Shown: positions 1 through 41,038 of the stretch, piece after piece
Layout of the letters: the number at the start of each line of letters is the position of its first letter
Numbering within the stretch: the stretch's first letter is position 1
IMG/VR virus record: IMGVR_UViG_2909262264_000002
Coordinates: 1-41,038 of that record
DNA length: 41,038 nucleotides
Direction: 5' to 3' (one strand)
Origin: a virus
Lineage: Duplodnaviria > Heunggongvirae > Uroviricota > Caudoviricetes
Translations under genes and position numbers: made by a program
The notes under the pieces: generated by a model
What the model was told of the DNA's origin: nothing
The model's input: the letters and a program-made list of their open reading frames with translations, nothing else
Database searches by the model: none

Positions 1-1074
1 TCATTTGTCGATTTCAATTTTGTCCCATTCCCGTCCACGGCTGTCCCTATACCGCGCCGCCATTGAATCTGATTTATGCCCGAGAAGACGTTGAGCAAAC
101 TTATCGCCAATCTGGTTCCGGTATAGCCTCGCTGACAGGCTACGCAGTTCATGGAATGTTGGCGGGTTTCCATCAAATGAGAGGCCAGATGCATTTCTCG
201 CCTTTGTAAAATACTTTGATACTGTTTTCGGGGAAAGCGGATCGTGATGCTTTGATGCGATTATAGTTTCACTGCTGCTGGCCTCCCTGCATTTCTGTAG
301 TGTATCAGCCAATGAGATATTGAGCGCGTCAATCGTTAGCGTTAGCGGAATGGCGAGTTTAGCCCCTGTTTTACTCTGTTTAATGTGAAGATGGTTGTCG
401 TTTATGTCTGACCATTTCATTCTGCACAAATCGCCGACTCTCTGCCCTGTAACGACGGCCAAATCCATCGCCAGCCTTAGCCAGATAGGGAGAGGTTCGG
501 CTGCATGGTAAATCTCGACATACTCATTAGCTGTCAGCCTTGAGCGCCTTACTTCTGACTTTGCTGTACGGGTTGCTGTTACCGGATTCGTTGCCACATG
601 CCCCTCGGCTATTGCTTCACGAAAAACGTCAACAAGGGTTGACCTGATTAATTTTGCGGAAGCTGCTTTACCTTCTGCTACGTAGGTGTTTAGCATTGCT
701 GCCACTTCTTTCGTTGATATGTCAGTGAGCGGTTTGTCCGGCAATTTTCTTCGGATTGCCCTGATTTTGCTGGCGTAGTCGAGTAGAGTTTTCGGCCTGA
801 TCCCCCTTTCGGTGAGGATTGTTTCATATCGGTCAAGCCACACATGAAGAGTGATTGCGTCACCGCCTTTAATTCTGTCTATTAGTGATTTGCGTCCGCT
901 GTCTGAGAGTAATTCAATATTGGCCTGTATTGCTTCAGTGATTGCTATCCTCCTGTCTCGGCCTAAACCAAACTCTTTACCCGTCCTTGGGTCCCTGTAG
1001 CAGTAATATCCATTGTTTCTTATATAAAGGTTAGGGGGTAAATCCCGGCGCTCATGACTTCGCCTTCTTCCCAT
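1..1074 (-). CDS. int: Tyrosine integrase, lambda Int family (357 aa)
   Basis: ORF translation starts MGRRRSHERRDLPPNLYIRNNGYYCYRDPRTGKEFGLG and ends with the R..HxxR..Y catalytic region, nearly colinear with lambda Int as I remember it; stop codon at 1..3. Confidence 0.95.
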   Translation of the reverse strand: MGRRRSHERRDLPPNLYIRNNGYYCYRDPRTGKEFGLGRDRRIAITEAIQANIELLSDSGRKSLIDRIKGGDAITLHVWLDRYETILTERGIRPKTLLDYASKIRAIRRKLPDKPLTDISTKEVAAMLNTYVAEGKAASAKLIRSTLVDVFREAIAEGHVATNPVTATRTAKSEVRRSRLTANEYVEIYHAAEPLPIWLRLAMDLAVVTGQRVGDLCRMKWSDINDNHLHIKQSKTGAKLAIPLTLTIDALNISLADTLQKCREASSSETIIASKHHDPLSPKTVSKYFTKARNASGLSFDGNPPTFHELRSLSARLYRNQIGDKFAQRLLGHKSDSMAARYRDSRGREWDKIEIDK

Positions 1075-1270
1075 TTCTGATCCTCTTCAAAAGGCTACCT
1101 GTTACTGGTCGATTTAAGTCAACCTTTACCGCTGATTCGTGGAACAGATACTCTCTTCCATCCTTAACCGGAGGAGGGAATATCCTGCATTCGCGCACCC
1201 ATCGACGAACTGTTTCAAGGCTTCTTGGGCGTCGCTGGCGAGCGTTCCACTCCTGAAGTGTCAAGTACAT
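1052..1270 (-). CDS. xis: Excisionase (72 aa)
   Basis: Internal start MYLTLQEWNARQRRPRSLETVRRWVRECRIFPPPVKDGREYLFHESAVKVDLNRPVTGSLLKRIRNGKKAKS matches lambda Xis; overlaps int start as in lambda. The longer 102-aa ORF in the track is probably an N-terminal over-extension. Confidence 0.85.
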   Translation of the reverse strand: MYLTLQEWNARQRRPRSLETVRRWVRECRIFPPPVKDGREYLFHESAVKVDLNRPVTGSLLKRIRNGKKAKS

Positions 1271-1387
1271 CGCAAAGTCTCCGCAATTACACGCAAGAAA
1301 AAGCCGCATTGATGCGGCGATGGTAGGTCTGGATATCATTGAGCAATGAACAGGCCTCATCGAGTGTGAGGCGGTGTTATTTCATGG

Positions 1388-1648
1388 TTAGTCCTTGCGT
1401 AGCTCGCTGATTCTTCTGTAAGTCTCTGGTGCTTTGTTTCCGTGTATCTTCATTTCAGACTTCAACAGAGCAACGAGGGAATCCCATTCGTTGAGGATTC
1501 CTTTGAATGCCGGAACGCGCTTTGCAACCTTGTTGAATGAATCTCTGATTTCTGGAATCTGCTCAACAAGTGCAACGCATCGTCTGAAATCGGCTGCGTC
1601 ATGGGGAGCGCCGAAGTGATGACCATAGATATTCTTTTCAGTCCACAT
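1388..1648 (-). CDS. Hypothetical protein (86 aa), int-proximal accessory region
   Basis: Intact ORF with natural amino-acid composition, same strand as neighbours; no function recognised. Confidence 0.45.
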   Translation of the reverse strand: MWTEKNIYGHHFGAPHDAADFRRCVALVEQIPEIRDSFNKVAKRVPAFKGILNEWDSLVALLKSEMKIHGNKAPETYRRISELRKD

Positions 1649-1742
1649 GCGATTGAGGCAAGAGTTGCGCTACTGATGCCGACATCGCCAGTCGATTGCC
1701 ATTTCAAAACCTTCATAGCCAAATCTGACATTTCTTGTCTCC

Positions 1743-1770
1743 AATAAAAAACCGCCATCAGGCGGCTTGG
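1743..1770 (-). terminator. Putative intrinsic terminator (leftward transcription)
   Basis: Plus strand AAAAAACCGCCATCAGGCGGC; read on the minus strand this is hairpin GCCGCCTGATGGCGG followed by a T-run. Confidence 0.4.
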
Positions 1771-1925
1771 TGTTCTTTCAGTTCTTCAATTCGAATATTG
1801 GTTACGTCTGCATGTGCTATCTGCGCCCATAGCATCCAGTGGTCATAGCAGTCATTGATGTTCTCTGCTTCGATAACTCTGTTGAATGGTTCTCCATTCC
1901 ATTCACCTGTGACTCGGAAGTGCAT
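1758..1925 (-). CDS. Small hypothetical protein (about 55 aa, MHFRVTGEWNGEPFNRVIEAENINDCYDHWMLWAQIAHADVTNIRIEELKEHQAA)
   Basis: ATG-initiated ORF below the ORF-track size cut-off; its stop lies inside the terminator hairpin. Hand-translated. Confidence 0.35.
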   Translation of the reverse strand: MHFRVTGEWNGEPFNRVIEAENINDCYDHWMLWAQIAHADVTNIRIEELKEHQAA

Positions 1926-2008
1926 TTATCATCTCCATAAAACAAAACTCGCCGTAGCGAGTTCAGATATAATTTCCACCAAAGGCAGTAGTTGCTTGAT
2001 GCTAAGAA

Positions 2009-2437
2009 TTATTCAATATCTATTCCTGTAATATCTTTTATCTTTTTCCTTGCAAAGCCTTTTGCTAGTGATTTTGAAACACTCATAAGTGTACTAATTC
2101 CCTCATCCTTAAAGTTTGTTTTTATAGCTTGCCAGACATCCTTTTGACGTAAGTCAGCAATAAAATCATGCCCTCTTGCTGTCAACCTCAGTGGTACTTC
2201 GATCCAACTATATCCAACACCTTCCCCTAACGCTTTGGACATTATATGACCGAACCCAGGTTTTCCATCAACCCTGACTATTAATTCGTAGTCACATAAT
2301 AATCGCATATGGAAAATAAAATCTTGGTCATATCTATTAAAACCATTATCCTCTAGTTCACTAAGCATCGTGTCAGGGCCACGAGTTTTTTCGAATGCGA
2401 TAAGTAGATCTTTTAGATATTGCTGGTCTAATTTCAT
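2009..2437 (-). CDS. Hypothetical protein (142 aa); paralog of the ORF at 17061..17468
   Basis: Shares aligned blocks with the 135-aa ORF at 17061..17468 (DQQYLKDLLIAFEK vs DLEYLKGMLGVFIK; RLTARGHDFIADLRQKDVWQAIKT vs RLTSSGQEFAETLQQKDVFEKLKT; C-terminal ARKKI vs AKKKF). Resembles small uncharacterised prophage proteins (possibly DUF2513, from memory only). Confidence 0.6.
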   Translation of the reverse strand: MKLDQQYLKDLLIAFEKTRGPDTMLSELEDNGFNRYDQDFIFHMRLLCDYELIVRVDGKPGFGHIMSKALGEGVGYSWIEVPLRLTARGHDFIADLRQKDVWQAIKTNFKDEGISTLMSVSKSLAKGFARKKIKDITGIDIE

Positions 2438-2465
2438 TGCCGCCTCCGTGACATGTCACAGAGAT

Positions 2466-2804
2466 TTATATCATTAATTTTGTTTCGTGCCAGCCTTTGG
2501 TCACCCAGCATTGTGAGTCACCATTACACGGGCATGAATTAACAGGAACTCTCTCGCCGCACTTACCGCAACGTTTTCTGCTGATCGATTTTATACGCCA
2601 GCGCACACGTGCATCATCCTGGCGGCTCAGTAACGCGATGTACTCACCAAACTCGCAAGGCGCACGCCTGAAGCGACGCGTGGCACAGTTACGCTCCAGC
2701 ATTTCAATTTCCTGAGCATCAAGTACAAGCTCCAGCTTACGCATACCGGATGATGCTTGCTTGGCTCTCTGATCGGCTTTGTGCTCTGTTGCTGATTTAG
2801 CCAT
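2466..2804 (-). CDS. Hypothetical Cys-rich protein (112 aa), possible zinc ribbon
   Basis: C-terminal CGKCGERVPVNSCPCNGDSQC cluster; lies 28 nt upstream of the 2009..2437 gene on the same strand, so likely co-transcribed. Confidence 0.5.
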   Translation of the reverse strand: MAKSATEHKADQRAKQASSGMRKLELVLDAQEIEMLERNCATRRFRRAPCEFGEYIALLSRQDDARVRWRIKSISRKRCGKCGERVPVNSCPCNGDSQCWVTKGWHETKLMI

Positions 2805-2998
2805 TCTGCTTTTCCTGCATCAGGAGAAAGACAATCATGGCGGCGCGGATACTTCCGGTATCTTTTTACGCGATATTCCCCTTCAATGGCACATACAAAA
2901 AGAGAGCCATCCACAGGAGTGATTGAGGAATCGACAACCAGCAACGCTTAATTATCTATAGTGTCGTATTTGCTTCATAAAATATGGCGAATAACACA

Positions 2999-3032
2999 AA
3001 GCCCGCAGCAGCTCATTGTGCGGGCTTTTCTT
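2999..3032 (-). terminator. Putative intrinsic terminator (hairpin GCCCGCA...TGCGGGC flanked by T-rich tracts)
   Basis: Inverted repeat in the intergenic region immediately 3' of the minus-strand gene 3098..3712. Confidence 0.45.
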
Positions 3033-3097
3033 ATACCTACTTCCTAGAGATAATTCTATGGAGGCATTAAATCAATACTGTCATTGGTAATATCATA

Positions 3098-3712
3098 TTA
3101 TCTAAAAGTCTTTCCACTTTTAACATCTAGGTATATTCTGTTCGACAACGTCATTCCTCCGCAATATGTGAAATAGATGTTTTCACCCTTATTGCTTGAT
3201 GCCATCCACCCTCCGATTTCCTTAAAATCGCTTTCCGTGCAGACCCCTTCATTTATTAACTTCCTAGCTGCCGAAGAAAACTCTTTTTTGTATATACGGT
3301 AGTCATCAGATCCTTTGATTAAAGTATCATCTCCGCTCGCATTTTCAGCAGGATCTGATGGCCTTTCACTGCTAAGATCACTAAGTTTAACCCATTCTGA
3401 AAACTTGCCATTAACGATTCCATTTTTTCTTGTGCAGGATTTATTACCTTCTTTAATATATTCGCTTTCCCCTCCAACACATGAGGCTGAATATGGCTCA
3501 GTTATACGAACCCATTCACCTTTTTTTTCTAGAAAATCTACGCCTTCCCTGAAAAATAGTTTCCCAGCCACTCCACATTTACTTGAAGGGCAGGTATGTC
3601 TTTCCGTTCGATCAACAACAACCCATAGTTTTGATTCATTTTTTGCCATTGCCGATGGTATTTGAGATGAGACAATTAACGTAAGCCCTAAAATTAGTAT
3701 TGATTTTTTCAT
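3098..3712 (-). CDS. Secreted/periplasmic Cys-containing protein of unknown function (204 aa)
   Basis: N-terminus MKKSILILGLTLIVSSQIPSAMA-KNE looks like a Sec signal peptide with an AxA cleavage site; mature part has several Cys; local sequence is AT-richer by eye. Confidence 0.6.
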   Translation of the reverse strand: MKKSILILGLTLIVSSQIPSAMAKNESKLWVVVDRTERHTCPSSKCGVAGKLFFREGVDFLEKKGEWVRITEPYSASCVGGESEYIKEGNKSCTRKNGIVNGKFSEWVKLSDLSSERPSDPAENASGDDTLIKGSDDYRIYKKEFSSAARKLINEGVCTESDFKEIGGWMASSNKGENIYFTYCGGMTLSNRIYLDVKSGKTFR

Positions 3713-4010
3713 TGTAATTTCCTTTTACTTTTTACAAAGCGTTTAATCATGGCTGATTATCTCTAAGCGTAGTAACAGCCTTGTGCGAAACATGTTACCA
3801 AATCGCCATTTCAGTGTATCCGCAGTTAGGCTGCCACTTCAAGGATTCCTAATTACATGGTACGTAAGCGTAAAATCCCGTTGGTTGGCTGGTAATAACT
3901 CTGATCAAATCTCCCTTGTCTTTTGCTCTTACGTATGCAGCTCTTGTGTATTCAACCCAGGCCTCCAGTTCAGCAATACGCTTACTTCCATCCGAGATAA
4001 CACCTTCTAC

Positions 4011-4262
4011 TCACGCTGCTCGTTGAGTTTTGATTTTTGCTGTCTCCAGCTCAACACGCAGTTTCCCCACCGTTAGCGCAATATCCTCGTTCTCCTGGTC
4101 GCGGCGTTTGATGTATTGCTGGTTTCTTTCCCGTTCATCCAGCAGTGTCAGCACAATCGATGGTGTTACCAGCTCATGGAAAAGGTCCGCGTCAAATCCC
4201 CAGTTGTCATGCATTGCCTGCTCTGCCGCTTCACGCAGTGCCTGAGAGTGAATTACGCTCAC
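4011..4262 (-). CDS. Hypothetical protein (83 aa), apparently GTG-initiated
   Basis: ORF track; the start codon position reads GTG. My hand count of this ORF disagreed with the track by 1 nt, so boundaries are approximate. Confidence 0.45.
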   Translation of the reverse strand: MSVIHSQALREAAEQAMHDNWGFDADLFHELVTPSIVLTLLDERERNQQYIKRRDQENEDIALTVGKLRVELETAKIKTQRAA

Positions 4263-4480
4263 TTCGAACCTCTCTGTTTACTGATAAGCTCCAGATCTTC
4301 CTGGCAACTTGCACAAGTCCGACAACCCTGAACGGCCAGGCGTCTTCGCTCATCTATGGGATCGCCACACTCACAACAATGAGTGGCAGATACAGCCTGG
4401 TGGTTCAGGCGGCGCATTTTTATTGCTGTGTTGCGCTGTAATTCTTCAATTTCTGATGCTGAATCAATGATGTCTGCCAT
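4259..4480 (-). CDS. TraR/DksA-type C4 zinc-finger protein (73 aa)
   Basis: CCECGDPIDERRRLAVQGCRTCASC gives a CxxC...CxxC pattern with a spacing typical of the small TraR-like proteins common in lambdoid prophages. Confidence 0.6.
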   Translation of the reverse strand: MADIIDSASEIEELQRNTAIKMRRLNHQAVSATHCCECGDPIDERRRLAVQGCRTCASCQEDLELISKQRGSK

Positions 4481-4578
4481 CTTCCATTAATCCCTGAATT
4501 GTTGGTTAATACGCTTGAGGATGAATGCGAACAATAAAAAAGGAGCCTGTAGCTCCCTGATGATTTTGCTTTTCATGC

Positions 4579-4794
4579 TCACCGTTCCTTAAAGACGCCG
4601 TTTAACATGCCGATCGCCAGGCTTAAATGAGTCGGTGTGAATCCCATCAGCGTTACCGTTTCGCGGTGCTTCTTCAGTACGCTACGGCAAATGTCATCGA
4701 CGTTTTTATCCGGAAACTGCTGTCTGGCTTTTTTGATTTCAGAATTAGCCTGACGGGCAATACTGCGAAGGGCGTTTTCCTGCTGATGTGTCAT
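4579..4794 (-). CDS. Hypothetical protein (about 71 aa from internal Met; ORF track extends to 4860)
   Basis: ORF track; start choice uncertain. Confidence 0.35.
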   Translation of the reverse strand: MTHQQENALRSIARQANSEIKKARQQFPDKNVDDICRSVLKKHRETVTLMGFTPTHLSLAIGMLNGVFKER

Positions 4795-4870
4795 TGAACA
4801 AGTCCCATGTCGGCAAGCATAAGCACACAGAATATGAAGCCCGCTGCCAGAAAAATGCATTCAGTGGTTG

Positions 4871-5062
4871 TCATACCTGGTCTCTCTCATCTGCTTCTGC
4901 TTTCGCCACCATCATTTCCAGCTTTTGTGAAAGGGATGCGGCTAACGTATGAAATTCTTCGTCTGTTTCTACTGGTATTGGCACAAACCTGACTCCAATT
5001 TGAGCGAGGCTATGTGCCATCTCAATGCTCGTTCTTAACTCAACAGGAGATGCTTTGTGCAT
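4871..5062 (-). CDS. Hypothetical protein (63 aa)
   Basis: ORF track, same strand as the early-left operon. Confidence 0.35.
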   Translation of the reverse strand: MHKASPVELRTSIEMAHSLAQIGVRFVPIPVETDEEFHTLAASLSQKLEMMVAKAEADERDQV

Positions 5063-5223
5063 ACAGCTCCCCGTTTATTATTTATCTCCTCAGCCAGCCG
5101 CTGTGCTTTCAGGGGATTTCGGGTAACAGAAAGGCCGGGAAATACCCAGCCTCGCTTTGTAACGGAGTAGACGAAAGTGATCGCGCCTACCCGGATATTA
5201 TCGTGAGGATGCTTCATCGCCAT
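5035..5223 (-). CDS. Hypothetical protein (62 aa)
   Basis: ORF track; short overlaps with the 4871..5062 ORF and with exo. Confidence 0.35.
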
Positions 5224-5894
5224 TGCTCCCCAAATACAAAACCAATTTCAGCCAGTGCCTCGTCCATTTTTTCGATGAACTCCGGCACCATCTCGTCAAA
5301 ACTCGCCATGTACTTTTCATCCCGCTCAACCACGACATAATGCAGGCCTTCACGCTTCATACGCGGGTCATAGTTGGCAAAGTACCAGGCATCTTTTCGC
5401 GTCACCCACATGCTGTACTGCACCTGGGCCATGTAAGCCGACTTTATGGCCTCGAAACCACCGAGCCGGAACTTCATGAAATCCCGGGAGGTAAACGGGC
5501 ATTTCAGCTCAAGACCATTGCCGTCACTGCATAAACCATCGGGAGAGCAGGCGGTGCGCATACTTTCGTCGCGATAGATGATCGGGGATTCAGTAACATT
5601 CACGCCGGAAGTGAATTCAAACAGGGTTCTGGCGTCGTTCTCGTACTGTTTTCCCCAGGCCAGCGCTTTAGCATTAACTTCCGGAGCCACACCGGTGCAA
5701 ACCTCAGCCAGCAGGGTGTGGAAGTAGGACATTTTCATGTCAGGCCACTTCTTTCCTGAGCGGGGCTTTGCTATCACGTTGTGAACTTCTGAAGCGGTGA
5801 TGACGCCGAGCCGTAATTTGTGCCATGCATCATCCCCCTGTTCGACAGCTCTCACGTCGATCCCGGTACGCTGCAGGATAATGTCCGGTGTCAT
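5214..5894 (-). CDS. exo: Lambda exonuclease (Red alpha, 226 aa)
   Basis: Translation [37 protein letters not shown]... matches lambda Exo as I remember it. Confidence 0.95.
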
Positions 5895-6676
5895 GCTGCC
5901 ACCTTCTGCTCAGTGGCTTTCTGTTTCAGGAATCCAAGAGCTTTCACTGCTTCGGCCTGTGTCAGTTCTGACGATGCGCGAATATCGCGGCGAAATATCT
6001 GGGAACAGAGCGGCAATAAGTCGTCATCCCATGTTTTATCCAGGGCGATCAGCAGAGTGTTAATCTCCTGCATGGTTTCATCGTTAACCGGAGTGATGTC
6101 GCGTTCCGGCTGACGTTCTGCAGTGTATGCAGTATTTTCGACAATGCGCTCGGCTTCATCCTTGTCATAGATACCAGCAAATCCGAAGGCCAGACGGGCA
6201 CACTGAATCATGGCTTTATGCCGCAACATTCGTTTGGGATGCGACTGCCACGGTCCGGTGATTTCTCTGCCTTCGCGGGTTTTGAATGGTTCGCGGCGGC
6301 ATTCATCCATCCACTCGGTAACGCAGATCGGATGATTACGGTCCTTGCGGTAAATCCGGCATGTGCAGGATTCATTGTCCTGCTCAAAGTCCATGCCATC
6401 AAACTGCTGGTTTTCATTGATGATACGGGACCAGCCATCAACGCCCACCACCGGAACGATGCCGTTCTGCTTATCAGGGAAGGCGTAAATTTCTTTCGTC
6501 CACGGATTAAGGCCGTACTGGTTGGCGACGATCAACAATGCGATGAACTGCGCATCGCTGGCATCACCTTTAAATGCCGTCTGGCGAAGAGTGGTGATCA
6601 GTTCCTGTGGGTCGACAGAATCCATGCCGACACGTTCAGCCAGCTTCCCTGCCAGCGTTGCGAGTGCTGTACTCAT
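5891..6676 (-). CDS. bet: Red beta single-strand annealing protein (261 aa)
   Basis: Translation [37 protein letters not shown]... matches lambda Bet; 4-nt overlap with exo. Confidence 0.95.
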
Positions 6677-6681
6677 CCGCT

Positions 6682-7098
6682 TTATACCTCTGAATCAATA
6701 TCAACCTGGTGGTGAGCAATGGTTTCAACCATGTACCGGATGTGTTCTGCCATGCGCTCCTGAAACTCAACATCGTCATCAAACGCACGGGTAATGGCTT
6801 TTTTGCTGGCCCCGTGGCGTTGCAAATGATCGATGCAGAGTGATTCAAACAGGTGCTGGGGCAGACCTTTTTCCATGTCGTCTGCCAGTTCTGCCTCTTT
6901 CTCTTCACGGGCGATCTGCTGGTAGTGACGCGTCCAGCTCTGAGCCTCAAGACGATCCTGAATGTAATAAGCGTTCATGGCTGAACTCCTGAAATAGCTG
7001 TGAAAATATCGCCCGCGAAATGCCGGGCTGATTAGGAAAACAGGAAAGGGGGTTAGTGAATGCTTTTGCTTGATCTCAGTTTCAGTATTAATATCCAT
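6682..7098 (-). CDS. gam: Gam, RecBCD inhibitor (138 aa)
   Basis: Translation [36 protein letters not shown]... matches lambda Gam. Confidence 0.9.
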
Positions 7099-7196
7099 TT
7101 TTTATAAGCGTCGACGGCCTCACGAAACATCTTTTCATCGCCAATAAAAGTGGCGATAGTGAATTTAGTCTGGATAGCCATAAGTGTTTGATCCAT
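7053..7196 (-). CDS. kil: Kil (47 aa), host cell-division inhibitor
   Basis: The C-terminal 47 aa of the 7053..7322 [50 protein letters not shown], match lambda Kil. Confidence 0.8.
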
Positions 7197-7329
7197 TTTT
7201 TGGGACTCCTGGCTGATTAAGTATGTCGATAAGGCGTTTCCATCCGTCACGTAATTTACGGGTGATTCGTTCAAGTAAAGATTCGGAAGGGCAGCCAGCA
7301 ACAGGCCACCCTGCAATGGCATATTGCAT
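7165..7329 (-). CDS. cIII: CIII (54 aa), FtsH inhibitor that stabilises CII
   Basis: Hand translation of the minus strand gives [54 protein letters not shown], the lambda CIII sequence; it overlaps the kil start in another frame. Below ORF-track size cut-off. Confidence 0.85.
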   Translation of the reverse strand: MQYAIAGWPVAGCPSESLLERITRKLRDGWKRLIDILNQPGVPKNGSNTYGYPD

Positions 7330-7401
7330 GGTGTGCTCCTTATTTATACATAACGAAAAACGCCTCGAGTGAAGCGTTATTGGTATGCGGTAACGCCGCG
7401 C

Positions 7402-7770
7402 TCAGGCGGCTTTGATAGTCATATCATCTGAATCAAATATTCCTGATGTATCGATATCGGTAATTCTTATTCCTTCGCTACCATCCATTGGAGGCCATCC
7501 TTCCTGACCATTTCCATCATTCCAGTCGAACTCACACACAACACCATATGCATTTAAGTCGCTTGAAATTGCTATAAGCAGAGCATGTTGCGCCAGCATG
7601 ATTAATACAGCATTTAATACAGAGCCGTGTTTATTGAGTCGGTATTCAGAGTCTGACCAGAAATTATTAATCTGGTGAAGTTTTTCCTCTGTCATTACGT
7701 CATGGTCGATTTCAATTTCTATTGATGCTTTCCAGTCGTAATCAATGATGTATTTTTTGATGTTTGACAT
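7402..7770 (-). CDS. ea10: Ea10-like protein (122 aa)
   Basis: Size and position after cIII as in lambda; identification from memory of the lambda Ea10 sequence. Confidence 0.75.
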   Translation of the reverse strand: MSNIKKYIIDYDWKASIEIEIDHDVMTEEKLHQINNFWSDSEYRLNKHGSVLNAVLIMLAQHALLIAISSDLNAYGVVCEFDWNDGNGQEGWPPMDGSEGIRITDIDTSGIFDSDDMTIKAA

Positions 7771-7972
7771 CTATTCATATCCTCACAGAAAAAAATCGCC
7801 CTCACACTGGAGGGCAAAGAAGATTTCCAATAATCAGAACAAGTCGGCTCCTGTTTAGTTACGAGCGACATTGCTCCGTGTATTCACTCGTTGGAATGAA
7901 TACACAGTGCAGTGTTTATTCTGTTATTTATGCCAAAAATAAAGGCCACTATCAGGCAGCTTTGTTGTTCTG

Positions 7973-8152
7973 TTAACCAAGTTCTCTGGCAATCATTGCC
8001 GTCGTTCGTATTGCCCATTTATCGACATATTTCCCATCTTCCATTACAGGAAACATTTCTTCAGGCTTAACCATGCATTCCGATTGCAGCTTGCATCCAT
8101 TGCATCGCTTGAATTGTCCACACCATTGATTTTTATCAATAGTCGTAGTCAT
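7973..8152 (-). CDS. ral: Ral restriction-alleviation protein, C-terminally truncated (59 aa)
   Basis: Hand translation MTTTIDKNQWCGQFKRCNGCKLQSECMVKPEEMFPVMEDGKYVDKWAIRTTAMIARELG then TAA; the next in-frame codons encode QNNKAA then stop, i.e. the tail I remember for the 66-aa lambda Ral. Confidence 0.8.
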   Translation of the reverse strand: MTTTIDKNQWCGQFKRCNGCKLQSECMVKPEEMFPVMEDGKYVDKWAIRTTAMIARELG

Positions 8153-8222
8153 ACGGATAGTCCTGGTATTGTTCCATCACATCCTGAGGATGCTCTTCGA
8201 ACTCTTCAAATTCTTCTTCCAT
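8136..8222 (-). CDS. Lambda orf28-like small protein (28 aa, MEEEFEEFEEHPQDVMEQYQDYPYDYDY)
   Basis: Hand translation; 28 codons overlapping the ral start, as in lambda. Confidence 0.55.
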   Translation of the reverse strand: MEEEFEEFEEHPQDVMEQYQDYPYDYDY

Positions 8223-8530
8223 ATATCACCTCAAATAAGTTGTTTGCTGCGAAAGTAAATACGCTTAAGTTACCTGTTATTTATTCCACCAAGTTCCGTA
8301 TCTATCTATCCAGTTACACCAATCATCGACACTCCATTTTGTTGTGTCGCATTTTGGCAACTGGCATGAATATCTACCTTCTTTGTAAAGTCGGCGTTTG
8401 ACTTTCTTGAGCATGGCTCACCTCAATCGTAATAAGCTGGAATTGATTTTCCGCGTTGCTTCTGGCGGCCTGAGCAGGTAACCCTCATTTCACTGCGTGG
8501 CTTGCGGTAGTAAATTAGATTTGTTCAGAC

Positions 8531-8556
8531 AATAAAAAACCCACCGAAGTGGGCTA
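8531..8556 (-). terminator. Intrinsic terminator (tL1-like) after the N-distal gene
   Basis: On the minus strand: CCCACTTCGGTGGG hairpin followed by TTTTTTATT, immediately after the stop of the 8554..8898 ORF. Confidence 0.6.
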
Positions 8557-8898
8557 TGACCATTTTTTATTTGGATTTCGTTGGTGAGCGTGATTAACAA
8601 CTCTGTGCATTACATCCTCATATTTTTCATCTTCAATTTTTTCGACATCGCGAGGAAATGGTGTTGCTAATGCTTTGTCAACTTTGTCCATTGGTTCTTC
8701 ATTAATCTTATATTCAGGACCGTCATCTATAGCATTAAATCCAGGTGTTACACCGTTTTTTAATGCATATGCTATCCTTTTTTCCCATCTCGCTATTCTC
8801 CTCCTGTCTCGAGATGTAAGACCTCTATCAGATACTTTTCTGTTTTGTCCGCGGTCAGGATTAACATAAATAGTCTTTTTCACCATAAGCATACTCAA
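8554..8898 (-). CDS. Hypothetical basic/charged protein (114 aa) translationally coupled to N
   Basis: Start overlaps the N stop (ATGA); Arg/Lys-rich N-terminal half; no homolog recognised. Confidence 0.55.
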   Translation of the reverse strand: MSMLMVKKTIYVNPDRGQNRKVSDRGLTSRDRRRIARWEKRIAYALKNGVTPGFNAIDDGPEYKINEEPMDKVDKALATPFPRDVEKIEDEKYEDVMHRVVNHAHQRNPNKKWS

Positions 8899-9200
8899 TA
8901 AGCACCGTACGGTAGTTTACTGTACAATTTTATTTTTTGGACTGCATGTATTTTGTTTCCTAACGGGTTTGAATCTTTGTAATAAATACTTCTATTTTTT
9001 CGAACAACTTCTTCTTTCTTCTTGCAGCAAAGGCTTCCTAGTGATGCTGCTTTGTCTGCTCTGACGCAACCAGAGAGCTTTAGCGCAATTTTTCGCGCCA
9101 GTGCTTCATTACTGCGTCGCTCGGCAATAAGTTCTGCTCTGCGAGCTTTGTAGCGGCTTTTTGCCGTACCTTTGGATTCTTTCCAGACAATGGTTACCAT
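8895..9200 (-). CDS. N: N-type transcription antiterminator, phi21-like (about 101 aa)
   Basis: N-terminal arginine-rich motif GTAKSRYKARRAELIAERR as I recall for phi21 N; located directly downstream of pL/nutL. Start taken at MVTIVWK; the ORF track extends to 9230. Confidence 0.8.
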   Translation of the reverse strand: MVTIVWKESKGTAKSRYKARRAELIAERRSNEALARKIALKLSGCVRADKAASLGSLCCKKKEEVVRKNRSIYYKDSNPLGNKIHAVQKIKLYSKLPYGAY

Positions 9201-9310
9201 GATGGTCTCCTTTAAGTGGCTTTGGCGCATGACGCGTCGAGGTGCTTATCTTCTCGATCGCTGTCTTGCAGCTGCAATTCGCGCCATCCCCAAAACCACT
9301 CAAGTTCTGG

Positions 9311-9350
9311 TCTCAATGGTTAGGTTGAGAGTCCGTCGATGTTAAAGAGC
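9311..9350 (-). promoter_or_regulatory. nutL: boxA plus boxB hairpin
   Basis: Minus-strand reading GCTCTTTAACA (boxA-like), a short spacer, then UCUCAA-CCUAACCA-UUGAGA hairpin (boxB), upstream of N. Confidence 0.6.
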
Positions 9351-9403
9351 CTGCCAATCTGTTCCGTTTGGCTTCCAGCGTCCTGCTGATAGCTTAAATT
9401 TAA

Positions 9404-9440
9404 GACTTCTTAATTTATTGGTCAAGTACATTTTTGAAGA
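9404..9440 (-). promoter_or_regulatory. pL promoter with overlapping OL operator palindrome
   Basis: Minus-strand TTGACC, 17-nt spacer, TAAATT; embedded palindrome AATTAAGAAGTCTTAAATT resembles P22-type operators. Confidence 0.5.
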
Positions 9441-9487
9441 AAACTTAATTTTATGGGCGTGAATTTAGTTTGTCTTTGATTTTTAAC

Positions 9488-9512
9488 GGGAAATAAAAAA
9501 GGGGCGAAAGCC
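9488..9512 (-). terminator. Putative intrinsic terminator after the repressor gene
   Basis: Minus-strand GGGGCTTTCGCCCC hairpin followed by TTTTTTATTT just 3' of the c2 stop. Confidence 0.5.
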
Positions 9513-9514
9513 CC

Positions 9515-10165
9515 TTAAGGAAGGTTTGCTAGCTTGGCATCAACGACAACGCCAATGATTTTACAGTTCCCATTGATTTCAATCATTGGGTATTGTGGAT
9601 TGAGTGGTTTCAGGAATTTTCTACCGGCATCAATAACTAACTTTTTGAATGTCGCCTCGTTTTCTCCTTCAAGTTTGGCGACTACCAGCTTTCCATTACG
9701 TGGTTCGACTTCTGGGTCGACGAGAATAATCATCCCCTCAGGAATACTCAGTCCTGCCGGGGCAGTCATTGAATCGCCTTTAACGTCGAGCCAAAAAGAG
9801 TCTTCAGAACAATCTACCGTTGTGTCGTACCAGTTATCTATTGCACGCCTATGATATGGCTCTACAGCTTCCATCCAACATCCTGCGCTTACCCAACTAA
9901 TTAGAGGATACGAACCTCTTGGATCATGCCTGCTGTGATAGGCAATGTTTGAAAGACTATCCTCTCCTTTCAACAGGTAATCAGGGGAGCACTGCAAAGC
10001 CTTGGCTAAGGCCAATAGGTTTTCGCCATTGGGCTCAGTTTCAGATCGCTCCCATTGGGAAATAGCAACATTAGACACGCCAACCATCTTGCCAAGGGCA
10101 GCCTGCCTAATCTTGAGTTCTTTTCTGCGAGCGCGAATACGCTCACCCATCAGTTGTGTATTCAT
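9515..10165 (-). CDS. c2: Prophage repressor, P22 C2 / lambda CI type (HTH plus S24 LexA-like autopeptidase, 216 aa)
   Basis: Translation MNTQLMGERIRARRKELKIRQAALGKMVGVSNVAISQWERSETEPNGENLL... is nearly identical to the P22 C2 repressor as I remember it. Confidence 0.95.
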   Translation of the reverse strand: MNTQLMGERIRARRKELKIRQAALGKMVGVSNVAISQWERSETEPNGENLLALAKALQCSPDYLLKGEDSLSNIAYHSRHDPRGSYPLISWVSAGCWMEAVEPYHRRAIDNWYDTTVDCSEDSFWLDVKGDSMTAPAGLSIPEGMIILVDPEVEPRNGKLVVAKLEGENEATFKKLVIDAGRKFLKPLNPQYPMIEINGNCKIIGVVVDAKLANLP

Positions 10166-10245
10166 AGTTAAGACATCTTAAATAAACTTGACTTAAGATT
10201 CCTTTGGTGGATAATTTAAGTGTTCTTTAATTTCGGAGCGAGTCT
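10166..10245. promoter_or_regulatory. OR operator region with divergent pR and pRM
   Basis: pR: TTGACT (about 10188) / 16 nt / GATAAT (about 10210). Operator-like ATTTAAGTGTTCTTTAAT overlaps the -10 and a second copy ACTTAAGATTCCTTTGGT overlaps the -35. The repressor ATG abuts the region, so the pRM transcript would be nearly leaderless as in lambda. Confidence 0.65.
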
Positions 10246-10431
10246 ATGTACAAAAAAGATGTTATTGACCACTTCGGAACCCAGCGTGCTGTTGCTAAAG
10301 CACTAGGCATTAGCGATGCAGCAGTCTCTCAGTGGAAAGAAGTTATCCCAGAGAAAGACGCCTATCGATTGGAAATCGTTACAGCTGGCGCCCTGAAGTA
10401 TCAAGAAAGTGCTTACCGCCAAGCGGCATAA
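10246..10431 (+). CDS. cro: Cro (61 aa), P22-type
   Basis: Translation MYKKDVIDHFGTQRAVAKALGISDAAVSQWKEVIPEKDAYRLEIVTAGALKYQ... matches P22 Cro; SD GGAG sits 7 nt upstream. Confidence 0.9.
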   Translation: MYKKDVIDHFGTQRAVAKALGISDAAVSQWKEVIPEKDAYRLEIVTAGALKYQESAYRQAA

Positions 10432-10437
10432 GCAAAT

Positions 10438-10486
10438 TGCTCTTTAACAGTTCTGGCCTTTCACCTCTAACCAGGTGAGCAAACAT
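10438..10486 (+). promoter_or_regulatory. nutR: boxA TGCTCTTTAACA plus boxB-like hairpin
   Basis: boxA consensus immediately after the cro stop; hairpin TCACC-TCTAACCA-GGTGA follows. Confidence 0.55.
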
Positions 10487-10546
10487 CAGCGGCAAATCCA
10501 TTGGGTGTGCCGCTATAACTCAATATCAATATAGGAAAATTAACAA

Positions 10547-10846
10547 ATGGCACAAGCAAGCTACAGCAAGCCAACACAGCGAGAAATTGATCGCGCTGAA
10601 ACTGATTTACTCATCAACCTGTCAACGCTTACCCAGCGCGGTCTGGCAAAGATGATTGGCTGTCATGAATCGAAGATAAGCAGAACGGACTGGAGGTTTA
10701 TAGCTTCGGTCTTGTGTGCTTTTGGCATGGCATCAGACATCAGTCCGATTAGCAGAGCTTTTAAGTATGCGCTTGATGAAATCACCAATAAAAAACGCCC
10801 GGTGTGCAAGACCGAGCGTTCTAATCAAATCCAGATGGAATTCTGA
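10547..10846 (+). CDS. cII: CII-type lysogeny activator (P22 C1-like, 99 aa)
   Basis: C-terminus KKRPVCKTERSNQIQMEF parallels the lambda CII C-terminus KKRPAATERSEQIQMEF. Confidence 0.85.
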   Translation: MAQASYSKPTQREIDRAETDLLINLSTLTQRGLAKMIGCHESKISRTDWRFIASVLCAFGMASDISPISRAFKYALDEITNKKRPVCKTERSNQIQMEF

Positions 10847-10878
10847 GGTCATTACTGGATCTATCAACAGGAGTCATT

Positions 10879-11778
10879 ATGACAAATACAGCAAAAATAC
10901 TCAACTTCGGCAGAGGTAACTTTGCCGGACAGGAGCGTAATGTGGCAGATCTCGATGATGGTTACGCCAGACTATCAAATATGCTGCTTGAGGCTTATTC
11001 AGGCGCAGATCTGACCAAGCGACAGTTTAAAGTGCTGCTTGCCATTCTGCGTAAAACCTATGGGTGGAATAAACCAATGGACAGAATCACCGATTCTCAA
11101 CTTAGCGAGATTACAAAGTTACCTGTCAAACGGTGCAATGAAGCCAAGTTAGAACTCGTCAGAATGAATATTATCAAGCAGCAAGGCGGCATGTTTGGAC
11201 CAAATAAAAACATCTCAGAATGGTGTATCCCTCAAAACGAGGGAAAATCCCCTAAAACGAGGGATAAAACATCCCTCAAATTGGGGGATTACTATCCCTC
11301 AAAACAGGGGGACACAAAAGACACTATTACAAAAGAAAAAAGAAAAGATTATTCGTCCGAGAATTCTGGCGAATCCTCTGACCAGCCAGAAAACGATCTT
11401 TCTGTGGTTAAACCGGATGCTGCAATTCAGAGCGGCAGCAAGTGGGGGACAGCAGAAGACCTGACCGCCGCAGAGTGGATGTTTGACATGGTGAAGACCA
11501 TCGCGCCATCAGCCAGAAAACCGAATTTTGCAGGGTGGGCTAACGATATCCGCCTGATGCGTGAACGTGACGGACGTAACCACCGCGACATGTGCGTGCT
11601 GTTCCGCTGGGCATGCCAGGACAACTTCTGGTCCGGTAACGTGCTTAGCCCGGCCAAACTCCGCGACAAGTGGACCCAGCTCGAAATCAACCGTAACAAG
11701 CAACAGGCAGTCGTGACAGCCAGCAAACCAAAACTCGACCTGACAAACACAGACTGGATTTACGGGGTGGATCTATGA
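10879..11778 (+). CDS. O: Replication initiator O (299 aa)
   Basis: Translation matches lambda O over its full length as I remember it. Confidence 0.95.
   Translation: MTNTAKILNFGRGNFAGQERNVADLDDGYARLSNMLLEAYSGADLTKRQFKVLLAILRKTYGWNKPMDRITDSQLSEITKLPVKRCNEAKLELVRMNIIKQQGGMFGPNKNISEWCIPQNEGKSPKTRDKTSLKLGDYYPSKQGDTKDTITKEKRKDYSSENSGESSDQPENDLSVVKPDAAIQSGSKWGTAEDLTAAEWMFDMVKTIAPSARKPNFAGWANDIRLMRERDGRNHRDMCVLFRWACQDNFWSGNVLSPAKLRDKWTQLEINRNKQQAVVTASKPKLDLTNTDWIYGVDL
11225..11360 (+). repeat. Origin of replication: four iterons (TCCCTCAAAACGAGGG-like) plus adjacent AT-rich tract, inside O
   Basis: Direct repeats ATCCCTCAAAACGAGGGAAA / ATCCCCTAAAACGAGGGATA / ATCCCTCAAATTGGGGGATT / TATCCCTCAAAACAGGGGGACA followed by an A-rich stretch, as in lambda ori. 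Confidence 0.8.
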
Positions 11779-12476
11779 AAAACATCGCCGCACAGATGGT
11801 TAACTTTGACCGTGAGCAGATGCGTCGGATCGCCAACAACATGCCGGAACAGTACGACGAAAAGCCGCAGGTACAGCAGGTAGCGCAGATCATCAACGGT
11901 GTGTTCAGCCAGTTACTGGCAACTTTCCCGGCGAGTCTGGCTAACCGTGACCAGAACGAACTGAACGAAATCCGCCGCCAGTGGGTTCTGGCTTTCCGGG
12001 AAAACGGGATCACCACAATGGAACAGGTTAACGCAGGAATGCGCGTAGCCCGTCGGCAGAATCGACCATTTCTGCCATCACCCGGGCAGTTTGTTGCATG
12101 GTGCCGGGAAGAAGCATCCGTTATCGCCGGACTGCCAAACGTCAGCGAGCTGGTTGATATGGTTTACGAGTATTGCCGGAAGCGAGGCCTGTATCCGGAT
12201 GCGGAGTCTTATCCGTGGAAATCAAACGCGCACTACTGGCTGGTTACCAACCTGTATCAGAACATGCGGGCCAATGCGCTTACTGATGCGGAATTACGCC
12301 GTAAGGCCGCAGATGAGCTTGTCCATATGACTGCGAGAATTAACCGTGGTGAGGCGATCCCTGAACCAGTAAAACAACTTCCTGTCATGGGCGGTAGACC
12401 TCTAAATCGTGCACAGGCTCTGGCGAAGATCGCAGAAATCAAAGCTAAGTTCGGACTGAAAGGAGCAAGTGTATGA
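11775..12476 (+). CDS. P: Replication protein P (DnaB loader, 233 aa)
   Basis: Translation MKNIAAQMVNFDREQMRRIANNMPEQYDEKPQVQQVAQIINGVFSQ... matches lambda P; 4-nt overlap with O. Confidence 0.95.
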   Translation: MKNIAAQMVNFDREQMRRIANNMPEQYDEKPQVQQVAQIINGVFSQLLATFPASLANRDQNELNEIRRQWVLAFRENGITTMEQVNAGMRVARRQNRPFLPSPGQFVAWCREEASVIAGLPNVSELVDMVYEYCRKRGLYPDAESYPWKSNAHYWLVTNLYQNMRANALTDAELRRKAADELVHMTARINRGEAIPEPVKQLPVMGGRPLNRAQALAKIAEIKAKFGLKGASV

Positions 12477-12763
12477 CGGGCAAAGAGGCAATTATTCATT
12501 ACCTGGGGACGCATAATAGCTTCTGTGCGCCGGACGTTGCCGCGCTAACAGGCGCAACAGTAACCAGCATAAATCAGGCCGCGGCTAAAATGGCACGGGC
12601 AGGTCTTCTGGTTATCGAAGGTAAGGTCTGGCGAACGGTGTATTACCGGTTTGCTACCAGGGAAGAACGGGAAGGAAAGATGAGCACGAACCTGATTTTT
12701 AAGGAGTGTCGCCAGAGTGCCGCGATGAAACGGGTATTGGCGGTATATGGAGTTAAAAGATGA
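12473..12763 (+). CDS. ren: Ren (96 aa)
   Basis: Translation MTGKEAIIHYLGTHNSFCAPDVAALTGATVTSINQAAAKMARAGLL... matches lambda Ren. Confidence 0.85.
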   Translation: MTGKEAIIHYLGTHNSFCAPDVAALTGATVTSINQAAAKMARAGLLVIEGKVWRTVYYRFATREEREGKMSTNLIFKECRQSAAMKRVLAVYGVKR

Positions 12764-12785
12764 CCATCTACATCACTGAGCTAAT

Positions 12786-12818
12786 AACAGGCCTGCTGGT
12801 AATCGCAGGCCTTTTTAT
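12786..12818 (+). terminator. tR2-like intrinsic terminator
   Basis: AGGCCTGC-TGGTAATC-GCAGGCCT hairpin followed by TTTTTATTT, between ren and ninB. Confidence 0.6.
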
Positions 12819-12836
12819 TTGGGGGAGAGGGAAGTC

Positions 12837-13277
12837 ATGAAAAAACTAACCTTTGAAATTCGATCTCCAGCACATCAGCAAAACGCTATTCACGCGGTAC
12901 AGCAAATTCTTCCAGACCCAACCAAACCAATCGTAGTAACCATTCAGGAACGCAACCGCAGCTTAGACCAAAACAGGAAGCTATGGGCCTGCTTAGGTGA
13001 CGTCTCTCGTCAGGTTGAATGGCATGGTCGCTGGCTGGATGCAGAAAGCTGGAAGTGTGTGTTTACCGCAGCATTAAAGCAGCAGGATGTTGTTCCTAAC
13101 CTTGCCGGGAATGGCTTTGTGGTAATAGGCCAGTCAACCAGCAGGATGCGTGTAGGCGAATTTGCGGAGCTATTAGAGCTTATACAGGCATTCGGTACAG
13201 AGCGTGGCGTTAAGTGGTCAGACGAAGCGCGACTGGCTCTCGAATGGAAAGCGCGATGGGGAGACAGGGCGGCATGA
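12837..13277 (+). CDS. ninB: NinB (Orf) recombination mediator (146 aa)
   Basis: Translation from the internal [51 protein letters not shown]... matches lambda NinB; the ORF track starts 18 nt earlier. Confidence 0.9.
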
Positions 13278-13456
13278 GACGACAGCGACGAAGTATCACC
13301 GACATCATCTGCGAAAACTGCAAATACCTTCCAACGAAGCGCTCCAGAAATAAACGCAAGCCAATCCCAAAAGAATCTGACGTAAAAACCTTCAACTACA
13401 CGGCTCACCTGTGGGATATCCGGTGGCTTAGAGAACGTGCGAGGAAAACAAGGTGA
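13274..13456 (+). CDS. ninE: NinE (60 aa)
   Basis: [60 protein letters not shown] matches lambda NinE; start taken at the internal Met. Confidence 0.8.
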
Positions 13457-13623
13457 TTGACCAAAATCGAAGTTACGAACAAGGAAGTGTCGAGCGAGCT
13501 TTAACGTGCGCTAACTGCGGTCAGAAGCTGCATGTGCTGGAAGTTCACGTGTGTGAGCACTGCTGCGCAGAACTGATGAGCGATCCGAATAGCTCGATGC
13601 ACGAGGAAGAAGACGATGGCTAA
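13453..13623 (+). CDS. ninF: NinF (about 56 aa, GTG start)
   Basis: Hand translation from GTG gives [55 protein letters not shown], matching lambda NinF; below track cut-off. Confidence 0.75.
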
Positions 13624-14227
13624 ACCAGCGCGAAGACGATGTAAAAACGATGAATGTCGGGAATGGTTTCACCCTGCATTCGCCAATCAGTGGTGGTGCT
13701 CTCCAGAGTGTGGAACCAAGATAGCACTCGAACGACGAAGCAAAGAACGCGAAAAAGCGGAAAAGGCAGCAGAGAAGAAACGACGACGAGAGGAGCAGAA
13801 ACAGAAAGATAAACTTAAGATTCGAAAACTCGCCTTAAAGCCCCGCAGTTACTGGATTAAACAAGCCCAACAAGCCGTAAACGCCTTCATCAGAGAAAGA
13901 GACCGCGACTTACCATGTATCTCGTGCGGAACGCTCACGTCTGCTCAGTGGGATGCCGGGCATTACCGGACAACTGCTGCGGCGCCTCAACTCCGATTTG
14001 ATGAACGCAATATTCACAAGCAATGCGTGGTGTGCAACCAGCACAAAAGCGGAAATCTCGTTCCGTATCGCGTCGAACTGATTAACCGCATCGGGCAGGA
14101 AGCAGTAGACGAAATCGAATCAAACCATAACCGCCATCGCTGGACTGTCGAAGAGTGCAGGGCCATCAAGGCGGAGTATCAACAGAAACTTAAAAAACTG
14201 CGAAACAGCAGAAGTGAGGCTGCATGA
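13616..14227 (+). CDS. ninG: NinG / Rap recombination-associated endonuclease (203 aa)
   Basis: Translation [51 protein letters not shown]... matches lambda NinG. Confidence 0.9.
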
Positions 14228-14895
14228 ATATCTACGAAAGAATTGATGGCAGCAAATACCGAAATATTTGGGTAGTTGGCGATCTGCACGGATGCTACAC
14301 GAACCTGATGAACAAACTGGATACGATTGGATTCGACAACAAAAAAGACCTGCTTATCTCGGTGGGCGATTTGGTTGATCGTGGTGCAGAGAACGTTGAA
14401 TGCCTGGAATTAATCACATTCCCCTGGTTCAGAGCTGTACGTGGAAACCATGAGCAAATGATGATTGATGGCTTATCAGAGCGTGGAAACGTTAATCACT
14501 GGCTGCTTAATGGCGGTGGCTGGTTCTTTAATCTCGATTACGACAAAGAAATTCTGGCTAAAGCTCTTGCCCATAAAGCAGAAGAACTTCCGTTAATCAT
14601 CGAACTGGTGAGCAAAGGTAAAAAATATGTCATCTGCCACGCCGATTATCCTTGTGACGAATACGAATTTGGAAAGCCAGTTGATCATCAGCAGGTAATC
14701 TGGAACCGCGAACGAATCAGCAACTCACAAGACGGGATCGTTAAAGAAATTAAAGGCGCGGACACGTTTATCTTTGGTCATACGCCAGCAGTGAAACCAC
14801 TCAAATTTGCCAACCAGATGTATATCGATACTGGGGCAGTGTTCTGCGGAAATCTCACATTGATTCAGGTACAGGGAGAAGGCGCGTGGGCATAA
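14224..14895 (+). CDS. ninI: Ser/Thr protein phosphatase, lambda PPase (NinI) type (223 aa)
   Basis: Metallophosphatase motifs GDLHG, GDLVDRG, GNHE; near-identical to lambda phosphatase as I remember it. Confidence 0.9.
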
Positions 14896-15374
14896 GAGAA
14901 CTAAACCTCACCAAAGAACAGCATGAGTGGCTGAATGGCTGGCTTGAACTGTGGGGCGCATGGGTTTATTCAGGTCGTCTGGAAAAGCGCATGAGCAGCG
15001 TAATAGCGAAGTTCATGGAGAGCGTAGAGCCGGGAAGAGTTATGACAAGGCCAATGTGTAATGATGATGATGGAATGTTGATTTCTCAGGTCGTCGATTC
15101 CGTCATGTACATTGACAAGAAAGCCTTTGGCATCCTCCTCAGCTACTACGCCCACGGCTCTTCCAAGCACGCCATTGCATCTTACTATCATCGCGTCGCA
15201 AGACCTCGCAAGATGTTATGCCGGGGCGGCGGGCGCATTCAAAAACCATCGCTCGCAACCTGTCGACGGGAAGTTGACGAAATCCTCAATGCCTCGTTGT
15301 TTATGATTTACCCGGTTCTGGATAGTGCGTTTAAAAACCGGAAACGTGTAGAGAAAATTAAACATGTAGCATAG
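14886..15374 (+). CDS. Q: Late-gene antiterminator Q (Q21/933W-like family, 162 aa)
   Basis: Position between the nin region and the lysis genes; the W..WGAW..C.DDD..I pattern resembles short Q proteins of phi21 / Stx phages. Unlike lambda Q. Confidence 0.75.
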
Positions 15375-15377
15375 AAC

Positions 15378-15412
15378 GTGTTGACATCATTGAGCAAATG
15401 AGCAACACTATT
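15378..15412 (+). promoter_or_regulatory. Putative late promoter pR' / Q-utilisation region
   Basis: TTGACA immediately after the Q stop; the -10 element is not clear by eye. Confidence 0.3.
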
Positions 15413-15417
15413 CGCAT

Positions 15418-15462
15418 AAGCTGCCGTTAGTGACTCTTAAGTTGCAACGGTGGCTTTTTTTA
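15418..15462 (+). terminator. Possible tR'-like terminator (imperfect hairpin plus T-run TTTTTTTATTT)
   Basis: T-run at about 15455-15465 preceded by a GC-containing imperfect inverted repeat; would be read through under Q. Confidence 0.3.
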
Positions 15463-15465
15463 TTT

Positions 15466-15540
15466 GGGTCAGTCGTATAAAGGTCATTACGGAAGGCTGT
15501 TAACCTTCTTATCGTGGTTCGAGTCCACGCTGTCCCGCCA
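15466..15540 (+). tRNA. tRNA with anticodon GUU (Asn-like), 75 nt
   Basis: Hand-folded cloverleaf: acceptor GGGTCAG/CTGTCCC (one U-U mismatch), D-loop with GG, anticodon stem GAAGG/CCTTC with loop CTGTTAA, T-arm CGTGG-TTCGAGT-CCACG, discriminator G, encoded CCA. Confidence 0.55.
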
Positions 15541-15545
15541 AATAT

Positions 15546-15621
15546 GCTGGTTTAGCTCCAATGGTAGAGCGGTCGCCTTGTAAGCGAATGGGTAGCGGTT
15601 CAAGTCCGTTAACCAGCACCA
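15546..15621 (+). tRNA. tRNA with anticodon UGU (Thr-like), 76 nt
   Basis: Hand-folded: acceptor GCTGGTT/AACCAGC, D-arm GCTC-CAATGGTA-GAGC, anticodon loop CTTGTAA, T-arm AGCGG-TTCAAGT-CCGTT, discriminator A, encoded CCA; the D-arm resembles E. coli tRNA-Thr. Confidence 0.6.
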
Positions 15622-15739
15622 TAACTGAGCCGTAGCCACTGGATGTCCTGAATTCATCAGTGATAGTTATGCTGCGGTCTTCTTTTTCTCCCTTCCCAAT
15701 ATAAGAACTACGCAATCCGTTACTGGCGGAGGCGTTGCT

Positions 15740-15955
15740 ATGAAATCAATGGACAAAATCTCAACTGGCATTGCCTACGGAACATCCGCTGGTAGTGCGG
15801 GATACTGGTTTTTGCAGTGGTTGGATCAGGTCAGTCCGTCACAGTGGGCTGCAATTGGTGTGCTGGGAAGTCTAGTTCTGGGCTTTTTGACTTATCTGAC
15901 AAATCTGTACTTCAAAATCAGAGAAGACAGAAGAAAGGCTGCGAGAGGTGAATAA
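15740..15955 (+). CDS. S: Pinholin S21-type holin/antiholin (71 aa, dual start)
   Basis: [71 protein letters not shown] matches phi21 S as I remember it; Met1 and Met4 give the S71/S68 pair. Confidence 0.9.
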
Positions 15956-16452
15956 TGCCTCCGTCATTACGAAAAGCTGTTGCTGCTGCTATTGGTGGCG
16001 GGGCTATTGCTATAGCATCAGTGTTAATCACTGGTCCAGGTGGTAACGATGGTCTGGAAGGTGTCAGCTACATACCATACAAAGATATCGTTGGCGTATG
16101 GACTGTATGTCACGGGCATACAGGAAAAGACATCATTCCCGGTAAAACGTATACCGAAGCAGAATGCAAAGCCCTCCTGAATAAAGACCTTGCCACGGTA
16201 GCCAGACAAATTAACCCGTACATCAAAGTCGATATACCGGAAACAACGCGCGGCGCTCTTTACTCATTCGTTTACAACGTGGGTGCTGGCAATTTCAGAA
16301 CATCGACGCTTCTGCGCAAAATCAACCAGGGCGATATCAAAGGCGCATGTGATCAGCTACGTCGCTGGACATACGCTGGCGGTAAGCAATGGAAAGGTCT
16401 GATGACTCGTCGTGAGATTGAGCGTGAAGTCTGTTTGTGGGGGCAACAATGA
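15955..16452 (+). CDS. R: SAR endolysin (lysozyme with N-terminal signal-anchor-release domain, 165 aa)
   Basis: Gly/Ala-rich weakly hydrophobic N-terminal segment followed by a lysozyme-like domain; matches phi21 R. Confidence 0.9.
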
Positions 16453-16540
16453 GCATGATTTGCTTTTTCATGGCAGCGTTGCTCGCATTCAATGGCAACG
16501 ATGCGTGGCCGTGGTTTCTGGCCGTTGGAGTGTTGATGTC

Positions 16541-17002
16541 ATGAGTCGGTTAACCGCGATTATCTCCGCTCTGGTTATCTGCATCATCGTCTGCCTGTCA
16601 TTGGCTGTTAATCATTACCGTGATAACGCAATCGCCTACAAAGAGCAGCGCGATAACAAGGCCAGTGAACTGGAGAAGGCGAACGCCACCATTACTGACA
16701 TGCAGCAGCGCCAGCGTGATGCTGATGCACTCGATGCTAAATACACCGGAGAACTAGCTGATGCGAAAAAGCAGCTTGATGATCTGCAGCGTTGTGTTCG
16801 CACTGGCAAGTGTGGGCTGCACTTCAATGCCCGATGTCCAGCGAGCGGAAAGACCGGCACCGGCAGCTTGGGCGATGCTTCCAGCCCCGGACTTACTGAC
16901 TCCGCTGAACGGGATTATTTCACCCTCAGAGAGCGAATCGTCACAGTGACGAAGCAGGTCGGCTACTTGCAGGACTACATCAAAGAGCAGTGTTCAAATT
17001 AG
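16541..17002 (+). CDS. Rz: i-spanin Rz (153 aa)
   Basis: N-terminal TM helix ([20 protein letters not shown]) then a coiled-coil-like charged region; start chosen at the internal Met after the endolysin. Confidence 0.8.
16761..16949 (+). CDS. Rz1: o-spanin Rz1 (62 aa lipoprotein) embedded in the +1 frame of Rz
   Basis: Signal peptide with a lipobox-like LASVGC, Pro-rich mature part, entirely inside Rz. Confidence 0.7.
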
Positions 17003-17060
17003 TGTTAATGAAGAATTTTAAGGGTAATATTATCTCTATTTCTCAGGATGGAGGTAATTT

Positions 17061-17468
17061 ATGCAGACCGATCTGGAATACTTGAAGGGAATGTTAGGGG
17101 TTTTTATTAAGGCTGGCAGACCATTGATATCAGCTAATGACCTTAAAAAAGCTGGATACGAAATAAGCAGCGATAAAGGACTCTTTCATTACTACCAATT
17201 GATTGAGAGAGGTTATATCAGTAACCATTTTCTAGAAATAGGCGATCCTAAGAAATTAGGACTTACTATTGGGCTTAATGAAATCCGTGAATGGCCAGCC
17301 AATGTAAGACTCACGTCATCAGGCCAAGAGTTTGCAGAAACCCTTCAACAAAAGGATGTTTTTGAGAAGCTAAAAACAATTAGCGATCAACCATTATCGG
17401 TATTGAAAGATGTTGGTGTAGAGCTTCTAAAATCCTACGCAAAAAAGAAATTTGGTCTTTCAGATTAA
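17061..17468 (+). CDS. Hypothetical protein (135 aa); paralog of the ORF at 2009..2437
   Basis: See the paralog alignment blocks; lies between the lysis cassette and terminase (moron position). Confidence 0.6.
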   Translation: MQTDLEYLKGMLGVFIKAGRPLISANDLKKAGYEISSDKGLFHYYQLIERGYISNHFLEIGDPKKLGLTIGLNEIREWPANVRLTSSGQEFAETLQQKDVFEKLKTISDQPLSVLKDVGVELLKSYAKKKFGLSD

Positions 17469-17469
17469 C

Positions 17470-17492
17470 TGCCTATGGGCGGTTTTTATTGC
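17470..17492 (+). terminator. Putative intrinsic terminator
   Basis: CTGCC-TATG-GGCGG hairpin followed by TTTTTATT directly after the 17061..17468 stop. Confidence 0.4.
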
Positions 17493-17784
17493 CATTACGA
17501 TGATTCTCCCCATTGTGATGGCAGTATCCCCTACAGAGGATAATTAACCATATATCCCCACAAGCAGATAAAGAGGCTCTCAATGTCCGACATCTACCAA
17601 ACCCAAACAGGCGAAACCTTTACGGGCAAGACGTCACGACGTCAGCCTGAGCTGGTTAATGGCTTTATGCAGCTGGCTACCGAGACGGGCGAGTAAATAA
17701 CTCCATTAGGAGAATGTGGAACCATTACACTTTGAGCCGTTAACTGATATTGATAAAGGTAAATAATATCCTGGTTAAGGTTTT

Positions 17785-18057
17785 CTAATAGCCAGCCATT
17801 TGCAAAATCACAGTTACAGCAGCAGCGAAAGCTGCATATGAGTTATATTTAGACTGTAACCGCGCAGTTAAGAAAAATTCGTGAAGATCTACATTTTTTT
17901 TGGGATCATCAAATGTAATTGCTACAACGGTGCTTCTACCTGTTTTGACTTTGGCTGTTGCTGATTTGATCCATAACCCAGCCGATAAAAACCCAAAGAA
18001 AATCGATAGTGCATGATGGTCAATTAACCAGTTTTTAATTAGTAATAAATCACTCAT
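17785..18057 (-). CDS. Small membrane protein of unknown function (about 90 aa, two predicted TM segments)
   Basis: Opposite strand to the late operon; hydrophobic stretches ALSIFFGFLSAGLWI and AAFAAAVTVILQMAGY; start chosen at the internal MSDLLL. Confidence 0.5.
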   Translation of the reverse strand: MSDLLLIKNWLIDHHALSIFFGFLSAGLWIKSATAKVKTGRSTVVAITFDDPKKNVDLHEFFLTARLQSKYNSYAAFAAAVTVILQMAGY

Positions 18058-18081
18058 TTTCAATCCAATTGAGACTTTGTC

Positions 18082-18633
18082 ATGGCACTCACCGACAAAC
18101 AAGAGATGTTCTGTCGCGAGTACCTCATCGATTTAAACGCCACGCAAGCGGCTATTCGGGCGGGGTACAGCGCAAAAACAGCCAACCGTACCGCATCCGA
18201 AAACCTGTCAAAACCTGACATCAAGTTAAGAATCGCCGAACTGAAAGCGCAACGCAATGATCTTGTTGGTATTAATGCAGAATATGTACTTAATCGCCTT
18301 ATTGAAATCGACCAGATGGATGTGCTTGACATTCTCCTGCAAAACGGTGAGCTAAAACCCATTAAAGACTGGCCTAAGGTATGGCGCACAACGCTATCAG
18401 GAATGGATGTCGTGGAGATGGTATCCGCAGATAGCGCCGCACTTCTGAAGAAAATCAAATGGCCTGATAAGGTTAAAAACCTTGAGTTGCTCGGGCGTCA
18501 TGTTTCTGTTCAGGCGTTTAAAGACAATGTCAAAAATGAAGTGACTGGTGCTGACGGAGGACCAGTCAGAACAGAAATTACCAACTTAACGCCGGAGCAG
18601 GTTGCAGAAGCGTATAGAAAAATGATGGGCTAA
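18082..18633 (+). CDS. Terminase small subunit (183 aa)
   Basis: Position immediately upstream of the large terminase; N-terminal HTH-like region. Confidence 0.8.
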
Positions 18634-18635
18634 GT

Positions 18636-20258
18636 ATGCCGTTACCATTCCCCTTCGATTTTAAACATCCTGATTACCAGATGGTTTTTGAATGGCGGAT
18701 GGAACGCCTACAGCGCATTCGCCAGAATCCTGAAATATTGCCCGTGTTGAAGCAGTTTTACCGAACCAATCCGGCTCAGTTCATCATCGACTGGGGCATG
18801 ACAACGGACCCGCGTAATATTGATTATGGCCTGCCGGTGACCATTCCGTTTTTACTCTTCCCTAAGCAGGAGGAGTGGATCCACTGGATTATGGAACGCT
18901 GGAGCAATCGGGAGAATGGTATTACCGAAAAATCCCGTGAAATGGGGCTCAGTTGGACCGCGATCGGACTGGCCTGCTCGCTTTGTCTCTTCAACAAAGA
19001 AATGGTTATCGGTTTCGGCTCCCGTAAAGAGGAATACGTCGACAGCACCGGTGACCCGAAAGCATTGTTCTGGAAGGCGCGCAAGTTCGTGGAAACACTA
19101 CCTGTAGAGTTTCGCGGTTCGTGGAGCGAGAAGAAGCACGCGCCATATATGCGTGTTGAGTTTCCTGAAACTGGTGCCGTTATCAAAGGCGAGGCTGGCG
19201 ATAATATTGGTCGTGGTGACCGTACCACGCTTTATCTGGTTGATGAGGCTGCATTCCTTCAGCGTCCTCTGCTGATTGATGCGGCGTTGTCACAAACGAC
19301 GCGTTGCCGTATTGACCTGAGTTCAGTTAACGGCATGGCGAACCCGTTCGCTCAGAAGCGTCATGGCGGGAAGATACCGGTATTCACATTCCACTGGCGG
19401 GATGATCCTCGCAAGGATGAAGAGTGGTATCGCAGGGAATGCGAGAAAATCGATAATCCGGTGGTGGTGGCACAGGAACTTGATCTGAACTACAGCGCAT
19501 CAGCGGAAGGCGTCCTGATTCCATCCGAATGGGTACAGGCTGCCGTTGATGCGCATATCAAACTGGGTATCCAGCCAACAGGCAAACGACTTGGCGCGAT
19601 GGATGTCGCCGACGAAGGCAGGGACAAAAATGCCTTTTCCACCCGTCATGGCTTCCTCCTGGAGAATGTGCGGGAATGGTCCGGTGTGGGCAGCGACATT
19701 TATCAGTCCGTCGAGAAGGTCTTCGGCTTTTGCGAACAGGACGATCTTGAAGAGTTTCGCTTTGACGAGGACGGGCTGGGCGCTGGCGTTCGCGGCGATG
19801 CACGCGCTATCAACGAACTGCGTAACGCTGCGCGTCGACCGTCAATACTCGCCACACCGTTTCGAGGTAGTGGCGCGGTATTTGATCCGGATGATGAAGC
19901 TGTTCGCGGGGACAACGGGCAAGCCGCACGTCTGAACAAGGACTTCTTCGCTAACGCCAAAGCCCAGAGCTGGTGGCGGTTACGTAAACTTTTCCAGAAC
20001 ACCTACCGTGCCGTGGTTGAGGGCATGGCCTACAACCCGGACGAAATCATCTCAATCAGCAGTAGCATGGCACTCAAAGATAAACTCATCATCGAGCTTT
20101 CGCAGCCGACCTATTCCATTAATGGTGTGGGAAAAATCGTTATTGATAAACAGCCTGATGGAACCCGATCGCCAAACCTTGCCGACTCGGTGATGATCAA
20201 CTATGCCCCAATGAATTCAGCCCTGAACATCTGGGAGCTGCTAGGGAGACAGGCCTGA
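18636..20258 (+). CDS. Terminase large subunit (540 aa)
   Basis: Size and position; ATPase N-terminal half and nuclease-like C-terminal half by inspection. Confidence 0.85.
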
Positions 20259-21724
20259 TGGCACGAAACAAACAAGCCCTGCGGCGAACTGCGCAGGCCA
20301 CAGCTGATGGTTATGAGAATTTTATTGCCCGCGTAGGGATGCAGACACCTAACCAGCACTCAGCATCCACCTACCGGGCTAATTTCACCAGTCGTAACCG
20401 CATGCTGGTGGAATGGTCCTATCGTTCGTCCTGGATCATCGGCGAAGCGGTCGATGCTATCCCAGATGATATGACCCGCAAAGGCATTCGCATCACTTCG
20501 GAAATTGATGCAAAAGATCGCGGCATTCTCGAATCACAACTGGATGAGTTGCAAATCTGGGATGCGCTGAATGACGTGCTGAAATGGTCGCGCCTCTATG
20601 GCGGCGCGGTGGGTTTCATCATGATTGAGGGGCAGGCACCAATGACCCCGCTGCGGCTCGAAACCATTGGAGAAGGCAAGTTTAAGGGCATTCTCCCGCT
20701 CGACCGCTGGATGATTAACCCAGTGCTGACCCGCCGCATTAAAGATATGGGGCCGGACCTGGGTAAACCTGAGTTTTACGATGTGGTGACCACAGCAACG
20801 GGAATTCCTGCCTGGCGCATTCATCACAGTCGTCTGATTCGCTTTGATGGCGTCACGCTGCCATTCCAGCAGAAGATGACCGAGAACGAATGGGGAATGT
20901 CGGTTGTAGAGCGTATCTGGGATCGTCTTACCGCGTTCGACAGCGCTACTGTCGGCGCGGCGCAGCTGGTCTACAAGGCGCATCTGCGCACCTACAGCGT
21001 GGAGAAGCTACGCGAGCTTATCGCACTTGGTGGTCCTGCGTATGAAGCGTTGCTGAAGAATATCGACCTGATTCGACAGTTCCAGAGCAATGAAGGCATG
21101 ACGCTCATGGACTCGCGGGATAAGTTTGAAACCCATCAGTACAGCTTCAGTGGTCTGGATGACATCCTTTCGCAGTTTGCAGAACAGATTAGTGGCGCTG
21201 TTGGTATCCCACTGGTGCGGTTGTTCGGACAGTCCCCGAAAGGATTTTCTACCGGCGATGCAGACCTTGCCAACTATTACGATCGGGTAAGCTCGCTGCA
21301 GGAGAGACGTTTACGTCTTCCGGTGCGGCGGATACTGGACATCATGCATCGTTCGGAACTTGGCAAGCCGCTACCGGACGATTTCACGTTTGAGTTTAAC
21401 CCGCTCTGGCAAATGTCTGATGTCGATCGCTCAACGGTGGCGTTAAACACTACCAACGCAATCAGTACAGCGCTGGGTGATGGTCTGATGACACTGAAAG
21501 CCGCTATGACCGATTTGCGCGAAAATTCTGATGTAACCGGCATCGGGGCATCCATTACCGACGAGGACATAGAGAATGCCGAAGACGAAGCGCCGCCCGG
21601 CATCGGCGAACCTGATGACGAACCGCAGGAACCGTCAGGCGGAAATCCGCTATCGAACCAGCCTACGCAGGATAGCGCGGGCGGTCGGAGACATCGTAAA
21701 TGGTCGCTACGATGGTTCAAATGA
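20258..21724 (+). CDS. Portal protein (488 aa)
   Basis: Size and position directly after the large terminase (stop/start overlap). Confidence 0.8.
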   Translation: MARNKQALRRTAQATADGYENFIARVGMQTPNQHSASTYRANFTSRNRMLVEWSYRSSWIIGEAVDAIPDDMTRKGIRITSEIDAKDRGILESQLDELQIWDALNDVLKWSRLYGGAVGFIMIEGQAPMTPLRLETIGEGKFKGILPLDRWMINPVLTRRIKDMGPDLGKPEFYDVVTTATGIPAWRIHHSRLIRFDGVTLPFQQKMTENEWGMSVVERIWDRLTAFDSATVGAAQLVYKAHLRTYSVEKLRELIALGGPAYEALLKNIDLIRQFQSNEGMTLMDSRDKFETHQYSFSGLDDILSQFAEQISGAVGIPLVRLFGQSPKGFSTGDADLANYYDRVSSLQERRLRLPVRRILDIMHRSELGKPLPDDFTFEFNPLWQMSDVDRSTVALNTTNAISTALGDGLMTLKAAMTDLRENSDVTGIGASITDEDIENAEDEAPPGIGEPDDEPQEPSGGNPLSNQPTQDSAGGRRHRKWSLRWFK

Positions 21725-22349
21725 CAGTATCACGGAAATTATTGAGGCGCTGGAACGCTACAGTGAAATCATCACCCCTTGGGCGACAAAGGTCGCGGAA
21801 AACTTTACCGCCGATATTGTGCGCAAGAATGATGAGCAGTGGCGTAAACACAGCAAAACCATCAGCCGTGAGCTACGCAATCTGGTAAACAGTGCCCCGC
21901 CAGGGCAGGTGATGAAATCCGTCGTTGCTGAACAGGTTAAGTACATTAAATCGCTACCCCTCGAGGCGGCTGACAGGGTGTACGACATCCAGAATCGGGC
22001 GATTGAAGCTGTTGTGACCGGTGGGAGAGCGGAACATTTTGCTAAAGAAATAGCTGCATCGGGTGATATAGCAAAGTCCAGAGCTGACCTGATTGCCCGT
22101 ACTGAACTTGGACGTGCAACCGGCGCGCTGGATCAGGCGCGTGCGCTGGCAATTGGTTCGAATGGTTATATCTGGCGTACAGCCGAAGATGGTGATGTCA
22201 GGCATTCTCATCGGGAAATGGAAGGTAAATTTGTCGAATGGGGCAAACCTCCAACGCTTGACGGCATGACAGGTCACGCTGGCGAGTTCCCGAATTGTCG
22301 CTGTTATAAAGAAATTGTTTTTCCCACCTCCCATTCTTACCCCGCCTGA
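21576..22349 (+). CDS. Head morphogenesis protein (Mu F / SPP1 gp7-like, 257 aa)
   Basis: Position after portal; C-terminal region resembles the minor head protein family; start uncertain (overlaps the portal 3' end by about 150 nt). Confidence 0.65.
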   Translation: MPKTKRRPASANLMTNRRNRQAEIRYRTSLRRIARAVGDIVNGRYDGSNDSITEIIEALERYSEIITPWATKVAENFTADIVRKNDEQWRKHSKTISRELRNLVNSAPPGQVMKSVVAEQVKYIKSLPLEAADRVYDIQNRAIEAVVTGGRAEHFAKEIAASGDIAKSRADLIARTELGRATGALDQARALAIGSNGYIWRTAEDGDVRHSHREMEGKFVEWGKPPTLDGMTGHAGEFPNCRCYKEIVFPTSHSYPA

Positions 22350-22363
22350 ATCGCAGGTAACAC

Positions 22364-23584
22364 ATGAAATATTTTTTCAATACCCGGCTGGGGGAAACCC
22401 GCTATCAGTTGGCTGACGGCTCGTTGCTGTGCAAAGACGTGCCGATAGGACGAACAGGTAAGCAGCTCTATGGTGCTGATGACCTACCAAAACTGAAACC
22501 CGATAAGTTCGGTGAAATAGTCGTCACGCGTTCTCCTGAGCAGGTATTCCATCCCGCCACGCTTGCCTCATTCGAAGGAATGAGTATCACGGTGTTGCAT
22601 CCCGAGGATGAAAACGGGGATGTGCGGCTGGTGAATCCAGAGAACTGGAAAGAGCTTGCTGTCGGGCACCTCCAGAATGTCCGGCGCGGGACGGGTGAGC
22701 AGTCTGATTTGATGCTGGCTGACCTTATCGTCAAAGACGAAAGCGCCATTCAGCTTATCGAAGATGGCCTGCGCGAAGTGTCGTGCGGCTATGACGCGGA
22801 GTATGAGCAGACCGAGCCAGGTAAAGCCGAGCAGGTCGATATTACCGGAAACCATGTGGCTCTTGTCCCCAAAGGCAGAGCCGGAAATCGTTGTGCAATT
22901 GGAGACAGAGACACAATGGCAAATCAAAAGAAAAACTGGTGGAACCGCATGCGTGCAGCCATCAAGACAGGAGATGCCGACACCATGAACGAACTGGTGG
23001 AGTCGGCTCCCGCATCGGTTACAGGAGATGAGGGGGATTTGCCGCAGGGCGTTAATCTCAACATCAACCTGTCCCCGCAGCAACCACTACCGGACAAAGC
23101 ACCAGAGATGGGCGGAGGTCCAACCGGCGACAGTGATGATGACCTCAAAACATTACTGAAATCCCTGCTGGCTAAGCTGGAAGGAAATGCGACGGGCGAT
23201 AACGATAATAAGCCTGACGATAATCCAACCGGTGACGGCGAGGACGATGAAGAGGAAACCACGATTACTGGTGACTCAGCCTGGCGTGCCGAAGTTATCG
23301 TTCCGGGTATCGATCTGAGCCGTAAGATGAAACCGACCGCGTTCAAACGCGAGGTTCTGGCTTCTGCTGACAAAACGCTGGTTCGCCAGATAGTCGGTGA
23401 TGCGGATATCCGCAAATTGCCGAAACAATCGGTCGACATGGCGTTTAATGCCGTGTCTGAGATTGCCAAAGGGCGAAACACCCGCGCCACCACCGGCGAT
23501 GCACAGCGCCTAAACATGGGCATGACCAGTATCGCTTCCCTGAACAAACAAAACGCTGAATTCTGGGCAAACCGTAAAGGGTAA
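22364..23584 (+). CDS. Putative scaffolding / prohead core protein (406 aa)
   Basis: Position between morphogenesis and capsid genes; long acidic low-complexity central region (GDSDDD...DDEEE). Confidence 0.55.
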   Translation: MKYFFNTRLGETRYQLADGSLLCKDVPIGRTGKQLYGADDLPKLKPDKFGEIVVTRSPEQVFHPATLASFEGMSITVLHPEDENGDVRLVNPENWKELAVGHLQNVRRGTGEQSDLMLADLIVKDESAIQLIEDGLREVSCGYDAEYEQTEPGKAEQVDITGNHVALVPKGRAGNRCAIGDRDTMANQKKNWWNRMRAAIKTGDADTMNELVESAPASVTGDEGDLPQGVNLNINLSPQQPLPDKAPEMGGGPTGDSDDDLKTLLKSLLAKLEGNATGDNDNKPDDNPTGDGEDDEEETTITGDSAWRAEVIVPGIDLSRKMKPTAFKREVLASADKTLVRQIVGDADIRKLPKQSVDMAFNAVSEIAKGRNTRATTGDAQRLNMGMTSIASLNKQNAEFWANRKG

Positions 23585-23587
23585 AAA

Positions 23588-24094
23588 ATGAATAATGTAT
23601 TTCTGTACCGGATGCCTGTTGGCATTGCCGGGGCTGTCTCTCGCCCGCAGGACTTAACCGTCGAACCGGTGGTCCTTAAATCCGATAACGCCTTCGCTGC
23701 CTATGGGCTGGCTGGTAAATACGATGATGACGGTTTTTTCGTGCCTCTGGCAGATGGTGATACAGCAGACAAGGTGAAGGGGATCTACGTGCGCCCTTAT
23801 CCGACCACTTCGCAGCCGGACATGGTTCGCCAGGTGGGGAGTGGCAAGAACTTCCCTGGCGACGCCATGAAGCGTGGCTACGTGACCGTTAATCTCGGTT
23901 CTGATTTTGATGCCAGCACCATCAAAAAAGGCGACCCGGTATACGTTGTCGTCTCCACTGATGAATCCATCAAAGTGCCGCTGGGTGGATTCATGTCCAC
24001 GTCAGTCAGTGGCAAAAATGTGGTGCTGACCAACGCTGAATTCACAGGTGCCGGTGATGCTGACGGCAATGCAGAAATTTCCTGGAAGATTTAA
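23588..24094 (+). CDS. Head structural protein (168 aa), possible decoration/cement protein
   Basis: Immediately upstream of the major capsid gene. Confidence 0.5.
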   Translation: MNNVFLYRMPVGIAGAVSRPQDLTVEPVVLKSDNAFAAYGLAGKYDDDGFFVPLADGDTADKVKGIYVRPYPTTSQPDMVRQVGSGKNFPGDAMKRGYVTVNLGSDFDASTIKKGDPVYVVVSTDESIKVPLGGFMSTSVSGKNVVLTNAEFTGAGDADGNAEISWKI

Positions 24095-24105
24095 GGAACA
24101 GACGA

Positions 24106-25047
24106 ATGATTACTTTTGATCAGGCAACCGTTGACAGCTCTGGTGCCTTTCTCATCGGAGAGCTGGAGCGACTCGACCAGACGCTGAACCTGCCACTGGT
24201 GGGGTACACCTGGACCCGCGATATTCAGTTGCGTGAAGATGTCTCTATCGCAGATGACATTTCCAGCTGGACGAATACCAGCTTCGCCGCTGCGGGTACT
24301 GGTGCAAATCCGAATGGCAAAAACTGGGTAGGCAAAGACTCAACCGCTATTGCTGGCGTGAACGTGGATATCGGCAAATCCGGTAACCCGCTGAACCTGT
24401 GGGGGATGGAACTTGGCTGGACGGTCATAGAATTGCAGGCTGCTCAGCAGGTCGGCCGCCCGATTGATACGCAGAAGTATGACGGTATGCAACTGAAATG
24501 GCAGATGGATAACGATGAACAGGTATATGTTGGCGATTCCGCATTAAACCTGAAAGGCCTTGTTACCCTGGACGGCGTGCCTGTCAACAACGCTGCTAAA
24601 ACGTGGGCAACCTCAACACCGGACGAAATCCGCGCAAGCATTAACCAGGTGCTGTCTGATGCGTGGGCCGCTTCCGGTTACTCTGTGGTTCCGCGTGATT
24701 TGCTGATCCCGCCTGAGCAGTTTGCTCTGTTGTCCAGCATCATCGTTTCATCTGCGGGTAACCAGTCCCTGTTGACGTATCTTCAGACCAACACCATCAG
24801 CTATCACCAGAACGGTGTTCCGCTGAATATCCGCGCGGTTAAATGGCTGAAAGGCCGTGGTGTGGGGAATAAGGATCGCATGGTTGCGTACACCAACGAT
24901 AAAAAATACGTCCGCTACCCGCTGGTTCCGCTTCAGAGCGTGCCGGTGCAGTATCGCGGTCTGTATCAGATCGTCACTTACTACGGCAAGCTGGGTGCAG
25001 TCGAGCCAGTGTACAAAGAAACCATTTCGTACGTTGATGGCATTTAA
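24106..25047 (+). CDS. Major capsid protein (313 aa)
   Basis: Size, position and strong SD; typical head-module order. Confidence 0.75.
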   Translation: MITFDQATVDSSGAFLIGELERLDQTLNLPLVGYTWTRDIQLREDVSIADDISSWTNTSFAAAGTGANPNGKNWVGKDSTAIAGVNVDIGKSGNPLNLWGMELGWTVIELQAAQQVGRPIDTQKYDGMQLKWQMDNDEQVYVGDSALNLKGLVTLDGVPVNNAAKTWATSTPDEIRASINQVLSDAWAASGYSVVPRDLLIPPEQFALLSSIIVSSAGNQSLLTYLQTNTISYHQNGVPLNIRAVKWLKGRGVGNKDRMVAYTNDKKYVRYPLVPLQSVPVQYRGLYQIVTYYGKLGAVEPVYKETISYVDGI

Positions 25048-25088
25048 CAGCCATATGGCCCCCTGGCGGGGCCATTAAGGATGACCCG

Positions 25089-25310
25089 ATGGCAAAAAAT
25101 GATGCAGTAATACACGTACATACCCCGTTTGTGCTCACGCTTCCCGACGGTTCTCGGCGCGAGTTTGTTAAAGGCCGTCATGCTGTGGAGGAAGACGTTG
25201 CCACGCACTGGTTCACTCGTGCGCACGCGGAAGTATCCGTTGGCAAAGCCACAGACGCGCGTAACGAGGTAAAAAATGCCAAAGAATCAAAGTCTGCCAG
25301 CGGTAAGTGA
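25089..25310 (+). CDS. Hypothetical protein (73 aa)
   Basis: ORF track. Confidence 0.4.
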
Positions 25311-25683
25311 TTTTCGCCGCGACTTCCCGCAGTTTGCTGACCCTGCCAAATATCCCGAAGCGCAAATCCAGTTTCGTCTGAATCTGGCCGATGAACTGCT
25401 GAGCGAAAACGTCACCGGCAAAAAGTTGTTTCCGTACTTTGCCGGGTTGTTCGTTTCGCACTACATGACGCTCTGGGCGGCAGACAGCAGAGCGATGCTG
25501 GCTGGTGGTCCGGGCGGTTCAACCAATGGTGTTCAGTCCTCAAAGTCCGTGGATAAGGTAAGCGTCAGTTATGACACCAGCGCGACGCTGAATCCTGATG
25601 CAGGTTTCTGGAATAACACCCGATATGGCGCTGAATTTTATCAGTTGATCACGATGTTCGGTGCAGGTGGTCGCCAGCTATGA
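25276..25683 (+). CDS. Head-tail connector/completion protein (135 aa)
   Basis: Position in the head-tail joining block. Confidence 0.5.
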
Positions 25684-26234
25684 GTTTCAAAAGCGGTGTA
25701 ACAACGAGGGTGGATAACGCTAAGGCCATTCTGGATGCGCTCAGGTCGTTAACCAAAAAAGATGTGCTGGTCGGCATCCCTTCGGAAGACAGCGGGCGGG
25801 ATGATGTTCCGTTTGGTAATGCGGGCATCGGTTACCTCAACGAATACGGCTCACCAGAGCAGAACATCCCGCCACGACCTCACTTGGTCCCCGGCGTTAA
25901 ATCGGCAGAAGAGCAGACGGTGCCGCAGCTCAAAGCCGCGGCGCAGGCTGCTCTTGATGGTAATGTTGCGGGAGCAGAAAGCGCACTCAACCGTGCCGGA
26001 ACGCTGGCCGCTAATGGCGTCAGGCATTACATGACCATTACCGGATTTACGCCGCTTGCTGACAGTACTGTTGAAGCCCGGGCTCGTCGGGGGCGCAAGG
26101 GGGCGACACTGGAACTTGCCCGGCGTGCTGCTGGCGAATCTCCGGGAACCGAACTGGCGAACCCATTAATTGACACCGGGCAATATCGCAGAGCTATTAC
26201 CCATGTTGTGAGGGATAAAGATGCCGACTCTTGA
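25680..26234 (+). CDS. Head-tail joining protein (184 aa)
   Basis: Position; overlapping start/stop with neighbours. Confidence 0.5.
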
Positions 26235-26610
26235 TGTAACAGATGTGCTTTTTGACCCCGATTTTTGCGACTTCAATTTGTGGGTAACACGCCGTGTGCA
26301 AACGGTGGATGAGGACGGGATCGGCAGCAACAGCGAAGTTAAAAAGCAGTTTGCCGGAGTCGTAACTGTTGATCGCTCTCTGGAAAACCATCGTATGCAG
26401 GCCGGGCAGGTAATCAGTGGTGCAATTCTGATTGTGACGACTGAGCGACTGACGCAGGGACAGACTGGCCGTGATGCCGATATCGTGACGTATCAGGGCC
26501 GTGATTATCGTGTGACTTTCGTCGACCCGTATACAGCGTATGGTGCCGGATTCGTTCAGGCGCATTGTGAGTTGCTGCCGTTTGATGGGGGAATTCCGGT
26601 TGAGCAATAA
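26221..26610 (+). CDS. Head-tail adaptor / tail completion protein (129 aa)
   Basis: Position. Confidence 0.5.
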   Translation: MPTLDVTDVLFDPDFCDFNLWVTRRVQTVDEDGIGSNSEVKKQFAGVVTVDRSLENHRMQAGQVISGAILIVTTERLTQGQTGRDADIVTYQGRDYRVTFVDPYTAYGAGFVQAHCELLPFDGGIPVEQ

Positions 26611-27148
26611 CACCAGCACAGAGCGCGGATGGCTGATACCAACCAGTGGCGATCCGGATTATGACGAAGCGCTCGACAGGCTGTTAAGCCAGTGGATGCG
26701 TAACGTTTCCGGTCTGTCTGCCGGGATGGTTCGTCCGCGCTGGCAGAAAGAGCAGCCGCCACTGCTACCGGCTGAAACGAACTGGTGTGCGTTTGGGGTT
26801 ATCGGATGGTCAGGTGATGACAGTCCGGCATTCACCAGACAGACCGATGATGGCTCTCAGCTCTGGCGGCATGAAACGATTGAGTGTATGGCTTCATTTT
26901 ATGGACCGGCGGGGATGGTGTATGCGTCCCGGTTTCGTGACGGTATATCTGTACCGCAGAACAATGCAGCACTGAATGCGCTGGGGCTGTCTCTTGGCGA
27001 TTACACAGGTCTGACACCCTTCCCTGAACTTATTAATCAGCAATGGGTCCGCCGCTACGATATGACGGTGCGCCTGCGCCGGAAGGTTGTGCGCGAGTAC
27101 GGTATTAAATCGCTGGTGGAAGCACCAGTCATCTTTTTCGGAGATTAA
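26585..27148 (+). CDS. Tail completion / neck protein (about 188 aa from internal Met)
   Basis: Position; start uncertain. Confidence 0.45.
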   Translation: MGEFRLSNNTSTERGWLIPTSGDPDYDEALDRLLSQWMRNVSGLSAGMVRPRWQKEQPPLLPAETNWCAFGVIGWSGDDSPAFTRQTDDGSQLWRHETIECMASFYGPAGMVYASRFRDGISVPQNNAALNALGLSLGDYTGLTPFPELINQQWVRRYDMTVRLRRKVVREYGIKSLVEAPVIFFGD

Positions 27149-27151
27149 GCT

Positions 27152-28297
27152 ATGGCACAGGGCTTGCCTGTATCAAACGTTGTTAATGTTGATGTGATCA
27201 TGTCGCCGCGTGCAGCATCAGGGCGAAATTTTGGTGCATTACTCATTCTCGGCCCGTCCACAATCATTCCGGTAAGTGAGCGCATTCGCCGTTATTCTGC
27301 TGCGGAAGATATTGGAAAAGATTTTGGCGTGGAATCACCAGAATATAAGGCTGCGCTGGTGTTTTTCTCACAATCACCGAAACCTCAGGAGGTTTTTGTT
27401 GGTCGTTGGGTGAAAACGAAGGGTGACAGCGAACAGGCCACGCCTGAGACGCTGGAGCAGGCTGTGAATGCCATGCTCGATTATACTTCATGGTATGGGC
27501 TGGTGATTGCAGACGATGAAGATATTCCGGATGCAGACTGGCTGAAAGTGGCTGCGGCGATCGAATCCTCTTCTGTAAGCCGTATTCTGTCGATTACGAC
27601 AAGCGATGAGAAATGCCTGCAGACTGCATCCAGCGATGATTTGGCATCAAAACTGAAAACCGCCGGATATTCACGCAGTTTTATTCAGTATTCATCGGGT
27701 AATAAATACGCTGCGTTATCTGCATTTGGCCGGGCATTCACGGTTAATTTCAATGGCAGTAATACCGCGATTACGCTCAAGTTTAAGCAGGAGCCGGGTG
27801 TCGGGTATGAAACACTGACAGTCAGCCAGGCATCGGCACTTGATGCAAAAAACTGCAATGTGTTCGTGTACTACCAGAATGATACAGCTATCCTCCAGCA
27901 GGGAGTGATGGCTAACGGCGATTTCTTTGATGAACGCCACGGCCTGGACTGGTTACAGAATTATGTGCAGACCAACCTCTATAACCTGCTTTATACCAGC
28001 ACCACGAAAGTTCCCCAGACTGAAGCCGGTATTACCCGACTGTTATCAAATGTAGAAAAATCACTGGATCAGGCTGTTCAGAATGGACTGATTGCTCCGG
28101 GCGTATGGAACGGTGGCGACCTTGGGCAGTTGTCATCAGGTGACACGCTGCCCAAAGGTTATTACGTATACGCCCAGCCGCTGGATGAACAGGCACAATC
28201 AGAACGTGAAGCCCGTAAGGCTCCGGTGATTCAGGCTGCAATAAAACTTGCAGGCGCGGTTCATTACGCTGACGTACAGATTAACGTTGTTCGCTAA
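27152..28297 (+). CDS. Tail sheath protein (381 aa)
   Basis: Gene order sheath - tube - chaperone with frameshift - tape measure, typical of contractile tails. Confidence 0.7.
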
Positions 28298-28307
28298 GGG
28301 GAAGTGA

Positions 28308-28748
28308 ATGTCTACCTATTCTTTTATGGATGTCACTGCGACGCTGACCGGGCCGACCGGTTCGATTGACCTCGGGTACGGTTCGGCAAGTTCTGAGGAG
28401 GGGATTGTGGTTGCGATGGGCGGTCCTAAAAACACCATGACCATCGGTGCTGATGGCGAAGTGATGCACAGCCTCCATGCAGATAAAAGCGGGACGATTA
28501 CCGTTAACCTTCTGAAGACATCACCGACAAATAAAAAATTGTCGCTGGCGTATAACGCACAGAGCCAGTCTTCTGCCACATGGGGGAATAACGTTATCGT
28601 GATCCGCAACAAGGTCAGCGGCGACATCATCACGGCACGCAGTGTTGCGTTCCAGAAACAACCGGATAACGCCAACGCTAAAACCGGTAATACGATGCCG
28701 TGGGTGTTTGACTGCGGCAAGATTGACCAGGTTCTCGGGGAGTTTTAA
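28308..28748 (+). CDS. Tail tube protein (146 aa)
   Basis: Size and position after the sheath gene. Confidence 0.7.
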   Translation: MSTYSFMDVTATLTGPTGSIDLGYGSASSEEGIVVAMGGPKNTMTIGADGEVMHSLHADKSGTITVNLLKTSPTNKKLSLAYNAQSQSSATWGNNVIVIRNKVSGDIITARSVAFQKQPDNANAKTGNTMPWVFDCGKIDQVLGEF

Positions 28749-28751
28749 TAC

Positions 28752-29204
28752 ATGGAATTCGAAATTAAAGGCGTGAAATATCGCGTGGCAAAACTCAGCG
28801 TTTTTGACCAGCTGAAAGTGACCCGCAAACTTCTGCCGGTACTGGCGGGAATGATGTCAGATTTCGGGAGCATTCGCTCCCGTTTGCCTGCTGACGGCAA
28901 AATCGAAACCGTGAAATTCGAGCAGTTAAAACCGGTGTTTGAAACCATGCTCCCGCGTATCGCTGAGGAACTGTCTTCCCTGACCGAAGATGACACCGAA
29001 GCGATTATTCATCCCTGTCTTGCGGTGGTGTCGCGGCGTCATATGGACGGATGGGTGCCGGTATTTACCAAGGGCGAACTGATGTTTGATGATATTGACC
29101 TGCTGGTCATGCTGCAGCTGGTGGCGCGGGTGGTCGCCGATTCGCTGGGAAATTTTTTGCCTACACCCCTTACCAGCACGACGCAGAGCCTGCAACAGGG
29201 CTGA
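28752..29204 (+). CDS. Tail assembly chaperone (150 aa); -1 frameshift product would extend to about 29392
   Basis: Slippery heptamer T_TTT_TTG at about 29153..29159; the -1 frame stays open for about 80 further codons and ends inside the start of the tape-measure gene. Confidence 0.65.
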   Translation: MEFEIKGVKYRVAKLSVFDQLKVTRKLLPVLAGMMSDFGSIRSRLPADGKIETVKFEQLKPVFETMLPRIAEELSSLTEDDTEAIIHPCLAVVSRRHMDGWVPVFTKGELMFDDIDLLVMLQLVARVVADSLGNFLPTPLTSTTQSLQQG

Positions 29205-29381
29205 CGTTTAACAGCCTGCCGGACGGGCTGTCCTACCTTCTCAATCCGGTTGACGCCGGGTTAATTCCTTATACAGCACTTAAAGATGGCTCTGTCGATT
29301 TGTACGACATTGCTCTCTTGAATGACCATCTGGCGGTAAAAGCGGATAACCAGCGGCGCATTGAGAAATGGAGAGAGGATA

Positions 29382-31370
29382 ATGAACGCTGAAACTATTA
29401 AAGATTTCCTCGTCTCGCTTGGCTTCAGTGTGGATGATGCAGGAGCGAAAAAGTTCGGTTCTGTCCTCGCCGGTACAACTGCAAATGTCATCAAAATGGG
29501 GCTGGCCGTCGAAGGAACTGCACTGTCCGTGGTGGCCTTCACGGCTAAGATCGCCTCCGGTCTGGATAATCTTTACTGGGCGTCACAGCGCACCGGCGCG
29601 ACGGTCCATGGAATTCAGTCTATTGGCTATGCGGTTTCGCAGGTTGGCGGCAGTGCAGACGCTGCGCGCTCTTCTCTGGAAAGCCTCTCCCGGTTTATTC
29701 GTAACAATCCCGGTGCAGAGGGATTTCTGAATCGCCTGGGGGTACAGACACGGGATGCCAGCGGTAACATGCGTGACATGGCCTCTATTTTTACAGGTGT
29801 AGGCCAGAAGCTCAGCGGCATGCCGTATTACCGGGCTAACCAGTATGCGCAGATGCTGGGCATTGACGAAAATACCCTTATGGCGATGCGCCGGGGTGTG
29901 GGTGGCTTCTCCGGGCAGTACAGCGCAATGGCGAAAGCTATCGGCTTCAATGCTGACGAGGCGGCCAGAAGCTCCAACAAATTTATGACCTCCCTGCGCG
30001 AGTTCGGCGCGATGGCAGGCATGGCCCGTGACAAAATCGGCTCTAATCTTGCTGGTGGTCTGGCGGGTTCGCTGGACACACTGCGCCGCCACATCCTCGA
30101 TAACTTCCCGCGCATCGAGCAGACCCTGACGAAAGCCATAAAAGGCATTCTGGCGCTCGGAGACATCATCGGGCGGCTGTTCTTCAGGCTAATTGAGGGA
30201 ACATCCAGCCTTATCACCTGGTGGCAATCGCTGGATAAGCAAACGCGGGAGCTCATCTCGCTGTTTGGCGCGCTGACGATTGCGCTGCGCATTCTGAACA
30301 GTACGTTCTGGATGTCGCCGATTGGCCTCATTACCGCGCTGGCGGCGGGGATTGCCCTTCTGTGGGAGGACTATCAGACCTGGAAGGAAGGCGGCGACAG
30401 CCTGATTGACTGGGGCAAGTGGAAGCCGGAGGTCGATGCCGCGCTGAAGATGGTTCGTGACCTGAAAGGGTCTGTTAATGAACTGGTGAAAGCGCTGGCG
30501 AAACTGCTCAATATTGACCCCAAATCATGGTCCCTGAAGTGGGATTTCAGCAACTTCATCGACCAGATGGGCGAATTCAGCAAAATGCTGAACATGATCG
30601 CCGACCTGCTCAACGCTATCAAAGATGGCCGCTGGGCTGATGCCGTCATCATCGGCAAACAGATACTTAATCAGGGCAGCGAAAATCCGTCAGCGATGCC
30701 GATGGTTACAGACAGCGCTAACAGTACTGCCGACTGGATTAAAGAGCACTGGGGATTCGATCCCCGCAGTGTGGGCCGGACGGTACGCGGCTGGTTTGGT
30801 GATGATGAGCCGGAACAATATGCACAGGCTACGAAACGAGGAGAACGGAATAACAATCCGGGAAACCTTAATTTTGCTGGTCAGGCAGGGGCTTCTCTTG
30901 AACGCCCGGGCGGGCGATTTGCCAGATTTGAAACTGCTTTTGATGGATTACGGGCTCTTGCTCGTCAGTTAATGCTGTACGCCGGACGGGGAATAAACAG
31001 TGTGGAGAAAATTATCTCTACTTGGGCACCTGCGTCTGATAATAACAACACAACTGCGTATATCAGGGCTGTATCGCAACGACTGGGAGTGGATCCCCGG
31101 GCTGCCCTGAATATGAGCGATCCGCAAACCATGTCAGCATTGATGAGCAGCATTATCCAGCATGAGAATGGAAGAAATATCTATTCTCGAGAGCTGATTA
31201 ATAAGGCTGCCGTGGCGGGAATTAGTGGCAAAATGACAGAGGTTAACCAGCAAAATACTTACCACATTTACGGTGGCGGAGATCCGCACGCTGTCGGTAA
31301 TGAGGTTGCACGTCGGCAACAGTCTGCAAATGCTCAGGTCATGCGAAGTAATCAGGTGAGGGTGGGTTAG
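29382..31370 (+). CDS. Tail tape-measure protein (662 aa from ATG; ORF track starts at a TTG at 29361)
   Basis: Largest tail ORF, follows the chaperone/frameshift pair; GGAG 8 nt upstream of the ATG at 29382. Confidence 0.8.
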   Translation: MNAETIKDFLVSLGFSVDDAGAKKFGSVLAGTTANVIKMGLAVEGTALSVVAFTAKIASGLDNLYWASQRTGATVHGIQSIGYAVSQVGGSADAARSSLESLSRFIRNNPGAEGFLNRLGVQTRDASGNMRDMASIFTGVGQKLSGMPYYRANQYAQMLGIDENTLMAMRRGVGGFSGQYSAMAKAIGFNADEAARSSNKFMTSLREFGAMAGMARDKIGSNLAGGLAGSLDTLRRHILDNFPRIEQTLTKAIKGILALGDIIGRLFFRLIEGTSSLITWWQSLDKQTRELISLFGALTIALRILNSTFWMSPIGLITALAAGIALLWEDYQTWKEGGDSLIDWGKWKPEVDAALKMVRDLKGSVNELVKALAKLLNIDPKSWSLKWDFSNFIDQMGEFSKMLNMIADLLNAIKDGRWADAVIIGKQILNQGSENPSAMPMVTDSANSTADWIKEHWGFDPRSVGRTVRGWFGDDEPEQYAQATKRGERNNNPGNLNFAGQAGASLERPGGRFARFETAFDGLRALARQLMLYAGRGINSVEKIISTWAPASDNNNTTAYIRAVSQRLGVDPRAALNMSDPQTMSALMSSIIQHENGRNIYSRELINKAAVAGISGKMTEVNQQNTYHIYGGGDPHAVGNEVARRQQSANAQVMRSNQVRVG

Positions 31371-32035
31371 TGGATATTCTCTCTACACTTTTTCATCAGC
31401 AGAGCAGAAAAATAGGAATGATTGTTCCCAGTGTTGTTATTTCAGAGAAGCATACAGATATGCTTGAAATAACAGAGCATCCGGTAGAGGTCGGGGCCGC
31501 TGTCGCTGATCATGCCTATAAAAAACCGTCAGAAGTGGTGATGGAGGTTGGTTTCGCCGGTGGCGGCGCATTGCTGGATTTTGCCAGTAATCTGACGGCT
31601 ACCAGCCTGCTCGGCCTGAGTCCTCAGCAGACGTATCAGGAGCTACTGGATCTGCAGGAAAGCCGTATCCCCTTCGATGTGGTAACCGGTAAACGGCTGT
31701 ACAGCAACATGTTGATCCGGGCGCTGGAAGTGACGACGGACAAGACAACCGAAAACGTCCTGTCCGCCGTCCTCACCCTGAGGGAGGTCATTATCTCCCG
31801 GACACAGCAGATTACCGTCGCGGATAAAACCAACATGAAGGAAGGGGCCAGCACGTCGGCGGTACAGAACAGCGGCAACAAAACCACAAAACCTCCAGAT
31901 ACTTCACTGCTGAAAAGCATCACGGGTAACGTGGCGTCATTACTGGGGGCGGCTAATGACAATTCAGGAAATTCCGCTGACAGCGGACAACCAGCAGTTC
32001 AGCATCGTCCTGGGTGGTGTCACCTGGCGGATTAG
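31370..32035 (+). CDS. Tail protein (221 aa)
   Basis: Position after the tape measure (the Mu gp43 slot). Confidence 0.5.
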   Translation: MDILSTLFHQQSRKIGMIVPSVVISEKHTDMLEITEHPVEVGAAVADHAYKKPSEVVMEVGFAGGGALLDFASNLTATSLLGLSPQQTYQELLDLQESRIPFDVVTGKRLYSNMLIRALEVTTDKTTENVLSAVLTLREVIISRTQQITVADKTNMKEGASTSAVQNSGNKTTKPPDTSLLKSITGNVASLLGAANDNSGNSADSGQPAVQHRPGWCHLAD

Positions 32036-32258
32036 CATCATATGGCGCGATCTGTACTGGATTATGGACCTGCAGAACGACAGAGGGGAGCCGGTAATCT
32101 CCGGTATTCCTCTCGTCACTGGTGCTGACCTGCTGGCGCAGTACGCCTGTATGGGGCTTGGTTTTAAGCTGGTGGTGGTCTGTGATGACAACACACAGGA
32201 TTACCCCACAAAAACTGACCTGGGCGGTCGCAGCCATTTACTGGTATCAACGGAGTAA
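31956..32258 (+). CDS. Tail/baseplate small protein (100 aa)
   Basis: ORF track; overlaps the upstream gene by about 80 nt. Confidence 0.45.
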   Translation: MTIQEIPLTADNQQFSIVLGGVTWRISIIWRDLYWIMDLQNDRGEPVISGIPLVTGADLLAQYACMGLGFKLVVVCDDNTQDYPTKTDLGGRSHLLVSTE

Positions 32259-32260
32259 GC

Positions 32261-33322
32261 ATGTCACAGAACTGGATGAGACATTTCGAGCTGCAGCTTG
32301 TGGACGGGAACGGTCAGGGAATTGAGCTAAGTGATTTTAAAGTCACCTTTACGATCGACTGGTTCAACATCAGCAGCGCGTCCCGGGTAGGGACTATCAA
32401 AATTTATAACCTCTCGGCAGATACTGTGAACCGAATCACCGGGCAGGAGTTTTCGAAAGTGCGTCTGATTGCCGGTTACGACGGTATCGCGCCGGAGGTG
32501 TCGGCAAGCGACGTCGGGACCGTGCGGGAAGTTGACGCGGCGGACGTGGGTCAGAGTGATGGCCGCAACTACGGACTGATTTTCAGCGGTGAAATTCGCT
32601 ACTCGGTCACAGGAAAAGACAGTCCGGTTGATTCCTACGTCCTGATTCAGGCAGCAGATACTGATCTGGCTTTTGCCACCAGTATAACCTCACAGACGCT
32701 GGCTGCCGGTTACACGGTCGCTGATGTAAACCGTGCGCTGATGAAAGACTTCGAAGCCAAAGGCGCGACCGAAGGCCTGACGCCTGAAATGCCTGCTACT
32801 GTATTCCCCCGGGGGCGGGTACTCTTTGGCATGACGCGGCATCTAATGGATAACGTAGCCGGGCAATGTGGCGCAACATGGCAATTCGTGGACGGTCAGC
32901 GCCAGATGGTGGCGAATAACGAATATGTTCATGAAGCGATTGTGCTCAACAGCGCTACCGGGCTTATTGGCATGCCGCAGCAGACTATCGGTAACGGCGT
33001 AAACGTCCGCGCGCTTATTAATCCGAACATCCGGGTTAACGGACTTATTCAGCTGGATCAGGCTTCCGTGTATCGTACCGCCTTGTCGAACAACGATATT
33101 GCGATGGCTGGTGGTCAGATCACCGACCAGAACACGGATGGAAATATCACGCTAAGCGGCACCACATCGCAGCCTGCCAGCATCGCAACGGATGGCGTTT
33201 ATATTGTGCGCGGGATTATGTACACTGGCGACACAAGGGGCCAGGCGTGGTACATGGATATGATGTGCGAAGCGCGTGGCGCGGCGGATCTGTATACGCG
33301 ATCGGCTTTGCAAAGGGGATGA
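32261..33322 (+). CDS. Baseplate hub protein (353 aa)
   Basis: Size and position before the baseplate V/W/J genes. Confidence 0.6.
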   Translation: MSQNWMRHFELQLVDGNGQGIELSDFKVTFTIDWFNISSASRVGTIKIYNLSADTVNRITGQEFSKVRLIAGYDGIAPEVSASDVGTVREVDAADVGQSDGRNYGLIFSGEIRYSVTGKDSPVDSYVLIQAADTDLAFATSITSQTLAAGYTVADVNRALMKDFEAKGATEGLTPEMPATVFPRGRVLFGMTRHLMDNVAGQCGATWQFVDGQRQMVANNEYVHEAIVLNSATGLIGMPQQTIGNGVNVRALINPNIRVNGLIQLDQASVYRTALSNNDIAMAGGQITDQNTDGNITLSGTTSQPASIATDGVYIVRGIMYTGDTRGQAWYMDMMCEARGAADLYTRSALQRG

Positions 33323-33325
33323 GCA

Positions 33326-33667
33326 ATGAGGGGTATTATTTTTCTGTTAGCTGTCTTTTCTGCGTGCAGCGCGTGGGCGGATGGCTTCACGGTTAAATGC
33401 GGTGGCTACACTATGGTTGCAAACCAGGGCGAGTTATCGACTATCAACGGTGAAAGAGTTACCTCTCAAAAAATCACCGAACTGGGTACCAATGGTTTGA
33501 AAGTAGACATGGGGCTTATGCCTGCCAAAGACGGTAACAACTACGGCTTTGAATACATTCGTCGCCCTGGTACCGAAACGCGATTCCTGAATGTCCAGCT
33601 TCTGCAGAACAGCATGGATGCGCCGAAAATCATCGGATCTTTCCCTTGTAAAAAAGTGGCTGGGTGA
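33326..33667 (+). CDS. Small secreted protein of unknown function (113 aa)
   Basis: N-terminus MRGIIFLLAVFSACSAWA-DG: signal peptide with an AxA cleavage site (or lipobox-like FSAC); inserted between baseplate genes. Confidence 0.55.
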   Translation: MRGIIFLLAVFSACSAWADGFTVKCGGYTMVANQGELSTINGERVTSQKITELGTNGLKVDMGLMPAKDGNNYGFEYIRRPGTETRFLNVQLLQNSMDAPKIIGSFPCKKVAG

Positions 33668-33685
33668 AGGTAACCTGAAATTCGT

Positions 33686-33725
33686 AACGCCTGAAAAACA
33701 ACAAAATGTGCTCTAAAAACTGTTG
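33686..33725. terminator. Palindromic hairpin AAAAACAACA...TGTTGTTTTTT (possible bidirectional terminator)
   Basis: Perfect inverted repeat with A-run and T-run flanks, between 33667 and the cassette. Confidence 0.45.
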
Positions 33726-33816
33726 TTTTTTGAGACGAGCGATTACACTGCACTGACTTTTTGATGGTGGATTGCCATCGATATGCTACTTCATTAAAGC
33801 CAGGAATAACTAAAAC

Positions 33817-34548
33817 ATGAGTTTAGCGCAGCCAAAATCAGGAGAACTGTTAGATCTTCTGACTCCTTCATTAACTAAGGGTGAAAACCTTCTGAGTGAG
33901 TTTGAAATCCATCGAATCATTCGTGAAGCGAAGAAACTACCTGAACGTTATCAGGGGCTATCAATTGAAGGCTTAGCTAAGCTTGTTCTTGGTGAAATAG
34001 ATGAAGGATGTTCACTCTGTGAGCGGGGGTTGAGAATAGCGCCTAACGATCCAGTTTCTTTTTGTAACTATACGATTGCGCTGCGTAACTTAGGTTTGCA
34101 TGCTCGCCAGTATGTGATGATTCAGAAAGCATCTGATTCACTTAATCCAACGATATTGGCTGAGGTTGCTACAATTTCTGCATACTGGGTTGATATCGAT
34201 TTGCTTGAAAAGGTGATGCCGATGCTAACTGCAATGGAAGTACCGCGCCCTGAAGATATGGGCAAATGGTATGACACGCTCAATTATCTGCATACCCAAA
34301 AAGATCATGCTCAGGAGCTAAAAACTATTGGGCGGCTCATGATGAACGTTGCAGAAAAGTACCGCGCTCGTCTTGCTGGCGCTCATGCTTTTTATGTAAT
34401 GTCAGAACTTGATACGCTGTTCGTTGAAGTCAAAACAGACGATCCAGTGCTTCTTTCGCAGATGAATAATGCCTTGGCTGATGAGATTATTATTGCGGGG
34501 CTTGCGGATTCAGAATGCGTCGGATGCTTTGAAGCCGGGGAACTCTAA
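33817..34548 (+). CDS. Unknown protein A of the two-gene cassette (243 aa)
   Basis: Two CxxC motifs (CSLC near residue 65, CVGC near residue 232); SD-like AGGAATAA upstream; no homolog recognised. Confidence 0.6.
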   Translation: MSLAQPKSGELLDLLTPSLTKGENLLSEFEIHRIIREAKKLPERYQGLSIEGLAKLVLGEIDEGCSLCERGLRIAPNDPVSFCNYTIALRNLGLHARQYVMIQKASDSLNPTILAEVATISAYWVDIDLLEKVMPMLTAMEVPRPEDMGKWYDTLNYLHTQKDHAQELKTIGRLMMNVAEKYRARLAGAHAFYVMSELDTLFVEVKTDDPVLLSQMNNALADEIIIAGLADSECVGCFEAGEL

Positions 34549-34976
34549 TGTCGGTTGAGCATACCTGTTTTCTTGAATTGGCTAAGCATTCCCTGGCTCT
34601 AAACGGTGAGATGTGGACGAGAAATGCTATTAGCCGAGCATACTATGGTATGTACCATTCCGCCTTACGGATCACCAACAATCTGGTACCGACCGCTACA
34701 CAAGATGGTGAAAAACTAAAAGGTGGAGTTCACATGCGAGTCTATACGGCCTTTTGTAGTGGTGAGGCAGCTGCACTTAACGATGTTGATGTTAACGCAG
34801 TAAAGAAAATCGGCGTTAAACTGAAAATGACGCATGCCCAACGTGTTAATTCTGATTACAAGCTTGAGCGGAAAATCAACCGGATTACCGCGAGAAGTGT
34901 AATTCTGGATGCGGAAGAGGTCGATGCAATCGTTAATCAATTACTGAAGATTGGTGATGACTCGTTAACTGCATAA
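34548..34976 (+). CDS. Unknown protein B of the two-gene cassette (142 aa), possible HEPN-like R-x6-H motif
   Basis: Start ATG overlaps the stop of protein A (TAATG); N-terminal RAYYGMYH fits the R-x(4-6)-H pattern of HEPN-type nucleases (weak, motif-level only). Confidence 0.6.
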   Translation: MSVEHTCFLELAKHSLALNGEMWTRNAISRAYYGMYHSALRITNNLVPTATQDGEKLKGGVHMRVYTAFCSGEAAALNDVDVNAVKKIGVKLKMTHAQRVNSDYKLERKINRITARSVILDAEEVDAIVNQLLKIGDDSLTA

Positions 34977-34993
34977 GCTGAAATTTCTCAAAA

Positions 34994-35024
34994 TTCAAAC
35001 CCGCCACTTGGCGGGTTTTTTGCT
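34994..35024 (+). terminator. Strong intrinsic terminator after the cassette
   Basis: AACCCGCC-ACTT-GGCGGGTT hairpin followed by TTTTTGCTTT. Confidence 0.7.
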
Positions 35025-35040
35025 TTCTGGAGCCTACTAA

Positions 35041-35793
35041 ATGGCAGTATCTGACCAGACCCGCAGCGGCGACCTTGCCGAAACATTTAAATCTGAACGG
35101 GAAACAACAAAGAACCAGATCCGTGTCGCCTTGCCTGGCATTGTTCAGTCATTCGCTCCTGATGCGGTGACGGCGGTTGTACAGCCTGCTATCCGTTACG
35201 TTGAAATTGATAACGACGGCAACCGCATTACCAAAAATTACCCATTGCTGGTGGATGTGCCAGTGGTATTCCCGCGTGGCGGAGGCTGTACGCTAACGTT
35301 TCCAGTTAAAGCCGGTGATGAATGTTTGGTGATTTTTGCCGATCGTTGTATTGATTTCTGGTGGCAGAGTGGCGGGATACAGGAGCCGGTCGATGACAGA
35401 ATGCATGATTTATCGGATGCGTTTTGTATTGTCGGTCCCCAGTCGCAGGCAAGGAAGATTAGCGGTATTAATACCAGTGCCACACAGTTGCGTAGTGATG
35501 ACGGCAGCACCTATTTTGAGCTTAATCCTGATACCAGGAAAATTAAAATTGTCGCTCCGGGGGGCCTTGATGTGGTTGCCCCTCTGGCTGATTTTTCTGA
35601 GAAAGTAACCATTCATGGCCTGTTAACCTGGATGGGAGGCATGGTGGGGTCTGTTGTTTCTGGTGTGGCTTCAAAAATCACTGGTGCTGTTGAGTTTTTG
35701 GGTAGCGTGAAGGCTAACGGCAAGCCAATCGATGATACGCACACTCATGGTGGTGTTCAGCGCGGTGGAAGCAATACCGACGGAGTAAACTGA
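35041..35793 (+). CDS. Baseplate spike / assembly protein V (250 aa)
   Basis: Position and size; Gly-rich C-terminus. Confidence 0.65.
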   Translation: MAVSDQTRSGDLAETFKSERETTKNQIRVALPGIVQSFAPDAVTAVVQPAIRYVEIDNDGNRITKNYPLLVDVPVVFPRGGGCTLTFPVKAGDECLVIFADRCIDFWWQSGGIQEPVDDRMHDLSDAFCIVGPQSQARKISGINTSATQLRSDDGSTYFELNPDTRKIKIVAPGGLDVVAPLADFSEKVTIHGLLTWMGGMVGSVVSGVASKITGAVEFLGSVKANGKPIDDTHTHGGVQRGGSNTDGVN

Positions 35794-36146
35794 TGCGATA
35801 CAGACGTGAAGACGCCGATGGCGATTACACCTTTGGCAGCGGTGATGACACCTGGCTGATTAACTCGCCTGAGGCCGTAGCGCAGGCTGTGAAAACGCGA
35901 TTCGAATTGTGGTATGGGCAATGGTTTCTTGATACCACAGAGGGAACACCGTGGATCCAGTCCGTGCTGGGCAGGCAAAAACCAGAAACTTACAACCTGG
36001 CGATCCGTAAGCGCATCCTCGAAACGCAGGGCGTTAAATCAATCCTCTCTTTCAATACGACGGTGGATACCACGACCCGACGTGTCATGTTTTCCGCTGA
36101 AATCGACACTCTCTATGGAATAACGACTGTTACATCGGAGGCGTAA
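35793..36146 (+). CDS. Baseplate protein (gpW-like, 117 aa)
   Basis: Size and position between V and J. Confidence 0.6.
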   Translation: MRYRREDADGDYTFGSGDDTWLINSPEAVAQAVKTRFELWYGQWFLDTTEGTPWIQSVLGRQKPETYNLAIRKRILETQGVKSILSFNTTVDTTTRRVMFSAEIDTLYGITTVTSEA

Positions 36147-37345
36147 TGGCTCTGAACCTTGATTCTCTCGGTTTATCTGCAAAGGTAACCGCGGAGGGGA
36201 TCGGTGCGCCTGATTATCAGACGATACTCAGCACCCTGATTAGCTATTTTCAGCAGATTTATGGCAGTGATGCCTACCTCGAACCGGACAGCAAAGACGG
36301 CCAGATGGTGGCTCTGATGGCGCTGGCGATTCATGATGCCAATAATATGGCGATAACTGTCTACAACTGTTTTTCACCGGCAACCGGCTATGGGGTTGCA
36401 CTGACCAGTAACGTGAAAATAAATGGTATTTCACGTAAAGGCGCGACGAACTCTACGGTTGATTTGCTTCTTACAGGAACTGCCGGAACAACCATCATTA
36501 ATGGCAGTGTGAAAGACAGTAATAATGTGATATGGCGTTTGCCTGCTTCAGTGGTGGTCGGCGTGGATGGTACAGTGATGGTGACCGCAATATGTTCCGT
36601 CAGTGGTGCAGTGGCGGCGCTGGCTGGAACTATCACTGAAATTAATACACCAACCCGTGGCTGGGTTTCGGTAACCAATCCTGCTGCAGCCACTGTGGGC
36701 ACTCCGGCAGAAACTGATGCGGAGTTACGTATCCGTCAGTCGCAAAGTGTTGCGTTGCCATCAATAACCCCATTTGAAGCACTGGATGGTGCTGTTTCTA
36801 ATGTTGCCGGTGTAACCCGCCACAAACTCTATGAAAACGATACTGGTTCGGAGGACGGTAACGGGTTACCGCCACACTCTGTTGCTGTAATTGTGGATGG
36901 CGGTGATGTGACGGATATTGCTCAGGCTATCAGAGGGAATAAAGGCCAAGGGACATCCACTCACGGTACAACATCCGTTACGGTTCCGGATAAATACGGC
37001 AATCCCCATGTAATCAAATTCTCGCGCTCTAGTGATGTGCCTGTTTATGCCCGGATTAAATTAAAAGTTTTTACGGGTTATACCTCACAGATAGGGCAGC
37101 AGATCCAGCAGGCTATTTCCGACTATATCAATAGTCTGATGATTGGTGATTCGGTCCTTTTAAGTCGCATTTACTCACCGGCGAATCTTGGCGTGGTGAG
37201 TGGCGGGAATGCACGCTATTACGATATTCAGGAACTGACGATTGGGAAATCCCCGGGGGCTTTGTCGTCATCAAACATTGATATCAGATACAACGAATCT
37301 GCGTCCTGTACACCGGAAAATATCGTTATAACGGTGGAGTCATGA
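36146..37345 (+). CDS. Baseplate J-like protein (399 aa)
   Basis: Size and position. Confidence 0.7.
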   Translation: MALNLDSLGLSAKVTAEGIGAPDYQTILSTLISYFQQIYGSDAYLEPDSKDGQMVALMALAIHDANNMAITVYNCFSPATGYGVALTSNVKINGISRKGATNSTVDLLLTGTAGTTIINGSVKDSNNVIWRLPASVVVGVDGTVMVTAICSVSGAVAALAGTITEINTPTRGWVSVTNPAAATVGTPAETDAELRIRQSQSVALPSITPFEALDGAVSNVAGVTRHKLYENDTGSEDGNGLPPHSVAVIVDGGDVTDIAQAIRGNKGQGTSTHGTTSVTVPDKYGNPHVIKFSRSSDVPVYARIKLKVFTGYTSQIGQQIQQAISDYINSLMIGDSVLLSRIYSPANLGVVSGGNARYYDIQELTIGKSPGALSSSNIDIRYNESASCTPENIVITVES

Positions 37346-38022
37346 GCAAATATACCGAACTAATCACGAACTACCACGCCACCAAACCTAAATTTCTTGC
37401 ACATGTTGATCTGATGACCCGGCCGCTTATTGATGTTGCGGCGGCCACCAGAGGGCTGATTACTGCATTTGATATTGACTCTGCGGTTGGTGTGCAACTT
37501 GACATTCTGGGATTGTGGATCGGACGTAGCCGTGTTGTCAGCCAGCCTATCTCAGGTGTCTATTTCAGTTGGGATACCGACGGGCTTGGATATGATCAGG
37601 GTGTATGGCAGGGGCCATACGATCCTGATTCCGGATACATGTACCTCAGCGATGAAACTTATCGTGTCATCCTTAAAGCGAAGATTGCGATTAATAACTG
37701 GGACGGACGGAATGATTCGCTTCCAGCAATTCTTGACGCTGCAACAGCAGGATCCGGGCTGCGAATGCAGATAGTCGATAACCAGGACATGACGATATCG
37801 GTCTGGGTCTTTCCTGATACTGATATTTCAGATGTATCGCGTGAGTTAATTGCGGCAATTAAACAGGGGTATCTAACAGTAAAAGCCGCCGGGGTATGGG
37901 CGGGGGGCATTGAAACACCTTCGGTGGAAACTCCATCGGAAGGCTCTAAATTTTTTGGTTTTGATATGGATAACGAATTCATCAGTGGTTTTGATGTAGG
38001 GGCATGGGGAGTATTACTCTGA
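37342..38022 (+). CDS. Baseplate/tail protein I-like (226 aa)
   Basis: Position between J and the tail fibre. Confidence 0.6.
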
Positions 38023-38855
38023 TGGCGAAAAATGACTTTAAAGCGTTTGCAACTGATCGAAATGCCAATGTTATGTCGCAGGAGGAATGGGAAGCGTTGC
38101 CTGCGCTTATATCCGGATTTACAGCAGGGAAAGCATCCAGTGCGCAAGTCAATAAGGTTATTCGGCAGGCCAGCTTTATTGCTGCAGCTCTGGCCCAGTT
38201 TGTAAGTGATAAAACGCAACGGGATGTGCTTGATAATGGTGATCTGCCCGGTTTTGTTGAATTGCTGGGATCGGGGTTTGCTGTTGAATACCTGAGCCGC
38301 AAGAATCCGTTTGGCGATATCAAATCGGACGGCACGGTGAAAACGGCTCTCGAAAACCTTGGTTTGGGAGAAGGCTCAGCATTACCTGTTGGGGTGCCTG
38401 TTCCGTGGCCTTCAGCCACTCCGCCAACAGGCTGGCTGAAATGCAATGGTGCGGCTTTTTCTGCTGAAGAATACCCGGAACTGGCAAAGGCTTACCCGAC
38501 AAATAAATTGCCTGATTTACGCGGTGAATTTATTCGTGGATGGGATGATGAACGTGGTGTGGATAGTGGGCGAACTCTGCTTTCATCGCAAGGAGATGCT
38601 ATTCGAAACATTACTGGCGGTTTTGGTCAGTTGCGCGTAAACAGCGAAATTAATGCAATTGTCGATGTTCAAAGTGTGAGTGGGGCTTTTTACGGAGGTA
38701 CCTCAGTCCGGAATAACATCAATGTGTCTATGACATACGCTAATGACCGAAAAATCCGACAAGATGTTCACTTCTCGGCGGCAAATGTTGTTCCAACAGC
38801 AAATGAAAATCGTCCACGTAACATCGCCTTTAATTATATTGTGAGGGCTGCATGA
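38022..38855 (+). CDS. Tail fibre protein (about 277 aa), C-terminal part inside the invertible segment
   Basis: Phage tail-collar-like motif PVPWP...GWL.CNG...YP.L...LPDLRG.F.RG; start ATG overlaps the upstream stop (TGATG). Confidence 0.8.
38350..38376. repeat. Left crossover site of the invertible segment (cix/gix-like)
   Basis: TCGAAAACCTTGGTTTGGGAGAAGG is the reverse complement (near-perfect) of the site at about 40251..40277. Confidence 0.6.
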
Positions 38856-39457
38856 TGAATAAAGCTGTATTAAATAGTGAACTCATTGCCATAAAAGCGG
38901 GAGACATTATCATTTATAATTATGATGGTGAAACGCGTGAATATATTTCTACATCAACTGAATATCTCGCTGTCGGCGTCGGTATCCCGGCATGTTCTTG
39001 TTTGGATGCACCAGGTACACATAAAGCTGGTTATGCAATCTGTCGCTCTGTAGATTTAAATTCATGGGAATATGTGCCAGATCATCGTGGTGAAATCGTC
39101 TATAGCACCGAAACAGGAGAATCGAAAAAAATCACAGCTCCGGGTGATTATCCTGAAAATACAACCACTATCGCCCCGTTAACGCCATACGATAAATGGA
39201 ATGGTGAGAAATGGGTGACAGATACCGAGGCACAGCACGGCGCAGCAGTAGATGCAGCAGAAGCACTGCGCCAGTCGCTGATTCATACTGCAATGGCCTC
39301 CATCAGTCTGATTCAACTGAAATTACAGGCCGGACGGAATCTGACGCAGGCAGAAACAACCCGCCTTAACGCTGTGCTGGATTACATTGACGCGGTGACG
39401 GCAACAGATACCAGCACCGCGCCGGATGTCATCTGGCCTGAACTGCCGGAGGCGTAG
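38852..39457 (+). CDS. Tail fibre assembly protein (201 aa)
   Basis: Position after the fibre gene; conserved C-terminal Tfa-like region (DY.DA...TDTS.APDV.WPE). Confidence 0.8.
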
Positions 39458-39872
39458 GCCATTCAATATCTGGCGCACCGGAAGTATCGATCAGCTCCAG
39501 TGCGTCCAGATAATCCAGCCACAAATTATATTGCGCCAGTTCGTCACCTTTCAGACGACCAATAGCGGCTTTACCGGGCCATTGCTTACTGTTCATGTAT
39601 TCGTTGGCCAGGTTAATTAGTAGCTGTCTTTCTGATTCAGTAATTTCAATAAGCTCTTCGTGAGTAGGTGGAGGAATATCTGCCCACGCAGGTAGTCCAT
39701 CCTCTCCCGCAATACGGACTTTTCCTTGTGGCGGTTCAGCCATAAACTCACTGACAATATTTTGATTCACCTCCTTAGCATCTGATAAATCCCATCCCTC
39801 TGATTTATATTTATCAATCATATCCACAGGGAAAAAAGCATTATGCCTTGCGCTATAAACATATTCGTTCAT
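39429..39872 (-). CDS. Alternative tail fibre assembly protein (147 aa), inverted orientation
   Basis: C-terminal [23 protein letters not shown] parallels the plus-strand Tfa C-terminus; convergent arrangement typical of G/C/P-type invertible segments. Confidence 0.8.
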   Translation of the reverse strand: MNEYVYSARHNAFFPVDMIDKYKSEGWDLSDAKEVNQNIVSEFMAEPPQGKVRIAGEDGLPAWADIPPPTHEELIEITESERQLLINLANEYMNSKQWPGKAAIGRLKGDELAQYNLWLDYLDALELIDTSGAPDIEWPTPPAVQAR

Positions 39873-39893
39873 ATTAAATCACCCTGAATAAAA

Positions 39894-40268
39894 TTACTCG
39901 CCAACAGCCCACCAACAGTAATTCATGGTAACAGTTGGACTTGTCGAGGTTGTTCTAAAGGCAGAATAAAACCCTGTTAACCCTGGCTCTTCAGTTGTCA
40001 TCATAAAACCACGACCACTCCCGGCAGTTGAACCACCATCACCAGAATGTGAAAGCAAGGCAATATCAGCTTTTTTAGGGAAAGGTATATTAAATTCTAC
40101 CCGTAGTGTCTGACTCGCAAGCGTAGGAGACACACGCCCACGACCATATTGCAGGATTTTCCCGTTGGGTAATTTCATCCATCCATCACCACTGGCAAAA
40201 GAGGCCATGTCCGGTATCTGATTCGCCCCTGTCCCCACATCCCGTTTTGCCGCTTCTCCCAAACCAAC
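39894..40268 (-). CDS. Alternative tail-fibre C-terminal segment (start-less until inverted)
   Basis: Minus-strand frame is open from the crossover site; it encodes ...[15 protein letters not shown]..., sharing the GLGE junction with the expressed fibre ([10 protein letters not shown]). Confidence 0.6.
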
Positions 40269-40277
40269 GTTTATGAA
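40251..40277. repeat. Right crossover site of the invertible segment (cix/gix-like)
   Basis: TTCTCCCAAACCAACGTTTATGAAAAT, resembling Gin/Cin/Pin recombination sites as I remember them. Confidence 0.6.
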
Positions 40278-40333
40278 AATGCAGAAATAACGAGCAAATG
40301 GCATCATTCCTGCTTTTGTCAGGGGGAGCTACC

Positions 40334-40447
40334 ATGCTTATTGGCTATGTACGCGTATCAACAAATGACCAGAACACAGATCTACAACGTAATGCGCTGA
40401 ACTGTGCAGGATGCGAGCTGATTTTTGAAGACAAGATAAGTAGTGCT
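40334..40447 (+). pseudogene. Serine DNA invertase (Pin/Gin/Cin family) remnant: only the first ~36 codons
   Basis: MLIGYVRVSTNDQNTDLQRNALNCAGCELIFEDKIS matches invertase N-termini including the catalytic Ser in YVRVST; homology ends abruptly and the frame runs into unrelated AT-rich sequence. Confidence 0.75.
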
Positions 40448-41038
40448 ATGGGGGTTAGGCATTATAATTGGTTGTTAAAAATCAATAAGTTTTGTATTGT
40501 TGTGATGATATTACCATCATGTTACAAGGTGTGGATTTTGGCGAAGTTACTATATGTAAAACCTATAACGATAAAAAAAGCAAATGAATTTGTTTCTATT
40601 TATCATCGACACCATCGACCAACGTCAAGGAATTCGGGCAGATGGGCTATAGCTGCCTACCACATAGATTCTGATGAATTGGTTGGTGTAGCGATAGTTG
40701 GAAATCCCGTATCTGCAACGTACATGGATGGTGTGACGGCAGAGATTACACGATTATGTGTCAGTGACAAATCTCCAAAAGGAACTTGCTCCTTTCTGAT
40801 TAGTCGATGTAGCACAATCTGGAAAATGATGGGAGGAGAAAAAATTATTACCTATACTCTAAGCAGTGAAACAGGCGCATCTTTAAAAGGTGCTGGGTGG
40901 CAGTTAGTTGGGACTGTACATCCTCATAATCGTTGGGCCGATAAAGCAAAGCAGGATGGAATAATTAGGGATAATTTAGAAATATATAAACTGAAGAAAT
41001 TTCGTTGGGAATGTTTACTCGGGGAGGTTCTAATATGA
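40448..41038 (+). CDS. Unknown protein encoded in-frame downstream of the invertase remnant (true start unknown)
   Basis: Markedly AT-rich DNA by eye; translation ...ANEFVSIYHRHHRPTSRNSGRWAIAAYHIDSDELVGVAIVGNPVSATYMDGVTAEITRLCV...KGAGWQLVG...; in-frame Met candidates at about 40448 and 40505; stop at the window end. Confidence 0.4.
   Translation: MGVRHYNWLLKINKFCIVVMILPSCYKVWILAKLLYVKPITIKKANEFVSIYHRHHRPTSRNSGRWAIAAYHIDSDELVGVAIVGNPVSATYMDGVTAEITRLCVSDKSPKGTCSFLISRCSTIWKMMGGEKIITYTLSSETGASLKGAGWQLVGTVHPHNRWADKAKQDGIIRDNLEIYKLKKFRWECLLGEVLI

What the first reader, a model, noticed from the sequence alone, without database searches (positions are those of the whole stretch)
2009..2804. Int-proximal accessory operon: Cys-rich zinc-ribbon-like protein plus a small protein that has a paralog elsewhere in the prophage
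The 112-aa ORF at 2466..2804 (CGKCGERVPVNSCPCNGDSQC) and the 142-aa ORF at 2009..2437 sit in the variable region between xis and the Red genes, a classic cargo hotspot, with a terminator just downstream. The 142-aa protein is clearly homologous to the 135-aa protein at 17061..17468, about 30% identical by eye with shared N- and C-terminal blocks. Two diverged copies of one uncharacterised family in two different moron positions of one prophage is unusual.
Basis: partly seen in the sequence, partly recalled or inferred. Interest (0 to 1): 0.55.

Follow-up and report, generated by a model that had tools for sequence, protein, structure and literature searches.

The report
Prophage cargo genes: two DUF2513 copies
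A lambda-like prophage carries two distantly related copies of an uncharacterised small winged-helix protein (DUF2513) in two cargo slots, one next to a cysteine-rich partner gene that travels with it in other phages; the genes are real and accessory, but their function is still unknown.

Summary
ORF 2009..2437(-) is a DUF2513 protein, above Pfam's cut-off. ORF 17061..17468(+) is a diverged homologue: 35% identity, E 1e-14, same PHROG 585. ORF 2466..2804(-) is a conserved 112-aa protein (PHROG 536, the epsilon15 gp49 family) with invariant Cys/His. Intrinsic terminators follow both DUF2513 genes.

New here:
- The 112-aa gene followed by DUF2513 is a conserved gene pair in diverged Enterobacterales prophages. 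It occupies three different slots: int-proximal, nin region, and just upstream of terS.
- In E. coli the 112-aa gene is often broken while DUF2513 stays intact.
- The two window copies belong to separate lineages that assort independently. No complete E. coli genome carrying copy b also has copy a, so they look like two acquisitions, not a duplication.
- A confident model (pLDDT 93) shows a MarR/PadR-like winged helix. The family is acidic, and in some relatives the domain is fused to TIR, AbiTi-like or PDC-S60 defence-type modules.

The genes are dispensable for packaging and are not a toxin-antitoxin pair. Function remains unknown. My best guess is an accessory recognition or regulatory module in phage-host or phage-phage conflict. 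Interest is modest: both families are already catalogued and no mechanism is shown.

The parts
2009..2437 (-). DUF2513a: 142-aa DUF2513 / PHROG 585 winged-helix protein (RefSeq WP_000762733.1), 36% G+C
2466..2804 (-). p112: 112-aa basic protein of PHROG 536 (epsilon15 gp49 / N15 gp46 family; WP_001129736.1). It has a possible ribbon-helix-helix N-terminal half and a C-terminal CxxC...CxC...C...H motif. It lies 28 nt upstream of DUF2513a.
   Evidence: ORF. PHROG 536, 7e-48. 394 homologue clusters, most of those listed 112 aa. Invariant C40, C79, C82, C91, C93, C99 and H106. epsilon15 gp49 annotation. pI 9.3. Weak match to YbfE.
2837..2944 (-). 36-codon remnant of a UmuD-like / Peptidase_S24 gene (pseudogene fragment) just upstream of p112
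   Evidence: Pfam Peptidase_S24, E 0.005. PGAP calls it 'DNA repair protein, incomplete'. Present in nearly all E. coli-type loci that span the region.
1945..1964 (-). Intrinsic terminator-like hairpin plus T-tract, 45 nt after the DUF2513a stop codon
   Evidence: 8 pairs, GAACTCGCTACGGCGAGTTT followed by TGTTTTATGG.
3000..3026 (-). Hairpin (AGCCCGCA...TGCGGGCT) followed by a T-rich tail. It lies after the 204-aa gene and so bounds the cassette upstream. It also reads as a terminator on the + strand.
   Evidence: Read directly from the sequence. The + strand version was detected at 3010-3026.
17061..17468 (+). DUF2513b: 135-aa member of a second DUF2513 lineage (WP_001192566.1), 37.5% G+C, between Rz and terS
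   Evidence: ORF. PHROG 585, 1e-26. 35% identity to copy a. Keeps the family-wide residues H43, R84-L-T, G89 and F92. 44 homologue clusters.
17467..17484 (+). Intrinsic terminator-like hairpin overlapping the DUF2513b stop codon
   Evidence: 7 pairs, AACTGCCTATGGGCGGTT followed by TTTATTGCCA.
17583..17696 (+). Truncated 37-codon remnant of a 69-aa ORF that follows DUF2513b-type genes in Citrobacter prophages
   Evidence: BLASTP 85% identity to L155:4024-4230, E 7e-23.
17785..18057 (-). 90-aa hydrophobic hypothetical protein (WP_001281633.1), 37% G+C. It shares the lysis-terS cargo slot with copy b.
   Evidence: ORF. PGAP CDS in strain MS 119-7. No Pfam match.

Best explanation
The window carries two separately acquired accessory cargo cassettes of a lambdoid prophage. 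Each encodes a small DUF2513 protein.

Shown:
- DUF2513 folds as a MarR/PadR-like winged helix-turn-helix with a C-terminal helical extension.
- Copy a lies in a two-gene unit behind p112, a basic, Cys-rich protein of the epsilon15 gp49 family. This gene pair has been co-inherited across diverged Enterobacterales prophages and moved between three genome slots.
- Copy b belongs to a different lineage that sits alone between the lysis genes and terS.
- Neither gene is needed for integration, recombination or packaging.

Inferred:
- DUF2513 is a recognition or regulatory module that binds a nucleic acid or a protein, probably as a dimer, and acts in phage-host or phage-phage conflict, for example exclusion of other phages or counter-defence. 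The main reason is that in relatives the same 130-aa module forms the N-terminus of proteins whose C-termini are defence-type effectors (TIR, AbiTi-like, PDC-S60-like).
- p112 is a DNA-binding co-regulator transcribed with it. It is not essential for DUF2513 function.
- In this window both genes would be transcribed by antiterminated read-through: from pL for copy a and from the late promoter for copy b.
For: Family and fold:
- Family assignments.

Conserved pair:
- 16 of 40 diverged IMG/VR loci of the copy-a clade have a p112 homologue upstream on the same strand. p112 identity is 47-67% and DUF2513 identity 54-73%.
- In most of these loci the two genes are about 30 nt apart.
- The slots are int-proximal, nin region, and immediately 5' of terS. 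The pair also occurs in the Yersinia frederiksenii genome.

Independent assortment:
- Prophages in strains 09A19CPO009, LH10-b-1 and TL20 have copy a only. MS 119-7 has copy b only.
- All 11 listed copy-b genomes have a single match to a query joining the copy-b region and the copy-a gene.

Dispensable for packaging:
- The same TerS protein, WP_001218989.1, occurs with and without copy b.

Link to conflict systems:
- Fusions: DUF2513+TIR (P0248; PycTIR / PDC-S35), DUF2513+PDC-S60 N-terminal domain (P0313, 2e-28), and DUF2513+AbiTi-like tails (P0346, P0235, P0331).
- Defence genes lie directly next to DUF2513 in some loci: AbiU in L055 and a type IIG restriction-modification enzyme in L118.

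Other:
- Purifying selection.
- Low G+C and flanking terminators.
Against: - No experiment or literature bears on function. DUF2513 appears in a single, irrelevant paper.
- The window proteins match no PADLOC model.
- The fusions are rare, about 5 of the 150 best representatives. Adjacency to defence genes is sporadic, and across 58 species-level loci the neighbours are heterogeneous.
- The family is acidic (median pI 5.4), and the helix-turn-helix region of copy a has net charge -5. That fits a classical DNA-binding repressor poorly.
- p112's ribbon-helix-helix assignment is weak: NCBIfam E 0.0068, hhalign probability 3.8%, no Pfam RHH match. Its structure model is unreliable (pLDDT 54).
- p112 is disrupted in 23 of 40 E. 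coli-type loci. The pair is therefore not an obligate unit, and the E. coli cassette may simply be decaying.
- No promoter of its own was found.
Confidence: 0.45

Rival explanations
1. Plain transcription factors. DUF2513 is a MarR/PadR-type dimeric repressor or activator, and p112 is a second DNA-binding regulator. Together they tune prophage or host genes, as lysogenic-conversion regulators, with no direct role in defence.
For: The winged-helix fold is closest to MarR, PadR, HxlR and TubR regulators. PHROG 536 and RefSeq phage records label p112 relatives 'transcriptional regulator'. p112 is basic. Most small wHTH proteins in prophages are regulators (general knowledge).
Against: The family is acidic and the recognition-helix region is negatively charged. 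No conserved operator or promoter travels with the cassette; in other phages the pair abuts or overlaps the upstream gene. There is no sequence membership in the MarR or PadR Pfam families. The 'transcriptional regulator' labels are annotation transfer, not experiment.
Confidence: 0.3
2. Decaying junk. The int-proximal cassette (S24 remnant, frequently broken p112, DUF2513a) and the lysis-terS insert (DUF2513b plus a truncated ORF) are hitch-hiking remnants with no present function in this prophage.
For: A UmuD-like fragment lies upstream. p112 is disrupted in 23 of 40 E. coli-type loci, and the window allele changes the nearly invariant P45 and Y50. A truncated 37-aa ORF follows copy b. Frameshifted genes and an Ea22 fragment lie nearby.
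Against: DUF2513a is intact in 37 of 40 loci while its neighbour decays. Both copies keep every family-wide conserved residue except H90, which is Q in copy b. dN/dS is about 0.15 for copy b, and dS is saturated at dN 0.15-0.45 for copy a. The family has 1,360 clusters at 50% identity.
Confidence: 0.12
3. Toxin-antitoxin-like pair: p112 is a DNA-binding antitoxin encoded first, and DUF2513 is the toxin.
For: The gene order and spacing resemble type II modules: a small, possibly ribbon-helix-helix protein first, then a 28-nt gap and the second gene. The pair is mobile between slots. The nin region is known to hold such modules in the Qin prophage (general knowledge).
Against: DUF2513 has no toxin-like domain; it is a winged helix. 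The charges are the reverse of the usual pattern: the upstream protein is basic and the downstream one acidic. p112 is disrupted in 23 of 40 E. coli-type loci while DUF2513a is intact in nearly all of them, which a toxin could not tolerate. DUF2513 is usually solitary, and p112 is usually solitary in phages.
Confidence: 0.03
4. Packaging accessory: DUF2513 helps the small terminase recognise phage DNA, which would explain its recurrent position directly upstream of terS.
For: Copy b and many relatives are the last gene before terS or before HNH-terS. Small terminases themselves use HTH or wHTH domains (general knowledge).
Against: The identical TerS protein WP_001218989.1 occurs in prophages without any DUF2513 in that slot and with it. 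DUF2513 sits next to several unrelated terS types, for example Terminase_2 and the different terS of L083-L091. It also occurs in int-proximal, nin and non-phage chromosomal contexts. Only 3 of 50,697 phage records carry a tblastn match to copy a.
Confidence: 0.05

Closest known systems
Pfam DUF2513 (PF10711) / PHROG 585, and the related YjcQ family (PF09639) of the Bacillus subtilis SKIN prophage
   Same: Copy a scores above the Pfam cut-off, and both copies match PHROG 585 end to end. Size (about 135 aa), the single-domain build and the conserved residues H43, R84-L-T, G89 and F92 are all kept. Some relatives also match YjcQ.
   Different: Copy b is below Pfam's cut-off and belongs to a separate Enterobacterales lineage. 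The family itself has no known function, so membership explains nothing mechanistic.
Salmonella phage epsilon15 gp49 / phage N15 gp46 (PHROG 536, annotated 'transcriptional regulator')
   Same: p112 is 70% identical to epsilon15 gp49. It has the same length and the same Cys/His pattern.
   Different: In most of the 58 phage records with a p112 homologue there is no DUF2513 match; only Chlobot appears in both searches. In this lineage p112 is paired with DUF2513 downstream. No member has been studied experimentally as far as I could find.
MarR / PadR family winged-helix transcription regulators
   Different: There is no sequence-level membership. The protein is acidic overall and in the helix-turn-helix region. 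The wing is longer (four strands). DNA binding has not been shown.
Single-protein abortive-infection / defence effectors with an N-terminal recognition domain (PycTIR / CAP12-type TIR proteins, PADLOC candidates PDC-S35 and PDC-S60, lactococcal AbiTi)
   Same: In several relatives the whole DUF2513 module is the N-terminus of proteins whose C-termini match these effectors.
   Different: The window proteins have no effector domain and no PADLOC match. They are the recognition module alone.
Lambdoid morons and cargo hot spots (for example lambda bor after Rz; the xis-to-exo 'b2/ea' region)
   Same: The two slots are the same ones. G+C is low (36-38% against 49% for the window), a terminator follows each gene, and presence or absence varies among near-identical prophages.
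   Different: No sigma-70-like promoter of their own was detected. Expression in the lysogen is therefore not supported.

Membership tests
Pfam DUF2513 (PF10711) | Whole-protein score at or above the gathering cut-off of 29.6 bits | tested here: met
   Copy a scores 42.7 bits, E 7.7e-11. Copy b scores only 15.5 bits (not met on its own). It is tied to the family by PHROG 585 (1e-26), by BLASTP to copy a (E 1e-14) and by NCBI names of its relatives.
Pfam DUF2513 (PF10711) | Family-wide conserved residues (H43, R84-L85-T86, G89, F92 in copy-a numbering) | tested here: met
   All are present in both copies. H90 is Q in copy b. Based on an alignment of 117 representatives plus both copies.
MarR/PadR-type wHTH regulators | Winged helix-turn-helix fold with helical dimerisation elements | tested here: met
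MarR/PadR-type wHTH regulators | Sequence membership (Pfam MarR, MarR_2 or PadR) and a basic DNA-reading surface | tested here: not met
   No such Pfam match at E<=1. Family median pI is 5.4, and residues 21-50 of copy a carry net charge -5.
MarR/PadR-type wHTH regulators | Sequence-specific binding to operator DNA as a dimer | not testable with these tools
   Needs EMSA, ChIP or a structure of a complex.
Ribbon-helix-helix (CopG/Arc/MetJ) DNA-binding proteins (for p112) | Match to an RHH profile, with the beta-strand, helix A, helix B pattern | tested here: inconclusive
   No Pfam RHH match. NCBIfam YbfE E 0.0068, 16.8 bits against a cut-off of 62. hhalign against E. coli YbfE gives probability 3.8% and places KLELVLD on the YbfE RHH strand. 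The predicted helices at 30-42 and 52-61 fit, but the model is poor (pLDDT 54).
Zinc ribbon / zinc knuckle (for p112) | Four conserved metal ligands in CxxC...C...C spacing | tested here: met
   C79, C82, C91, C99 and H106 are conserved in every p112 homologue examined; C93 is F in one clade. The fold itself was not established and there is no match in the PDB.
Moron (autonomous cargo gene of a prophage) | Own promoter and own terminator, composition unlike the neighbours, variable presence | tested here: inconclusive
   Terminators, low G+C and variable presence are met. No promoter-like site lies upstream on the coding strand. In other phages the pair abuts or overlaps the preceding gene.
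Type II toxin-antitoxin module | The antitoxin gene is indispensable while the toxin gene is intact, and the toxin has a growth-inhibiting domain | tested here: not met
   p112 is disrupted in 23 of 40 loci while DUF2513a is intact in 37 of 40. DUF2513 is a winged helix with no toxin domain.
Known anti-phage defence systems (PADLOC-DB 2.0) | Match of a window protein to a defence-system model | tested here: not met
   No match at E<=0.1 for any of the six proteins tested: the five ORFs in the 1.4-3.7 kb region and copy b. Only fused relatives match.

The most novel reading that the evidence does not exclude
DUF2513 is the recognition module of a widespread, undescribed class of phage-conflict proteins. 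In some bacteria it is fused to TIR, AbiTi-like or PDC-S60-type effectors as a one-protein abortive-infection system. Temperate phages carry the bare module, alone or with the Zn-binding p112 partner. There it could act as a trans-acting sensor or excluder against competing phages, or as a decoy that blocks the host's fused versions. On this reading a prophage with two diverged copies would cover two specificities.
Probability: 0.15. Interest if true: 0.6.

Novelty: new member of a known kind. Interest (0 to 1): 0.33.

Why it matters
If DUF2513 proves to be a recognition module shared by defence effectors and by phage cargo genes, it would give a function to a family of more than a thousand 50%-identity clusters. 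It would also add a small, easily tested two-gene cassette (p112 plus DUF2513) to the list of prophage-borne conflict genes. As it stands, the result is mostly a cleaner annotation:
- The genes are real and accessory.
- The two copies are independent acquisitions.
- The p112-DUF2513 linkage is conserved outside E. coli but decaying within it.

Tried and rejected
- **Solved structures:** sequence searches of the PDB found nothing useful for DUF2513a, for p112 or for the p112 profile.
- **p112 structure:** the prediction was unreliable (pLDDT 54), so I ran no fold search on it.
- **Fold libraries:** the afdb50 library was unavailable. The BFVD viral fold search returned only unnamed proteins.
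- **Literature:** searches for DUF2513, PF10711, YjcQ, the RefSeq accessions, the PHROG ids, epsilon15 gp49 and N15 gp46 gave no functional data.
- **SOS link:** I suspected one because of the UmuD-like remnant and the YbfE-like motif, but there is no CTGT-N8-ACAG LexA box anywhere in the window.
- **Universal partner:** all-against-all clustering of neighbours in the 58 species-level loci plus 22 diverged viral loci gave only p112 (Enterobacterales only) and phage housekeeping genes as recurrent neighbours.
- **False leads:** a 112-aa minus-strand ORF next to DUF2513b-type genes in Citrobacter has the same length as p112 but is unrelated. An apparent 851-aa DUF2513 'fusion' in L127 is a spurious ORF in high-G+C DNA.
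- **Rejected models:** the toxin-antitoxin and packaging-accessory models; reasons are given under the rival explanations.
- **dN/dS:** for copy a against diverged relatives dS was saturated, so no ratio could be given.

Full report
**Setting.** The window is a lambdoid prophage. The gene order runs int, xis, a variable region, exo/bet/gam, immunity, replication, nin genes, Q, two tRNAs, lysis genes, terS/terL and a myovirus-type tail module. Nearly identical left ends sit next to torS in E. coli chromosomes. A 2-kb stretch that includes the finding is 99.3% identical to the sequenced Escherichia phage Chlobot.

**Checking the observation.**
- All three ORFs exist as described.
- The 142-aa and 135-aa proteins align over their full lengths at 35% identity, E 1e-14. 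Both match PHROG 585 end to end.
Copy a scores 42.7 bits against Pfam's cut-off of 29.6. Copy b is below threshold at 15.5 bits, but some of its closer relatives are named DUF2513 by NCBI.
- The 112-aa ORF ('p112') matches PHROG 536 over its whole length, E 7e-48. It has 394 homologue clusters, and most of those listed are exactly 112 aa.
- C40, C79, C82, C91, C93, C99 and H106 are invariant among 24 aligned homologues. A more distant clade keeps C79, C82, C91, C99 and H106.
- A terminator-like hairpin follows copy a at 1964..1945(-) and another follows copy b at 17467..17484(+).
- Comparisons with relatives show purifying selection. dN/dS is about 0.15 for p112 and for copy b. For copy a, dS is saturated while dN is 0.15-0.45.
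- The overlapping 105-aa ORF at 2627..2944, which phage Chlobot annotates as 'UmuD-like protein', is not a gene. Only its first 36 codons (2837-2944) are a Peptidase_S24 remnant.

**What DUF2513 looks like.**
- With a 27-sequence alignment, AlphaFold2 gave a confident model: pLDDT 93.4, pTM 0.84. It has an N-terminal helix, a winged helix-turn-helix with a four-stranded wing, and three C-terminal helices.
- A profile search of 1.84 billion representatives finds 1,360 clusters at E<=0.001. Nearly all of the 150 best are single-domain proteins of about 135 aa.
- Species-level genome hits span Gamma-, Beta- and Alphaproteobacteria, Acidobacteriota, Nitrospirota and others.
- Family-wide conserved residues are H43, R84-L-T, G89 and F92. 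Both window copies keep them.
- The family is acidic, with median pI 5.4. The helix-turn-helix region of copy a has net charge -5. The fold says 'MarR-like', but the surface does not obviously say 'DNA-binding repressor'.

**A conserved gene pair.** This is the main new result. I took 40 IMG/VR loci encoding diverged relatives of copy a (49-77% identity).
- 16 of the 40 have a p112 homologue (47-67% identity) upstream on the same strand. In most the gap is about 30 nt. In two loci one small ORF intervenes, and in one p112 is itself degraded.
- The pair sits in three different places:
  - next to int, as in the window and in L080;
  - in the nin region ahead of the DUF1367/YbcO/Q genes (L059, L061, L071, L074, L081, and the Yersinia frederiksenii genome);
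  - immediately upstream of terS (L057, L060, L064, L066, L070, L072, L073, L076).
- Both genes have therefore moved together over considerable divergence.
- The link is restricted, though. None of the loci at 51% identity or less, and only one other of the 58 species-level loci, has p112 nearby. Neighbour clustering found no other recurrent partner.
- Conversely, p112 is usually alone. It sits in the nin region of Salmonella prophages, and 58 phage records carry a homologue, including epsilon15 (gp49), phiV10 and SPN1S. By contrast, only three phage records carry a tblastn match to copy a.
- Within E. coli the partnership is decaying. In 40 loci with a copy-a allele at 90% identity or more, p112 is disrupted in 23: 19 internal stops, three N-terminal deletions and one frameshift. 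It is missing from two further loci, one of which has no room for it upstream of the match. DUF2513a is intact in 37. PGAP records the same internal stop in strain TL20.
- That pattern rules out an antitoxin-toxin relationship. It also shows that DUF2513a, if functional, does not need p112.

**What p112 is.** It is basic (pI 9.3).
- Its N-terminal half has a weak match to the ribbon-helix-helix protein YbfE. NCBIfam gives E 0.0068. hhalign gives probability 3.8% and lays KLELVLD on YbfE's RHH strand. YbfE itself is a clear RHH_1 protein.
- One phage record calls a homologue 'RepB-like replication regulatory protein'.
- This is a lead, not a demonstration. No Pfam RHH model matches and the structure model is poor.
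- The C-terminal Cys/His pattern is conserved well enough to expect a zinc site.

**Two copies, two acquisitions.**
- Copy b's relatives (44 clusters, Enterobacterales) lie after the lysis cassette and ahead of the packaging or ParB-type genes. They are next to different terS types and never have p112 beside them.
- The two slots vary independently among otherwise similar prophages. Strains 09A19CPO009, LH10-b-1 and TL20 carry the copy-a cassette and other cargo at the lysis-terS junction. MS 119-7 carries copy b and no copy a.
- A query that joins the copy-b region to the copy-a gene finds only one place in each of the 11 listed complete E. coli genomes that have copy b. No genome covers 80% or more of window 1-20000.
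- The copy-a cassette is present in about 140 of 5,426 genomes, and copy b in about 11. Their meeting in one prophage is therefore rare, but lambdoid mosaicism explains it.
- The identical TerS protein WP_001218989.1 occurs with and without copy b. Copy b is therefore not a packaging factor, despite the family's habit of sitting just before terS.

**Hints about function.** None of the six window proteins tested matches a PADLOC model, and I found no functional literature. Two indirect lines point to phage-host conflict.
- Fusions. Among the best 150 family representatives, the full DUF2513 module is fused to:
  - a CAP12/Pycsar-type TIR domain (P0248; PADLOC PDC-S35 and PycTIR);
  - the N-terminal domain of candidate system PDC-S60 (P0313, E 2e-28);
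  - AbiTi-like C-termini (P0346, P0235, P0331).
- Neighbours. In some loci the adjacent gene is a defence gene: AbiU in L055, L056 and L058; a type IIG restriction-modification enzyme in L118; an OLD/GajA-like ATPase near L050; and a weak TIR-like protein in L082.

These cases are a minority, and cargo slots collect defence genes anyway. I treat this as a hypothesis at roughly one chance in three.

**Expression.** No sigma-70-like site precedes either cassette on the coding strand, and there is no LexA box in the window. In other phages the pair abuts or overlaps the upstream gene. Transcription by antiterminated read-through is therefore the simplest expectation: from pL for copy a and from the late promoter for copy b. 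This is inference.

**Verdict.**
- Both families are already catalogued: Pfam DUF2513 / PHROG 585, and PHROG 536 / epsilon15 gp49. RefSeq carries these same genes as WP_000762733.1, WP_001129736.1 and WP_001192566.1.
- This analysis adds four things: the conserved but non-obligate p112-DUF2513 pairing across three slots, the MarR/PadR-like fold with an acidic surface, the independent origin of the two copies, and the fusions to defence-type effectors.
- Function remains unknown. I rate the interest as modest.

Noticed in passing
window 2837-2944 (-): A 36-codon fragment of a UmuD-like / Peptidase_S24 gene lies directly upstream of p112. PGAP calls it an incomplete 'DNA repair protein'. Phage Chlobot annotates the whole overlapping 105-aa ORF (2627-2944) as 'UmuD-like protein', which is an annotation artefact. 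Pantoea phage AH07 also has a UmuD-like gene about 1.7 kb from its p112 homologue.
   Followed up: partly
window 1388-1758 (-): Two overlapping ORFs (86 aa and 98 aa) are the two halves of a frameshifted copy of the 114-aa gene known as ORF114 in phage 434; HK022 has the same stretch. The gene is intact as WP_001281197.1 in strain SCU-301, and PGAP marks it 'frameshifted' in LH10-b-1.
   Followed up: partly
window 3098-3712 (-): A 204-aa protein with an N-terminal signal-like sequence and a weak bacterial SH3 match (PHROG 8310, 38% G+C). It travels with the p112-DUF2513a cassette in most E. coli loci and is followed by a strong hairpin at 3026..3000.
   Followed up: no
window 17583-17696 (+): A 37-codon ORF that is 85% identical to the first 41 residues of a 69-aa ORF found right after DUF2513b-type genes in Citrobacter prophages. 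It is a truncated remnant, which suggests the copy-b insert once carried a second gene.
   Followed up: partly
window 17785-18057 (-): A 90-aa hydrophobic protein (WP_001281633.1, 37% G+C) is encoded on the opposite strand between copy b and terS. Related prophages hold different reverse-strand genes (143 aa, 171 aa) at the same spot.
   Followed up: no
window 15466-15621 (+): tRNA-Asn (GTT) and tRNA-Thr (TGT) genes lie between the Q antiterminator gene and the holin gene, as in related E. coli prophages.
   Followed up: no
window 2466-2804 (-), codons 45-50: The window's p112 allele, which is the common E. coli one, reads RRFRRAPCEF where the family consensus is RRPGRAPYEM. This changes the nearly invariant P45 and Y50. 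Together with the frequent stops and deletions in sister alleles, it suggests relaxed selection on p112 in E. coli.
   Followed up: partly
loci L132, L137, L138, L147 (Acidobacteriota genomes): Here DUF2513 is followed by a protein of about 400 aa that, in the one member scanned (L137), has a SEC-C motif and a MauJ-like domain. This is a recurrent neighbour in this phylum only.
   Followed up: no

Follow-up and report, generated by a model that had tools for sequence, protein, structure and literature searches.

A mosaic moron slot between the lysis cassette and the small terminase gene of a lambdoid Escherichia coli prophage, with a possible antisense promoter inside terS

Temperate phages carry genes, called morons, that change the behavior of the host cell, e.g., by conferring serum resistance (bor), by rewiring metabolism (pid) or by excluding other phages. 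The locus described here raises the question of which accessory genes lie between the lysis cassette and the terminase genes of an E. coli prophage, from where a gene facing against the late operon at this place may be transcribed, and what its product may do for the host cell. The window, i.e., the whole stretch of 41,038 nucleotides that was analyzed, represents a lambdoid prophage of E. coli, the left end of which carries int and xis. Lambda-like early genes, Q and two tRNA genes follow, and then the genes for a P21-type holin, lysozyme, Rz/Rz1, a Terminase_2 small terminase (terS), the large terminase (terL) and myovirus-type structural proteins. The island between Rz and terS contains orf135, orf37 and orf90 (Table 1). 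A near-identical annotated prophage is present in E. coli MS 119-7, with 99.8% identity across the island query. It carries an identical orf135 gene, and RefSeq annotates orf135 and orf90 there as two "hypothetical proteins" and has no entry for orf37. At the Rz-equivalent position of locus L001, the RefSeq annotation reads "lysis protein".

Table 1. Features of the island between the lysis cassette and terS and of its boundaries (positions in the window).
Feature	Position	Strand	Evidence or detail
Holin (P21-type, two-TM)	15740-15955		Phage_holin_2_1, 9e-36
Rz spanin, left island boundary	16541-17002	+	Pfam Phage_lysis, E 1.6e-36; phrog_13, E 1e-68
Rz1, embedded in Rz	16761-16949		
Weak promoter-like site TTAATG-17-TATTAT, upstream of orf135	17005-17033	+	Relaxed scan, 8/12
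orf135, diverged DUF2513-type winged-helix protein, 135 aa	17061-17468	+	phrog_585, E 1e-26
Tandem hairpin element	17467-17523	+	Terminator 17467-17484 plus T-run; second hairpin of 16-18 bp, 17490-17523
orf37, truncated remnant of a 67-69 aa gene (phrog_6581)	17583-17696	+	
orf90 cassette (3' untranslated stretch, orf90, 24-bp divergent spacer)	17690-18081	-	
orf90, 90 aa, two hydrophobic segments (phrog_14357, family of 77-129 aa proteins)	17785-18057	-	phrog_14357, E 4.3e-62, positions 1-90 of 90
Small terminase gene terS, right island boundary	18082-18633	+	Pfam Terminase_2, E 7e-40
Putative antisense promoter of orf90 in terS	18222-18257	-	Alignment with the mapped P22/BTP1 pid promoter

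The sequence-only reading of this DNA had taken the region for a moron island in the slot that lambda uses for bor. The moron interpretation was largely right: the GC content over orf135 and orf90 was 36-38%, as compared to about 50% in the flanks (0.49-0.55 for Rz and terL), the distribution of the genes is mosaic, orf90 is oriented against its surroundings, and orf135 is followed by a terminator. The comparison with lambda also stands, since bor of lambda closely follows Rz and is encoded on the reverse strand. Thus bor, like orf90, is a reverse-oriented accessory gene in the slot between Rz and the packaging genes; however, bor abuts Rz while orf90 abuts terS, and Bor is an outer-membrane lipoprotein whereas orf90 possesses neither a lipobox nor a signal peptide nor any cysteine. 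Two candidate relationships were discarded. Homology of orf37, orf90 and orf135 to lambda bor, lambdap78 and lambdap79 was rejected, with no BLASTP similarity between orf90 and Bor, and a Bor/Cor-type lipoprotein nature of orf90 was rejected on account of the missing cysteine and the missing similarity to Bor. As a phage moron slot, the locus is of an ordinary kind, being the one that holds bor in lambda and pid in P22. To these, it adds the phrog_14357 membrane-protein family and the DUF2513 winged-helix family as recurrent cargo between lysis and terminase genes. An Rfam scan of positions 16900-18400 returned zero matches.

The exchange of genes in this slot could be followed by comparison with related prophages. 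Homology between E. coli S1 and the window covers 17525-17689 and 18082-18700 but is interrupted between these segments, where S1 carries, instead of 17690-18081, an unrelated reverse-strand gene for 72 aa with the same flanks. Among 5426 complete E. coli genomes, orf90 was found in 10, and the S1-type cassette occurred in 16 complete genomes of this species. The interval from Rz to terS holds different genes in HZ13, S1, M10, 210205630, P22 and Klebsiella phages, and the slot of related prophages is filled by Rha, DUF2513, DUF6953, YodC or unrelated small genes. Reverse-strand genes near the start of terS were observed in 210205630 (YodC, DUF6953), in ST846-OXA48phi9.2 and in the K. aerogenes locus L014. 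The divergent spacers of five unrelated cassettes measure 22-46 bp. While orf135 ends in a terminator, a clear intrinsic terminator was not found after orf90 on its own strand.

A 37-codon ORF had been proposed as a possible further gene of the island. The reading frame exists at the proposed place, but it did not hold up as an independent small gene and proved to be a truncated remnant. It matched phrog_6581 (E 3e-14) over profile positions 1-41 of 66 only, and the full-length phrog_6581 genes of E. coli M10 and 210205630 encode 69 aa and 67 aa, respectively. The truncation point is common to the copies in HZ13, in L014 (K. aerogenes) and in the window, and the sequence past this point is unrelated to the full-length gene. 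The copies are 41 aa long in HZ13 and L014, 37 aa in the window (with an extra 12-nt deletion), 16 aa in S1 and 8 aa in L013. A match of orf37 to PADLOC-DB was absent. Probably, orf37 is not a working gene, and it is best read as a scar of the insertion that brought orf90.

The first gene of the island, orf135, had been described as a paralog of a small protein encoded near int, and this paralog is real: the gene at 2009-2437 on the minus strand shares 35% identity over 136 aa (tblastn E 6e-12). It is located about 650 bp beyond xis and int, which are marked by Exc and Phage_integrase matches. Compared with Pfam DUF2513 (PF10711), orf135 scored 15.5 bits (E 0.023), i.e., below the gathering cutoff of 29.6 bits, and the paralog scored 42.7 bits, i.e., above the cutoff and with the whole profile covered. 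Half of the aligned orf135 relatives (14 of 28) matched DUF2513. Judged from these profile scores, the relation between orf135 and DUF2513 is a transitive one only, via the paralog. Homologs of orf135 formed 44 clusters across Enterobacterales, nearly all of them full length with 134-136 aa.

For orf135, a winged helix-turn-helix fold of the MarR/PadR type was recognized. The AF2 model, which was based on an alignment of 28 sequences, was confident for residues 1-100 (mean pLDDT of 83.7). Confidence was low for the C-terminal basic helix KDVGVELLKSYAKKKFGL, the most conserved part of the family. In comparison with Pfam DUF2513 and phrog_585 proteins, this highly conserved helix is an extra element of orf135, and KDVGVELLKSYAKKKFGL may function in partner binding or dimerization. 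Neither a Pfam MarR or PadR match nor a PDB sequence match was obtained for orf135, PADLOC-DB defence models matched neither orf135 nor its paralog, and literature searches revealed no function for members of the DUF2513 family, which a single, unrelated paper mentions. Members of the orf135 family are also encoded between the lysis and terminase genes of Klebsiella phage ST846-OXA48phi9.2 and E. coli M10, and apparently at this place in Yersinia phage vB_YpM_39 as well, where the flanking genes are all unannotated. In phage Chlobot, the other paralog type adjoins xis and int, with 99% identity. The promoter-like site upstream of orf135 is conserved in E. coli M10 with respect to its -10 element, but not its -35 element. 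Most likely, orf135 is a candidate small dimeric DNA-binding regulator. Since orf135 and orf90 did not co-occur beyond this prophage lineage, a functional link between the two was rejected.

The gene on the opposite strand, proposed to encode a two-TM membrane protein of roughly 90 aa, is present, and two hydrophobic segments were located by Kyte-Doolittle analysis at residues ~16-32 and 73-89. Conservation of this ORF in related prophages had been named as a point on which the proposal depended, and the ORF is indeed conserved in relatives, even though the gene is rare. In comparison with a 69%-identical homolog from a Logan contig, dN was 0.21 and dS was saturated (dN/dS of ~0.08). These substitution rates identify orf90 as a genuine gene on which purifying selection acts. 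A HMMER scan of 1.84 billion representative proteins revealed 30 relatives, all but two of which are 48-129 aa long, and a word-indexed search yielded four clusters only. The family is spread across Proteobacteria, and all 28 aligned relatives matched phrog_14357.

Two hydrophobic 17-mers were found in 28/28 aligned members, the call of two segments being based on Kyte-Doolittle hydropathy over these 28 proteins. Four columns of the alignment are invariant (Q68, N72, A75 and A76). The motif G.LSA.LW.kSA..KV lies where the first hydrophobic segment ends, and the motif LQ(S/A)KWN..AA....Q leads into the second. The mean number of K+R residues in the 28 members was 0.9 for the N-terminus, 6.1 for the loop, which spans about 40 residues, and 0.14 for the C-terminus. 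According to the positive-inside rule, this charge pattern predicts that both ends are located outside and that the conserved basic loop is cytoplasmic. The AF2 model, which was based on a 3-sequence alignment, reached a pLDDT of 54 and was too poor for a fold search. Comparison of orf90 with Pfam, NCBIfam, PADLOC, PDB sequences and annotated PHROGs gave nothing usable; matches to Cas_Csa4 (E 0.01) and, for three relatives, to DUF2513 (0.03) were at chance level. In the literature, a function of orf90 or orf135 was not found, and the RefSeq protein accessions were not mentioned.

How orf90 may be transcribed was approached by comparison with pid of phages P22 and BTP1, which occupies the same slot between lysis and packaging genes in the same reverse orientation. 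The products differ: Pid is a soluble protein of 86 aa that derepresses the host dgo operon (PMC3573128, PMC8835761), whereas orf90 encodes 90 aa with two hydrophobic segments, and BLASTP gave no alignment of the two at E values up to 100. Moreover, pid is followed by a clear intrinsic terminator, which orf90 lacks. The start of terS in the window is 92.6% identical over 81 bp to sequences of P22 and BTP1 that are located upstream of their own, unrelated terminase genes, and BTP1 annotates pid at this site. In P22, the first homologous base is the one that follows the A of the terS start codon, and the homology extends over about 250 bp (18083-18332 of the window) with 74% identity, frameshifts and stops. 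On this alignment, what remains of a Terminase_2 terS in P22 is a dead fragment of 89 codons, i.e., a frameshifted fossil of what is a working gene in the window. The terS start codon is also the boundary of homology with S1 and others.

On the reverse strand, the ATG of pid is separated by 39 bp from the start of the terS fragment, and the gap between orf90 and terS is 24 bp. The transcription start of pid was mapped 174 nt upstream of the ATG, its 5'UTR was described as "exceptionally long", and its weak -10 element, AATCCT, was placed at -181 to -186, with up-mutations at -182 and -183 (PMC8835761). This -10 element corresponds to positions 2643-2648 of locus L002, inside the terS fragment, which also includes the mapped start. 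The words "terminase" and "remnant" are absent from the papers on pid (PMC3573128, PMC8835761), and these papers apparently do not comment on the origin of the long 5'UTR.

Alignment of terS from the window with the pid promoter, i.e., with its -35 element TTGCTT and its -10 element, placed a putative promoter of orf90 at TTGCGT (-35, 18252-18257) and GATTCT (-10, 18229-18234). A transcript from this site is predicted to start at about 18222 and to have a 5'UTR of 165 nt, antisense to the start of terS. The site agrees with the consensus at 6/12 positions, as poor a match as in P22, and in an intact terS coding constraint suffices to explain its conservation. A stricter scan of the region detected promoter-like sites at a frequency not above that in shuffled sequence. 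A consensus promoter match, ATGACA-16-GAAAAT (18083-18056), was rejected as the promoter of orf90, because its -10 element overlaps the ATG and the transcript would start inside the ORF.

The retention of terS sequence beside such genes was also observed elsewhere. Both K. aerogenes prophages contain a block homologous to 17462-18320 (87%), in which an 82-codon ORF of the terS 5' part is included, and their real terS is located 1.3-3.3 kb from this fragment beside orf90. Beside the Pantoea homolog of orf90, 16 terS codons are kept, 24 bp from its own start codon. Since spacers of 22-46 bp leave no room for a promoter, genes with such spacers are expected to be transcribed from inside terS. The terS fragments could be passive recombination scars. 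A promoter within the terS sequence has been shown for pid; by analogy, one may exist for orf90, and the odds for this are about even.

The model that we favor, with a probability of about 0.6, is that of a mosaic island between the lysis cassette and terS whose three pieces were acquired independently, with orf90 transcribed from an antisense promoter in terS and serving an accessory role at the inner membrane. According to this model, orf135 would be a terminator-bounded winged-helix regulator, and orf37 would be the dead 5' part of a gene that was cut when the orf90 cassette inserted. From the promoter in terS, orf90 would be made at a low level while late transcription is off, i.e., in the lysogen or carrier state. 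In lambda, Q-antiterminated late transcription reads through terminators. In the prophage analyzed here, such transcription would pass the terminator of orf135, and its head-on passage over orf90 would silence this gene in lytic growth.

The orf90 product would insert into the inner membrane such that its conserved basic loop faces the cytoplasm and would there most likely fulfil an accessory function at the level of the host cell. Superinfection exclusion, i.e., the blocking of incoming phage DNA, is the leading guess. T4 Imm and HK97 gp15 are small inner-membrane superinfection-exclusion proteins of phages. Like orf90, they are small membrane proteins encoded by accessory genes dispensable for the virion; however, orf90 matched only the unannotated phrog_14357 and no exclusion-annotated PHROG.

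A bolder generalization of the favored model is possible, but doubtful. The first ~250 bp of a Terminase_2-type terS might act as a fixed antisense-promoter socket for swappable reverse-strand cargo, such as orf90, pid, the 72-aa gene of S1, YodC/DUF6953 and others, with the cargo carrying the terS fragment along, and phrog_14357 might be a hitherto unrecognized inner-membrane superinfection-exclusion or defence family acting via the conserved cytoplasmic loop. If true, this would explain the long 5'UTR of pid and the odd architecture of its locus, and a transcript antisense to the start of terS would make expression of the cargo and late packaging expression mutually exclusive. A real socket would also provide a simple rule by which genes expressed in the lysogen or carrier state could be found in many enterobacterial prophages; otherwise, the island would be just one more set of hypothetical accessory genes.

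The genomic contexts of orf90 relatives bear on their function. The 92% homolog of the K. aerogenes prophages likewise occupies the interval from Rz to the packaging genes and is oriented against the late operon, and a Pantoea prophage has a 57% homolog, in reverse orientation, just upstream of its packaging genes. Other relatives were found beside baseplate/tail genes, in the early region of a Pseudomonas prophage and, for a distant member in Methylovirgula, at a non-phage chromosomal site between trpA and trpB. Usually, the relatives reside in prophage accessory slots. They were opposite to at least some flanking genes in 7/8 contexts, while in L023 the gene is co-oriented with its neighbors. 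This pattern fits a stand-alone accessory gene and speaks against a role in the lysis cassette. A tblastn search of 50,697 phage records gave zero matches, both for orf90 and for its commoner, 56%-identical E. coli relative (P0049).

Some contexts might point to a membrane toxin or abortive-infection effector that depolarizes or permeabilizes the inner membrane on a phage trigger, maybe together with a neighbor gene. A 54% E. coli homolog adjoins the anti-phage toxin-antitoxin pair RnlA/RnlB near a prophage end, another relative immediately follows a putAbiC gene on the same strand in the early region of a prophage, and in one contig a relative is the second gene downstream of a PLDc_2 nuclease-type gene. 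Defence systems often employ small two-TM proteins as effectors. Nevertheless, a toxin is an unlikely explanation of orf90: a conserved partner gene was absent across the contexts examined, PADLOC was silent for the 28 relatives save for one chance-level KwaA match (E 0.02), and it is the basic cytoplasmic loop that is conserved rather than the hydrophobic segments, which fits binding better than pore formation.

The island could also be evolutionary debris, in which orf135 and orf90 are passive, the terS fragments are scars, no antisense promoter exists, and orf90 is either expressed by read-through or silent. The clear decay of orf37, the rarity of orf90 in complete genomes and phage records, and a candidate promoter that is weak in a region where promoter-like sites are no commoner than in shuffled sequence are in line with this view. 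It is nonetheless quite improbable given the strong purifying selection on orf90 at saturated dS, the conserved motifs of its family across Proteobacteria and the full length of orf135 in its clusters across Enterobacterales. In addition, experiments have shown the homologous site in P22 to be an active promoter and have mapped its start (PMC8835761). A lysis-timing function of orf90 (holin, antiholin or spanin-related) in the adjacent lysis cassette, which the sequence-only reading had also suggested, is highly improbable in spite of the small size of the protein, its two hydrophobic segments, its distance of only ~780 bp from Rz and the use of a P21-type two-TM holin by the prophage, since the gene lies on the strand opposite to the late operon and so is not co-transcribed with S, R and Rz, matched no holin or lysis family of Pfam or PHROG at E values up to 0.1, encodes no charged C-terminal tail and has homologs that adjoin tail genes, RnlAB, putAbiC or early genes instead of lysis genes, and since near-identical terS and lysis modules function with a different cassette in S1-type prophages.

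The favored model of a mosaic island also includes the element that follows orf135. The hairpin and T-run noticed there are present, as a GC-rich hairpin of 7 bp followed by TTTTATT, and together with the second hairpin they form a tandem element. This element gave zero matches in the phage collection and occurred in 21 E. coli genomes only. It was kept in 6 loci, with one compensatory change among 23 predicted pairs, and in locus L010 it is located directly 3' of an orf90 homolog.

Small, mutually unrelated reverse-strand genes were found 22–46 bp from the start of a small terminase gene (terS) in several prophages. This finding suggests that the position beside the terS start is a recurrent cargo site. 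One of these genes, encoding the 72-aa protein of the E. coli S1 type, was present in 16 E. coli genomes.

Coordinates of features in the window and in the comparison loci (L handles)
Feature	Location	Strand	Description
72-aa protein gene	L005 (E. coli S1) 2831-3049	reverse	near terS start
YodC + DUF6953	L004 3462-3967	reverse	near terS start
106-111 aa protein	L009 3967-4302; L014 2753-3073	reverse	near terS start
terS 5'-end fragment	L002 (BTP1) 2501-2746		corresponds to window 18083-18332
82-codon terS ORF	L013 and L014 (K. aerogenes) 5731-5976	minus	N-terminal, intact
Reduced terS fragment	L019 (Pantoea) 5930-5977		16 codons
Tandem hairpin element	window 17467-17523		intrinsic terminator + second hairpin of 16-18 bp
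Second DUF2513-family gene	window 2009-2437	minus	beside xis/int
tRNA-Asn (GTT) + tRNA-Thr (TGT)	window 15466-15621		between Q antiterminator and holin
Lysis cassette	window 15740-16452		P21-type (class II) holin + lysozyme
IS3-family + IS100 annotations	L001 (E. coli MS 119-7) 1-1154, 6031-7832, 12184-13397		early region
phrog_14357-like gene, 98 aa	L027 and L028 (Methylovirgula) 6001-6297	opposite to trpA/trpB	between trpA and trpB

At the pid locus of BTP1, a frameshifted Terminase_2-type fragment of about 89 codons was detected. The promoter of pid in P22/BTP1 has been mapped, with a 5'UTR of 174 nt (PMC8835761), and both promoter and 5'UTR lie inside the frameshifted fragment. The words "terminase" and "remnant" are absent from the text of the two pid papers searched (PMC3573128, PMC8835761). 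In the K. aerogenes prophages, the terS ORF adjoins a homolog of orf90, the gene for the 90-aa protein with two hydrophobic segments, while the real terS is far off. The ORF shares 89% identity with TerS of the window, and its 82-aa product might still be made as a free N-terminal domain of TerS. The terS fragment retained by the Pantoea prophage was reduced further, to 16 codons.

With regard to the genes surrounding orf90 relatives, RnlA/RnlB adjoin them in E. coli (L015–L018), a putAbiC gene lies directly upstream in L025, and a PLDc_2 gene is close by in L023. By guilt-by-association, these neighbours weakly tie orf90 relatives to anti-phage defence. The distant Methylovirgula relative resides in a chromosomal, non-prophage setting.

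The tandem hairpin was conserved at six loci with differing neighbour genes (window, L004, L006, L010, L013 and L014), across which one compensatory pair was observed. It matched neither Rfam nor the phage collection. The two DUF2513-family genes of the prophage, 35% identical to each other, fill both classic accessory slots, i.e., beside xis/int and beside the lysis genes; the int-proximal gene shares 99% identity with a gene of phage Chlobot. The lysozyme of the lysis cassette possesses a hydrophobic N-terminus (27 protein letters), and the cassette resembles a pairing of pinholin and signal-anchor-release endolysin. The MS 119-7 prophage, which bears insertion sequence annotations in its early region, is otherwise near-identical to that of the window.

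Follow-up and report, generated by a model that had tools for sequence, protein, structure and literature searches.

The locus described here raises the question of whether a tail-fibre inversion switch can still turn over once the invertase gene beside it has been cut short. It lies within a stretch of 41,038 nucleotides, analysed in full and referred to below as the window, which holds an apparently complete E. coli prophage, inserted at torS/torT, that belongs to a myovirus with lambdoid regulation. In a preliminary description made from the sequence, the segment was read as a host-range switch that was probably locked. The analysis reported here instead makes it quite probable that the locus is an e14-P-type (Gin/Cin/Hin/Pin) tail-fibre inversion switch that has been orphaned but is invertible in trans. 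The system is of a textbook type and its sequences are already present in public genomes; the features on which the argument depends are collected in Table 1.

Table 1. Positions of the segment, its crossover sites and the neighbouring genes in the window.
Feature	Position	Strand	Basis and remarks
Left 26-bp crossover site (pix-type)	38347-38372	minus	reads TTCTCCCAAACC-AA-GGTTTTCGAGAG; core dinucleotide 38359-38360
Right 26-bp crossover site	40254-40279	plus	reads TTCTCCCAAACC-AA-CGTTTATGAAAA; core dinucleotide 40266-40267
Invertible segment	38359-40267		1909 bp core to core; in-silico inversion of exactly this interval gives L020
Fibre, constant N-terminal part	38022-38358	plus	112 codons; ORF list; alternative upstream ATG at 38004
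Full fibre ORF, current orientation	38022-38855	plus	Collar PF07484, E 1.3e-15
Variable fibre C-terminus A	38361-38855	plus	collar-type, StfE-like; now joined to the constant part
Tfa chaperone, version A (TfaE-like, 201 aa)	38852-39457	plus	Caudo_TAP PF02413, E 3e-31; PHROG 105
Tfa' chaperone, version B (TfaP-like, 147 aa)	39429-39872	minus	Caudo_TAP, E 3.3e-29; PHROG 188; silent orientation
Variable fibre C-terminus B	39894-40265	minus	Gp53-like_C PF21882, E 1.8e-09; currently unjoined to the constant part
Short ORF, 136 aa	39894-40304	minus	ORF list; counterpart of e14 stfE/stfE2
DNA invertase stub (pinE nt 1-107, ~36 codons)	40334-40440	plus	alignment with K-12 pinE
Homologue of the recombinational (Fis-dependent) enhancer, Cin/Gin/Hin/Pin family	40352-40423	plus	homology to P1 cin nt 19-90
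Start of replacement cassette, XF1762-family Mom-like gene	40441-41038	plus	domain 40556-41011; in frame with the pin stub

Crossover sites and the fibre and chaperone cassettes

The two crossover sites lie in opposite (inverted) orientation and share the same central dinucleotide (TT/AA cores). Each is identical at 26 of 26 nucleotides to the corresponding, experimentally inverted site of e14 in K-12 MG1655 (L004 positions 2779-2804 for the left site and 4606-4631 for the right), for which the inverted repeat has been given as TTGGTTTGGGAGAAGG (PMC12529663). The arms of the repeat in the window (38354-38373 and 40253-40272) comprise 20 nt with one mismatch, perfect complementarity being limited to 15 nt (38359-38373 and 40253-40267). 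The pair had been placed at 38350-38376 and 40251-40277; alignment upheld the repeat pair itself and shifted its coordinates by 1-4 nt, the two arms having been set one base out of register. The 19-nt pattern TTCTCCCAAACCAASGTTT, with up to two mismatches allowed, matched the window exactly twice and gave no match in 100 dinucleotide-preserving shuffles of it. A multiple-inversion system, such as Min of p15B or the R64-type shufflons, was considered and ruled out by the presence of exactly two sites in the window; additional pix-like sites were seen only in a rearranged relative (L006).

Both fibre versions take their start codon and baseplate-proximal portion from the constant part of the gene. 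Fibre residues 1-122 match PHROG 11303 and 1396 ("tail fiber protein"), and the constant part is 98-99% identical in related prophages irrespective of segment orientation. C-terminus A is 60% identical to K-12 StfE over 171 aa (blastp) and has PDB sequence matches to 9cuy ("Short tail fiber", E 2.9e-27) and to the T4 gp37 tip (2xgf, E 7e-17); the chaperone gene that follows it encodes a protein 89.5% identical to K-12 TfaE. On the opposite strand, C-terminus B matches PHROG 4890 (E 1.4e-54) and the tail fiber family PHROG 1396 (E 1.7e-31), and its chaperone is 54% identical to K-12 TfaP. A PDB sequence search with this Gp53-like tip gave a best E value of 0.046, which is not significant, and the assignment rests on Pfam and PHROG. 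Neither silent-strand ORF is interrupted, and the Pfam and PHROG scores of the two are as good as those of the expressed pair. The suggestion that each strand carries a fibre C-terminus with its own Tfa gene is thus borne out by Pfam and PHROG matches for all four ORFs, and recognisable C-termini are present on both strands rather than on one. By these profile matches the two tips fall into separate fold families (Collar and Gp53-like_C); on the model of Mu G and P1 C, they would be expected to confer different virion host ranges.

The junction between constant and variable parts is encoded by the inner half-site, GGT TTG GGA GAA, which is translated as GLGE on both strands, in line with the earlier proposal of a junction common to the two fibre versions. 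In-silico inversion of the segment joins the constant part to the Gp53-like tip with the frame kept and yields a 236-aa fibre, against 277 aa in the present orientation. The preserved frame, together with the identity of both sites to those of e14, agrees with the Mu G / P1 C / e14 P architecture that had been proposed from the sequence.

The invertase stub and its replacement cassette

The invertase gene is identical to K-12 pinE through nt 107 (position 40440) and unrelated beyond that point, so that about 36 of 184 codons are kept. The stub retains the Ser9 motif YVRVSTNDQ, but the HTH domain is missing altogether, as is the greater part of the catalytic domain; Pfam aligns it to positions 2-45 of the 145-position Resolvase model with no HTH_7 match, whereas intact PinE gives both Resolvase (3-135) and HTH_7 (138-181). 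The end of pinE homology and the partial Pfam match both accord with the truncation described previously. No other serine recombinase was found by tblastn in the 41-kb window, in agreement with the earlier remark that switching would need an invertase supplied in trans.

The stub nevertheless retains the whole of a region homologous to the recombinational enhancer, whose limits were taken from a feature of the P1 record ("enhancer of Cin-mediated C-segment inversion", cin nt 19-90). In gapless alignment, the homologous region is identical to P1 at 57 of 72 positions, to Mu gin at 55 of 72 and to e14 pinE at 72 of 72. The stub contains only two G-N13-C 15-mers (40355-40369 and 40404-40418); both fall inside the enhancer homologue, with a start-to-start spacing of 49 nt. 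Fis-site centres lie about 48 bp apart. Homology to this one annotated record suggests that the stub region would still serve, with Fis, as an enhancer.

The sequence that replaces pin after nt 107 is a 1.74-kb cassette, consisting of the Mom-like XF1762 gene and a 344-aa gene; its breakpoints were mapped by comparing L002 with L005. Residues 75-226 of the 234-aa ORF that begins in the pin stub match the NCBIfam model NF045478 (XF1762_fam, E 5.6e-50), and the gene also matches PHROG 1384 ("Mom-like DNA modification protein", E 1.7e-38). Possible starts of the Mom-like protein are the pin ATG (40334) and the internal M58 and L69. Neither the XF1762 protein nor the 344-aa protein encoded with it had a meaningful match in PADLOC, and a literature search for XF1762 found no paper. 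Entries for the stub-XF1762 protein occur in 611 indexed blocks of the sequence collection, which marks the lineage as widespread.

Orientation of the segment in public sequences

The segment inverts: across assemblies it is found either way round within DNA that is otherwise the same, the window itself showing one of the two orientations. Over 9017 bp, an E. coli contig (L020; Logan ERR12083686) differs from the in-silico flipped window by a single, unrelated SNP, at 35562; aligned with the unflipped sequence it shows 1388 mismatches, all of which, except that SNP, fall within 38374-40252. L020 carries the same 234-aa stub-XF1762 gene, adjoining torT, and is the contig that encodes both exact flipped proteins, of which the 236-aa fibre occurs in public data as EOY3533094.1 and the flipped short ORF under the neighbouring accession EOY3533091. 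The same result was obtained with a second allele: the locus at the argW site of E. coli MEI1A-0323 (L005), flipped at the cores, matches L009 (GCA_037165205.1) with 0 mismatches in 9693 bp. The segment of a further locus, L010, is 100% identical to that of the window and in the same orientation. Among stub-bearing loci, the collar tip is expressed in the window, L001, L009-L011, L015-L017 and L021-L023, and the Gp53-like tip in L005, L008, L012 and L020. The exact truncation junction was also found at four loci in viral and metagenome contigs, three of them collar-expressed and one too short, which added little to the orientation count. Orientation differences among five complete genomes were considered as proof of inversion and found insufficient, the segments being about 88% identical and mosaic; the proof comes from the identical-sequence pairs (window/L020 and L005/L009) and not from the five-genome comparison.

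These pairs also bear on two other ways in which opposite orientations might arise. General recombination could have imported a reversed segment, or RecA could have acted across the short repeats. The prophages are strongly mosaic, with segments of stub-bearing loci only 82-93% identical beside a 100% conserved stub-XF1762 protein, and cassette exchange via general recombination clearly occurs among them; yet flanks and segment alike are identical in both flipped pairs (1 SNP in 9017 bp; 0 in 9693 bp). Moreover, the switch point falls inside a 15-bp interval made up of the core and the inner half-site, and the asymmetric bases flanking the cores (38358 and 40268) remain with the flanks in the flipped pairs, both of which make an origin by general recombination very improbable. 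Efficient RecA recombination would also need a longer perfect repeat than the 15 nt present here. That the orientations are artefacts of assembly is harder still to credit: L020 is indeed a Logan short-read assembly, and short-read assemblers can mis-join at repeats, but the repeat here is only 15-20 nt, probably shorter than the usual assembly k-mers, and the flipped state is present in several independent assemblies, including those of MEI1A-0323 and MEI2O1-23 at chromosome level in RefSeq, while the exact flipped proteins have two accessions.

Since the invertase is truncated and the window encodes no other serine recombinase, yet both orientations exist, inversion must be driven in trans. 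Action of an invertase on the segment of another element has been reported for PinQ of Qin, which inverts the e14 P segment, for Fin of Fels-2, which inverts the Salmonella H segment, and for PinE, which inverts Mu G and H (PMC12529663); the SfMu paper (PMC4406740) contains nothing on inversion in trans. A composite query, consisting of the XF1762-specific part and the 3' half of pinE, had matches in 2373 of 5426 complete E. coli genomes. The XF1762 part is apparently present in only five records, so that nearly all composite matches, of which 12 rows were inspected, should represent the pinE half. Among stub-bearing genomes, the query matched three places in MEI1A-0323, two each in LH10-b-1 and PK8568 and one in 09A19CPO009; second copies of XF1762 might, in principle, account for the extra places. 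Trans-acting invertases are thus plausible, and the enzyme is presumably a serine invertase of another prophage.

The contrary reading, in which the segment is frozen with the collar tip expressed in the host of the window and the minus-strand cassette is a useless, decaying remnant, is one that we regard as unlikely for this locus. It agrees with the lack of an invertase in the window, with the locked state of a K-12 pinE mutant (PMC12529663) and with the collar-expressed majority of the sampled stub loci. To judge from that mutant, native levels of heterologous invertases are not always enough for inversion, although its deletion may also have taken out the enhancer. The complete stub-bearing genome 09A19CPO009 has no pinE-like gene or pinE-like 3' half at megablast level, so some hosts may really be locked. 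Against a frozen segment stand the flipped copy of the same allele with the same stub (L020), the match of the flipped second allele over 9.7 kb with no mismatch, the undamaged pair of silent-strand ORFs, whose scores are as good as those of the expressed pair, the lack of any mutation in either site relative to e14, and the intact enhancer homologue. A locked segment would be expected to show a single orientation among relatives with the identical stub-XF1762 junction; both occur. For these reasons the earlier judgement of "probably locked" is not retained.

For the trans-driven switch that we favour, the following scheme is proposed. The constant 112-codon N-terminus of the fibre would be read across the left site into one of two receptor-binding C-terminal modules, each with a dedicated Tfa chaperone gene behind it. 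In the sequenced orientation, the collar-type (StfE-like) tip and the TfaE-like chaperone would be expressed; inversion of the segment would bring the Gp53-like tip and the TfaP-like chaperone into expression. The prophage's own invertase gene was destroyed by the cassette, which left the two sites and the first 107 nt of pin undamaged, so that the segment would be an orphan substrate, inverted by a compatible serine invertase from elsewhere in the cell (PinE, PinQ/R, or a Gin/Cin-type or Fin-type enzyme of other prophages). It is tempting, though distinctly more speculative, to see the truncation as a stable and possibly selected "client" state, in which the stub is kept for its cis-acting enhancer, the fibre switch is run only by the invertases of other prophages, and the Mom-like cassette occupies the freed space, driven from the old pin start or fused to it. 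If this were so, host-range or receptor-blocking variation would depend on the mobilome of the lysogen.

The short ORF and comparison with known systems

Beside the stub lies a short ORF whose 12-aa leader is encoded in the interval from the right site to the pin stub and runs into the C-terminus that faces the stub in the given orientation; the leader of K-12 StfE is MPFACYFFIFIN. Public data hold both the exact 136-aa product and the predicted 177-aa product of the flipped orientation. This ORF invites the view that the switch is kept mainly for the host, its product (leader plus facing tip) being, like e14 StfE2, a blocker of surface receptors; the identity of this product would be toggled by the invertases of other prophages, and the result would be a recombinase-activated anti-phage defence, instead of or besides host-range variation. 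In e14, StfE2 arises through inversion by PinQ and prevents T2 from adsorbing (PMC12529663), and the leader and upstream region in the window are nearly identical to those of e14, with both versions of the short ORF annotated in public genomes. Nonetheless, we think it quite improbable that host defence is the main role: the prophage is complete-looking from int to the fibres and collinear at 98-99% with a full prophage, and an ordinary role in virion host range therefore suffices; in addition, K-12 StfP bears no relation to the Gp53-like tip. In a simple promoter and terminator scan, promoter-like sites were fewer across 37900-41038 than in shuffles, and the stub, the short ORF and the XF1762 gene had none nearby.

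With inversion in trans as the preferred reading, a truncated or missing adjacent invertase is not proof of a dead switch: the cis elements (two sites and the enhancer in the stub) would be enough, and co-resident prophages could supply the enzyme. In the annotation of prophages, a "pseudogene invertase" does not imply a fixed tail fibre, which bears on host-range prediction for induced phages and on the recent idea that the invertases of one cryptic prophage remodel the fibre-like genes of another for defence.

The closest known system is the e14 P segment of K-12 (stfP-tfaP / tfaE-stfE, pinE), with which the locus shares both 26-bp sites, the GLGE junction, a nearly identical intergenic region, the first 107 nt of pinE, a StfE-like collar tip with its TfaE-like chaperone, and a similar size (1909 bp here and 1829 bp in e14, core to core). 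It differs from e14 in that the invertase gene is cut after 36 codons with a Mom-like cassette in its place, in that the second tip is Gp53-like and its chaperone reaches only 54% identity with TfaP, and in that it belongs to a complete-looking 41-kb prophage at torS/torT, whereas e14 is a 15-kb remnant at icd. Like Mu G/Gin and P1 C/Cin, it combines a constant N-terminus (Sc) with two opposed Sv+U cassettes between two inverted sites, and has its enhancer (here a homologue) inside the 5' end of the invertase gene; as in Mu, the order is segment, invertase and mom-like gene at the genome end. The segment is shorter than those of Mu and P1 (1.9 kb, against ~3 kb and 4.2 kb), and it differs from both in its tips, in the lack of a functional cis invertase and in having pix-type rather than gix or cix sites. 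It resembles the reported cases of invertase cross-talk (PinQ on e14 P, Fin on H, PinE on Mu G and H; PMC12529663) in that the flipped stub-bearing loci require inversion by an enzyme encoded on another element. In those cases, however, the segment has or had an invertase gene of its own, whereas here dependence on a foreign enzyme would be obligatory and fixed in a widespread lineage.

Crossover sites and alternative fibre tips

The tail-fibre segment (1909 bp core to core) is bounded by an inverted repeat whose 20-nt arms are 95% complementary and lie 1879 nt apart (repeat finder); read in the format of serine-invertase sites, these arms give two 26-mers. The usual anatomy of hix, gix, cix and pix sites combines matching inner half-sites and core with differing outer halves, and both sites here likewise share the inner half-site and central dinucleotide and have unlike outer half-sites. 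A 19-nt pattern (inner half-site, core and start of the outer half) had exactly two matches in the 41-kb window with up to two mismatches permitted, and none in 100 shuffles. The preliminary description had placed the sites correctly to within a few bases, and the GLGE junction it ascribed to both fibre versions is the translated inner half-site (GGT TTG GGA GAA) on both strands.

Coordinates of features in the window
Feature	Position	Strand	Remarks
Lambda-type integrase	1-1074	minus	left end of window
Putative variable slot	33817-34976		two ORFs, 243 and 142 aa
Repeat arms	38354-38373 / 40253-40272
Left crossover site, 26-mer	38347-38372	minus	TTCTCCCAAACC-AA-GGTTTTCGAGAG
Right crossover site, 26-mer	40254-40279	plus	TTCTCCCAAACC-AA-CGTTTATGAAAA
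Short ORF	39894-40304	minus	starts between right site and pin stub
pin stub	40334-40440	plus	nt 1-107 of pinE
Enhancer homologue	40352-40423
XF1762-family cassette gene	40441-41038		in frame with the 36-codon pin stub; cassette continues in OZ040737.1 (L010), 6702-7736

The fibre gene, whose first 112 codons are constant, begins at 38022 and overlaps the DUF2612/wedge stop codon. The plus-strand tip is a collar-type C-terminus (Pfam Collar, E 1.3e-15) with 60% identity to K-12 StfE; its PDB sequence matches are 9cuy (short tail fibre, E 2.9e-27) and 2xgf (tip of T4 gp37, E 7e-17). A 201-aa Caudo_TAP chaperone, 89.5% identical to TfaE, comes after it. The minus strand encodes a Gp53-like tip (Gp53-like_C, Pfam E 1.8e-09; PHROG 4890, E 1.4e-54; PHROG 1396 'tail fiber protein', E 1.7e-31) and a 147-aa Caudo_TAP chaperone, 54% identical to TfaP. 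In silico inversion of 38359-40267 fuses the constant part in frame to the second tip, yielding a 236-aa fibre. The repeat pair and two recognizable tips, whose absence would have told against the preliminary description, are therefore both present.

The short ORF has a 12-aa leader and reads into the stub-facing tip; versions of 136 and 177 aa are both annotated in public genomes. Its counterpart in e14 is stfE/stfE2, reported in 2025 to block adsorption of phage T2 (PMC12529663).

The pin stub, the replacing cassette and the prophage

Past the right site, e14 pinE sequence is retained almost unchanged through the intergenic region and the first 107 nt of the gene (coding part 100% identical to K-12); this similarity breaks off sharply at 40440, bearing out the earlier reading of a truncated adjacent invertase. 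Intact PinE has Resolvase (3-135) and HTH_7 (138-181) domains, and the stub covers only positions 2-45 of the Resolvase model; tblastn with PinE found no second PinE-like sequence in the 41-kb window. Comparison of a locus with intact pinE (L002) and a locus that bears the stub and shares its attachment site (strain MEI1A-0323, L005) shows that about 0.5 kb, comprising 448 nt of the pin 3' end and about 50 nt more, was exchanged for 1.74 kb. The incoming cassette has two genes. The first encodes an XF1762-family protein (NCBIfam E 5.6e-50, residues 75-226) that matches PHROG 1384 'Mom-like DNA modification protein' (E 1.7e-38) and scores 23.3 bits against Pfam Mom, under the 27.1-bit cut-off; the second (344 aa, phrog_30351, function unassigned in PHROGs) lies just beyond the window end. 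PGAP annotates the stub-XF1762 fusion as such (234 aa); the start of the Mom-like protein may be the pin ATG or an internal one (M58/L69).

The two borders of the window coincide with the end of the integrase ORF and with the XF1762 stop codon (41036-41038), so it seems to have been cut at gene borders. The prophage itself reaches about 1.4 kb farther, to attR beside torT, as in L010, which is 100% identical to window 34334-41038 and continues into torT; this torS/torT site is the attachment site of HK022. The window is collinear (98-99.5%) with the E. coli 09A19CPO009 prophage between torS and torT, which has lambda-like early genes as well as genes for lysis, terminase, head, contractile tail and baseplate. 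Some isolated phages carry this fibre module together with a full invertase (e.g., vB_EcoM-606R2, 94.9% identity). The fibre/stub module also occurs in argW/yfdC prophages with an IntS-type integrase (MEI1A-0323 and GCA_037165205.1).

Directly upstream of the baseplate spike gene, the slot at 33817-34976 gave sub-threshold matches to TPR_17 (E 0.023) and PADLOC HEPN_IX (E 0.0094); related prophages carry DUF2335, YafO toxin or DUF4282 there, and the slot looks like a variable cargo/defence hotspot within the tail operon.

Inversion among stub-bearing prophages

The stub-XF1762 ORF exactly matches a widespread protein (WP_000905006.1), found in five complete E. coli genomes and in 611 indexed blocks of a large sequence collection. 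Loci with the identical junction include both segment orientations. These prophages are mosaic, with segments 82-93% identical, so cassette import could by itself explain the mixed orientations; identical segments lying in opposite directions were therefore sought, and two cases were found. MEI1A-0323 (argW site) and GCA_037165205.1 agree at every position in the flanks (2902 and 4949 bp) and carry the same segment sequence inverted; flipping the former at the cores leaves 0 mismatches in 9693 bp. For the window allele, the predicted flipped fibre and flipped short-ORF product (177 aa) were found exactly in public data, in neighbouring accessions. Logan ERR12083686 (L020) encodes them and has the same stub gene, after which come the 344-aa gene and torT; its only difference from the in silico flipped window over 9017 bp is one SNP, at 35562. 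Asymmetric bases directly outside the core keep to the flanks in this pair, placing the exchange inside the 15-bp interval of core and inner half-site, which is consistent with cleavage at the central dinucleotide.

These two identical-sequence pairs in opposite orientation mean that the segment has undergone recent inversion, on at least two independent occasions, in prophages without their own invertase. The segment had been thought probably locked; instead, the window allele and a second allele are both found flipped beside the stub.

Enhancer homologue, invertase supply and comparison with known switches

Invertases of the Gin/Cin/Hin/Pin type require a Fis-bound cis enhancer besides the two sites. 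The Hin enhancer lies about 100 bp from hixL (PMC3798978), and the P1 record annotates one at cin nt 19-90. By gapless alignment, its homologue in the window lies wholly within the 107 nt that remain, ending 17 nt short of the breakpoint, with identities of 72/72 to e14 pinE, 57/72 to P1 cin and 55/72 to Mu gin; the stub has just two G-N13-C 15-mers, and both fall in this stretch, 49 nt apart start to start. With both sites and the enhancer homologue retained, all cis requirements appear intact, and the enzyme alone appears to be missing.

That invertases of this family can be supplied in trans is established: the e14 P segment is a substrate of PinQ from Qin, the Salmonella H segment of Fin from Fels-2, and both Mu G and H of PinE (PMC12529663). 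Potential donors are common: a query combining the XF1762-specific part with the pinE 3' half gave matches in 2373 of 5426 complete E. coli genomes, and since only five records seem to have the XF1762 part, almost all of these should be pinE-like. Two further places match this query in the flipped strain MEI1A-0323, and no further one was found in 09A19CPO009. In the rearranged relative LH10-b-1, an intact invertase of 190 aa (Resolvase and HTH_7, opposite strand) is encoded 2.3 kb from the stub. A K-12 pinE deletion was reported to be locked (PMC12529663), so heterologous enzymes at native levels are not always sufficient; we infer that this deletion may also have removed the enhancer.

In LH10-b-1 (NZ_CP100530.1; L006 and L013, L006 1900-4700), the stub-bearing prophage copy is without most of its tail and baseplate genes; 2.3 kb from the stub, beside N-terminally truncated fibre fragments, there are two additional pix-like sites (TTCCCCCAAACCAACGTTT...). 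The arrangement looks like recombination between crossover sites of two different elements.

An orphan e14-P-type switch inverted by an invertase acting in trans is, in our judgement, a very probable explanation; residual doubt concerns whether the window's own host supplies the enzyme, and the presumed effect on host range. Public records already contain the concept, the sites and even the sequences; slightly new are the documented flipping of an invertase-less copy and the enhancer kept in a gene stub. The order of fibre segment, invertase and Mom-like gene parallels that at the right end of phage Mu (gin-com-mom). The segment works in the same way as the switches of e14 (P), Mu (G) and P1 (C): it has the sites, cassettes, enhancer homologue and observed inversion of this family but lacks an invertase of its own, and the most fitting description is an orphaned e14-P-type segment.

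Follow-up and report, generated by a model that had tools for sequence, protein, structure and literature searches.

Prophages carry cargo genes ('morons') and defence hotspots next to att or int, as in the b region of lambda and the hotspots of P2. To our knowledge, Mom of Mu was until recently a one-off enzyme, the sole GNAT protein known to modify DNA. Mom transfers glycine from Gly-tRNA to the N6 of adenine in double-stranded DNA, depends on the essential residues R111, S124 and R151, and possesses an essential helix-turn-helix-like insertion of about 35 amino acids (residues 175-209); it works without a partner protein (PMC13219725). In the invertase Hin, a member of the Pin/Gin/Cin/Hin family, the enhancer of inversion consists of two Fis sites that lie within the coding sequence for the N-terminus, some 100 bp away from the crossover site (PMC2724282, PMC3798978).

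The window analysed here, i.e. the whole stretch of 41,038 nucleotides (IMGVR_UViG_2909262264_000002:1-41038), belongs to a mosaic lambdoid prophage of E. coli; its integrase and early region are lambda/21-like, and its contractile-tail module includes an invertible fibre segment. Positions 40200-41038, the stretch compared, are 100% identical to E. coli strain WAT, in which the RefSeq context places the prophage between torS and torT. An 11-bp att core, CTTTAGGTGAA, was found at both prophage ends. The right end of the prophage lies about 1.37 kb past the end of the window, and these last 1.37 kb are left out of it. Both edges of the window are gene boundaries, the start being the stop codon of the integrase and the end the stop codon of an XF1762 family gene. 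The right end of the window is the right-end cargo region of the prophage, and the cassette that entered there encodes an uncharacterised, widely transferred enzyme related to Mom together with an obligatory membrane partner. On the fibre side, the following features were found:

38354..38373, left crossover site (inverted repeat), within the fibre gene 38004-38855; 20 nt, 95% complementary to 40253-40272
38374..40252, invertible segment with ORFs on both strands; variable fibre end and assembly gene on the + strand, alternative set on the - strand
40253..40279, right crossover site; the 26-mer TTCTCCCAAACCAACGTTTATGAAAA at 40254-40279 can be aligned to the gix-type site that precedes gin in Mu
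40322-40328, + strand, invertase ribosome-binding site GGGGGAG, upstream of ATG 40334
40334..40440, + strand, Pin-family invertase remnant; 36 codons (107 nt from the ATG), with 100% identity to intact pinE across these 107 nt and no relation beyond them
40355-40369 and 40404-40418, two G-N13-C cores of a candidate Fis-dependent recombinational enhancer; both blocks are also conserved in Mu gin and in a second invertase

The open reading frame 40298-41038 encodes 246 amino acids. The N-terminus of a Pin/Gin-type serine invertase occupies its residues 13-48 (Pfam Resolvase, model positions 2-44/45 of 145). The sequence-only reading of this region had started the frame at ATG 40298; this codon is CTG in one carrier and is not a conserved start, the start of the invertase being ATG 40334. 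DNA identity with intact pinE from another E. coli genome extends from the crossover site through 40440 and is absent from 40441, and every match to phage and E. coli invertases ends at the same base, 40440. Codon 36 reads AGT here, against AGC in pinE. Past the breakpoint, the GC content drops to 32-38%. The same reading had described an invertase cut after about 36 codons and followed by AT-rich DNA without similarity to invertases, and both points agree with these results; the alignment to intact pin genes that it proposed places the breakpoint at 40440/40441. It had also let the frame continue to the window edge, and the frame is indeed open from the remnant onward, but it ends in TGA at the last triplet and does not run off.

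Compared with intact members of the Pin/Gin/Cin/Hin family (e14 pinE, Mu gin), the first 107 nt are the same as in pinE, but just 36 of about 184 codons are present, without the rest of the catalytic domain and without the DNA-binding domain. A complete catalytic domain followed by a C-terminal helix-turn-helix DNA-binding domain (about 180-195 aa in all) is thus lacking, and therefore the system is unable to invert by itself. The 3′ part of pin was not found downstream in a search within 2 kb. The invertase is dead, and its truncation is ordinary prophage decay.

As in the Pin/Gin/Cin/Hin systems, the fibre segment, 1.9 kb long and bordered by 26-bp crossover sites, offers alternative fibre ends and assembly genes; its RefSeq annotation lists a tail protein as well as tail fibre assembly proteins. 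The segment has one orientation in three of the six complete genomes that carry the junction and the opposite orientation in the other three (MEI1A-0323, MEI2O1-23, and LH10-b-1). In flipped carriers the homology starts at 40253, and the inverted repeats 38354-38373 and 40253-40272 are the exact inversion boundaries between WAT and MEI1A-0323. The inverted segment (38354-40272; L008 4139-6020) has 88% identity between MEI1A and WAT, and its flanks 98-99%. The two enhancer-like blocks are both inside the retained 107 nt, and their geometry agrees with that described for Fis sites (PMC3798978). The cis elements for inversion therefore appear intact, namely the two crossover sites along with the putative Fis enhancer, and the fibre segment could be flipped by a Pin-family invertase acting in trans. 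A second close copy of pin was not found in strain WAT. In strain LH10-b-1, the far side of the fibre segment carries an invertase gene that is intact (L002 5246-5818, - strand; 190 aa, 77% identity to PinE), so that the segment lies there between one live and one dead invertase gene. The two orientations could also result from module exchange between prophages and not from recent inversion in trans, the segments being only 88% identical. The deletion ended just past the inferred enhancer, and both orientations occur among the carriers, which suggests that a phage can go on switching its host range after its own invertase is lost.

Downstream of the breakpoint, the features are:

40441..40470, junction filler of 30 bp; no match to pinE nor to the cassettes of Klebsiella and Hafnia, whose homology starts at 40471
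40471..40537, + strand, the cassette's native non-coding leader, homologous to the non-coding leaders of Klebsiella oxytoca and Hafnia
40472-40477 (TTGTTA) and 40495-40500 (TATTGT), + strand, candidate weak promoter with a 17-nt spacer; 8 of 12 positions match, absent from the promoter scan list
40526-40531, + strand, XF1762 ribosome-binding site AAGGTG, 6 nt before TTG 40538
40538..41038, + strand, complete XF1762-family gene with TTG start; 166 aa, a Mom-related GNAT-fold enzyme
41035..41038, + strand, ATGA overlap at which the gene for the 344-aa partner starts; another 1,031 nt of this gene lie past the window (L001 8836-9870; RefSeq, strain WAT)

The cassette comprises two genes in about 1.78 kb and fills the whole interval from invertase codon 36 to sib/attP. 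Its GC content is 34%, compared with 48.9% in the remaining prophage. Between the right crossover site and L001 10024 the carriers are collinear, and the sib/attP homology shared with HK022 and other lambdoid phages begins at L001 10021. A perfect 11-nt hairpin, ATTAGCGCAAG ... CTTGCGCTAAT, is located at L001 10021-10056, at the start of the HK022-type sib/attP homology, and the right edge of the cassette abuts it exactly. No IS-like ends, terminal inverted repeats, target duplication or transposase were found at the cassette, including past 41038, where the sequence-only reading had proposed to look for IS ends and a target-site duplication. Since the 3′ half of pin, IS ends and duplications are all missing, the event was a replacement by illegitimate recombination and not a simple insertion. 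Sequence comparison shows one such event, in which the interval from codon 37 of a Pin-type invertase to the sib/attP arm was swapped for the cassette. A replacement that inactivated the invertase had been anticipated, and is borne out by the 36 codons left and by the lack of a 3′ remnant downstream; the single new gene that was expected with it is present as XF1762, but the cassette brought two genes, the second lying almost wholly beyond the window.

The junction was detected in six out of 5,426 complete E. coli genomes, and in these genomes the cassette always occurs with the junction. Fusion forms of 234 or 236 aa were found in more than 400 contigs. All protein variants share the junction, which therefore arose once. 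The cassette has changed location since then, and in MEI1A-0323 it adjoins intS and tRNA-Arg. In strains PK8568 (L013) and LH10-b-1 (L002), most of the prophage is deleted, and the cassette with XF1762 and its partner is intact together with the att-proximal sequence.

DNA homology to the cassettes of Klebsiella oxytoca and Hafnia begins at 40471, 67 nt upstream of TTG 40538. In both relatives XF1762 has a GTG start at the equivalent position and the upstream AAGGTG is kept. The N-terminus of the homologues, MAK(V/L)..KPITIKKANEF, aligns with L81-A82-K83 of the open reading frame, L81 being TTG 40538, and from this codon the frame encodes a stand-alone protein of the family's size (~160-170 aa) starting MAK..KPITIK. 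Among 418 relatives, almost all have 157-190 aa, mostly about 160-170, and a length of 234 aa is found only in the E. coli form. Since the start position of the family and its ribosome-binding site are kept, and the leaders of the relatives are non-coding, the gene is 40538-41038 (166 aa). The downstream frame is thus a complete gene with its own conserved start, contrary to the option, considered in the sequence-only reading, of an untranslated remnant. Positions 40532-40534, two codons before the XF1762 start, are TGG here, TGA in Klebsiella, and TAA in Hafnia; this TGG, together with the loss of one or two upstream stops, leaves the frame open back to the invertase ATG. A perfect TATAAT is present at 40463-40468 in the junction filler, with no convincing -35 upstream. 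At the start codon, no conserved structure resembling a Com-like regulatory RNA hairpin was found across six leaders, and there was no Rfam match.

The gene is annotated in RefSeq in its 234-aa form in all six complete carrier genomes, extended 68 codons upstream into the invertase remnant. Names given to it are 'resolvase', 'recombinase family protein', and 'XF1762 family protein' (234 or 236 aa). An XF1762 version of 166 aa is likewise deposited at NCBI for this gene (WP_250147808.1). The long annotated forms are probably over-extended, which makes the public annotation misleading, the likely product being the 166-aa enzyme.

Residues 87-238 of the open reading frame match the NCBIfam model NF045478, 'XF1762 family protein', over positions 2-143 of 143 with 169-170 bits (cutoff 50). 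The gene of the window is thus a full-length match to this family, far over its cutoff, under the name that RefSeq itself uses. No publications on XF1762 or on its partner were found, and NF045478 is named but uncharacterised. Similarity to Mom was detected by several approaches. Profile-profile comparison with a Mom-family alignment gave a probability of 91% (E 1e-6) for the N-terminal half, and in PHROGs the XF1762 protein falls in 'Mom-like DNA modification protein' (E 3e-37). The score with Pfam Mom (PF25680) was 23.3-24.6 bits, below the gathering score of 27.1; precomputed PF25680 matches are present in many closer members of the XF1762 family. A predicted model of XF1762 has a GNAT fold similar to the Mom crystal structure (PDB 8bv8). 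In the profile-profile alignment, and in the numbering of the 241-aa Mom, the Mom residues R111, S124, and H58 align with the invariant R72, S85, and H23 of XF1762, and the position of Mom Y59 is an invariant Arg. The C-terminal half, including R151, D149, and Y159, which like Y59 belong to the Mom active site, aligned unreliably in both permissive and global profile alignments; by GNAT topology, the equivalent of Mom Y159 would be the Leu in GASL(K/R)GAGW. The possible Mom-like GNAT modifying enzyme which the sequence-only reading had offered as speculation is supported by the GNAT fold and the relation to Mu Mom.

Similar to mom in Mu, the XF1762 gene is located at the right end of a prophage, after an invertase, and the two proteins share a PHROG family. 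The XF1762 model also has a helical insertion between its last two strands, strands 6 and 7, which may correspond to that of Mom; with about 26 aa (residues 128-153) it is the shorter one. Mom has 231-241 aa, compared with 166 aa in XF1762, and unlike in Mu, the XF1762 locus lacks a com-like gene and XF1762 has an obligatory membrane partner. The partial alignment, the invariant Arg at the position of Y59, and the sub-threshold Pfam score argue, at the level of sequence, for XF1762 as a sister family of Mom and not as a Mom orthologue. Conserved synteny of an invertase with the Mom-like gene was considered as well, on the model of the Mu order gin-com-mom. Of 159 loci that carry relatives, the E. 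coli junction is the only one with a neighbouring invertase, so that the likeness to the Mu order is a positional coincidence.

The partner gene was searched at the XF1762 loci with a profile of its family, in 159 loci (19 close and 140 distant). It directly follows XF1762 at each of the 19 loci where this enzyme shares 58% identity or more with that of the window, and at none of the 140 more distant ones. The close loci belong to Enterobacteriaceae, Pseudomonas, Stutzerimonas, Luteimonas, Teredinibacter, Hyphococcus, Desulfoluna, Polaribacter, Myroides, Arenibacter, and phage contigs, and thus include Bacteroidota, Desulfobacterota, and Alphaproteobacteria. The pair was also found in a PM2-like Vibrio prophage. 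Across distant phyla XF1762 has 58-82% identity, and over the same paired loci the median identity is 66% for XF1762 and 33% for the partner. In Vibrio phage 10N.286.55.F1_PE001 (L004 4979-5474), the XF1762 homologue is annotated as two short CDSs, maybe owing to a frameshift, and the adjoining partner is intact.

The predicted structure of the partner (pLDDT 86.5) contains an Ig-like sandwich, a disordered linker, and two C-terminal transmembrane helices, and the protein is accordingly modelled as anchored in the inner membrane. Residues 1 to about 130 have a fold similar to Lon N-domains and PUA-like barrels; the best fold match is the protein-binding Lon N-domain and not a base-binding EVE/ASCH domain. 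The partner belongs to the uncharacterised phage family phrog_30351, with about 580 representatives at 50% identity, nearly all of one architecture. No sequence relatives were found in Pfam, NCBIfam, PADLOC, a PDB profile search, or member-by-member Pfam scans, and the longer members of the family contain no recognisable fused domain.

Different readings of the junction and of the cassette can be weighed against these data. AT-rich regions are prone to assembly problems, and a sequencing or assembly artefact, or an IS or transposon that splits an otherwise complete invertase gene, would also yield a truncated frame. We regard this as having practically no chance of being correct: hundreds of contigs share the identical junction, as do six complete genomes that come from four countries and were assembled independently, whereas the sequence-only reading had allowed for a full-length invertase once an assembly error was corrected, and an insertion would have to do without a downstream pin 3′ half, a transposase, terminal inverted repeats, and a target duplication. 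RefSeq, as well as the sequence-only reading, treats the frame as one fused gene. In its strongest form, this means a chimeric protein of 234 aa (Pin residues 1-36, a linker of 32 residues, and XF1762) that is a real and selected product, the cassette having been captured such that the promoter, ribosome-binding site, and ATG of the invertase drive an enzyme with a weak start codon. The pin ribosome-binding site and ATG are intact, and no stop interrupts the 97 nt of junction and leader (40441-40537), which is expected by chance in about 1.7% of cases (5% of shuffles stop-free, times 1/3 for the frame); the leaders of Klebsiella and Hafnia have two or three in-frame stops that are absent here, and all six genomes carry the 234-aa annotation. 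However, past about residue 80 the frame is a complete gene whose family start position and AAGGTG are kept and intact, and the 32 linker codons stem from a leader which in relatives does not code for protein. The gene is also on record at NCBI with 166 aa, and no other member of the family shows a comparable N-terminal extension. The linker is invariant among the carriers, rare protein variants alter its amino acids, and its variation gives no sign of selection; selection on the linker as coding sequence was an uninformative line of enquiry, owing to this invariance and to three synonymous sites in the pin remnant that were possibly imported from an intact pin. A selected fusion is therefore improbable in our judgement. 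Since the gene keeps its family's own start codon and ribosome-binding site, the in-frame fusion is most likely incidental, and the 246/234-aa form is most likely an accident of the reading frame, a leader that happens to be read in frame. The frame is thus open across the junction, as had been proposed, but the product of interest most likely starts at TTG 40538. Some 234-aa protein may also be made, in view of the intact pin start signals and an open junction that is improbable by chance.

The function of the cassette can likewise be read in more than one way. The XF1762 enzyme might hypermodify the phage's own DNA during lytic growth, as a Mom-like counter-defence against host restriction, with the partner in an accessory or regulatory role. 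The homology to Mom by sequence profile, PHROG family, and fold is in line with this, as are the conservation of Mom's essential Arg and Ser (PMC13219725 for their essentiality), the location of the cassette at the same right-end position as mom in Mu, and the phage neighbourhoods of distant relatives, which are found beside DNA methylases (C5 methylase) and PAPS-reductase-domain genes. Nonetheless, Mom acts without a partner (PMC13219725), whereas in this clade XF1762 always comes with a membrane protein; the pair has also been found outside phages on chromosomes, as well as beside defence genes, and it is intact in prophage remnants that are incapable of lytic growth. The invariant Arg in place of Mom Tyr59, the shorter insertion between strands 6 and 7, and the missed Pfam Mom threshold also speak against a function identical to that of Mom. 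We consider counter-defence unlikely. A conflict module acting in the lysogen or host comes close to an even chance without reaching it, the remainder going to other roles such as an addiction module.

The explanation that we prefer, and consider probable as a whole, is a replacement by a two-gene cassette with a 166-aa XF1762 product that forms part of a conflict module. The cassette would supply its own leader, a complete XF1762 gene from TTG 40538, and a translationally coupled 344-aa partner. XF1762 would modify a base in a nucleic acid, as an acyl- or aminoacyl-transferase of the Mom type, and its weak start codon would hold it at a low dose. The fast-evolving membrane partner may bind or regulate XF1762, or respond to its product. 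The pair would be a conflict module borne by prophages or islands, for which defence or exclusion in the lysogen would be a likelier task than a Mom-like protection of phage DNA. The first codon of XF1762 at 18 paired loci is TTG in eight, GTG in six, and ATG in four; with 14 of the 18 partner-coupled genes starting in GTG or TTG, the use of weak starts is unusually consistent (L015-L024, L033, L094, L096-L101), which suggests a dose-limited, possibly toxic activity. The cargo position, the occurrence in islands, the integrity in decayed prophages, the weak starts, and the fast evolution of the partner are circumstantial pointers to a conflict module. The resemblance to prophage-end cargo and defence hotspots is of the same kind: the cassette is likewise an AT-rich, self-contained operon between tail genes and sib/attP, it lies by integrases in unrelated elements, and it is kept in decayed prophages. 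In contrast to such hotspots, neither of its proteins matches a known or candidate PADLOC defence family. With the defence models of PADLOC-DB 2.0, the partner gave no match, and XF1762 gave only a chance-level SduA match (E 0.005).

A more specific proposal, which we advance tentatively and hold to be rather doubtful, is that XF1762 and its partner form a previously undescribed two-component conflict system. A mini Mom-type transferase, possibly aminoacyl-tRNA-dependent, would write an acyl mark on DNA or RNA, and a fast-evolving PUA/Lon-N-like protein in the membrane would read it, remove it, or respond to it, in phage exclusion or self-marking, the module having spread across bacterial phyla and among unrelated phages. 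The cassette, at 1.8 kb, is a clonable candidate for a second Mom-type chemistry or a new defence system, pairing a compact relative of Mom, in which the essential Arg and Ser are retained, with an obligatory membrane protein that diverges rapidly.

In four unrelated elements, the pair adjoins att or int. It was also found in non-phage chromosomal islands, at times beside Gabija GajA, an REase-like protein, or a HEPN/Toprim protein. Defence-gene neighbours were found in three to four of about 11 loci, which makes for an anecdotal association. In Teredinibacter (L017 8402-10801), a full-length Gabija GajA is encoded about 830 bp downstream of the pair of XF1762 and its partner.
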